Both the position numbers and the translations under genes were made by a program. From a virus (lineage: Duplodnaviria > Caudoviricetes): a stretch of 38,800 nucleotides of DNA. The notes under the pieces were generated by a model, which saw only the letters and a program-made list of their open reading frames with translations, was not told the DNA's origin and did not search any database. The stretch spans positions 1-38,800 of IMG/VR virus record IMGVR_UViG_3300017655_000013; one strand, 5' to 3'. Numbering within the stretch: position 1 is the stretch's first letter; each line of letters starts with the position of its first letter. This document shows positions 1 through 38,800 of this stretch, piece by piece.

Positions 1-121
1 CATGAACACCAGTTCTTCGTCGCTGAAGCGAAAGCGGAAATCGGAGAAGAACGCCGCCTGGCCGCCCGCGACCAGTGACGGGTAGTTCATGAAGCTGCGA
101 GCCTCCGGTTCGTTCTCCAGC
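1..121 (-). other. flanking DNA, possibly a fragment of an interrupted host CDS
   Basis: Outside the TG end; a minus-strand frame stays open across the flank (LENEPEARSFMNYPSLVAGGQAAFFSDFRFRFSDEELVFM); no family recognised. Confidence 0.3.
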
Positions 122-163
122 TGATCCCAGGTGAGATAAATATAGGGGAGAAGTGCGAAAAAT
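122..163 (+). repeat. left end with two putative transposase-binding boxes
   Basis: TGATCCCAGGTGAGATAAAT: GATAAAT begins at end position 14, as in the reverse-complemented right end (TGTAGCGGCGCGCGATAAAT); boxes GTGAGATAAAT 131-141 and GTGCGAAAAAT 153-163 are 22 bp apart. Confidence 0.85.
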
Positions 164-165
164 GC

Positions 166-210
166 CGGGAAGAGCCGGGTTTCAGCGGGTCATCACGGGA
201 TGGGCCGGAA
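166..210. repeat. 10-bp phased CGGG[A/T] array
   Basis: CGGG at 166, 176, 186, 196 and CGGA at 206. Confidence 0.7.
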
Positions 211-212
211 AG

Positions 213-240
213 AATGTTGCGGATGACGCAACATTTGCCG
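213..240. promoter_or_regulatory. palindromic site AATGTTGCG-N5-CGCAACATT, related to sites at 10598 and 38605
   Basis: Perfect 9-bp inverted repeat; 14-bp exact match TGACGCAACATTTG with 10610-10623. Confidence 0.7.
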
Positions 241-268
241 GCAGGTCCGTCGCCAGCCTAGCGCGCCT

Positions 269-697
269 CTAGTAGAGGTCGCGCCAGGGGTTGTAGCCTT
301 CGCCGCCCTCGTTGTACCGAGCATCGTGCTCGCGCTCAAGGCGCAACCGCTCAGCGGGATCACTGACGTCCGGACGATACCGGTACCGATTCGCCTCGTC
401 GGCTTTGTGTCGCTCCCGCTCCCGTCGTTCGATCGCCTCCGTTGAAACGGCCTTATCGGCTGCTATCGCCGCGCGGAAGGCGCGCACGTCGGCAAAGACG
501 GACTCTGGCAGCGGATCGCCGCCCGGCTCATCGTTGCGCAAGTAGCGCGCGTAGAAGATCGCCCGATCGGCAACGGTGTCCATGACATAGTCGTCAGCAC
601 CGTGAAAGTAGGTATACCGTCCATCCGCGGACTGAACCTTGGCAGGTAGGCCGTTGTAAGTGCGCTCGGTAACTACGATCTCCATCGTCGTCTCCAT
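269..697 (-). CDS. hypothetical phage protein (C-terminal YNEGGEGYNPW motif)
   Basis: TGATG coupling to the upstream gene at 697; alternative ATG at 685 has a GGAG RBS. Confidence 0.75.
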   Translation of the reverse strand: METTMEIVVTERTYNGLPAKVQSADGRYTYFHGADDYVMDTVADRAIFYARYLRNDEPGGDPLPESVFADVRAFRAAIAADKAVSTEAIERRERERHKADEANRYRYRPDVSDPAERLRLEREHDARYNEGGEGYNPWRDLY

Positions 698-1119
698 CAC
701 AGCAGTTCGCCAACGAGCGCGCTGCACTGCTTCGAGCGATCGCGCAGCAGGCGGGCGAGATCGTCCCAAATCCCTTCCGGAATGCTCCGATCACACGCCG
801 CCCACTCGCGGACCCGCCGATCGCCTACCGACAACGCCCGAGCGAGGTCGGATTGCCACCTGTCGCCATAGAGCGCTTGCCCGACCCGCGCGAGCAGCGA
901 AGCGAAAATAGCGTCGTGGTCGTTGGACCGCACCGGCTCGCCGGTCGAATCGTCTACGATGCTGTGGTGCCGGCTGAACATCGTGCTGCGCACGACATCC
1001 TTGCCGTCGCGGTACTCCGTTAGCTCGCTTTGCTCATCAAAATGCCGCAGAGCCGCCCGCAGACTCTTGTGGGTGGACTCGACTGCGTCCGTCTCAACGT
1101 CGATTATCGAGTACGTCAT
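697..1119 (-). CDS. protein with C-terminal XRE-like HTH
   Basis: GQALYGDRWQSDLARALSVGDRRVREWAACDRSIP is HTH-like; AGGAG RBS upstream. Confidence 0.8.
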   Translation of the reverse strand: MTYSIIDVETDAVESTHKSLRAALRHFDEQSELTEYRDGKDVVRSTMFSRHHSIVDDSTGEPVRSNDHDAIFASLLARVGQALYGDRWQSDLARALSVGDRRVREWAACDRSIPEGIWDDLARLLRDRSKQCSALVGELL

Positions 1120-1164
1120 GGATAGGCTCCTCTAGCCTGCGTGGGCGGCCCGGTTGGCCATCCC

Positions 1165-1200
1165 TGGATATAGATTGCGCCTAGATTTAGGCGCAGTCAA
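1165..1200 (-). promoter_or_regulatory. putative promoter with palindromic operator TGCGCCTA-GATT-TAGGCGCA
   Basis: Perfect 8-bp inverted repeat 1176-1195 next to a minus-strand TTGACT (-35-like); the -10 assignment is uncertain. Confidence 0.55.
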
Positions 1201-1202
1201 CA

Positions 1203-1559
1203 CTAGTCGAACAGCCGGGCCTGGTAGAGGTTGACGTCGCGGAGGCGGGCGCGGGCCAGGAGCTTGCGGACGCCGCGCTCGCTCATGCCGCTGCGGTCGG
1301 CGAGCTCGGCGACGGTGGCGCCCCGCCGGTGCGCTTCCAACATTTCCCGATCGCGGCCGGCGAGCTTGTACGCGTAGTCCTTCGGGTAGCTGATGACCTG
1401 TCCGCCCCAATGCTCTGCGAAGTGATCCGCGATCATCCCGCCCAGCTGCTCGGCCTTGTCCTTCGGCGTGCCGGGCAGGACGTCGGTCAACAGCTGCGCG
1501 GCTTGCGCGGCGAGGTCATCGAGCAGCTCGGCCCGACGAATTGCCATGTCACCGGACAT
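1203..1559 (-). CDS. mor: Mor/C family transcription activator
   Basis: HWGGQVISYPK, RDREM and C-terminal HTH (TVAELADRSGMSERGVRKLL) are typical of the Mor family; last gene of the early/middle arm. Confidence 0.9.
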   Translation of the reverse strand: MSGDMAIRRAELLDDLAAQAAQLLTDVLPGTPKDKAEQLGGMIADHFAEHWGGQVISYPKDYAYKLAGRDREMLEAHRRGATVAELADRSGMSERGVRKLLARARLRDVNLYQARLFD

Positions 1560-2136
1560 GCTTGGCCCTCTCTTCCGCGCACCGGCGGTCGTACTCGGCC
1601 TGGTCGATCTGCTGGTAGTCCCGGAGCATGCGCAGATGCGCCAGGGCGGCTTGTAGCGGGTCTTCTCGCGGCGCCTCGGGGCTCGGGCCGGCACGGGTGC
1701 CGGTCGGCGCTGTAGGCGCTCCTGCGCGCGCTCCGTGTGCGTTTCCGGCGTCCTGGCCGGCCAGGTCGAACACGACGACGCGCAGGTAGTTGTGATTGTC
1801 GAGCGGGAGACCAGACGGCGGCCGCGCGACCATCTGCTCGATGCCGGCGACCCACGCGGCTGGCGGCGCGGCGCGCCGAATCTTGGATCGCTCGTCTGCG
1901 CAAACCGTGCCTTCCTCGATCAGCGCCGCCAGCGCCGCGACGAGCTTGGTCGCGCGGGAAAGGCGGAGCTCCGTCTTAGGCGGCTTGAACAGACCCAGGT
2001 AGCCCACGACGGCACGCGCGACCGGCGGCGGCAGCCGGCCCATGGCCGCTCCGAAGCGCTTGCCGTCGTCCTCCGCAAAGCCGGCAGCCAGTGGCTGCCG
2101 CGCGCCGCAGTGGCAGCACGTCGTCGTGAGCGACAT
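1549..2136 (-). CDS. conserved Mu-like phage protein with N-terminal CxxC
   Basis: CCHCGA, YLGLFKPPKT and PLDNHNYL motifs; adjacent to mor. Confidence 0.8.
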   Translation of the reverse strand: MSLTTTCCHCGARQPLAAGFAEDDGKRFGAAMGRLPPPVARAVVGYLGLFKPPKTELRLSRATKLVAALAALIEEGTVCADERSKIRRAAPPAAWVAGIEQMVARPPSGLPLDNHNYLRVVVFDLAGQDAGNAHGARAGAPTAPTGTRAGPSPEAPREDPLQAALAHLRMLRDYQQIDQAEYDRRCAEERAKHVR

Positions 2137-2330
2137 CAGTCGACGCCTCCGACCTGTACGGGCTCGTGCTTACGCCGCTCGTGGTTCGTGCCGGCGAAGA
2201 AGGCGCTTTTCAGCATGTCGTGGACGCGGCCCTGGCGATTCGGCGCCATCTGCGCGACCTCGTCTGCAAAGCGATTGCGCCAGATCGCTTGCCATGCCCG
2301 CTTACGCTCCGCGATTTCCTCGGGATGCAT
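2136..2330 (-). CDS. hypothetical protein
   Basis: 64 aa, tightly coupled to its neighbours. Confidence 0.65.
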   Translation of the reverse strand: MHPEEIAERKRAWQAIWRNRFADEVAQMAPNRQGRVHDMLKSAFFAGTNHERRKHEPVQVGGVD

Positions 2331-2332
2331 GA

Positions 2333-2689
2333 CTACGACCCTTCGCGCACGCCGGCGAGCGCGGCGTCAATGCGCTGCAGCGCGGTCTCGACCTGGCCGA
2401 CATAGTCGGGGCCAACCTCACCGGACGCGTGCCGCGCAATCGCCCCTCGGCAGATGTAGCCGCCGTCGCAAGCGGCGTTGTTCGCCAGCTCGGCGGCCGG
2501 ACGCCTGATCGTCTTGGCCGCCGCGATCAGGTCATCGACGGCGGCATCGCGAGCCCGGCGCTCGATCAGTTCGGCCGCCATCGACTGGACGACATCCAGG
2601 GCAAATAGTTTGGCCCGCCGGTTAGCCCCAAGGGCATCTTCGACGCGGCGTTTGATGGCCTCGACATCCACCGGCTTCTGCGCGCTCAT
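2333..2689 (-). CDS. hypothetical protein
   Basis: ATG (MSAQKPV) overlaps the gemA stop (ATGA). Confidence 0.7.
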   Translation of the reverse strand: MSAQKPVDVEAIKRRVEDALGANRRAKLFALDVVQSMAAELIERRARDAAVDDLIAAAKTIRRPAAELANNAACDGGYICRGAIARHASGEVGPDYVGQVETALQRIDAALAGVREGS

Positions 2690-3324
2690 GCCATGTCCTC
2701 CTGTATCAGTCGCTCGCGTAGGCGCTCGTTGATGCGCTCCATCAGCGCGCGCGAACGCCTCCACCAGCGCGGCAGGTCGCTGGTCATCGCGTCGATGTCG
2801 CGACAACGGAGCTTGAGCGCGGCCGTGAGCCGGTCGAACTCGGCGGTCTGCGCGCGCTTGATCTGCTCGACATCGAGCGCGGCGACGATCGCGCGCAGCT
2901 GGTCTTTTTTGCACCACGCAACGAACGGGACGCCGAACATGCGCTTTGCGATCGCGTCCGCGTACGCCCAGGCCAAGCCCATGCTCGCCAGCTGCGCCTC
3001 GATCTTGGCAATCTCGTCCGGAAGCTGGGCGAAGTTCCGCGGCTTGCCGGGGTAGCGCTTTCCCGACCGCGGCTGTGGGTCGTCGTCGATATCCGCGCCC
3101 TTGCTGCGCAGCTCCTCGATGACCGCACTTCGCTGCGACGGCGTCATGTCCGCGCTGCTGTCACACGCATCGCCGTGCGCGACGGAAACGCGCCGCAGCA
3201 GCGCCCGATAGGTGTCCTCGTCAATGCGCAACTGCGTGCGGCCGACGTGGATCGCAGTGATCTGCTGACGGCGCCGCGCGGCGGCGGCAGACACGACCTT
3301 GGGGCTCTTGGTTCGGGCGCTCAT
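2686..3324 (-). CDS. gemA: GemA / Mu gp16 family (DUF1018) protein
   Basis: ITAIHVGRTQLRIDEDTYRALL, SSADMT, KIEAQL and WAYADAIAKRMFGV motifs; ATGA coupling. Confidence 0.9.
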   Translation of the reverse strand: MSARTKSPKVVSAAAARRRQQITAIHVGRTQLRIDEDTYRALLRRVSVAHGDACDSSADMTPSQRSAVIEELRSKGADIDDDPQPRSGKRYPGKPRNFAQLPDEIAKIEAQLASMGLAWAYADAIAKRMFGVPFVAWCKKDQLRAIVAALDVEQIKRAQTAEFDRLTAALKLRCRDIDAMTSDLPRWWRRSRALMERINERLRERLIQEDMA

Positions 3325-3575
3325 TTCCCGCGCTCCCGGCCCTTGAGGCGCGGAATGCGCTGCGACCCGATGCGCGACACACGCAGCTCGAACTCGATCA
3401 CCGCCGCGGCCTGTCCGCGGACCGGGTCCAGGGTGAATCGGGTGAACGTCCGCCCGTCGCGGAGCCCCTTCAACACGACCAGCCATAGGTCGTTCGCGAA
3501 GAGGTACTCGTTGGCTCTGAGCGGCACGTCGACGCCATCGGGCACGCCGGATGATTTTGCGCGGGTCGTGCTCAT
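3321..3575 (-). CDS. hypothetical protein
   Basis: 84 aa, ATGA-coupled on both sides. Confidence 0.7.
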   Translation of the reverse strand: MSTTRAKSSGVPDGVDVPLRANEYLFANDLWLVVLKGLRDGRTFTRFTLDPVRGQAAAVIEFELRVSRIGSQRIPRLKGRERGK

Positions 3576-3925
3576 GGCCGGACACGCTCCAGGTCCGCAG
3601 CGTCGAAACTCGGAACGTCACACCAAGCGAGGGTGATCCCGTGAGCTCGATCCGGCGGCCAGCCCTCGGACTCGTCCAGCTCACGCTGCGCGAGCTCGAT
3701 GCTCTCGTACGCGAGATAGTGCTGGAGGAAGACCAACGCGGCACGGCGCGCCGCGGCTTCGATGGGATCATCATCGGCGGCGGCCAGCACCGCGTCGGCT
3801 CCCGTCCAGAAGCGATTGATCTCATGAGCGAGCTCAGCCGTGAGCTTCGAGAGGTCTACATCAAGCGCCACGGTCAGGTCCATGCCGGTCGCGAATATGA
3901 ATCGCTTCTTTTCAGCGGTTGACAT
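3572..3925 (-). CDS. DUF2528-like phage protein
   Basis: EINRFW and ESEGWP motifs; start MSTAEKKRF. Confidence 0.7.
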   Translation of the reverse strand: MSTAEKKRFIFATGMDLTVALDVDLSKLTAELAHEINRFWTGADAVLAAADDDPIEAAARRAALVFLQHYLAYESIELAQRELDESEGWPPDRAHGITLAWCDVPSFDAADLERVRP

Positions 3926-4544
3926 CGGTCTCGACCTCGCGTGGGATGAAATCGGGCCGCGGCGGAACGACGACGTTGTCGTTGTCGCTGGCACTGAAAT
4001 GGACCGCCATCGCCCACTGGTACGCTTCAATTCGCTGCTCCGGCGACCATGTGGCGACGACCGCTTCGGTTGGGTCTGTGTCGGCGACGAGCAGCAGTGC
4101 GGTGACAACCACGGGGACCGATGGAACGGTGACCAGTTCGAGCGCGAACGTGCGCTTCGCGGCCTGCGCGTAGCCGGCGGCGTCGAGCAGCTCTTCCGTC
4201 ATGTGGTCGAGCCAGGCCGGCAGCGAAAGGTCGCGCCGGTCCAGGCTGGTGCCGTACTTCTTGCGACCGGCAGCGTCGCGCCGGCGCAGCAGCTGGACTA
4301 GATGCCCAGTGACCTCGGAAACATCGCTCGCCTCGGCCGGCGGGAGACCGCCCTTCGGCAGGAAAGGCGGCACGCCTACCGCGTCCGCCGCCATCGGCTC
4401 GACCGAAAGCCGGATCAGCTGCTGCCGAATCTGCCAACACAGGTCCGTGCCGGGCGTCTGCGCTCCGTCCGGCCCTTCCCACTGCGGCGCAATCTGGTCG
4501 AAGTAATCGGCCAAGCCTTGCAGGTACTCGCGCGTCAGTTCCAT
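3912..4544 (-). CDS. multi-domain protein with a possible all-alpha NTP-pyrophosphohydrolase-like segment
   Basis: RDAAGRKKYGTSLDRRDLSLPAWLDHMTEELLDAAGY (GxxKYG...EExxD); separate C-terminal WxxEQR...HFSASDN...PPRP module. Confidence 0.65.
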   Translation of the reverse strand: MELTREYLQGLADYFDQIAPQWEGPDGAQTPGTDLCWQIRQQLIRLSVEPMAADAVGVPPFLPKGGLPPAEASDVSEVTGHLVQLLRRRDAAGRKKYGTSLDRRDLSLPAWLDHMTEELLDAAGYAQAAKRTFALELVTVPSVPVVVTALLLVADTDPTEAVVATWSPEQRIEAYQWAMAVHFSASDNDNVVVPPRPDFIPREVETDVNR

Positions 4545-4912
4545 GGCGCGCCTCCGGCGGTTGTGAACCGGTTCCGCCGACAGTCGAGAGCGACGAACGG
4601 CTCGTCGTCCGGCAACTGGTCGAACAGCACCAGGCCGCACTCGGCGTAGCCGCCGATGTGGAACCCGCCGCGCGTAACGTGCAGCACGACGTGTCCATCG
4701 GTGCGGGGCGGCCGATAGCCGTACGCGAGCACGGTCGGGTCGATCGCGCAGTCGATCATCACGACCCCGGTGCTCGTCGGCGCGTAGAACGTGTGCGCCG
4801 TGAGCTGGCAGCCGGTCCACGACTCGATGTACGCGTCGCGGTACACGGCGACGCCAGCGGCGCTTGCCGACGACGTCGCGAACAGCATGAAAACCAAGAC
4901 CAAGGCACGCAT
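4535..4912 (-). CDS. putative exported protein (signal peptide, 4 Cys)
   Basis: MRALVLVFMLFATSSASA is a Sec-type signal ending in AxA. Confidence 0.7.
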   Translation of the reverse strand: MRALVLVFMLFATSSASAAGVAVYRDAYIESWTGCQLTAHTFYAPTSTGVVMIDCAIDPTVLAYGYRPPRTDGHVVLHVTRGGFHIGGYAECGLVLFDQLPDDEPFVALDCRRNRFTTAGGAPWN

Positions 4913-5400
4913 CACTTGACCTCCACGGGCAGGCAGAAACGACGCGGACGCGGGTAGTTGGCAACGCCGAGCTCGCTGTACATCGTCCCCCAGCTCATGC
5001 CGACGACGTGTTGGCAACAGCCGGAAAGATCGAACAGGACGAACGCATCGGCCGGTGGGTCCGGATCGACGCCTGGCGTCAGCCACGGGCCGAACGACGG
5101 CGGCCGCGTCGCCTCGGCGCATCGCGCGTCGAGCAGCCGGACGCGATGCGCGCCGCTCGCCTCAGTGCGCAGCTCGGCCAGGCCGCGCATGAGCAGCCAG
5201 TCGATCGCCATGCGAAGCGCCAGGCCGGCGTCGGCCAGCGTCTCGACTTCGCCGCCTGCGTCGTGGCTGAGTCCGAAGTCGCGCGTCTCCTCATGCTCGA
5301 TGCCGAGCCCGACCAGATCGTTGAGCGCGGCCTCGTCAGCCATGGCGTACGCACGTTGCGTCAGGCCGTCCACGTGGAAGCAAACCTCGTTCGTGCGCAT
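4912..5400 (-). CDS. hypothetical protein
   Basis: Start MRTNEV follows the DUF3164 stop, with GGAG RBS. Confidence 0.7.
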   Translation of the reverse strand: MRTNEVCFHVDGLTQRAYAMADEAALNDLVGLGIEHEETRDFGLSHDAGGEVETLADAGLALRMAIDWLLMRGLAELRTEASGAHRVRLLDARCAEATRPPSFGPWLTPGVDPDPPADAFVLFDLSGCCQHVVGMSWGTMYSELGVANYPRPRRFCLPVEVK

Positions 5401-5401
5401 G

Positions 5402-6016
5402 TCAGGCTCCCGCGATGTCGAGAGCGATCGGGCGGTACTCGCCGGTGGCATCGTCGCGCTCGTACACGCGGACGTAGCTTTTGCTGCCGACGACCTGCAC
5501 GGCCTCACTGATCGCCAGCATGGCCCGCTGCCAGCGGTCGTCAGCAATATCAAGGCGCCGCAACGCCAGCACGCTGCCCGTGCGGATGTTGCCCTGCTGG
5601 TCGACGCGGAATGCGTCAGCGATCAACGTGCGGAGCTCCGCACGCGCACCTTCGGTCCAGTCACGAAGGCACTCGTCGATCAGCTCCTTTGCCGCCTGCA
5701 GGCGCTCATCGAACACGATGCTTTCAGCGATCGCGCGCACCACCTTGTAGCGGCCGTCGAACGAGAGCAGCGAGACGTTGCCCTTCTGGCCGCCGAGGGA
5801 GACGCCATACTGCTCGGCGCTGAGAGCAACGAATGCCTCGATGTCGCCGAAGGCCCGGCTCTTGTAGTTTCGGAGCGTGTCCCGGGCATTGCGCGCGCCC
5901 TTGACCAGTTCCGCGACGAGCTGGTCGCGGGCCAGGTCGATCGGCTTAATCATGGTCTCCGCGACCAGGCGCCCCTGGGTGTCCTCGCGGAAGCCGTCCG
6001 GTACGGGCTTATTCAT
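5402..6016 (-). CDS. DUF3164 family protein
   Basis: DxQGRLV...IKPIDLARD, GGQKGNVSLLSFDG, FDERLQAAKELIDECL and SKSYVRVYER motifs; AAGGAG RBS; a second in-frame start lies at 6127. Confidence 0.92.
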   Translation of the reverse strand: MNKPVPDGFREDTQGRLVAETMIKPIDLARDQLVAELVKGARNARDTLRNYKSRAFGDIEAFVALSAEQYGVSLGGQKGNVSLLSFDGRYKVVRAIAESIVFDERLQAAKELIDECLRDWTEGARAELRTLIADAFRVDQQGNIRTGSVLALRRLDIADDRWQRAMLAISEAVQVVGSKSYVRVYERDDATGEYRPIALDIAGA

Positions 6017-6114
6017 TTCGATGCTCCTTGTTGGCTGGGCGCGCGTGCAGATGTCGCGCAGGGTGTCTCGGTACCGCTCGCCCACGCAGGGCGGCAGCTC
6101 GTCCTCGTCGTCGA

Positions 6115-6411
6115 TCAGGTGGGCCATGGGCGCGCCTCCAGCTGCTCGGTCCATTCGATGCGCGCGCCGAGGAACTTCGCCATGCAGAGCCGCTCATGGT
6201 CGCGGCCGATCCGCCGCGTCACGCGCGACACCACGCCGACCTGCGGCGGCGGTCGATCGACGCGCAGCACGGCGATGCCGCCGTCGATCTGCACGTCGAG
6301 CACCGTTGCGCCGGTGTCGTTGAGCGCGTACAGCGCGCCCAGCGCCTTGCACAGGCCGGCCTTGACCACGTCGTTGCCGGCGAGCATTGGCAGGGCTACA
6401 GTGGCGCTCAC
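6115..6411 (-). CDS. hypothetical protein
   Basis: 98 aa, GTGA-coupled; ends GARIEW. Confidence 0.7.
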   Translation of the reverse strand: MSATVALPMLAGNDVVKAGLCKALGALYALNDTGATVLDVQIDGGIAVLRVDRPPPQVGVVSRVTRRIGRDHERLCMAKFLGARIEWTEQLEARPWPT

Positions 6412-6740
6412 GGCGTCACCCGCGCGTACAGGCTGCTCGGAGCCCTAGTCATCGCGTGCGTCGGGTCGGGCAGGAGCGAAGGCAGGCAGGTCACGGCGAC
6501 CGGCTGGTCGTCAGCATCGAGCGCTACCCAGCAGGAAGCGCCCGCGTCGTCGAACCTGACGAGCTTCGCCGCCGCCGCCGCCGGTGTCGGCACCGCGGGG
6601 CCGGCATCGGAGACCAGCGTCGAGGCCGGCCCCGAGCAGCGGCCGAGTACGAACACGACAGGCAGCATGCAGAGCAGCGGAATCGTGCGCCAACGCGGCA
6701 CGACGTCCCTTGCGCGTGAGCGGTAGCCGGTGTCGGCCAT
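6408..6740 (-). CDS. hypothetical membrane-anchored protein
   Basis: Hydrophobic stretch IPLLCMLPVVFVLG; directly follows the ATPase gene. Confidence 0.65.
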   Translation of the reverse strand: MADTGYRSRARDVVPRWRTIPLLCMLPVVFVLGRCSGPASTLVSDAGPAVPTPAAAAAKLVRFDDAGASCWVALDADDQPVAVTCLPSLLPDPTHAMTRAPSSLYARVTP

Positions 6741-6741
6741 G

Positions 6742-7923
6742 TCACACCCCCTTCACGACGTCCGCGCTGACGCGCGGCAGGCCGAGCTCGGCGGCGATGT
6801 TGATCGCTGCGGCGAGGACGTTGTTCACGGCCTGCGGGTAGAGCAGCGAACTCGCATTCCGCGAGTCCTGCTTTTGGTCGGTCGCCAGGCGCACGCGAAT
6901 CGCCTCGACCGCGCCGGTGTCGAGCACGCGCGCGATCGGTGTGCCGGCCCGCTCGAAGCGATGCTTGAGGTACGCCTCCAGATCGGCGTTCAGCGGCTGC
7001 AACGTCACAAGCTCGATGCGCTGCACGACTTCGCGCACGTTGGGGTCGTTCTCGTTGAGCTTGAGCGCGAGCTCCGGCTGCCCGAGCAGGATGATGGACA
7101 GCAGGGGCCGCAGGCCGTGCTCCAGCTCCAAGAAGCGCTTAAGGTGCTTCAGCGTCGGGATCGGCAGAGAGTGAGCCTCTTCGATCAGCAGCGTGTGCTG
7201 GAAGCCCGCGCGGCTCGATTCGCGCAGTGTCTTGTGCAGTTGACGGAACCGCGCGTCCTGCGACGAACGCACCGGCTCCAGCGGCGCGACCGTCGCCATG
7301 ATGGCGTCGGCGATGTGCTGCGATTTGAGCGTCTTTCCGCGGGTGTCGTTGTCCTCCATCGCGAGCACGTATGGCTCGATGACGTGTACCGGCAGCTTCT
7401 CCCGCTGGATGCGCTCCATCAGCTCCTTACGGAGCGTCGATTTGCCGGCACCGCTTTCGCCGACGATGCCCATGAATCCGCCGTGGCGGACGGCGTCCCA
7501 CATCGCCTCGCGGACGTAGCGGATGTCGGTGGACAAGAAGACGTCCTCAACCGCCCGAACATCGGCGAGAGGGTCGCGCGAAAGCTCGAAGTGGCGGCGG
7601 GCGGCTTGGGTAATGACGTGCTTACGTAGTAGCATTTCGGCGGTCTCCTGCTGGTCATTGAGGGTCGGCTTGGGATCTGACGCCGTCGCGTTGCCGCGCG
7701 ACGGCGTCGCTTTTTCAGGGGTGAACAGCCCGGCGGCGTCGCCGCCGGCAGCGCGCACGAAGTCGGTGATGCGCCGCTCGATGGCCGTGCGATCCACGCC
7801 GAGCGGAAGATGTCCGTGGTTGAGGAAGCCGTTCAGCGCCGGCCGCGTGATGCCGGCCGCATCGGCAACGGCAGACTGCCGCAGCCCGATCTCGGCGAGC
7901 ATGGACTTGAGGCGCAGGCTCAT
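6742..7923 (-). CDS. transposition AAA+ ATPase (MuB-analogous, ExeA-like) with N-terminal HTH
   Basis: Walker A GESGAGKS, Walker B LLIEEAH, IILLGQPEL; N-terminal LRQSAVADAAGITRPALN HTH. Confidence 0.93.
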   Translation of the reverse strand: MSLRLKSMLAEIGLRQSAVADAAGITRPALNGFLNHGHLPLGVDRTAIERRITDFVRAAGGDAAGLFTPEKATPSRGNATASDPKPTLNDQQETAEMLLRKHVITQAARRHFELSRDPLADVRAVEDVFLSTDIRYVREAMWDAVRHGGFMGIVGESGAGKSTLRKELMERIQREKLPVHVIEPYVLAMEDNDTRGKTLKSQHIADAIMATVAPLEPVRSSQDARFRQLHKTLRESSRAGFQHTLLIEEAHSLPIPTLKHLKRFLELEHGLRPLLSIILLGQPELALKLNENDPNVREVVQRIELVTLQPLNADLEAYLKHRFERAGTPIARVLDTGAVEAIRVRLATDQKQDSRNASSLLYPQAVNNVLAAAINIAAELGLPRVSADVVKGV

Positions 7924-8159
7924 CGCGACCTCTCCGGCAGCTGCGGGCGCCGAACCTGTAGATGCAAATCGGCCGCATCGCGCTCGTAGTGGATGCCGAG
8001 GACGTCAAGCGCAGTCCGCGCGTGCCGGAAGCCTGTTGCCCGGTGCGTGCCGAATCGATCGGAGAGCTCGCGCGCGATGTCAGCAAGTAGGAAGGTCCGA
8101 CGACCGGCATGTCGTTGCACGATGAGAACAGCGCGCATCGCCAGCTCCGTCGTGGTCAT
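7920..8159 (-). CDS. small hypothetical protein (possible HTH)
   Basis: MTTTELAM start; IARELSDRFGTHRATGFRH; ATGA-coupled to the ATPase. Confidence 0.6.
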   Translation of the reverse strand: MTTTELAMRAVLIVQRHAGRRTFLLADIARELSDRFGTHRATGFRHARTALDVLGIHYERDAADLHLQVRRPQLPERSR

Positions 8160-8188
8160 GTCATGCGGCTTTCGGTTCTGGTTCCTGC

Positions 8189-10042
8189 TCAAACTGCACC
8201 TCCGATGGCACGCACGTTCGTCGGCCGCTCGGCGAGCCACGCGGCGATGTCGCTGAGTTGGTCCTCCGGCACCCGCCCGGCGAAGCGGGTCTCGATGCGC
8301 GGCAGGTAGTCCGGCGACCAGGTGCCGCCGGCGCTGCCGACAATCGCGCGCAGGCGCAGCGCGGCCTCGATCGTCGTCAGGTAGACCGTGTCGCGCTGGC
8401 GCGAAAGCATCGCGGCGACGTCCGTCGTCGGGCCGTCGACGATCACTGGTGCGTCGACGCTGATCGGCGTTCCGGCGCGTGGCAGGTGCGCAACCTCGGG
8501 CATCGCTTCCAGTCCGCGATACGGGTCGAGCTGACCGTCGAACGGCAGTGCCTTGGCCTTGCGGCGCTCCGCGGCCTCGGCGTCTGTTGCCGCGCTCATC
8601 GCCGTGCGCTCGACCGCCGCGCGGTTGACGTCGGCCGGCGTCGCCGCATGCGCGCGGTAATCGCCGATCGTCACGCTGCCTTCGGTGAAGCCGTACGCGC
8701 CGCGGGCCAGCCGCGGCACGACGTAGTGCGTGCGGCGGCCGTCAGCGTCGACGCCGAGCACGTGCGCGCTGTCATCGTCCGACCAGGCGCAGCGCGTCAA
8801 GCGCAGCTTCTGGCCGACGATCACGCCCGGCACGCTCGACACGTCGTACTGCGCGCCGCGGTAGCTGACGCGCAGGAACACGTTAACCGTGCGCTCCTCG
8901 GGCGCGGCGACCGCGAGCCGGCGACAGACCGCAGCCTCGGGCGCGATACGCAGCTGGTCGGGCTTGATCGTCATCCACGCGGCGTAGCGCGTGGTCTGCG
9001 TGCGCGTGTGTATCGCGCGGGCGTTGAAGCCTCGCATCCAACGCCAGGCCGCGGCATTGAGCTCGGCCAGTGACCCGACGCGATGAAACCGCAGGCGGTG
9101 CTCGAACTCGCGCTCGATGATGTCGTTGTGCTTCTCGACGCTGCCCTTCGCCCAGGGCTGCCCGGGCTGGTTGATCCACACCGCAACTCCGAGCGCGTCG
9201 CAGAGGTTGTTGAACATCGCGCCGGTGTTGGCGCTGCCTGGATCAACCATGACCATGCGCGGCACGCCGTGGAACGGGTCATGCGCGCCGCGCGGCTGCA
9301 TCGCGGCGATGAACGTGTCGCACAGGTTCTGCCCGGACTCCGCACCGAGCACGTACTCGACGTAGAAAGCGCCCGTGGCGTGATCGACGTGGACGTAGCG
9401 CCACACGCGCTCGTTCGCGATCCGCGCCAGGTTCTTGGGCTTGCCGTCGTAGAACTCGTTAGCCGGCATGACGCGCAAGCCGGCCTCGCGCTTGAGGTAG
9501 TACAGCACGCACAGCGACGGGTCGATCTGCCATGCGTGGTTGGGATGCTCGCTCGCGAGCTCGACCTTGGGCGCCGGCTGGCGCAGCTGATCCGGGTGGA
9601 AGCGGTGGACTTTGAGCGCGCGGTTGATCGCGCTGACGGACATCGGGATGAACTCGCCTGTGTCCGGGTTCACGCGGCCAGCGTTGATGAGGCCGTTCGT
9701 CCGCAACTCGGTGACGGCGTTTTGAAGCGCGGCCAGCTGCTTCTCGGTGCCGCGAACCGTCTCGGAGAGGTACGTGCTGATGATGCGTGCTTCGTCGGCG
9801 GTGAGCGCCGAAGAACCGGCGTCGCTGCGCTGCTTGCGGCCGGCGCGAATCTCGCCGCTCGCGGAGACCGTGCTCGTCCGCGGCAGAAGTGCGGTCAGGC
9901 GGCGGTAGACCGTCGCGATGGACAGGCCGGTGCGCTCCGCGGCCTCGATCGCGATCGCGCGCCGGCCGCCGTGCGGCGTGGCATGCATGCGCTGCGCTGC
10001 CGTGCGCAGCACGTCGTCGATGACGGGGTTCGCGGCGGCCAT
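8189..10042 (-). CDS. DDE transposase (MuA-analogous, B3-type)
   Basis: HPNHAWQID, VDHATG, MVDPGSA and AKGSVE catalytic motifs; N-terminal HTH GLSIATVYRRL and RKQRSDAG. Confidence 0.95.
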   Translation of the reverse strand: MAAANPVIDDVLRTAAQRMHATPHGGRRAIAIEAAERTGLSIATVYRRLTALLPRTSTVSASGEIRAGRKQRSDAGSSALTADEARIISTYLSETVRGTEKQLAALQNAVTELRTNGLINAGRVNPDTGEFIPMSVSAINRALKVHRFHPDQLRQPAPKVELASEHPNHAWQIDPSLCVLYYLKREAGLRVMPANEFYDGKPKNLARIANERVWRYVHVDHATGAFYVEYVLGAESGQNLCDTFIAAMQPRGAHDPFHGVPRMVMVDPGSANTGAMFNNLCDALGVAVWINQPGQPWAKGSVEKHNDIIEREFEHRLRFHRVGSLAELNAAAWRWMRGFNARAIHTRTQTTRYAAWMTIKPDQLRIAPEAAVCRRLAVAAPEERTVNVFLRVSYRGAQYDVSSVPGVIVGQKLRLTRCAWSDDDSAHVLGVDADGRRTHYVVPRLARGAYGFTEGSVTIGDYRAHAATPADVNRAAVERTAMSAATDAEAAERRKAKALPFDGQLDPYRGLEAMPEVAHLPRAGTPISVDAPVIVDGPTTDVAAMLSRQRDTVYLTTIEAALRLRAIVGSAGGTWSPDYLPRIETRFAGRVPEDQLSDIAAWLAERPTNVRAIGGAV

Positions 10043-10045
10043 CGA

Positions 10046-10966
10046 TCAGCCCTCGCCGAGCGTCAGCTTGGCTTCGACGTGCGGGTCGCCCGCGGCGACC
10101 TGCGGGATGCCGAACTCGTCGCGCACAGCCCAAAGCTGCCGCTCAAGCTGGGCAAACACGCCGGCGAGGTAGGGCATGACGTCGGCGCCCTGCTCCTGGG
10201 CGTACTCGACGACTGCGCGGACGCGCGTCTTGAGGCTTGTGGCCTCGCCATCATCGGCCAGGATCGCGCCCTGCAGGCCGAGGACTTCGCCGGTTAGGTC
10301 CGCCAGCAGCGCGTTGCCGACTTCGTCGGGCGTCGCGGCCTTCGCCGCGCGCTTGAGCTTTGCGATTTCTGCGGTCTTGCGCTCGATTTCGCGCTCCCGC
10401 TTTTCCGCGCGCTCGTCCTTGGCGGCCATGTCCGCGCGAGCCTCGCGCAGCTTGGCGCGCAGCTCCTTGACCGAGAGCTGCTCGACGTCGTCCAGGTCCA
10501 GGCCGTGCGTCTCGCCCTTCTCGGCGAGCTCCGCAAACTGTTCCGGCGGCAGGCTGAGCAGCTCGATCAGCTTGGTCTGGCTGTCCGCCGCGGCGAGCAA
10601 ATGTTGAGTTGACGCAACATTTGGGAGAGCTGCGATCCGGCGCGCGGCCTCCATCATGCGCCACGCCTGATCCCGCGCCATGCCCAGGCGGTCCAGGATG
10701 CCGTCCCATTCGCCGTAGGCCGCGCACTCGCGTGCCACGACCAGGAGGCGCCCGGCACGGAGGAAGGATTCGCATCCGCGGCGCAGCTCGCCGCGGATGG
10801 CGGCTTCGTAGTGATCGGGATGCCAAGGCAGTCCGCCGCCGAAGCGCTCGACGACCAGCTCTTGGCGCTGCCGCAGTTCGGCCTCCTGGGCCGCCGTGGC
10901 GGCCGGTGTGGTGCTCAGCTCCGCGACGACGACCTGCGTCGCGGGTTCCAGTTTCTTGCGTGCCAT
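10046..10966 (-). CDS. DUF3102-like protein
   Basis: GRLLVVARE...GEW...LGMARDQAWRMMEAA, TKLIELL, LDDVEQLSVKELRAKLREAR, coiled-coil C-terminus; directly upstream of the transposase. Confidence 0.85.
   Translation of the reverse strand: MARKKLEPATQVVVAELSTTPAATAAQEAELRQRQELVVERFGGGLPWHPDHYEAAIRGELRRGCESFLRAGRLLVVARECAAYGEWDGILDRLGMARDQAWRMMEAARRIAALPNVASTQHLLAAADSQTKLIELLSLPPEQFAELAEKGETHGLDLDDVEQLSVKELRAKLREARADMAAKDERAEKREREIERKTAEIAKLKRAAKAATPDEVGNALLADLTGEVLGLQGAILADDGEATSLKTRVRAVVEYAQEQGADVMPYLAGVFAQLERQLWAVRDEFGIPQVAAGDPHVEAKLTLGEG
10598..10623. repeat. intragenic palindrome CAAATGTTG-N8-CAACATTTG
   Basis: Perfect 9-bp arms; AT-rich island encoding PNVASTQHL in a GC-rich gene. Confidence 0.85.
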
Positions 10967-10986
10967 GTGATCGGGCTCCTCGTGGG

Positions 10987-11292
10987 TCAGATCGGGCGCG
11001 AGTAGCGCCGCGTGGTTTCGTCCAGGCGCGCCTGGACCGTTGCCAGCTCGGCTTGGTGGGCCAGCGCGAGCTGGATGATTCGGGGGGTCAGCCGCCAGCG
11101 GTCTTTGTCGCCGGGCATGCGCTCGGCCAGGCCCTCGTCGGCCAGGACGTCCAGGTCGCGCAGCGTGGTTCCCGGCGACTGCTGGACGGCGTCCGCGAGC
11201 TGCTTGAGGCGCAGGCCGTCGAAGGCGTGGCCCTTGAGCGCGAAGATGAGGCGGAAGGCGCGGCGCGTGCCGGCTTGGGCGGGGGCGCTCAT
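10987..11292 (-). CDS. IclR-type HTH DNA-binding protein
   Basis: RAFRLIFALKGHAFDGLRLKQLADAVQQSPGTTLRDLDVLADEGLAE...WRL winged helix. Confidence 0.85.
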   Translation of the reverse strand: MSAPAQAGTRRAFRLIFALKGHAFDGLRLKQLADAVQQSPGTTLRDLDVLADEGLAERMPGDKDRWRLTPRIIQLALAHQAELATVQARLDETTRRYSRPI

Positions 11293-11516
11293 GCGTCGGC
11301 TCCGCGCCTGGCGTCGCGCAACTGGCGGCGCAGAACGACCAGGTCGCGTTGACGTTCGGCAAGGGCTTCCCACGGGTGATAGGTGTACCCCCGCGACGCC
11401 GCGTACTCCGCGGGTCGCTCCCTGCGCATGCGGTCGTATGAGCGATTCAAGCGGCAATCGCGCAGCGCGTGGCGCACGTCGCGGCGCAGCACATCCACCA
11501 GCTTCTGGCCGCTCAT
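11289..11516 (-). CDS. hypothetical protein
   Basis: 75 aa, ATGA-coupled on both sides. Confidence 0.7.
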   Translation of the reverse strand: MSGQKLVDVLRRDVRHALRDCRLNRSYDRMRRERPAEYAASRGYTYHPWEALAERQRDLVVLRRQLRDARRGADA

Positions 11517-11722
11517 GCCGCCACCTTGAGGCCGGCGGCCTTGATGACCTTGCGGCGCATTGCCTGGCCCTTTGGGCCGTTCCAGGCACCCAGCAGCGCG
11601 TTGCGCGTGTTGGAGATATGCGTGCCGTTTTCACGCGACCAGCGCGTGAGCGTTGTCCCCTGCCGGACGAAGCCGGCTTTGACGGCAAGCAGGAGGTCGC
11701 GACCGGGTTCGATTGCGGTCAT
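11513..11722 (-). CDS. Ner/Cro-like DNA-binding protein
   Basis: First gene of the early operon, divergent from the repressor; VKAGFVRQGTTLTRWSRENG...WNGPKG. Confidence 0.8.
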   Translation of the reverse strand: MTAIEPGRDLLLAVKAGFVRQGTTLTRWSRENGTHISNTRNALLGAWNGPKGQAMRRKVIKAAGLKVAA

Positions 11723-11774
11723 TGGCTGTATCCTGTTCGGGTGTTGGCAAGCCGCATCAGCTACGGCGGGAACA

Positions 11775-11829
11775 ATCATATGTACGCAAATGCGTACATG
11801 TCAACTGGACTAGTACGCGAATGAATACT
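11775..11829 (-). promoter_or_regulatory. early sigma70 promoter with overlapping operators
   Basis: Minus-strand TTGACA (11804-11799), 18 bp, TATGAT (11780-11775); perfect IR ATGTACGCA-AA-TGCGTACAT (11780-11799) fills the spacer; second copy GTACGCGAATGAATAC (11813-11828) covers the repressor ATG. Confidence 0.85.
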
Positions 11830-12285
11830 CCGGGGGAGCGGCTCAAGAGGGAACGTCTGCGCTTGGGTCTTAGCCAAGCGGAGCTCGCCGAGAAGGGTGG
11901 CGTGCTGAGGGGCGCCCAGATCCACTACGAGTCGGACGCGCGGAAGCCGGACGTTGCATACCTGTCGAGGATCGCTTCGGCAGGGGTGGACGTCGGCTAC
12001 GTCATCACGGGAGAGCCGCGTGAGTTCGCGTTGCAGCTATCGCGCATCAGGTATGCCACGCAGACGGCAGCATCTGTCACTACATCGCGCGAAGAGGCCG
12101 CACAGCTACGTGATTCGTTACTCGCGGCAATGGAGTCCGACGAGGCCTCTGCGCTGATCGCGAATTGGGCGAAATGCGATCCCGACAGGCGCGCCACGAT
12201 TAGCCGCATAGCTCAACTCCTGGCGGAGGGGGCTGATCCGATCGAATCAGTCAGGAACCAGATACAGACCGGGGAAAAGTCATGA
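11821..12285 (+). CDS. prophage repressor (XRE HTH)
   Basis: GERLKRERLRLGLSQAELAEKGGV...YESDARKPDVAYL...GVDVGYVITG; divergent from the Ner-like gene. Confidence 0.92.
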   Translation: MNTPGERLKRERLRLGLSQAELAEKGGVLRGAQIHYESDARKPDVAYLSRIASAGVDVGYVITGEPREFALQLSRIRYATQTAASVTTSREEAAQLRDSLLAAMESDEASALIANWAKCDPDRRATISRIAQLLAEGADPIESVRNQIQTGEKS

Positions 12286-12680
12286 GCACTTCAGGCTGGT
12301 GGTTGAGTGTCAGCGTACTTGTCGCGACCACGCTGAGTGGGTGCCAGCAGCCGGATACTGCCCTCGACCAAGACGTCGATTTGGCATTCCGCGTCTGCGC
12401 GGAAGCTCTGAAGTTGACGGCAAAGAATCCGAGCACCGCGAAGGTGCCGCGAGTGAATCCGACAGCGCGCTCCCAGACGAAGCATCGCTACGACTGGAAC
12501 CACGGCGATGGCCTTGCGTTCACGAACGGCTTCGGTGCAGCAGTAGATCAGACCGCATCCTGCATGACTGAGGGCGGTCATATCTCATTGCTGTCTATCA
12601 ACGGCAAGGTGTTGCCCGAAGAACAGCTTGCGCTACTGCGTGTGAACGCGCTGGTGCGAGTGTCGAAGTCGACGCGTTGA
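12282..12680 (+). CDS. lipoprotein coupled to the repressor gene
   Basis: Lipobox LSGC after a hydrophobic leader; ATGA overlap with the repressor stop. Confidence 0.8.
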   Translation: MSTSGWWLSVSVLVATTLSGCQQPDTALDQDVDLAFRVCAEALKLTAKNPSTAKVPRVNPTARSQTKHRYDWNHGDGLAFTNGFGAAVDQTASCMTEGGHISLLSINGKVLPEEQLALLRVNALVRVSKSTR

Positions 12681-12884
12681 TATGGCGTCGGGCGACACGT
12701 CCGCGAGTACGAAATTTCCTACATCGCGTGCCGGCATGGACGTCAAATGAAAGCCTCGGCAATGCGGGCACCGGTAGACCCGTAGCCGCCGCACGTTGAA
12801 CTTCCCCGCGCACCGCGCGGCTGACGCCAAGGCGTCACTTTCGCTCTTGTGCCGGCGCTTCCGATGACAGATCGCAACGCTCAT
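12633..12884 (-). CDS. small basic zinc-finger-like protein
   Basis: CHRKRRH...YRCPHCRGFHLTS motif; start MSVAIC. Confidence 0.65.
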   Translation of the reverse strand: MSVAICHRKRRHKSESDALASAARCAGKFNVRRLRVYRCPHCRGFHLTSMPARDVGNFVLADVSPDAISTRRLRHSHQRVHTQ

Positions 12885-12916
12885 TCGCGCATGCTCGCGC
12901 GCGCGCGACGCCGCGT

Positions 12917-12962
12917 CCTGTGAACGCGGCCCCAAGACCTTTCATCGCTTGATCCGGACACT
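12917..12962 (+). promoter_or_regulatory. putative activator-dependent late promoter (lysis operon)
   Basis: CCTGTGAACGCGGCCCCAAGACCTTT-N14-GACACT; 25/26 identical to 20768-20793 with the same spacing. Confidence 0.8.
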
Positions 12963-13019
12963 CCGGTCGGCGTGCGCAGCATCGGGCTGCGCAACCGTCT
13001 AGTCCGATCCGGAGGCGTC

Positions 13020-13310
13020 ATGAAAGACCTGTTCCTGCGGCTGCGCGCGCTGATCGATGCACAGCCGATCTTCTTGCTGTTCCTCGCTACGTTCGCTTTC
13101 GTCGCCTTCAGCGCACCGGTGAAGATCGGTCTCGCGCTGTGGGGCATCAGCAAGCTCGCGCTGTTCGCCTTCGCGGGAGCCTGGCTGTGCAAGCAGCTGT
13201 TCCGCTCGTACGCGCCGCCGGGCGATCCCGGCATCGTCGAGGGAACGCTGTGGAAGCTCAAGGCATGGATCGTCGCCGCATCGATCGTGGCCGGGGCGTT
13301 GCTGCCGTGA
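13020..13310 (+). CDS. putative holin
   Basis: Three hydrophobic segments, GGAGG RBS, first gene of the lysis cassette. Confidence 0.8.
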   Translation: MKDLFLRLRALIDAQPIFLLFLATFAFVAFSAPVKIGLALWGISKLALFAFAGAWLCKQLFRSYAPPGDPGIVEGTLWKLKAWIVAASIVAGALLP

Positions 13311-13966
13311 AGCAGTTCGCGCGCGTCTGCCTCGTCTTCGTCGCGCTGATCGCGCTCGCGGCGCTGATCTACCGCGAAGCGATCGCGGGGCCGGCACTGC
13401 CCGACCCCGTCGCGCAGGTCCGGATTCCGCCGGCTTCGGCTACGTACCGCATCCGCCTGGAGCGCGAGGCCGGCGCGCTGTTCGGCCTCAAGGCGCCGAT
13501 CGCACGGTTCGCCGGCCAGATTCACACGGAGTCCGGCTGGGAGCCGGAGGCGGAAAGCCCCTACGCGCAGGGCCTGTCGCAGTTCACGCCAGCAACGGCG
13601 CGCTGGTTGCCGGACGTCTGCCCGAGCGTTGGAGAGCCCGACCCTTGGGACCCCAATTGGTCGATTCGGGCGATGGTCTGCTACGACCACTACCTGTGGT
13701 CGCGCGCACCAGGTGCAACCGCCTGCGACCGTTGGGCCTTCGCGCTGAGCGCCTACAACGGCGGTGAGGGCTGGACCCGACGTGACCGAACGCTGGCGTC
13801 GGCAAAGGGAGCCGATTCTGCCCGCTGGTTTGGGCACGTCGAACTCCACACATCCCGCGCCCGCTGGGCGCGGGATGAGAACCGCGCGTATGTGCGCCGC
13901 ATCCTGCTGGTGCTGGAGCCGGCCTACATCGCTGCCGGCTGGCCCGGTGTGGCGGTCTGCCCATGA
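13307..13966 (+). CDS. endolysin, lytic transglycosylase (SLT) with N-terminal TM/SAR-like segment
   Basis: QIHTESGW, AQGLSQFTPAT, ALSAYNGG and ENRAYVRRI motifs; GTG start overlaps the holin stop. Confidence 0.93.
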   Translation: MKQFARVCLVFVALIALAALIYREAIAGPALPDPVAQVRIPPASATYRIRLEREAGALFGLKAPIARFAGQIHTESGWEPEAESPYAQGLSQFTPATARWLPDVCPSVGEPDPWDPNWSIRAMVCYDHYLWSRAPGATACDRWAFALSAYNGGEGWTRRDRTLASAKGADSARWFGHVELHTSRARWARDENRAYVRRILLVLEPAYIAAGWPGVAVCP

Positions 13967-14415
13967 TTCGGCTTGCCGTCGAAGCGCTGCTCGGTCTGGC
14001 CGTCGTACTGCTCTCCGGCGGCATCGGCTACGCCTGGCGCGGCGCGCAGGACGCCGAGGCGGTCGCGCAGGCGAATGCCGCGGTGACCAGCGCGAGCGGC
14101 AGCTTCGCAGCGGCGGCCGACAGCCAGCTCAAGGCGATCGCGTTGCTCGAAACGCGCCTGGCCGAAATCCGCGCGCGACACGAACAGTTCCGCGAGCTCG
14201 CCGACGACGAGCTCGATGCTCGCATCGAGGCGAACGCCACCCTTGCCGCTGAAGTCGCGCGGCTCACGAACCAGATCAAAGGCACCGCACATGATCCGTC
14301 CTGCGCCCCTCTCGCTGCTCTGCCTGTGTGCACTGCTGTGGCTGACCGGCTGTGGCCTCAAGCCGATACGTCCCGCGCCGGTGCGCGTGCTGACGGTGGA
14401 GTACCCGGTGATTGA
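13963..14415 (+). CDS. i-spanin (Rz-like)
   Basis: N-terminal TM followed by coiled coil; follows the endolysin. Confidence 0.8.
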   Translation: MIRLAVEALLGLAVVLLSGGIGYAWRGAQDAEAVAQANAAVTSASGSFAAAADSQLKAIALLETRLAEIRARHEQFRELADDELDARIEANATLAAEVARLTNQIKGTAHDPSCAPLAALPVCTAVADRLWPQADTSRAGARADGGVPGD

Positions 14416-14617
14416 CTACCGGCCCGTCCCGCGCGTGCTGACCGATCCGCTCGCCGAGCCGGCACCGCCGCCCGCGCAATGCCGGGTCGGCGGCGCACCG
14501 GCGGTCTGCGCGCTCGACGGCCTGGCGACGATCCCCGCCTGGCGCGGCGTGGTGCAGCAGTGCAACGCGGACCGCGCGCGGGCCGCCCTGCTCGGAGGCG
14601 GCGATGGCGCGCAATAA
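14291..14617 (+). CDS. o-spanin (Rz1-like lipoprotein)
   Basis: Lipobox LTGC, Pro-rich, QCNADRA; overlaps the i-spanin in another frame. Confidence 0.85.
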   Translation: MIRPAPLSLLCLCALLWLTGCGLKPIRPAPVRVLTVEYPVIDYRPVPRVLTDPLAEPAPPPAQCRVGGAPAVCALDGLATIPAWRGVVQQCNADRARAALLGGGDGAQ

Positions 14618-14801
14618 GCGAGACGTGCTCGAAACGATGGCCGCCCGCATGGACGGCCTGGCCTACGAGCTGGAGCGCCAGTCCCGCAACCTGGAGCACT
14701 CGGCCAAGGAGCGCACGATGCTCGACCTGCGCGCCCGTGAGCGCCGGGCCTGCGCCCAGGAGCTGCGCCTGGAAGCCGCCAAGGTGACGAATGATCGATG
14801 A
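14604..14801 (+). CDS. hypothetical protein
   Basis: 65 aa, GGAGG RBS, coupled. Confidence 0.65.
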   Translation: MARNKRDVLETMAARMDGLAYELERQSRNLEHSAKERTMLDLRARERRACAQELRLEAAKVTNDR

Positions 14802-15027
14802 CGTCGAGCGCGGTCAGGAAGCCGCCCAGCAGTTCACCGACGACGCGATCGCCGCGGCACGTGCGCGTATCGCTGCGTCGTTCGAGCCGCGCGACCCGGC
14901 GGTCGAGCGGCAGTGCATCGACTGCGATGCCGAGATAGAGCCCGAGCGCCTGCAGGCGCTCGGGAAGACCAGCCGCTGCGCGGCCTGTGCCCATGAACAC
15001 GCAAGGCTGTGCCGAGGGAAGCAATGA
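14791..15027 (+). CDS. TraR/DksA C4-type zinc-finger protein
   Basis: DDVERGQE...CIDCDAEIEPERLQAL...RCAAC. Confidence 0.9.
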   Translation: MIDDVERGQEAAQQFTDDAIAAARARIAASFEPRDPAVERQCIDCDAEIEPERLQALGKTSRCAACAHEHARLCRGKQ

Positions 15028-15341
15028 TTTCGATCAGCACGACGAACGCAATCGTCCTTTTTCTGGCCTTCGCGGGGCTGGTTGCTGGATTTGGCCGCAT
15101 CCTGGTCTCGCAGTTCGAGACGCGGATGAACGACCGTTTCTTAGCCGTGACTAAAGCTCTGGCCGACGAGTCTGCCCGCTTGCGGGATCTGACGAACCGC
15201 GTCGACCAGCTGCATCACGCCTTGCCGCTGGAGTACGTGCGGCGAGAGGACTGGACTCGGTTCAGTGCCCTGATCGACGCAAAGCTGGACCGAGTCGCCG
15301 AGTTAGTACACAGCTCGCTTGCAAGGAACTACCGATCGTGA
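15024..15341 (+). CDS. conserved Mu-like membrane-anchored protein (position of Mu gp25)
   Basis: N-terminal TM, coiled coil, LPLEYVRREDW...KLD. Confidence 0.75.
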   Translation: MISISTTNAIVLFLAFAGLVAGFGRILVSQFETRMNDRFLAVTKALADESARLRDLTNRVDQLHHALPLEYVRREDWTRFSALIDAKLDRVAELVHSSLARNYRS

Positions 15342-15649
15342 ACGAGATCGACATCGAAAAGGCCCGGCGGGAAGAGACGCGCTGGCGGATTCTGAAAGTT
15401 CTGGACGCCGGCCGGCCGCTGTCCATGCCGGAGACGCTCATCCTGCGCACCTTGCACGACGTCAGCATGCCGGTGACGCCCCATGCCTTGCGCCGCGAGC
15501 TGGACTACCTGGAGGACCGCAAGCTGGTGACCATCACCGGCAAAGACGGCCCGACCTGGCAAGCCGAGCTGACGCACTACGGCGTGGACATCGTCGAGTA
15601 CACGACGGAGTGCTTCCCGGGCATCGCTCGCCCGAAGAAATGGTTCTAG
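15338..15649 (+). CDS. Mu gp26-like winged-helix protein
   Basis: RREETRWRIL...LRRELDYLEDRKLV...LTHYGVDIVEY...PGIARP. Confidence 0.85.
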   Translation: MNEIDIEKARREETRWRILKVLDAGRPLSMPETLILRTLHDVSMPVTPHALRRELDYLEDRKLVTITGKDGPTWQAELTHYGVDIVEYTTECFPGIARPKKWF

Positions 15650-15657
15650 GGGGGCGC

Positions 15658-15837
15658 ATGAACGAGGTAGACCTGCAGGTCGCGATCCGTGCCAAGGCGG
15701 AAGAGCTGCGCTTGGCAGTAGAGGCTGTCGAGTCAACACCCGGTGCCGATCGGCGCGCAGCTGCGATTGCCCGCACGCACTTCGAGACCGGCATGCTGTG
15801 GCTCAAGCAGGCGCTCCCGTCGCGCGAGGAATCGTGA
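15658..15837 (+). CDS. Acb2/Tad1-like helical-hairpin mini-protein
   Basis: RRAAAIARTHFETGMLWLKQAL resembles the Acb2 C-terminal helix as I recall it; TGATG-coupled to the next gene. Confidence 0.6.
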   Translation: MNEVDLQVAIRAKAEELRLAVEAVESTPGADRRAAAIARTHFETGMLWLKQALPSREES

Positions 15838-16355
15838 TGCCGGCACCGAGCAAGGTCGACCAGCTACCCGAAGACATCCGGCAGGCGCTCGAACAGCGCC
15901 TGATCGGACAAGCGTTCTCGGGCTACGTGTCCCTGTCGGAGTGGCTGGCCGAGCAGGGATTCGAGATCACGAAATCGTCGCTGCAGCGGTGGGGCAGCCG
16001 CTTTGAGGATCGCGTGCGTGCGCTCAAGGTCTCAACCGACCAGGCCAAGGCGATCGTGGCCGCTTCCCCTGACGACGAGGGCGCGATGTCCGATGCGCTC
16101 ATGCGGCTCACGCAGGAGCGCATGTTCCAGGTGCTGCTGGAGCTCGAAGTCGATCCGGACACCATCGAGCTGCCGAAGCTCGCGCGGGCGATCGCCGACA
16201 TGAATCGCAGCACGATCACGCTGCGTCGATACCAGACCGAGGTCCGGGCGCGCGTCGCGGCAGCGGCCGAGCGTGTGGAGAAGGTAGGCGCCAGCGCCGG
16301 CATCACGCCGGAGACGCTCGCCCGCATCCGACAGGAAATCTACGGAGTCGTATGA
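15837..16355 (+). CDS. DUF3486 / Mu gp27-like protein (putative small terminase)
   Basis: SKVDQLPEDIR...FSGYVSLSEWL...ITKSSLQRWG...IRQEIYG. Confidence 0.88.
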   Translation: MPAPSKVDQLPEDIRQALEQRLIGQAFSGYVSLSEWLAEQGFEITKSSLQRWGSRFEDRVRALKVSTDQAKAIVAASPDDEGAMSDALMRLTQERMFQVLLELEVDPDTIELPKLARAIADMNRSTITLRRYQTEVRARVAAAAERVEKVGASAGITPETLARIRQEIYGVV

Positions 16356-17725
16356 GCCAGCCCGCGGTCCCGCTCTACGACTTCCAGGGCCAGTGGCTGC
16401 GTGACCGCAGCCGCTTCAAGCTCGGCATGTTCGCGCGGCAGACCGGCAAGACGTTCACGACGACACTGGAGATCGTCGACGACAGCTTCGAGGCCATCGT
16501 CAAAGGGCGCCGCACGCGCTGGGTGATCCTGAGCCGAGGCGAACGGCAGGCCAAGGAAGCGATGGAGGAAGGCGTCAAGCGGCACTGCCAGGCGTACCAG
16601 CTTGGCGTGCAATCGTTCGAGGCCGAGTACAAGGGTGAGCTCGGCACGTATCGCATGCTGGAGGTCGAGCTGCCGGGCGGCACGCGCATCACCTCGCTAC
16701 CGGCGAACCCGGACACAGCGCGCGGCTTCAGCGCCAACGTCTACCTGGACGAGTTCGCGTTCCACAAGGACTCCAAGGCGATCTGGGGCGCGCTGTTTCC
16801 GGTCGTGTCCAACGGATGGAAGCTGCGCATCACCTCGACGCCGAACGGCAAGGGCAACAAGTTCTACGAGTTGGCGACGGGTAAGGACGCCGTCTGGAGC
16901 CGCCACGAAGTCGACATCTACCGCGCCGTGCGCGATGGCCTGCCGCGCAACATCGACGAGCTGCGCGCCGCGCTCAACGATCCGGACCTGTGGGCGCAGG
17001 AGTACGAGCTGAAATGGCTCGACGAAGCGAGCGCGTGGCTGTCGTTCGAGCTCATCAACGACAACGAACACGAGCTGGCCGGCAACCCGGACCTGTACGA
17101 GGGCGGCGACTGCTACATCGGCATCGACATCGGCGCGCGACGCGACCTGTTCGTGCTGTGGGTCAAGGAGCGCGTCGGCGACGTGCTGTGGACGCGCGAA
17201 ATTCATGCCGAGCGCCGCCTGAAGTTCGCGGCTCAAGACGAGCTGCTCGACAACGCGATGCGCAAGTACCGCGTGCGGGGCGTCTGGATGGACCAGACCG
17301 GCATGGGCGAGAAGCCCGTCGAGGACGCGAAGCGGCGCTACGGCGAACACCGCGTGCACGGCGTGCTGTTCAACGCGGCCAGCAAGCAGTACCTGGCCAC
17401 GGTGGGCAAAGAGTCGTTCGAGGATCGCCGCGAGCGCATTCCGCAGGGCGACCAGCCGCTCCGCGCAGACCTGCACAAGCTGCGCCGCGAGACCGGCCCG
17501 ACAGGCAACGTGCGCTTCGTAGCCGAGAGCGACGCGGCCGGCCATGCCGACCGTGCATGGGCGTGCTTTCTCGCAACGGCGGCCGCGAGCGAGCCTGCAT
17601 CCATCATCGATTTTCAATCAACCGGTCCGCGCGAGACGTTCGATCAAGACGGCGTCATCGTTCGGCCGACCAGCACGGGCTGGGGCACGATCCCCGGCCG
17701 GAATGACTTCGGAGGCTACCTGTGA
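16352..17725 (+). CDS. terminase large subunit (Mu gp28-like)
   Basis: ARQTGKT, LPANPDTARG, YLDEFAF, TSTPNG, IGIDIG, DQTGMG and GHADRAWA motifs. Confidence 0.96.
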   Translation: MSQPAVPLYDFQGQWLRDRSRFKLGMFARQTGKTFTTTLEIVDDSFEAIVKGRRTRWVILSRGERQAKEAMEEGVKRHCQAYQLGVQSFEAEYKGELGTYRMLEVELPGGTRITSLPANPDTARGFSANVYLDEFAFHKDSKAIWGALFPVVSNGWKLRITSTPNGKGNKFYELATGKDAVWSRHEVDIYRAVRDGLPRNIDELRAALNDPDLWAQEYELKWLDEASAWLSFELINDNEHELAGNPDLYEGGDCYIGIDIGARRDLFVLWVKERVGDVLWTREIHAERRLKFAAQDELLDNAMRKYRVRGVWMDQTGMGEKPVEDAKRRYGEHRVHGVLFNAASKQYLATVGKESFEDRRERIPQGDQPLRADLHKLRRETGPTGNVRFVAESDAAGHADRAWACFLATAAASEPASIIDFQSTGPRETFDQDGVIVRPTSTGWGTIPGRNDFGGYL

Positions 17726-19212
17726 GCGACGTCGAGAACGCGCCCCGTCCGGTACGCGACGTCGAAATCGCATCGACGCGCGACGGCATCGACATCACCC
17801 GCGGCTATTCGGGGCCGCTGCTGGTCCCTGCGGATCGTGTCCTGCGTGACCGCGGCGGCAACGACCTGTCGCTCTACGAGCGGGTACTGTCCGACCCGAA
17901 GGCGATGAGCACGTTCCGCGACCGCCGCAACGCGGTCGTGCAGTGCGAGTGGATCGTCGATGCAGCGAGCGATCGGCGTGTCGACCGCAAGGCGGCCGAC
18001 CATCTGCGTAAGCAGCTGCAGCGCGTCGGTTGGGATCGCGTCTCGAACCTGATGCTGTACGGCATCTGGTATGGCTACGCCGTAGCGGAAATCATGTACG
18101 GCGTCGAGGATGGGCTCATCACCTGGGACGCGATCAAGGTCCGCAACCGTCGGCGCTTTCGCTTCACGCCGGGGGGCGAGCTGCGCATGCTCACGTTCTC
18201 GAACATGTTCGAGGGCGTCGAGCTACCGCCCACCAAGTTCTGGCACTTCGCGACCGGCGCGGACAACGACGATGAGCCGTATGGCTTGGGCCTGGGGCAC
18301 TGGTGCTACTGGCCCGTTCTGTTCAAGCGCAACGGCATCCAGTTCTGGTTGACCTTCCTGGACAAGTTCGGCGCGCCGACGGGCGTCGGCAAGTTCGACG
18401 CCGGCACTGCAGATAAGAGCGAGCAAAGCAAGCTGCTTGCCGCGGTGCATGCTATCCGTAGCGATAGTGGCGTCATCATCCCCAAGGACATGGAGATCGA
18501 GCTGCTCGAAGCCGCTCGCAGCGGCAGCGTCGACTACCGATCGCTTCATGACACGATGGATGCGACGATCGCGCAGGCCGTCATCGGCCAGGTCGCGAGC
18601 AGCCAGGGCACGCCGGGCCGGCTCGGCAACGACGACCTGCAGGGCGACGTGCGCGACGACCTGGTCAAGGCCGATGCCGACCTCAAGTGCGAGTCGCTCA
18701 ACCTCGGGCCGGTGCGCTGGCTCACGCGCTGGAATTTCCCTGACGCTGATCCGCCGCGCGTCTATCGCGTGACCGAGGAGGATGAAGACCTCGGCGAGCG
18801 TGCGAAGCGGGACGAGACCATCTATCGGCTCGGCTTCAAGCCATCCCTCGACTACGTCCATTCGACGTACGGCGGCGAGTGGGTCGAGCGCGCCCCGTCG
18901 CCGGAGGACTCCCTCATCGACATCCCGCCGATGCCGCCGCCCGCGCCGGCATTCGCGGCGCCGGCCGCGGAGCGCGATCGCGTCGACCAGCTGGCGCCGC
19001 TCCTGCAGGCGGCCGCGCAGCCGGTCGTGGACGACCTGGTCGAGCGGGCGCGCCGACTCGTCCGCGCAAGCGGATCGCTCGACGAGGTCCGCGATGCGTT
19101 GCCGTCACTGTTCGGCGATGAGCCGCCCGCGCGCCTGACGAGCGCGATCCAGGACGGCATCGCGGTCGCGCGTCTGGCGGGCCAGTCTGACGCGAGCGAC
19201 GATAGTGCCTGA
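17722..19212 (+). CDS. portal protein (DUF935, Mu gp29-like)
   Basis: YGYAVAEI, PYGLGL...YWPVLFKR...WLTFLDKFGAP, IPKDMEIELLEA. Confidence 0.95.
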   Translation: MSDVENAPRPVRDVEIASTRDGIDITRGYSGPLLVPADRVLRDRGGNDLSLYERVLSDPKAMSTFRDRRNAVVQCEWIVDAASDRRVDRKAADHLRKQLQRVGWDRVSNLMLYGIWYGYAVAEIMYGVEDGLITWDAIKVRNRRRFRFTPGGELRMLTFSNMFEGVELPPTKFWHFATGADNDDEPYGLGLGHWCYWPVLFKRNGIQFWLTFLDKFGAPTGVGKFDAGTADKSEQSKLLAAVHAIRSDSGVIIPKDMEIELLEAARSGSVDYRSLHDTMDATIAQAVIGQVASSQGTPGRLGNDDLQGDVRDDLVKADADLKCESLNLGPVRWLTRWNFPDADPPRVYRVTEEDEDLGERAKRDETIYRLGFKPSLDYVHSTYGGEWVERAPSPEDSLIDIPPMPPPAPAFAAPAAERDRVDQLAPLLQAAAQPVVDDLVERARRLVRASGSLDEVRDALPSLFGDEPPARLTSAIQDGIAVARLAGQSDASDDSA

Positions 19213-19843
19213 GATTCGCGGCAGCTTCGGAAACTTTGCGGAGGCGGTGCTGTATTTCCGCCGCAAGCGGACCGTGCCGACCGCCACCTGGCGCGACCTG
19301 TGGCAGGGCCAGCACGCGCAGGCGTTCACGGTGGCCGGTGCGATGCAGGCCGACCTGCTGGCCGATCTGCGCGAGGCGGTGGACGCGGCAATCACCCAGG
19401 GTGAGACGCTGGAGGATTTCCGCTCGCGCTTCGATGAGATCGTCGAGCGCCGCGGTTGGACCGGCTGGACTGGCGATGAGAGCCAGGCCCGGCGCGCCTG
19501 GCGCACAAACGTCATCTACACGACCAACTTGCGCACGGCGTACCAGGCCGGCCGCTGGGACACGCTCCAGTCGTTCGTTTATCTGCGCTACCAGCACAAC
19601 CCGTCGCCGCAACCGCGCGAGACACATCAGGCGTGGAACGGCCTGATCCTGCGCCGAGACGATCCGTGGTGGACGACGCATTACCCACCCAACGGCTGGG
19701 GCTGCCGCTGTTCCGTGACGGGCGTCAGCGAGGCCCGCTTGCGCGTGCTCGGCAAGTCCGGACCTGATGCCGCGCCGCCGCCATCCGCCGGCGACCCGCC
19801 GCCGGAATGGGCGTATCACGTCGGCCAGGCCAGCCGTGGCTGA
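19205..19843 (+). CDS. Mu gp30/F-like head morphogenesis protein
   Basis: AFTVAGA, IYTTNLRTAYQAGRW, HYPPNGWGCRCSV. Confidence 0.93.
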   Translation: MPEIRGSFGNFAEAVLYFRRKRTVPTATWRDLWQGQHAQAFTVAGAMQADLLADLREAVDAAITQGETLEDFRSRFDEIVERRGWTGWTGDESQARRAWRTNVIYTTNLRTAYQAGRWDTLQSFVYLRYQHNPSPQPRETHQAWNGLILRRDDPWWTTHYPPNGWGCRCSVTGVSEARLRVLGKSGPDAAPPPSAGDPPPEWAYHVGQASRG

Positions 19844-20339
19844 CGAGCTGACGATCCGCATCGACGACGCGGCGGTAGTCGCGATGTTCGCGCGGCTGCG
19901 CGGCGTGCGCGACCTTTCGCCGCTGATGGCCGACATCGGCGAAGCCGTGCTGGAGAGCACGCAACAGCGCTTCGTCACGTCAACCGCACCGGACGGTTCG
20001 AAGTGGAAGCCGCTCGCCGACGGCAGCGGCCGCAAGCCGCTGCTCAAGTCCGGCACGATGCGCGATGAGATTGCGCCGCGCAGCGGGCGTGACTTCGCCG
20101 AGCTGATCGCGACACGTCGGCAAGCTCGCTGGCACCAGGAGGGCACGCCGCCCTACACGATCACGGCCAAGCCTGGCTCCGCACTGCACTGGCCGGGCGC
20201 CGCTCATCCCGTCCCGAAGGTCGAGCATCCCGGCCTGCCGGCGCGCCAGTTCATGGGCGTGTCCGCCGCGGACGTACAGACGATCGGCGCGCTCGGCGAA
20301 GCTTTCCTCGACGGGCTCGCTCAGGGGCGGCAGCGCTAG
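19836..20339 (+). CDS. virion morphogenesis protein (Mu gpG-like)
   Basis: QRF...APDGSKWKPL...LLKSGTMR...HQEG...PARQFMG. Confidence 0.9.
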   Translation: MADELTIRIDDAAVVAMFARLRGVRDLSPLMADIGEAVLESTQQRFVTSTAPDGSKWKPLADGSGRKPLLKSGTMRDEIAPRSGRDFAELIATRRQARWHQEGTPPYTITAKPGSALHWPGAAHPVPKVEHPGLPARQFMGVSAADVQTIGALGEAFLDGLAQGRQR

Positions 20340-20502
20340 TTTCGTGCCGGCCGAATCTGCGCGCCTACGCGCCCCAGCAGCTTCGCCCCGCGCCATCGCC
20401 CGCTCTGCGCGGGCGCCTGGCTGTCAGACACCCGATTCCGGACGATTCCGGCGCGATCGGAGGGCGCGCTACACTCTGCGTCGAGCCCCATGGAGCCGAC
20501 CG

Positions 20503-20760
20503 ATGAACTTCGACTGGATCGAAACGTCCCCCGAGTGGGAAGCGTGCATCAACGCCGCGGGCGAGCTGACCGGCGCCCAGCGCATGGTCCTGCGCGCTGA
20601 CGTGTTCTTCGAGCGGTCGGACATTCCGGGTGGTCTGCGCGGCGGCTTCGACTGGCGTCCGGCCTGGCAGACCTGGGCGCACGAGCAGCACCGCGGCTAT
20701 CAATGCTATGGCCGACACGACGGACGACTGGAGTTCCTGCGCGTCACCACGCGCGAGTAG
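20503..20760 (+). CDS. orphan accessory protein between G and protease genes
   Basis: 85 aa, GGAG RBS, TACACT -10-like hexamer at 20470. Confidence 0.7.
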   Translation: MNFDWIETSPEWEACINAAGELTGAQRMVLRADVFFERSDIPGGLRGGFDWRPAWQTWAHEQHRGYQCYGRHDGRLEFLRVTTRE

Positions 20761-20767
20761 CGCGCAG

Positions 20768-20813
20768 CCTGTGAACGCGGACCCAAGACCTTTGGGCCGC
20801 CGATGTCGACACT
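20768..20813 (+). promoter_or_regulatory. putative activator-dependent late promoter (head/tail operon)
   Basis: CCTGTGAACGCGGACCCAAGACCTTT-N14-GACACT; the ATG follows 6 nt later. Confidence 0.8.
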
Positions 20814-20819
20814 GGCTGC

Positions 20820-21992
20820 ATGCCTACCGCAGCCACGCTTCCCACAGACATCGAAATTTTCCGCGCCGGCACGCACACCGCGAGCGACGGCGTCACGCAG
20901 GTCACGGTCACACACGATGACCTGGCGGCGATCGCCGCAGCGTACGATCCCGCCGTAGGCGAGGCGCCCCACGTCATCGGCCACCCCGAGCTCAACGCTC
21001 CGGCCTACGGCTGGGTGCGCAAGCTCGAAGCGCGCAACGGCGTCCTGTTCGCAGCCGAGTCCGCGCAGGTCGAGCCGGCGTTCGCAGGGCTCGTCGGCAA
21101 CGGGCGCTTCAAAAAGCGCTCCGCATCGTTCTTTCTCCCGGACACGGTGGGCAACCCGACGCCGGGGAAGATGTACCTGCGGCACGTCGGATGGCTCGGC
21201 GCAGCCGCGCCCGCGATCACGGGATTGCGGGACGTGCAGTTCAGCGCTGCCGACAAGTCCGGTCTCCTGGAGTTCTCGGTCCCGGTCGAGCGGCCGTGGA
21301 TCTTCCGCACCATCGCCGAGATTTTCCGGCGCCTGCGCGACGGCCTGGTCGAGCGCGACGGCGCCGAGGAAGCCGACCGCATCATCCCCGCCTGGCAGCT
21401 CGACGCGCTCGTCGAAGCCGCGAATCCGCCGCCGGCCGCAACCCCGTCCTTCGCCGCGCCCGCGGCACCCCAACCGGAGCCCTCAATGTCGCAGCAGAAC
21501 ACCGTGGACTTCGCTGCACGCGAAGCCCAGCTCAATACCCGTCAGCAGGAGATCGACCGCCGCGAGGCCGCGGTCCGCGAAACCGAAGCCAAGGCCCGCC
21601 GCGCAGGCGTCGCCGACTTCACGGCCGCGCTCGTGAAGGCCGGCAAGCTCCTGCCGCGGCACGAAGCGCCGATGATCGAGCTGCTGATGCACCTCGAATC
21701 GGGCACCGGCAACGGCCAGCCGGCGACGCTCAACTTCTCTGCCCCGGATGGCTCCAACACCGCTGTCCAGGCCGGCGCCGCGCTGCGCACGCTGCTGAGC
21801 GATCTGCCCGTGCAGGTCGATTTCGCCGAGCGCGGTGCCGGCGAACCGATCGAGGGCGCCGCGAACTTCTCCGCACCGTCCGGCACGCACGTCGAGCGCG
21901 ATCGCCTGGAGCTTCATTCCAAGGCCGAGGCTTTCCGGCGTTCGCATCCGGGCACCAGCTACCTCGACGCCGTTCGCGCCGTCGGCGGCTGA
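20820..21992 (+). CDS. prohead protease/scaffold (Mu I/Z-like); probable internal scaffold start at 21486
   Basis: IEIFRAGTH, EAPHVIGHP, PAYGWV, YLRHVGWLGAAAPAITGL; in-frame GGAG-N6-ATG (MSQQN). Confidence 0.9.
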   Translation: MPTAATLPTDIEIFRAGTHTASDGVTQVTVTHDDLAAIAAAYDPAVGEAPHVIGHPELNAPAYGWVRKLEARNGVLFAAESAQVEPAFAGLVGNGRFKKRSASFFLPDTVGNPTPGKMYLRHVGWLGAAAPAITGLRDVQFSAADKSGLLEFSVPVERPWIFRTIAEIFRRLRDGLVERDGAEEADRIIPAWQLDALVEAANPPPAATPSFAAPAAPQPEPSMSQQNTVDFAAREAQLNTRQQEIDRREAAVRETEAKARRAGVADFTAALVKAGKLLPRHEAPMIELLMHLESGTGNGQPATLNFSAPDGSNTAVQAGAALRTLLSDLPVQVDFAERGAGEPIEGAANFSAPSGTHVERDRLELHSKAEAFRRSHPGTSYLDAVRAVGG

Positions 21993-22020
21993 TCTCTCCG
22001 TTCGACTACCAGGAGCACCT

Positions 22021-22365
22021 ATGTCGCGTCAGTCCACTTCCCTGCTCGCCCTTGCCGTCGCGGCCACCGCCGACGTCGAGGCGGAGCGCTTCGTCACCGG
22101 CGCCGGTGCGCACGCCGTCGCCGGCGGTAACACGCTCGGCGTGTCGCGGTTCAAGGCGGCGAGCGGCGGGTACTTCACGGCCGACGTCGTCGGCACAGCG
22201 GTCGTCACCGCCGGTGGCGCGATTCCGGCCGGTGCGCCGATCGAGGTCGGCGCGAACGGCAAGGCCATCGTGCTCGACGAAGGCGTGCAGGTCGCGCGCG
22301 CCGCGCCGGGCGCGTCCGCTGCCGCCGACGGCGACCCGATCGAAGTCCTGCTGATCGTCAACTGA
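22021..22365 (+). CDS. head decoration/cement protein (DUF2190-like)
   Basis: Small Gly/Ala-rich beta protein ending AAADGDPIEVLL; AGGAG RBS; precedes the capsid gene. Confidence 0.85.
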   Translation: MSRQSTSLLALAVAATADVEAERFVTGAGAHAVAGGNTLGVSRFKAASGGYFTADVVGTAVVTAGGAIPAGAPIEVGANGKAIVLDEGVQVARAAPGASAAADGDPIEVLLIVN

Positions 22366-22399
22366 CGCGCAGCGTCTCTCACTCTCTCAGGAGCATCCC

Positions 22400-23365
22400 A
22401 TGCCTCAGATGTCCCCCGGTCAGACGCGCGTCGTCGACCCGATCCTTTCGACTCATGCGCGCGGCTACCGGCAGCGCAGCCTCATCGGTCAGGCGCTGTT
22501 CCCCCGCGCGCCGGTCTCGATGTACGGCGGCAAGATCATCGAGTTCGGCAAGGAGAGCTTCCGCCTCTACTCGTCGAAGCGCTCGCCGGGCTCAAATACC
22601 AAGCGCATCCAGTTCGGCTACGAGGGCAAGCCGTTCGCGATCCAGCCGAGCGCGCTTGAGGCGCCCGTACCCCGCGAGAGCATGCGCGACGCGAGCCAGG
22701 TGCCCGGCATCGACCTCGGCAGCCGCGCAGTCGACACCGTCCTGCGGTCGCTGCACCTGGAGCACGAGTACACCTGTGCGCAGACCGCACGCAACGCCGC
22801 AGCGTACGACGCAAACCACAAGGTAGCGCTCGTCGGCGCCGACCGCTGGACGTCGCCGACGTCCACGCCGGCCGCCGACGCGATGGTCGCACGCGAGGCG
22901 ATCCGGTCGTCCATTGGTGTGTATCCCAACACGCTGGAGCTTTCGGCGACGTGCCTGTCGGCGCTCAAGCAGCACCCCGACCTGGTCGGCCGGACCGCGG
23001 CCAACGCGACGCGGACGGTCACCATCGACACGCTCAAGGCCGTGTTCGAGGTGCAGAACATCGTCATCGGCTCGGCCGTCGTCGCGGATGCGGATGACAG
23101 CTTCGGCGACATCTGGGGCAATGACGCAATCTTCGCGTATGTGCCCGAGCTCGCGAGCAATGACACCGACGCCAGTGTGATGGCAAACCGGGAGGAGCCG
23201 AGCTACGGCTACACGTACGTGATCGAGGACCACCCGCTCGTCGAGGTGCCGTACTGGGATGCGAGCGCCAAGAGCTGGATTTACGGCGTCTCGTACGACA
23301 ACACGCCTGCGCTCACCGGCATGGTCGCCGGCTTCTTGATCCAGAACGCCGGCGCACCGCAGTAA
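22400..23365 (+). CDS. major capsid protein
   Basis: VVDPILSTHARGY, FGKESF, PSYGYTY, AGFLIQNA; strong RBS; synteny. Confidence 0.92.
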   Translation: MPQMSPGQTRVVDPILSTHARGYRQRSLIGQALFPRAPVSMYGGKIIEFGKESFRLYSSKRSPGSNTKRIQFGYEGKPFAIQPSALEAPVPRESMRDASQVPGIDLGSRAVDTVLRSLHLEHEYTCAQTARNAAAYDANHKVALVGADRWTSPTSTPAADAMVAREAIRSSIGVYPNTLELSATCLSALKQHPDLVGRTAANATRTVTIDTLKAVFEVQNIVIGSAVVADADDSFGDIWGNDAIFAYVPELASNDTDASVMANREEPSYGYTYVIEDHPLVEVPYWDASAKSWIYGVSYDNTPALTGMVAGFLIQNAGAPQ

Positions 23366-23394
23366 CTCCACACCACGCCCCGAGAGAGAGCCCG

Positions 23395-23420
23395 CGGCGG
23401 CCGGGAGAGCCCGGCCGCCG
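23395..23420 (+). terminator. 11-bp GC stem-loop after the capsid gene
   Basis: CGGCGGCCGGG-AGAG-CCCGGCCGCCG; no U-tract, so it may be a stabiliser or attenuator. Confidence 0.5.
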
Positions 23421-23438
23421 TCTAGCCAGGAGTGAGCG

Positions 23439-23729
23439 ATGAAGCGCTACACCATCAACAGCCCGATCAAGTACGGCGGCAAGGTGCGCAAGGACGGCAG
23501 CATCGAGCTGCCCGACGACGTCGCCGCCGATCTGCTCGCCGACGGGCATGTGTCCGAGGCGACGGTTACTGCCGCGGCTGCCGAGCAGGCTCGCGCCGAC
23601 GCCGCCGCAGCCGAGCGCGCCAAGGCCGATGAGGCCGCCGCTGCTGCGAAGGCCAAGACCGAGCAGGCCAGCGCCGAGCAGCCGGCGAAGCCCGCCGCGC
23701 AGAAGCCCGCAGGTAAGAAGGCGAAGTAA
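23439..23729 (+). CDS. hypothetical protein with Ala/Lys-rich tail (position of Mu gp35)
   Basis: AGGAG RBS; short beta domain plus low-complexity tail. Confidence 0.75.
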   Translation: MKRYTINSPIKYGGKVRKDGSIELPDDVAADLLADGHVSEATVTAAAAEQARADAAAAERAKADEAAAAAKAKTEQASAEQPAKPAAQKPAGKKAK

Positions 23730-23730
23730 C

Positions 23731-24252
23731 GTGTACGTGACGCCCGCCCACCTCGCCGAGCTGCCCGGCGCTCAGGAAATCAGCCAGGTCGCCACAGCCG
23801 AGCATGCCGCTCAGCTGGTCGACTACGAGCTGATGGACCTGACGCTGCGCGGCGGCGACCGTTCGGCGTACCCGCCGGACGGCATCGCCGCGGCCGACGC
23901 GGCGCTGGCGCGCGTCAACGAGGCAATCAAGAACGCCTCGTCGACGATCGACGGTTTCCTGCGCATGCGCGGCTACACGCTGCCGCTGTCGCCGGTGCCG
24001 GAGATTGTCTCGACCTGGGCGCGTGCGATCGCGCGCTACATGCTCCACCGCCATCGGCTGTCGGTCGAGCAGAACGACCCGATCGTCCGCGACTACAGCG
24101 ACGCGCTGAAGTTTCTGCGGCTGGTCGCAGACGGCAAGTTCTCGCTCGGCGCGAACGATCCGGTCGCGCCGACCGGCGGCGGCAGCCCGCAGCACTGCGC
24201 GCCGCCGCGCGTGTTCGATCAGCAGACCCTGCGCGACTTCACGGACCTGTGA
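23731..24252 (+). CDS. head-tail adaptor (DUF1320, Mu gp36-like)
   Basis: ASSTIDGFL...YTLPL...IARYML...DYSDALKFLRLVADGKFSLG. Confidence 0.9.
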   Translation: MYVTPAHLAELPGAQEISQVATAEHAAQLVDYELMDLTLRGGDRSAYPPDGIAAADAALARVNEAIKNASSTIDGFLRMRGYTLPLSPVPEIVSTWARAIARYMLHRHRLSVEQNDPIVRDYSDALKFLRLVADGKFSLGANDPVAPTGGGSPQHCAPPRVFDQQTLRDFTDL

Positions 24253-24689
24253 CCGTGCAGCTGACGTTTCCCATCGCACCGGTCATCGCGCATCTGGCCG
24301 GCCTGAAGGATCTGAAGCTGGTCAGCCACAGCGCGGACCTGACGACCGCGCTGCGCACGCCGCCCAACGCCGCGCCTGCGGCCTACGTGCTGGGTTCGTC
24401 GCGCGCGCAGCCGCCGCAGTTCACGGGCGAGGACAGCTTCGACCAGACCGCGGCCGCGGCGGTCCAGGTCGTGCTCTGGGTCCGCAACTACGCAAGCCAG
24501 CGTGCCGGCATCGGCGCACGCAATGACATGGACGCGCTCATCAACCAAGTCGGCGAGCGCGTGGTCGGCTTTCACACGACGGAAGAGTTCACGCCGCTCT
24601 GGTTCGGCAGCGGCACGGACGAGCACTACGACGGCGGGTGGCTCATCCACCAGCTGACCTTCTATTCCGAGTTTTCCATTCGGGTCTGA
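24249..24689 (+). CDS. tail terminator (Mu gp37-like)
   Basis: Synteny, size, APAAYV motif. Confidence 0.75.
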   Translation: MTVQLTFPIAPVIAHLAGLKDLKLVSHSADLTTALRTPPNAAPAAYVLGSSRAQPPQFTGEDSFDQTAAAAVQVVLWVRNYASQRAGIGARNDMDALINQVGERVVGFHTTEEFTPLWFGSGTDEHYDGGWLIHQLTFYSEFSIRV

Positions 24690-24702
24690 GGAGGCCCGCA
24701 CC

Positions 24703-24888
24703 ATGGCACAGCACAAGCACAAGCGCATGGCCGCACCGTGTCCCAAGGACGGCGGCGAGTACGAGGCCAAGGGCGACAAGCTCGTCGCGGCGATGGCGTT
24801 CGCGGCCGGGCTGGCCGCGGCGCCGGCCGCTCCGGCCACACCGCCCGCGACCGACGACAAGTCGGGCCGCGGAACCCGTTCCAAGTAA
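24703..24888 (+). CDS. small hypothetical protein
   Basis: GAGGAGG RBS; GGEY motif; precedes the tail tube gene. Confidence 0.65.
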   Translation: MAQHKHKRMAAPCPKDGGEYEAKGDKLVAAMAFAAGLAAAPAAPATPPATDDKSGRGTRSK

Positions 24889-24902
24889 CCGGAGGCCATC
24901 AA

Positions 24903-25928
24903 ATGGCACAGCCCAACCTCGAACGCTTCACCCGCCGCTCGCTGCTGCTCAAGCCGCAGCCGACCGCCGGTGTCGATCCTGTGCCGACGCCGGCACTCGA
25001 CGGCATCCGCTTGTTTAACGGCAGCTCGTCGACGGCGTTCGATACCGTCGAGCGGCCGACCGACCGCGACTTCCTCGGCCACAACGAGTTTGGCGTCGCG
25101 AACACCCGCGCGATGATCGAGGGCGACTTCGAGCTCTATCCGCCGACCACGCCCGGCCAGGTCGCGACCTCCGACGCCGATGCTGCGCGCATCCTGCTGC
25201 CGGCAGGTATGGCCGTCACCAAGGATGCCGGCAACAAGATCACGCGGTACTCGCCGATCTCAGCCAACTTCCCGATGGCGGCGGCGTACTGGTACCACGC
25301 CAACACCTTCTTGAAGGCGCTCAACGCACGGGCGACGCTCGCGTCTCTGGGCATGGAGATAGGCCAGCGTTACACCGGCCGCGCAACGATTCAAGGCGAC
25401 TATGAAGTCGAACTGATGGGCTCGCCCGGCAGTGCGGTCATCATCCCGAACAGGAAGCCCGTGATCGCCACGCATCGCAACTCGGTCTGTCTGGTCAGCA
25501 CGTTGACCGGCGGCGCCATTCCGAGCGCGCCGAGCACGCTTCTGGAAGACCTGCCGACCTGGTCGAAGTATCTGCGCATCGACCTGGGTGCGCAGCTGAC
25601 CAAGGACGAGTTCACCGAGCACAGCGAAAACAGCTACGGCAACCGGCAGCCGACTTTCAGCTGGCGCGTCGCCAAGACCGACGTCGACGCGGACTTCAAT
25701 CCGCTGTACGTCCGCGACATGGGCACGATCGTGCAGATCACGTGGTTCACGTACGTGGACGACACCAAGGATGGCCTCTACTCGATGCAGACCGTCCGCG
25801 GCCAGATCGAGAACATCGCCAACGCCGACATCAACGGCAAGGCCGGGTGGGACATCACCGGCCGCTGCATCCCGAGCGATGCCGGCGGCGACGAGTTCGG
25901 TATCGAGTTCGGCGACGCCGCACCGTAA
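24903..25928 (+). CDS. major tail (tube) protein
   Basis: GGAGG RBS; synteny before the chaperone; ends PSDAGGDEF. Confidence 0.8.
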   Translation: MAQPNLERFTRRSLLLKPQPTAGVDPVPTPALDGIRLFNGSSSTAFDTVERPTDRDFLGHNEFGVANTRAMIEGDFELYPPTTPGQVATSDADAARILLPAGMAVTKDAGNKITRYSPISANFPMAAAYWYHANTFLKALNARATLASLGMEIGQRYTGRATIQGDYEVELMGSPGSAVIIPNRKPVIATHRNSVCLVSTLTGGAIPSAPSTLLEDLPTWSKYLRIDLGAQLTKDEFTEHSENSYGNRQPTFSWRVAKTDVDADFNPLYVRDMGTIVQITWFTYVDDTKDGLYSMQTVRGQIENIANADINGKAGWDITGRCIPSDAGGDEFGIEFGDAAP

Positions 25929-25947
25929 CACCCACCTCAACCATCCA

Positions 25948-25977
25948 AGCGCCCAGCAGCCGCTGGGCGCTCTTCCT
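25948..25977 (+). terminator. stem-loop after the major tail gene
   Basis: AGCGCCCAGC-AGCC-GCTGGGCGCT followed by CTTCCT. Confidence 0.5.
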
Positions 25978-25994
25978 GCAACTGGAGATTCGCT

Positions 25995-26396
25995 ATGTCC
26001 GAGACCAAACCCGCGCCGCGCCTCGTCAACCTGCTCGCGTCGCTCACCTTCTTTCAGACGGTTCGTTGCTCCCTGCCGGGCAGTGACGGCGAGGGCCGGC
26101 GCCCGTTCGAGTTCAAGGGCGAGTTCAAACTCATGCCGCAGGCCGAGTGGGAGGAACTGATCGAGGATTCGACGAAGAGCGAAGCGCTGCGCGAGGTGCT
26201 CGTCGGCGTCAGCGACAACGTGCCGGGCGGCACCCTGGAGGATGGCACCGTGCTCACGCCGGTGGATACCGTCATCTACAACCCGCTGACGTGCGATGCC
26301 GCGGTGGCGGCCTACAACCTGTACGTGTCGGAAGACAGCCGTGCGCTGTTCAAGGACGCCGGCCGGCGAAAAAACTCGAAGCGATCGCGGCGCTAA
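25995..26396 (+). CDS. tail assembly chaperone (G-like)
   Basis: Position; ends RRKNSKRSRR across the slippery site. Confidence 0.85.
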   Translation: MSETKPAPRLVNLLASLTFFQTVRCSLPGSDGEGRRPFEFKGEFKLMPQAEWEELIEDSTKSEALREVLVGVSDNVPGGTLEDGTVLTPVDTVIYNPLTCDAAVAAYNLYVSEDSRALFKDAGRRKNSKRSRR

Positions 26397-26836
26397 AGGG
26401 CGGCGCCCCGATCGACGAAGCGATCGAAGCCTGGTTGATCCCGCCGTCGGATGACGGCGGGATCGAGGATGAGGAAGACGCCGAGGACGACGGCGACACG
26501 GATGACGGATTCGAGCTGGTCGACCTGGCTGCCGAGGCGGACGAACCCGAGCCGGACGAGGACATCGAGGTCTACGAGATCGGCGTGCTGCCGGACAACC
26601 TCGTGATCGTCGAGACGCTCGACCGGTGCCTGCCCGAGCTGTCCGTCGGCATGGGGGTGCTCTGGCGTGGCGTGCAGGCAACCGAAATCTTGGCGGCCTG
26701 CAAGCTGGGACACGTGCCGCGCAAGGTCTGGCCGGAAGTCATCGACGGCGTGCAGCTGATGGCACGCATCGTTGCCGGCATCCGCAACGACGACGAGGCC
26801 GCCCGCGCCGAGACACGGAAGAACCAGAAGAGCTAG
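26369..26836 (+). CDS. -1 frameshift extension of the tail chaperone (GT-like, DUF1799-like)
   Basis: In-frame heptamer A AAA AAC at 26369-26375; the -1 frame is open to 26836. Confidence 0.8.
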   Translation, partial: KKLEAIAALKGGAPIDEAIEAWLIPPSDDGGIEDEEDAEDDGDTDDGFELVDLAAEADEPEPDEDIEVYEIGVLPDNLVIVETLDRCLPELSVGMGVLWRGVQATEILAACKLGHVPRKVWPEVIDGVQLMARIVAGIRNDDEAARAETRKNQKS

Positions 26837-26997
26837 GCAAGCAGCCGAGCGACGAAACGGCCGAACAGGACCAGGCCGGCAACACCCACAAGCGCGAGGA
26901 GCGCGATCGGCCCGGCGGCAACCGCGGCCACGAACAGGCCGGCGACCGCGAGGAACGCGATCACAGCGGCGTACTTGGAAACCAGCGCCCAGGACAT
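26833..26997 (-). CDS. antisense small two-TM membrane protein (absent from the ORF track)
   Basis: MSWALVSKYAAVIAFLAVAGLFVAAVAAGPIALLALVGVAGLVLFGRFVARLLA, 54 aa; upstream TTGCGC-17-TTCAAT, 6 nt before the ATG. Confidence 0.75.
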   Translation of the reverse strand: MSWALVSKYAAVIAFLAVAGLFVAAVAAGPIALLALVGVAGLVLFGRFVARLLA

Positions 26998-27032
26998 GGG
27001 CGCATTGAATCATCGGGAACCGCACTGCGCAA

Positions 27033-30000
27033 ATGACCGACGTCGTCGTCAAGCTGACCATCACCGGCGACGGCACCGTCGCAGTGAAGGCCGTCAACGA
27101 TGTTGCGGCCGCAAGCGAGCGGGCGACCGGCCGCGTCCGCCGCGACTCGGCCGACATGGCGCAGTCCTGGGCGGTGTCCGCAAAGGGCGCCGCCAGCCTC
27201 TCTACCGAAGCCCAGCGGGCGGGCCGCATGGTCGCGGGGGCGTTCGTCGCGATCCAGGCGGCCGGTGGCGTCCGCGCGTTGGCTTCGGACCTGATCGGCT
27301 ATGCAGACGGCTGGTCGCAGATTTCAGCCCGTGTGCGCCTGGCCAGCGACGACCAGGCGCAGGCCGCGGCGACGATGGAGCAGCTCTACGCGAGCAGCCA
27401 GCGCACCGGCACGCAGCTCGACTCGTCCGTCACGCTCTACACGCGACTGGCGCAGTCCACGACTGACCTCGGGCTAACCCAGCAACGGCTGCTGCCGCTG
27501 GCCGAGGCCATCAACCAGACCTTCGCCGTTTCGGGTACGGGTGCCCAGGCCGCGAGCAACGCGATCATTCAGCTGACCCAGGCGTTCGCAGGCGGCATCC
27601 TGCGCGCCGAGGAATACAACTCGATCATCGAGAATTCGCCGCGCCTGGCCAAGGCGCTCGCGGACGGCCTCGGGATCTCGGTCGGCCAGCTGCGTCAGCA
27701 AGTCAATGCCGGCGAGGTGAGCGTCGAGCGCATGGTCCGCGCGCTCGAAAGCCAGGTCAGCACGATCAAGGCCGAGTTCGACCAGCTTCCGCTGACCGTC
27801 GGTCGTGCCTGGACGATGCTCGAAAACTCGGTCCTGCGCTATGTCGGCATCGCCGACCAGGGCGCCGGTGCGTCGCTGCTCATCGCCAACGCGCTGCTCG
27901 AAGTCGCCGAGAACATCGACCTGGTGCTGCTGGCGATCGCCGGCCTCGGCGCCGCGCACCTGGCCAGCGCGGCGCAGTCGCTGATCCAGGACCAGGCACA
28001 GCGCCGCGTGGCCGCCTCGGCGCTGGCCGAAGCCGAGGCGCAGGTCGCCAAGCTGCGTGCACAGGCGCCGCTCCTGGGCAGCACGACCGCGCTCGCCGCG
28101 GCCGAGCTGCAGCTGGCGCGCGCGCAGGAGGCCGCGACGGCGGCTGGCGTCGGCAAGATCACGATGCTCGGCCGGCTCGGCTCGGGCCTGCTCTCGCTCG
28201 CCGGTGGACCGGTCGGTGTTGCGGTGCTGGCGATCGCCGGCCTCGTCGCTGGGATCAATGCAGTATCGAAAGCAGAGGACGAGCGGCAGCGCGTATTCAA
28301 GGCCGGTGTCGACGACATTACGAAGCTGACTTCGCGGATCAACGCGCTCAACGAGCAGATCGAGCGTTGGCGCCAAGGCCACGGTGAGCTGCCTGATTTC
28401 GGGCAGACCTATGCCACCTGGGCGCAGGGCGCCGACGAGCTGGCACGGGCACAGGATGAGCTCAACGCCAAGCGTGCCGCGATAGAGGGCATCGAAGCAC
28501 GCATTCAGGTTGCACAGACATCAACGAACGAAGCCGCTGGTCTCCAGTTGCTCGGCCTGGTGCCCAAGCTGCAGAAGCTCCAGGACGAGTACAAAATCCT
28601 GGAAGCCGTCGTGACGGCGTTGGGCGCCGCCCAGGGCCGACTGGATGTTCAAGTTTTCGTCGACCCTGGCCAAGCGACAGTTGCGAGCGATCAATCCGTC
28701 CAGGCGCTCGCCCGCCTGACGGCCGCGGCCAAGTCGGCCGAAGCGCAGATCGACAAGAACAAGCAGGGGCAGCTCGCGTACTGGCAGGCCCTGGCCGCCA
28801 CGCGAATCGAGCAGGCCCGCGCTGCCGGCGCGACGGCTGACCAGGTCGCGGTCATGGAGCGCGAACACGCGGCGCTGCTCAAGACGATCGACGCCGGCAT
28901 CAAGTCCAACAGCACCAAGGCATCGGGCGCCAAGGCGTCGAACGATGCGGCCAAGGCGGCGCGCGACTACATCACGGACCTGCAGAAGCAGGTGGCCACG
29001 TTCGGCCAGACCGACGCAGCGGCGGCGCGCTACGAGCTCGGCACGAAGAAGCTCACTGCGGCACAGCGCGAGCAGGCGCTCGGCCTGATCGCGCAGCTGG
29101 AACAGTGGGAGAAGCTGACCGGCGTCGTTGACAAGGCCGCCGACGCCTGGGCCGAGTTCCTGACCGGCAACCGATCGCTCGACGAGCAGCTCGCGCAAGG
29201 CCGCGACCGGCTGGCCGGCCTCAGCGACGCGCAGATCGACTACAACGCATCGCTGCGCGAGGCAAACCGCCTGGCCGAAGAGGCGCTCGCGCTCGGGCCG
29301 CCGACGGTCGAGCAGCAGCGGCTGCTGGAAGATCGCCTGCGCAAGCTGGCCGAGCTGCGCGACCAGCGCGCCGCGATCGACGCCTACACGGAAGCCGTCG
29401 ACCGCAACCGTGCGGCCGCCGAGGAATGGGATCGCGCCTGGGACCAGGCGACCGGCGACGTCGCGACGGTGCTGGCTGACTTCGTCGTTGGCCAGATCAA
29501 GAGCTTCTCGGACCTCGGCGACGCGCTGCTGGGCATCGTCCGGCGCACCGTCGCCGACATGATCGCCGAGTATCTCAAGCTCCAGATCATCAACCCCTTG
29601 CTCAACCAGCTGCTGGGGACCGGCCTGCAGTCGGGCGGCGGCGTGCTGCAGGGGATCATGTCGCTGTTCGGTGGTGGTGCCGGCGGCGGCTCGGGCGGCG
29701 GCATCCTGTCGGGCATCACGCAGGCGTTCAGCGGCGGCGGCGGTGGGCTGTTCTCGGCGCAGAACTGGATGCAGGCCGGGCAATCGATCTGGTCGGGCTT
29801 CTTCGGCGGCGCGCAAGCCGCGGGCGGCCTGGCCGGCATCACGTCGGCCGCAACGGGCATGTACGGCGCGGGCACGGCTGTCACGGGGCTCGGCAGCTTC
29901 GGATACGCGGGCGCGGCACCGTGGATGACGTCGACCGGCATGGTGGGCCTCGGCGGCGCGGGCTACACCGGCGCGGGTGCGGGTGCCGCGACCAGCGGTG

Positions 30001-33000
30001 CGATGACATCGAGCATGGCGGTGCCGATCATCGGCTGGATTGTCGCCGCGGTCATGGCCAACATGTCGCTCTACAGCCAGGGTTGGCGCGGCGACTTCGG
30101 CAGCATGGACCTCGGCGGTCGCAACGCCGTGCTCAACGGCGCAACGGGCGGCGGGGCCTGGGCCAGTGCGGCCGCGGGCGAGCTGTTCCGCGGCATCGGC
30201 CTCGGCGGCGAGCTCAGCAACCTCCTGAGCGGCGAGGCGCTGTGGGGCACGCTGTTCGGGCGCCGCAAGCCGCGCGTCAGCGGTTACACGCAGGATTTCC
30301 TCTTCGGTCCGGAGGGCGCCGACGTGGCCGCTGCCGTCAACTGGCGCGCCAAGGGCGGCCTGTTCAGCAGCGATCGCACCGGCTCGCAGGCGATCGACGT
30401 GGACGCCGCGATCCTGCGCGAGGTCGAGCAGTTCTGGGAGTCGGTGACGCGCTCGATGTCGAGTGTGGCGCGCCGCTTCGGCGCCGAGGCGCCCGAGTCG
30501 ATCTCGGCGTCGTTCCGCGAGGAGTACAACAAGAAGGGCGAGCTGGTCCGCAGTATTGGTACGCTGATGGGCGTGCAGTACGAGGAGGCCTGGGAAGTCT
30601 TCCAGCAGCGAATCCTTGCGGAAAACCTCATCGCGACGCTGGGCGCGACGGCGATCGGCGCGGGCGCCAGCGAGCTCGCCGAGCGCTGGCGCGGCGACGC
30701 GGCCGCGCTGCTCGACGGCGCGCGCATGATGATCGCGGCATCGGATGACATCCGGCGCGGTGCCGGCCTGCTCGGCAGCAAGTCCGGGCTCGGCGCCGTG
30801 GTCGATCTGGTCGCCGACCTGGCGCTGGCGGGCGAGTCGCTCGTCGACGCGTACGCGCGGATCAGCGAGGCCACGCGGCTGTACGAGACCGCGCTGGTGC
30901 TCACCGGCAACACGTTCGACGGCACGCGCGAGCAGCTGGTGCGCTTCGCCGTCGATATCGCCGAGGCGGCCGGCGGCATCGAGGCCGCCTCGGCGCTGTG
31001 GAACGCCTACTTCGCGAACTACTACGACGCCAACACCACGGCCGCCCTGCAGCTCGACGCGCTGTGGACCTCGGCACGCCAGCAGCTTGGCGACCTCGGC
31101 CTCGCGCCGGACATCGATATGTCCGGGTTCCGAGCGGCATTCGAGGCGGCACTGCCGCGCCTGACGCCGGACCAGATCGTGACCTGGCTGCAGGCGGCCG
31201 ATGCGCTCGCCCAGGCCACGGCCGCCCAGGCCGCGTACACGGCCGCGATCGTCGAAGGCAGCCTCAACTACATCGGGATCGTGTCGCAGCTGGAGACCGA
31301 GCTCGGCCGCAGCAGCGGCTTTGCCGGCAACCTGGCGCAGATTCGGCTGTGGGAGCAGAGCACGACGCGGGCGCTCAACGATGCGGCGCGCGCCGCCGGG
31401 CGCATGGGCGCGTCCGAGCGCGATCTGGCCATGGTGCGCGAGGTTGCCGAGCAGCGCGTGCAGCAGCTGATTGCGCAACTGCGCGCGTCCGTGGTGTCGA
31501 TCCGCGACCAGCTCTATGGCGGCGCGACGGCCGCGGCTGAATCGTGGGGCGGCACGGTCGCCGACCAGGTCGACACGATCGCACGGGCCACAGACGACCT
31601 GTACCGGCGCCAGCTCGCCGGCATCCAGGCCAACCGCGACTACCTGGACCAGATGCTGCTGGGCGACCTGTCGGCGCTCACGCCGCAGGGGCAGCTCGAC
31701 GAGGCGTGGCGCCAGCTGCTCGAAATGCAGCAGGCGGCCCTCGGCGGCGACGCGGACGCGATGGCGGCGCTGCCGCAGCTCGCGGACGTGTTCTTGCGGC
31801 TGCTGCGCGCCTACACGGCGAGCGGGGCCGACTACGAGCACGGCGTCAACGGCGTCGGTGGTTTTTGGGACGTCCGGGCCCTCATCGAGGCCGTGGCGGC
31901 GATGTCGCCGACCGTGCCGGAGCCAAGCCTGGGCACGGGCACTGGTGGCAGCGCCGGTACGCCGGTCACGGTCGAGTCGTTCAACGAGGCCCTGGCGGTC
32001 AACCGCGCGGAGCTCGCGCAGCAGCTGGTCGGCTACATCGCCGATCTGGCGGCGGCGGTCCAGCGGCCGGTGTTCGATCTGCTGGACGAAATGGACATCA
32101 GCCTGCGGTCGCTCGTCGACGACCTGGGCATCAACCTGCGCGACATCACGGCCGAATCCGTCCGCGGCCTGGCGCAGCTCGCGGCCACGTTCGGCGTCAG
32201 CCTCACGGAGCTGACCGCCGAGCTCGGCCTGCAGCTGACCGCCCTGGGCGACGGCGTGCGCGACCTCGCGACGCAGATGGGCATTGATCTGACCGCGATG
32301 ACCGTGGCCAGCACGCAGTCGCTCGCGGACCTGGCGCGGCAGCTCGGCGTCGATCTTGGTGAGCTGGCCACGGCGGTCGGCATCGACCTCGGCGACCTGG
32401 CCAGCGCACAGTCTCTGCTCAACCAGGCGCTGGCGGCCGAAATCGCCGCACTGCCTGCTGATCAACGCGATCTGCTGGCGCCGCTGCTCGCCGACATCAG
32501 CAACGCGACGACACGCGCGGACGCCAACGCCGCAATCGCAGCGCTGGAGGCGGCGGTCCTGCTGCTTCCGCCGGACCTGCGCGACCTGCTCGCACCGTAC
32601 CTTGCCGGCGTCGACCCGGCCACCGCGCTCACGCAGCTCGACTACCTGGGCACGCTCAACGACACGGCAACGGCGCAGCTCGATCGGCTCGACCAGCAGC
32701 TGCGCCTGCTCGACCGCGTCAATAGCAACCTCGCGGCCGCTAACCAGTTCCAGGGCCTGCCGAGCTATGCCGTCGGCACCGGCTTCGTCATGGGCGACCA
32801 GATCGCGCAGATCCATCACGCGGAAGCCGTCGTGCCGGCACACGTCAACGCGTGGCTGCGCTCGGCTGGTTGGCAGCTGCCGAGCTTCGGCGGCGACACG
32901 CGCGCGATCGAGGGTTGGCTGTCCCGTATCGCTGCGTCGTGCGAGCGGATTGTCGATCGGCTCGACGACGCTGCCGAGACGATCAGCAAGTCGGTGAAGG

Positions 33001-33080
33001 AGAGCTCCGATGAGGCGGCCCAGCGCGTCGAGACGGCCGTCGAACTGGCTGTCCAGAACGGCCCGCGAGGGCGCGACTGA
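27033..33080 (+). CDS. tape measure protein
   Basis: N-terminal tape-measure domain (QLTQAFAGGILRAEEYNSIIENSPRL), Ala-rich helices, C-terminal PSYAVGT...IHHAEAVVPA. Confidence 0.95.
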   Translation: MTDVVVKLTITGDGTVAVKAVNDVAAASERATGRVRRDSADMAQSWAVSAKGAASLSTEAQRAGRMVAGAFVAIQAAGGVRALASDLIGYADGWSQISARVRLASDDQAQAAATMEQLYASSQRTGTQLDSSVTLYTRLAQSTTDLGLTQQRLLPLAEAINQTFAVSGTGAQAASNAIIQLTQAFAGGILRAEEYNSIIENSPRLAKALADGLGISVGQLRQQVNAGEVSVERMVRALESQVSTIKAEFDQLPLTVGRAWTMLENSVLRYVGIADQGAGASLLIANALLEVAENIDLVLLAIAGLGAAHLASAAQSLIQDQAQRRVAASALAEAEAQVAKLRAQAPLLGSTTALAAAELQLARAQEAATAAGVGKITMLGRLGSGLLSLAGGPVGVAVLAIAGLVAGINAVSKAEDERQRVFKAGVDDITKLTSRINALNEQIERWRQGHGELPDFGQTYATWAQGADELARAQDELNAKRAAIEGIEARIQVAQTSTNEAAGLQLLGLVPKLQKLQDEYKILEAVVTALGAAQGRLDVQVFVDPGQATVASDQSVQALARLTAAAKSAEAQIDKNKQGQLAYWQALAATRIEQARAAGATADQVAVMEREHAALLKTIDAGIKSNSTKASGAKASNDAAKAARDYITDLQKQVATFGQTDAAAARYELGTKKLTAAQREQALGLIAQLEQWEKLTGVVDKAADAWAEFLTGNRSLDEQLAQGRDRLAGLSDAQIDYNASLREANRLAEEALALGPPTVEQQRLLEDRLRKLAELRDQRAAIDAYTEAVDRNRAAAEEWDRAWDQATGDVATVLADFVVGQIKSFSDLGDALLGIVRRTVADMIAEYLKLQIINPLLNQLLGTGLQSGGGVLQGIMSLFGGGAGGGSGGGILSGITQAFSGGGGGLFSAQNWMQAGQSIWSGFFGGAQAAGGLAGITSAATGMYGAGTAVTGLGSFGYAGAAPWMTSTGMVGLGGAGYTGAGAGAATSGAMTSSMAVPIIGWIVAAVMANMSLYSQGWRGDFGSMDLGGRNAVLNGATGGGAWASAAAGELFRGIGLGGELSNLLSGEALWGTLFGRRKPRVSGYTQDFLFGPEGADVAAAVNWRAKGGLFSSDRTGSQAIDVDAAILREVEQFWESVTRSMSSVARRFGAEAPESISASFREEYNKKGELVRSIGTLMGVQYEEAWEVFQQRILAENLIATLGATAIGAGASELAERWRGDAAALLDGARMMIAASDDIRRGAGLLGSKSGLGAVVDLVADLALAGESLVDAYARISEATRLYETALVLTGNTFDGTREQLVRFAVDIAEAAGGIEAASALWNAYFANYYDANTTAALQLDALWTSARQQLGDLGLAPDIDMSGFRAAFEAALPRLTPDQIVTWLQAADALAQATAAQAAYTAAIVEGSLNYIGIVSQLETELGRSSGFAGNLAQIRLWEQSTTRALNDAARAAGRMGASERDLAMVREVAEQRVQQLIAQLRASVVSIRDQLYGGATAAAESWGGTVADQVDTIARATDDLYRRQLAGIQANRDYLDQMLLGDLSALTPQGQLDEAWRQLLEMQQAALGGDADAMAALPQLADVFLRLLRAYTASGADYEHGVNGVGGFWDVRALIEAVAAMSPTVPEPSLGTGTGGSAGTPVTVESFNEALAVNRAELAQQLVGYIADLAAAVQRPVFDLLDEMDISLRSLVDDLGINLRDITAESVRGLAQLAATFGVSLTELTAELGLQLTALGDGVRDLATQMGIDLTAMTVASTQSLADLARQLGVDLGELATAVGIDLGDLASAQSLLNQALAAEIAALPADQRDLLAPLLADISNATTRADANAAIAALEAAVLLLPPDLRDLLAPYLAGVDPATALTQLDYLGTLNDTATAQLDRLDQQLRLLDRVNSNLAAANQFQGLPSYAVGTGFVMGDQIAQIHHAEAVVPAHVNAWLRSAGWQLPSFGGDTRAIEGWLSRIAASCERIVDRLDDAAETISKSVKESSDEAAQRVETAVELAVQNGPRGRD

Positions 33081-35626
33081 TGGCGGAGCGGCGCCGCATC
33101 CTGCTGCTCGAAGCGCGGCCGCGCAAGCCGCTGCCGATCGTGTTCGGCACGTGGAATCCGCTCGACAAGAGCGCGGGTGTGACGCTCAGCAACGGCAACC
33201 TGACGGCATCGCCGACAACGGCCACGTCGGATGGCGGCGTGCGCGGAACGGCCGCGATGACGACCGGCATCCACTACTGGGAGGTCCGTGCGGCGGCGAT
33301 CGCGCAGGGCACGTTCGTCTTGCAGGTCGGCATCGCGTCGGCCGCGCACACGCTCGGCAACCAGCTCGGCTTCGATGCCGGCATCGACAGCATTCAGGGT
33401 TGCGACCTGGCCGGCAACTGGCGCGTCGCCGGTGTCGTCTCCAGCGGCGGTAGCGGCATGGGCGCGCTGGCCACGGCTGACATCATTCGCAACTGGTACG
33501 ACGCGGACAACGGCGTCTACCGATGCGCCCGCAACGGCGGCTTGTGGTACACGATCATCAGCGATCCGACCCTGAGCACGCGGGCCTGGTATCCGATCGT
33601 CCAGCTGTCGCGTGGGAAGCAAGTGGTCGCGAACTTCGGCGCCAGCGCATTCGCTCACTACGCTGCATTCGGTGACCAGGCGCGGCCGGGTGTTTACCCA
33701 AACCCCGGCACGGTCGAGACGCCCGTCTACTTCTCCAGCTCCAAGTTCCGGGCGCCGGCCACGGACAAGCTGCCGGCCGTCCAGTACCAGCCACGGATTG
33801 CGCGCGACCCGGACTACGTGACCAATCGACAGGTGCGGCCGTGGGTCGTCGGCGGCCGCGGCAGCTCTGACCGCGGCCGCCTGGTCTTGCGCAACCAGGA
33901 CGGCGCGCTCGACGAGATGGCGAGCTGGGAGTGGCGTGATGCGCCGTACCAAGCGCTGGAGGGCTACGCGGGCGATGCACGGGCCGATTTCACGGTCCGC
34001 TCGGCCGGCCGCATCGAGGTCGCGCGGAAGGACGATGCGCGCAACCTGGTCGTCAGGATCGCCGACCCCGTCGCGGCGACCGAGCGGCTGCTGCAGACGC
34101 GTCTGTACCCGCCGACCTATGCCAACCCGGCGCTGGCCGGCAAGCCGTTGCCAATCGTCATCGGCCCGGCGCTCTTCTGCGGCGGCAAGCTGCGCACGCC
34201 GGACCTGCTCGACCCGGTTTCGTCCAATGCGCACGACTGGTCGTTCGAGCCCGTCGTGCTGGAGACGATCTACGACCGCGGCAATCCCTTTGCGGCGCCG
34301 CCGACCGATTGGGATTACCTCGCGGACGGCACCGGCGCGAAGCTCGTCAATCGGCCGGACGGTCCGGTCGTCGCGAACGTCATCGGCAGCTCGCGAGCCA
34401 ATGCGCTGCTGTTCGACGTCTGGAACGTGTGGGACTACCCGAGTTTTCCGGCCTGGGCCGGCGGCACGCCGTCCGGCTGGGTGAAGACCGGCACCGAAAC
34501 CGCCACGCGGCGGATTCAGCAGTCCGGCACGGCTGCGCAGTTTCTCGGCGACGGCACGGGCGACGTGCAGATCGCCCGCGGCTCGCTGGTCGCTGACGGC
34601 ACCGATGCGCTCTACTACGCCGAAATCACGATCAGCGCGTACACCTCGGGCTACGTCGCATTGCGCGCCGGCACGCAAGTCGTCCGCCGGCTGCGGGGTG
34701 TTGGCAAGCACGCGGTGCTGTTCTATGCGGCCGCCAGCAGCGCGCCCAACCTCGCCGTCGTAGCCGCGGCCGGCGCGACGAACGTCACGATTTCGGCAGC
34801 TCGGATGACGTACGCGCCGACGGCGCGCACCGTGACCGAGTTCGTTGCGCATGTGCAGCTGCTGGCCGGGCTCGGCTCGATCTTCATCGACCTGCCGGCG
34901 CCGATCAACGCGTACCGGCTCGGCACGTACATCGACGTGCCGATGACGGTGCGCACGCTGCTGCAGCAGGTCGTCGATAGCTTCTGCGGCTGGATGACAT
35001 CACGCCGCGACGGGTCACTCGCGATCGGTGCGCTCAATCGCTCGGCGGCGGCGCCGGTGCTGCGGCTGGACAATCGCTACATCCGCACAGTCACGCGCAC
35101 GATTCAACCGCTGACAGGCCTGACGACGCGAGTAGCCGGGCAGAAGAACCACCGCGTGCATACGGACGGCGAGCTCGCGAACAGCGTCGACGCGGCGGCG
35201 ATCGGCCGCGCCCAGGCGACGCCGGCAACGCGCGCCAACCTGACGTCGGAATATCTGTGCATCCGCGGCTGGTCACCGGCGACGGCGCCCGGCAAGGGCC
35301 TGATGACGGCGCCGACACCGCGGCTCACGACGGCGTATGTCCACGCTGAGGCCGCCACGGCCCAGGAGACGCTGCTGCAGCTGCCGGCGCAAATCCAGGC
35401 AGAGGCCAACCGCGTGCCGGCAATGCTGGGGCTATCGGAGGTGCCGGAGTACGTCGTTTCCGGCCCGCTCTCGGCCGTCGGCGGGCACCTCTTGGAACAC
35501 GGGCAGAAGATTTTCGTGGTGTGGGACGACCACGATCTGCAGGCGGGGAAGGAGCTCGTCGTGATGGGTGTTTACGATGAATTTTTCTCCGGCGAGGTCC
35601 GGCTAACACTGTGGGAGCTTCGGTGA
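33080..35626 (+). CDS. tail tip protein with N-terminal SPRY/ConA-like domain
   Basis: TWNPLDK...TLSNGNLT...GIHYWEV...VGIA...ANFG SPRY-like pattern; GKPLPIVIG tail-tip motif. Confidence 0.8.
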   Translation: MAERRRILLLEARPRKPLPIVFGTWNPLDKSAGVTLSNGNLTASPTTATSDGGVRGTAAMTTGIHYWEVRAAAIAQGTFVLQVGIASAAHTLGNQLGFDAGIDSIQGCDLAGNWRVAGVVSSGGSGMGALATADIIRNWYDADNGVYRCARNGGLWYTIISDPTLSTRAWYPIVQLSRGKQVVANFGASAFAHYAAFGDQARPGVYPNPGTVETPVYFSSSKFRAPATDKLPAVQYQPRIARDPDYVTNRQVRPWVVGGRGSSDRGRLVLRNQDGALDEMASWEWRDAPYQALEGYAGDARADFTVRSAGRIEVARKDDARNLVVRIADPVAATERLLQTRLYPPTYANPALAGKPLPIVIGPALFCGGKLRTPDLLDPVSSNAHDWSFEPVVLETIYDRGNPFAAPPTDWDYLADGTGAKLVNRPDGPVVANVIGSSRANALLFDVWNVWDYPSFPAWAGGTPSGWVKTGTETATRRIQQSGTAAQFLGDGTGDVQIARGSLVADGTDALYYAEITISAYTSGYVALRAGTQVVRRLRGVGKHAVLFYAAASSAPNLAVVAAAGATNVTISAARMTYAPTARTVTEFVAHVQLLAGLGSIFIDLPAPINAYRLGTYIDVPMTVRTLLQQVVDSFCGWMTSRRDGSLAIGALNRSAAAPVLRLDNRYIRTVTRTIQPLTGLTTRVAGQKNHRVHTDGELANSVDAAAIGRAQATPATRANLTSEYLCIRGWSPATAPGKGLMTAPTPRLTTAYVHAEAATAQETLLQLPAQIQAEANRVPAMLGLSEVPEYVVSGPLSAVGGHLLEHGQKIFVVWDDHDLQAGKELVVMGVYDEFFSGEVRLTLWELR

Positions 35627-36468
35627 TGCAAGACGCAATGGTGTGCTGGCGCAATTGGGCCGATTCTGCAGTCCTCTCGACGACGGTCGACCACACGATC
35701 GTGCACGCGCTCTCGTTGCTCCAGACGCGCAACATGGGCGAGCTGTGCGTCATGAGCGGCAACACGTTCGAGGTGCGCGCCGACCTCGGTCGCGAACGGC
35801 GCATCGACGCTGTCGGGCTACTCGGACTGGAGGGGCAGTACACCGTCAGCACCGGCACGGGCCGGCTGGCCGTTTCGGGTGGGGTCACGATCAGCAACAA
35901 CGCGGACTTCTCGGCCCCGGTCTATGCCCAGGGCTGGGGCTACTCGGAGTATCCGCCATTCGACAACCCGCTCAACGGTCAGCTGCTGCTGGACGCGCCG
36001 GTCTACGCACGGTATGTCAGGCTGATCGCCTTTGAGCCGACGCCAGCGGAGATTGAGCGCGGCGCGGCGCGGCTGTGGGTCGGCCCTGGCCTGCGCGTCA
36101 AGTGCGATGCGGGTTGGTCATCTGGTGGCCGCGATACCGGACAGATTGGCGAGGCGGGTGGCACCGAGGTCACTGCGGCAAAGGGCGTTATCAGTCGCCG
36201 ACTGTCGCTGACGTTCAGCGGCTTCACGCAGCTTGAGGCCATCGGGATCGACCATGCCGGCGAGGCGGTCGACGTGCCCAACTTCGAGGCGCTCAAGCGC
36301 GAGGCGGGCACCACGGGCGAGGTGCTCATCTACCCGAGGACCAAGTCGTTCGCGTGGCTCAACCGGCTCGGCATCCACGGTCGCCTGGAGCAGGTCCCCA
36401 ACGTGCAGCACAAGGCCGGCGTCTACCACGCGACGGGGCTCACCGTCCTGCAGGAGCACGCTGAATGA
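35626..36468 (+). CDS. minor tail protein
   Basis: TGATG coupling; ARYVRL and RLWVG motifs; synteny. Confidence 0.75.
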   Translation: MQDAMVCWRNWADSAVLSTTVDHTIVHALSLLQTRNMGELCVMSGNTFEVRADLGRERRIDAVGLLGLEGQYTVSTGTGRLAVSGGVTISNNADFSAPVYAQGWGYSEYPPFDNPLNGQLLLDAPVYARYVRLIAFEPTPAEIERGAARLWVGPGLRVKCDAGWSSGGRDTGQIGEAGGTEVTAAKGVISRRLSLTFSGFTQLEAIGIDHAGEAVDVPNFEALKREAGTTGEVLIYPRTKSFAWLNRLGIHGRLEQVPNVQHKAGVYHATGLTVLQEHAE

Positions 36469-36830
36469 CGACACCGATCGGCTGGCCGACGACGCACGTC
36501 GAATGCGTGATGCGCCAGGGCGCGAGCGGCACGGTTCGCGTGCGCCTTGTCGTGCTCGATGACGACGGGCAGCCGCTGCCAAGCTATGCCGGCTTTACCG
36601 CCACGCTGGTGCTGATGCGCCTTCCAGGCCGTGCGTGCGTGCTGTCACTGACACCGAGCGTGACGGCAGACGCCGAGCAGCAGATGCTGACCGTCGACGT
36701 GGTGTTCACTACGGCCGACACGCTGACGGTGCCGGAGGGCTACATCGGCGGCGTGCTGTGTGTGCTGGCCCCGGACGGCGAGCGCAACTACCCGGTGTCG
36801 TTCGCAATCGATTTGCGGAGGGCTGCGTAG
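36465..36830 (+). CDS. tail-associated beta protein (BppU N-terminal-like)
   Basis: MRQGASGTVRVRLV...FTTADTLT pattern; synteny. Confidence 0.6.
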   Translation: MTTPIGWPTTHVECVMRQGASGTVRVRLVVLDDDGQPLPSYAGFTATLVLMRLPGRACVLSLTPSVTADAEQQMLTVDVVFTTADTLTVPEGYIGGVLCVLAPDGERNYPVSFAIDLRRAA

Positions 36831-36831
36831 C

Positions 36832-37065
36832 ATGCGTCTGGTCTCCATCAGCGTCGAGTCACTGTCCGGCAATGTGGTGGTCTCGGTCGGGCCTGGCGGT
36901 CCGGGCGTTCCTGGGCCGCCCGGTCCACCAGGTCCACCAGGTCCACCAGGACTACCTGGACCGCCTGGTCCTGGCCAGCTCATCGGCATGACCTCTATCG
37001 CGGCCGTCGAGGCGTATCCGCCGGACGAGGAGCCGGGCGTGCTCTACATCAGGTTCGGATCGTGA
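36832..37065 (+). CDS. collagen-like mini tail-fibre protein
   Basis: Eight G-X-P triplets (GGTCCACCA x3 at 36922-36948); C-terminal PGVLYI. Confidence 0.75.
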   Translation: MRLVSISVESLSGNVVVSVGPGGPGVPGPPGPPGPPGPPGLPGPPGPGQLIGMTSIAAVEAYPPDEEPGVLYIRFGS

Positions 37066-37637
37066 GGCTCGCGGACGCTCTCGCAATCCGCCTGGACGGA
37101 CGCGAGGCGATTGATGCACGGCTCAACGGCGTGCAGGTCTGGCCGGCCAACATGCCGCCTATCCGCCGCCGTTTCGGCAACGAGGCACGCGGACCGCACT
37201 CGTTCGGGACCAGCAACGGCCGATGCGTCGTCGCGCGCTTCACGCTTCCGGAGGCCGCGCGCGACCTCGTCCTCTATCACTTCCTGCGCCTCAACTTCGC
37301 GGGCGCCTGCAGCATGCGCGGCGTGGTCCTGCAGTCGGCGGGCGGCGAGCCTGGTGCGCTCGTCATGGTCAGCGATCCGCAGGTCGTCCCGGCGACGCCG
37401 GACTGGGTAGCGGCACCGCTCCCGGAGCCGCTGCCCGTCGGCACGTACTACATCGGCGCGGTTTGCAGCAGCGACGCGCGCGTGATGGAGGCCAGCGATG
37501 CGCCCGTCGGGTCGCCCGGCGCGACGCGGCTGGCGACCGATTTCAACTTCGCGAACCCGCCTGTGGTGTGGCCAGGGTCGCCCGGTAGCTACGTGTCCGT
37601 GTTGTCGTGCTTCGTCGAGTACACGCCGCAAGCGTAG
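37062..37637 (+). CDS. putative receptor-binding/fibre tip protein
   Basis: N-terminal LADALAIRLDG...LNGVQVWP adaptor-like motif plus beta-rich domain; last tail gene. Confidence 0.65.
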   Translation: MRLADALAIRLDGREAIDARLNGVQVWPANMPPIRRRFGNEARGPHSFGTSNGRCVVARFTLPEAARDLVLYHFLRLNFAGACSMRGVVLQSAGGEPGALVMVSDPQVVPATPDWVAAPLPEPLPVGTYYIGAVCSSDARVMEASDAPVGSPGATRLATDFNFANPPVVWPGSPGSYVSVLSCFVEYTPQA

Positions 37638-37688
37638 CTGCTGTGGCCTGGTACCCATGACGCCTGACTGCGGCGGGTGGATAGTAGA

Positions 37689-37768
37689 TGGAGCGACCAG
37701 GTCGACGCGTCAACGTCGACCTGGTCGCCAACACGCGGAGGTCGGTCCGCGAGCCGGCCACGGCTCCA
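37689..37768 (+). ncRNA. putative structured leader RNA upstream of the methyltransferase
   Basis: Perfect 15-bp stem 37693-37707/37714-37728, second stem CGCGGA/TCCGCG, possible enclosing TGGAGC/GCTCCA. Confidence 0.5.
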
Positions 37769-37821
37769 GCCCGCGCGGGCAGAGAGAGCGTGGCGCACAT
37801 CAGTCTCAGGACCGGAGATTC

Positions 37822-38583
37822 ATGGCTCGACCGATCATCGCTTGGCCCGGCGGAAAGCGCCGGCTGCTGAAGTACCTGCTCTCTGACATCCCATCGCACG
37901 ACAGCTACGTTGAGGTGTTCGGCGGCGGCGCCGCGCTCCTGCTGGCCAAAGAGCCAGCGCATGCCGAGGTGCTCAACGACACGCACGGGGAGCTGGTGCG
38001 GCTCTACCGGTGCGTGCAGCACCACCTCGACGAGCTCGTCCGGCAGTTCCGTTGGGCGCTGGCCAGCCGGGAAATGTTCCGATGGGCGCAGATGCAGGCG
38101 CCGGAGACGCTGACCGATATCCAAAGGGCGGCGCGCTTCTACTACCTCCAGAAGCTCACATTTGGCGGCAAGGCGGTCGGGCAGACGTTCGGCGTAGCTG
38201 CTGGCCAGCCGGCGCGGATCAACCTCCTTCGAATGGAGGAAGACCTCAGCCAGGCGCACCTGCGGCTGGCACGCGTGACGGTGGAGCATCTTCCCTGGCG
38301 CGAGTGCATCGCCCGGTACGACCGGGCGGGTGCGCTGTTCTTCCTGGACCCGCCGTACTGGCAGGTCCAGGGTTACGGCACCCCGTTCCCCCGCGAGGAC
38401 TACGACGCCTTGGCGGCGGCGATGCGGGGCCTGGCTGGACAGGCGGTGCTGACGATCAACGACCACGCCGACATGCGGCAGGCGTTCCGGAGCTTCCGGA
38501 TGGAGCAGGTCGGTATCCGGTACTCGGTCGGTGGCGGGTCCCAGCGCCGCGAGACCGGGGAGCTGATCTACCGGACCTGGTAG
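37822..38583 (+). CDS. D12-class N6-adenine DNA methyltransferase (Dam-like)
   Basis: WPGGK, YVEVFGGGA, EVLND and FFLDPPY motifs; GGAG RBS; occupies the mom position. Confidence 0.95.
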   Translation: MARPIIAWPGGKRRLLKYLLSDIPSHDSYVEVFGGGAALLLAKEPAHAEVLNDTHGELVRLYRCVQHHLDELVRQFRWALASREMFRWAQMQAPETLTDIQRAARFYYLQKLTFGGKAVGQTFGVAAGQPARINLLRMEEDLSQAHLRLARVTVEHLPWRECIARYDRAGALFFLDPPYWQVQGYGTPFPREDYDALAAAMRGLAGQAVLTINDHADMRQAFRSFRMEQVGIRYSVGGGSQRRETGELIYRTW

Positions 38584-38585
38584 GC

Positions 38586-38625
38586 TTGCGGCCGTCGCCA
38601 TTTCGTTGCGATGGCCGCAAAATTT
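38586..38625 (+). terminator. stem-loop after the methyltransferase gene
   Basis: TTGCGGCCGTCGC-N9-GCGATGGCCGCAA (one G-U pair) followed by AATTT. Confidence 0.5.
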
Positions 38626-38633
38626 GCCGTGAT

Positions 38634-38677
38634 CGATTTATCGCGCCACGGCGGCCGATTTATCGCGCGCCGCTACA
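38634..38677 (-). repeat. right end with two putative transposase-binding boxes
   Basis: CGATTTATCGCGC at 38634 and 38656 (22 bp apart); terminal CA at 38676-38677. Confidence 0.9.
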
Positions 38678-38800
38678 GGAGCCTTGCGTCGCGGCGAACG
38701 GGAGGTTGCCGGCGGTCCCGAGGGCACTGTGCCGCGATCGGTTTGTCGATGCAAGTATCGATTTCATGTTAGTGAAACTTATGGTTCAATCGTAGCGGAC

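Follow-up and report, generated by a model that had tools for sequence, protein, structure and literature searches.

Background

Palindrome readers of the ParB fold, sites that lie in the reader's own gene, and the enhancer of phage Mu are all known already. The O protein of phage lambda recognizes, in an allele-specific way, the ori iterons lying within its own gene, and the Roi protein of phage HK022 has its binding site inside roi. Roi has been implicated in lytic growth, according to the available part of the report (PMC3430580). ParB, Noc and KorB bind the palindromic sites parS, NBS and OB, and the available part of their description ascribes specificity to a few residues of the recognition helix and of a later helix (PMC7383237). 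The Mu enhancer (E, or IAS), read by the transposase MuA, is an internal cis element of the early region that is proposed, in the available parts of two papers, to act together with the phage ends (PMC5977238, PMC8705779). A conflict between phages and satellites over a sequence-specific DNA binder, with satellite countermeasures, has been described for VIPR in the available part of a preprint (bioRxiv 10.64898/2026.10.15.759431). Transposable phages of the B3 and BcepMu type have the gene order, rve transposase, ATPase and end boxes of the locus presented here, as well as the same gene with a perfect dyad (B3 ORF13, BcepMu gp10), and their records annotate neither that dyad nor a function for these two genes.

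The window, by which we mean the whole stretch of 38,800 nucleotides analysed, carries such a prophage, with a palindrome inside the DUF3102-like gene that precedes the transposase. The encoded protein resembles ParB, Noc and KorB in predicted fold, in having a palindromic site and in a specificity that appears to come from a few residues of two helices, but no match to an N-terminal CTPase domain and no ParA partner were seen, the 26-bp site lies in the reader's own gene, and there are dozens of specificities instead of one. In contrast to the Mu enhancer, the predicted reader is a separate protein and not the transposase, the element is one dyad in coding sequence that varies between phages, and it also occurs beside transposases that keep an enhancer-binding domain. 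Lambda O and Roi have an unrelated fold, whereas here we find a single perfect dyad and a mapped, putatively modular code in transposable phages. VIPR works by RNA-guided silencing and RNA decoys, whereas the present case would involve a protein code and arrays of DNA sites. A literature search that left most subscription papers and supplements outside its range returned no description of the dyad, the code or the satellite-like elements reported below.

From comparison of homologous loci, relocated sites and phage ends, we take the dyad to be the likely docking site of the protein that it partly encodes. We further propose, with a probability of roughly 0.45, that it gives each phage a private licence, acting in cis, to transpose its own genome, and that satellites exploit this licence.

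Results and discussion

The prophage spans 122..38677, begins and ends with TG...CA, and has end motifs as in B3, BcepMu and phiSHP3; assembly contigs break at 121 and at 38677/38678. Its rve transposase, AAA ATPase, leftward early operon and TG...CA ends with boxes are those of B3/BcepMu-like phages. A 6-bp target duplication is a further trait of this group (PMC8705779, available part). No target duplication is present in the window's flanks, and the right site, in its empty form, continues into other host DNA; the left and right junctions therefore probably arose in separate insertions. Transposase A (8189..10042, minus strand) lies directly downstream of the DUF3102-like gene; rve is its sole domain match at E<=0.001, with no Mu enhancer-binding domain (PF02316). 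The ATPase, transposition protein B (6742..7923, minus strand), was assigned by a domain match. The left-end boxes GTGAGATAAAT (131-141) and GTGCGAAAAAT (153-163), together 131..163 on the plus strand, and the right-end boxes TTTATCGCGC at 38637 and 38659 (38637..38668, plus strand) are conserved at the ends of relatives and are likely transposase sites.

Four other features of the prophage deserve mention. A dyad ATGTACGCAAATGCGTACAT at 11780-11799, between the ner-like and repressor genes, where relatives have TGCA-rich dyads, is likely an operator. CCGG/CGGG repeats in steps of 10-11 bp occupy 164-212, occur at the left end only, both here and in relatives as well as in three of the satellite-like elements (L255, L224, L225), and are a candidate packaging signal. 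An inverted repeat with 15-bp arms and a 6-base loop lies upstream of the methylase gene (37693-37728) and gave no useful phage match. The tape-measure-like ORF at 27033-33080 encodes 2015 aa, against 846-1185 aa in B3, BcepMu and phiSHP3.

The DUF3102-like gene (10046..10966, minus strand; PHROG 1748) encodes 306 aa, with a predicted ParB/KorB-like helical DNA-binding domain at about 45-180, a coiled coil at 166-236 and a helical C-terminus. The name given in the initial annotation is fair by homology through relatives: PF11300 does not match the window protein (P0001) at E<=0.1, yet at this threshold it matches 53 of 62 aligned homologs, B3 ORF13 is annotated DUF3102, and Atlas assigns the window protein to DUF3102 with 0.94. 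It is matched by 31 phage records, B3 ORF13 and BcepMu gp10 among them. The structure model (pLDDT 88) shows a weak likeness over residues ~47-207 to the ParB DNA-binding domain (Z 6.2), Spo0J (5.6) and KorB (5.3), in a range, Z<8, where such scores are common. Foldseek matches were weak too (E>=0.18 overall, 0.3-1.5 for ParB, Noc and KorB), and Atlas also listed likenesses to DUF1016_N, DUF222 and Plasmid_parti_N. A sequence search of the PDB returned nothing relevant and no ParB, Noc or KorB match; the N-terminal ParB/Srx CTPase domain gave no Pfam match, and only ~45 residues precede the helical domain. The protein is not a ParB, and judging from the model it may work as the DNA-binding domain of ParB does. 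By helix order, 98-113 would correspond to helix α4, 117-127, with the peptide encoded by the palindrome, to α5, and the helix beginning at 166 to α8; in ParB, α4, α6 and α8 contact DNA (PMC7383237, available part).

The palindrome at 10598-10623, CAAATGTTG-AGTTGACG-CAACATTTG, has perfect 9-bp arms. It can also be written on the coding strand as a loop-less 26-bp dyad (10598..10623), CAAAT-GTTGCGTC/AACTCAAC-ATTTG, in which 11 of 13 positions pair and the break falls in an otherwise nearly invariant C-G pair. Both mismatches recur in a contig from a second sample (X3, 10265-10852, 0 differences). The palindrome encodes PNVASTQHL, residues 115-123, and only 2 of these nine codons end in G or C, against 85% in the gene; the unusual codon choice pointed out in the initial annotation is therefore real, although the codon list then given omitted GCG.

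The dyad is a property of the family. We compared 79 homologous loci found by protein similarity, with the window itself, duplicates and the unpublished locus L016 counted among them; three more had no coverage. At 78 of them the same codons form a 26-bp dyad, CAAAW-N8/N8'-WTTTG, that pairs at 11 or more of 13 positions (59 at 13, nine at 12, ten at 11, and one locus unpaired). The dyads comprise 36 distinct sequences, all in one frame, and pairing ends at position 13; B3, BcepMu, phiE255 and PhiKM carry perfect copies. When synonymous codons were drawn at random, pairing as good as that observed had P<=5e-4 at 35 of 35 distinct sites. In 27 chosen distinct sites 97.4% of cells were paired and 85 two-sided changes were counted, against 25-37% pairing in slid controls. 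The innermost pairs could not form in a hairpin, yet 47 and 51 of 53 sites keep them, by means of several pair types; the set is partly pattern-selected, so that its arm and core columns are inflated. G-T accounted for 6 of 30 dyad mismatches. The retention of the innermost pairs and the paucity of G-T indicate a double-stranded dyad with no stem-loop. Any palindrome can fold, and template switching would account for both arms changing at once, so that the dyad might be an RNA or single-stranded DNA hairpin, or a by-product of such switching, with any covariation of residues arising inside the protein, where monomer contacts are possible. A structured RNA stem-loop was rejected since there is neither loop freedom nor an excess of G-U wobble pairs, and the hairpin or by-product account is also opposed by the matches of the helix to sites outside the gene and of non-coding arrays to phage types, described below. 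We consider it the most improbable of the explanations weighed here.

In a wider survey PF11300 was found at 25 loci out of 301 Pseudomonadota genomes: the 26-bp form occurs at about ten of them and a 25-bp form with identical arms at five or six, and seven (L117, L122, L129-L132, L138) have no dyad. The transposase lies directly 3' of the gene in all 73 homolog loci with at least 1.5 kb of downstream sequence, and a Mu-type transposase is the next gene in 8 of 8 distant PF11300 genes of the 26-bp class in which a downstream gene was scanned. These Mu-type transposases retain their enhancer-binding domain, so that the site is not merely a stand-in for the Mu enhancer. Four PF11300 genes of the 25-bp class (L113, L115, L119, L123) have no transposase match within 3 kb; together with the 7 of 25 loci that have no dyad, they indicate that transposition cannot be the use of the site in the whole family. 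Two loci, L118 and L120, carry the site CAAATGTTTCACCGGTGAAACATTTG, which we take to resemble the parS consensus with two extra central bases. A 76-bp unit is repeated four times in tandem at L110:1563-1815 (G002:C58), every copy containing a 25-bp dyad CAAATTTGCGGCGGCCGCAAATTTG that may or may not belong to this family, and at L028:4352-4410 a decayed second copy directly follows the intragenic dyad in the same gene.

The variable bases of the dyad change together with residues elsewhere in the protein. The pairs that covary most strongly across 120 homologs link positions coded by the palindrome to residues 98, 99 and 102, and to 166 and 167. The former lie in codons 97-103 (ARDQAWR; 10658..10678, minus strand), at the start of the predicted helix-turn-helix recognition helix, and covary with the outer variable bases; the latter are codons 166-167 (VK; 10466..10471, minus strand), at the start of helix 166-210, and covary with the central bases. 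For the outer bases, GCG-T goes with E.RQAQR, GTT-G with.RDQA.R, CGT-G with E.SQARR and CAT-T with SQPQA.R. For the centre, ACGT goes with V166, CGCG with R166 followed by D, E or A (34 of 34), GCGC with F/Y-R and AATT with F-H. We then left the covarying columns out of the tree. A centre starting with C went together with R166 in 118 of 118 proteins, with 24 changes on this tree and agreement in 14 of 14 independent pairs (p 1.2e-4). The choice of A117S118 or V117A118 followed R99 in 77 of 78 proteins (about 15 of 15 pairs, p 6e-5), and V117 followed R or K98 in 114 of 119 (22 of 24 pairs), while cross-controls between the outer and central modules gave p values of 0.06-1. Tables made at the DNA level were consistent with this protein-level code. 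When 65 cases were held out, the recognition helix predicted the site triplet correctly in 42, against a null mean of 6.7 and a null maximum of 17.

It had been suggested that site and reader change together and give each phage a private address. This idea gains support from the 36 distinct dyads, which covary with 98/99/102 and 166/167 beyond phylogeny, so that the protein likely reads its own site. The accompanying suggestion that the overlapping peptide is the reader is not favoured, since the covarying residues lie outside the palindrome-coded residues 115-123 and the helix predicts displaced sites as well. A modular code of 98/99/102 plus 166/167, with the overlapping peptide as a passenger, is likely. 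Very probably the protein acts as a dimer of ParB/KorB fold, in which the recognition helix would read the outer bases and the start of helix 166-210 the central ones, the peptide being a tolerant passenger. That the protein binds its own dyad has a high probability from these patterns, and is common to the readings of the site as licence, transcriptional element, immunity mark or one of three addresses. Contacts of 117-121 with 98-102 or 166 inside the protein may also be a source of the covariation, against which only the relocation of sites speaks.

Of the 68 distinct sites that a pattern scan returned, 48 lie in the gene and 20 outside it, many of the latter in frame in repressor linkers. 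The relocated copies lie mostly in or beside repressor or ner genes, and in several phages with a displaced site the DUF3102-like gene has no palindrome. In phages whose gene dyad is lost or mismatched and which have a copy in the repressor region, the helix predicted the free triplet of the displaced site in 8 of 10 cases, a score reached by 3 of 50,000 permutations; the ten cases were hand-picked, three had more than one candidate site, and the misses were G335 and G329. With a smaller training set 7 of 10 were predicted. At L064 and L065 the helix fits the outside copy and not the copy in the gene. G343, outside the scored ten, has the helix ERTFAAR and, by eye, a fitting GTT-G site just upstream of the gene. 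This link between helix and site outside the gene speaks against a purely intramolecular origin of the covariation. Two complete phages, G331 and L030, have their own site intact plus a non-matching site in the repressor gene. The repressor gene at L230:5050-5114 (G324) has two in-frame dyads, one of which is the perfect form of the window site (PNVASTQHL), and the repressor of G342 carries the same perfect site.

All three motifs listed in the initial annotation, one in the gene and one near each end, are present at the coordinates given there. The left motif (213..240, plus strand) has TGACGCAACATTTG (14 bp) in common with the palindrome and contains one exact 13-bp half-site at 225-237; its core, TTGCG-N5-CGCAA, occupies 217-231 and lies 96 bp inside the end. 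The right motif (38605..38629, plus strand; core 38606-38620, 72 bp from the end) shares 19 of 20 non-spacer bases with the left motif and differs from the half-site by two mismatches. Half-sites are spaced 27 bp at the ends and 26 bp in the gene. The right copy does overlap a hairpin after the methylase stop (-27.8 kcal/mol, z -3.8), but a simple terminator scan made no call there. GACGCAACATTTG, a pattern picked post hoc, has 4 matches in the window at up to two mismatches, against 0.63 expected and none as many in 100 shuffles.

It had been proposed from these motifs that the protein binds its own gene and both ends, and so pairs or addresses the ends. The window itself fits such a model: it has an exact left half-site, a right one with two mismatches, the best own-match (13 left, 11 right) among 27 termini, and a decayed intragenic copy, as in phages whose site has moved (L064, G334). 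The relatives do not. Their ends (the left ends of 18 relatives and the located right ends) all have a dyad resembling TTGCR-N5-YGCAA, some 96 bp from the left and 72 bp from the right end and mostly with GCAA or GAAA in front of it, whatever the intragenic palindrome. Across 25 located termini of relatives (13 distinct left and 12 right), the best match averaged 7.36 of 13 bases to the own half-site and 7.31 to that of others, with 5 of the 12 right-end windows centred on an adjacent dyad further upstream, which is 92-93 bp inside the end. Whole-arm scans are free of this flaw, and in them the own 11-base half-site at up to one mismatch was near no located end of relatives; the ends of YO107_2 (L013), G343, L030, L034 and L070 were not located. 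The same address at both ends is thus not borne out, lack of covariation being what the initial annotation itself had set against it. Furthermore, the other GTT-G readers L079 and G344 have no such own-match at their ends, L024 has a left end matching the window's site at 12 of 13 bases though its gene carries another palindrome type, and the spacing at the ends is 27 and not 26 bp. The right end of phiSHP3 also bears CGCAACATT. The window is an outlier because the core shared by the family's ends, TTGCG/CGCAA, is by chance part of its palindrome type (GTTGCG). We regard the three-site model as very improbable; the left half-site of the window may have a use specific to its lineage. The end motifs and the intragenic palindrome are two different things, and the end motif is shared family-wide. 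In fuller form it reads GCAA-N5/6-TTGC-N7-GCAA, lies at 217-231 and 38606-38620 in the window, and is retained by the satellites described next. By eye, the consensus sequences of IHF, Fis and sigma-54 do not fit it.

Four elements of 8.5-9.1 kb with both B3-type ends contain dyads copied from many phage types (L255:113-9240, L224:369-9308, L225:6896-15395, L227:746-9408). In tblastn searches with queries from the window, B3 and BcepMu, which very divergent genes could escape, they gave no match to transposase, ATPase, DUF3102, TerL, portal or capsid. All four encode a tape measure and a Mor-like protein, L225 and L227 also have a truncated head-protease-like gene, L225 has a 6-bp target duplication, and each of the four retains the subterminal end dyad. 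With defined ends and without replication or head genes of their own, they are apparently satellites of transposable phages, and apparently undescribed ones; L255 and L224 are 80% identical, so that the four represent about three lineages. Excluding three overlapping doubtful entries, they hold 17 (L255, seven of them from a tandem repeat), 13 (L224), 13 (L225) and 5 (L227) dyads, of both classes. The arrays of L255 and L224 start 129 bp from the left end, proceed in steps of about 45 bp with some spacers alike, and are followed downstream by the Mor-like activator, while the sites of L225 and L227 are spread over 0.3-5.3 kb. L226 and L230 together with these four elements supplied 38 array-type sites that were not pattern-selected. 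An intragenic half-site is matched exactly by 20 of them and with at most one difference by 35, where the null gives 0.5% and 5.8%. To collect different sites makes sense only if the readers differ in specificity. Arrays are rare: a strict two-site pattern was found in none of 401 Gammaproteobacteria genomes, a Mor-like query returned only two elements already known, and plasmids gave none. Several foreign dyads between the repressor and lysis genes were also seen in phages with their own early genes (L226:5990-6440, G327, and L191:1393-1526).

These elements bear on three readings of the site. A bound dimer could be a roadblock that limits the transposase operon, with the copies in repressor genes and arrays serving as sensors, induced by a matching phage, or as titrating decoys. 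The position of the site in the gene that immediately precedes A and B, the relocation of copies mostly to repressor and ner genes, the Mor-like activator after the arrays of L255 and L224, the existence of a 25-bp class without transposase, and the example of KorB, a ParB-fold repressor, would all fit. But simple autoregulation needs neither 24 or more key changes on the tree nor a private address, and sites spread over 0.3-5.3 kb in L225 and L227 do not belong to one promoter; such a transcriptional role is possible but rather unlikely. Alternatively, a bound site might mark DNA as a non-target for the phage's own transposition machinery, and satellites and prophages would keep foreign sites for protection. 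Self-insertion immunity exists in transposable phages (PMC5977238, available part). The non-cognate sites in the repressor genes of G331 and L030 would shield a vital gene. In Mu both end boxes confer immunity, however, and the 9-kb elements already have both; furthermore, the 25-bp class without transposase is left unexplained, and we judge a role in immunity improbable.

We favor the cis licence over these rivals because the gene stands before the transposase, the end boxes are near-universal, and elements that would borrow a transposase carry key rings of sites. The 25-bp class without a nearby transposase and the intact enhancer-binding domains of the Mu-type cases are points against it. 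As transposase boxes and subterminal dyad are near-identical across the family, the ends could not distinguish self from non-self, and the end motifs would be a separate, shared signal outside the private address. The protein on its dyad would supply the self information in cis, and the transposase would act on DNA with a matching site. Phages would escape parasites by a joint change of key and lock, and satellites would respond by gathering keys and so would likely be copied by many helpers. Stated as a whole, a lock and key with an in-frame own site, a three-to-five-residue code re-keyed repeatedly, a licensed genome and 9-kb Mu-like satellites with helper key rings is an account that we hold tentatively, at a little below even odds.

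Conclusions

If this account is true, a function and a decodable recognition code would be assigned to a conserved gene that neighbours the transposase in B3, BcepMu and many other phages of the Mu-like kind. Each such gene would be labelled with its own target, so that protein-DNA specificity could be read from genomes alone, and the family would constitute a natural library in which a small ParB-like domain is paired with its sites in dozens of likely orthogonal combinations. Such a self/non-self system would be encoded in protein and easy to decode, and the satellite arrays would list the likely helpers of non-autonomous elements. It suggests how phages with near-identical ends may separate their own DNA from that of a parasite.
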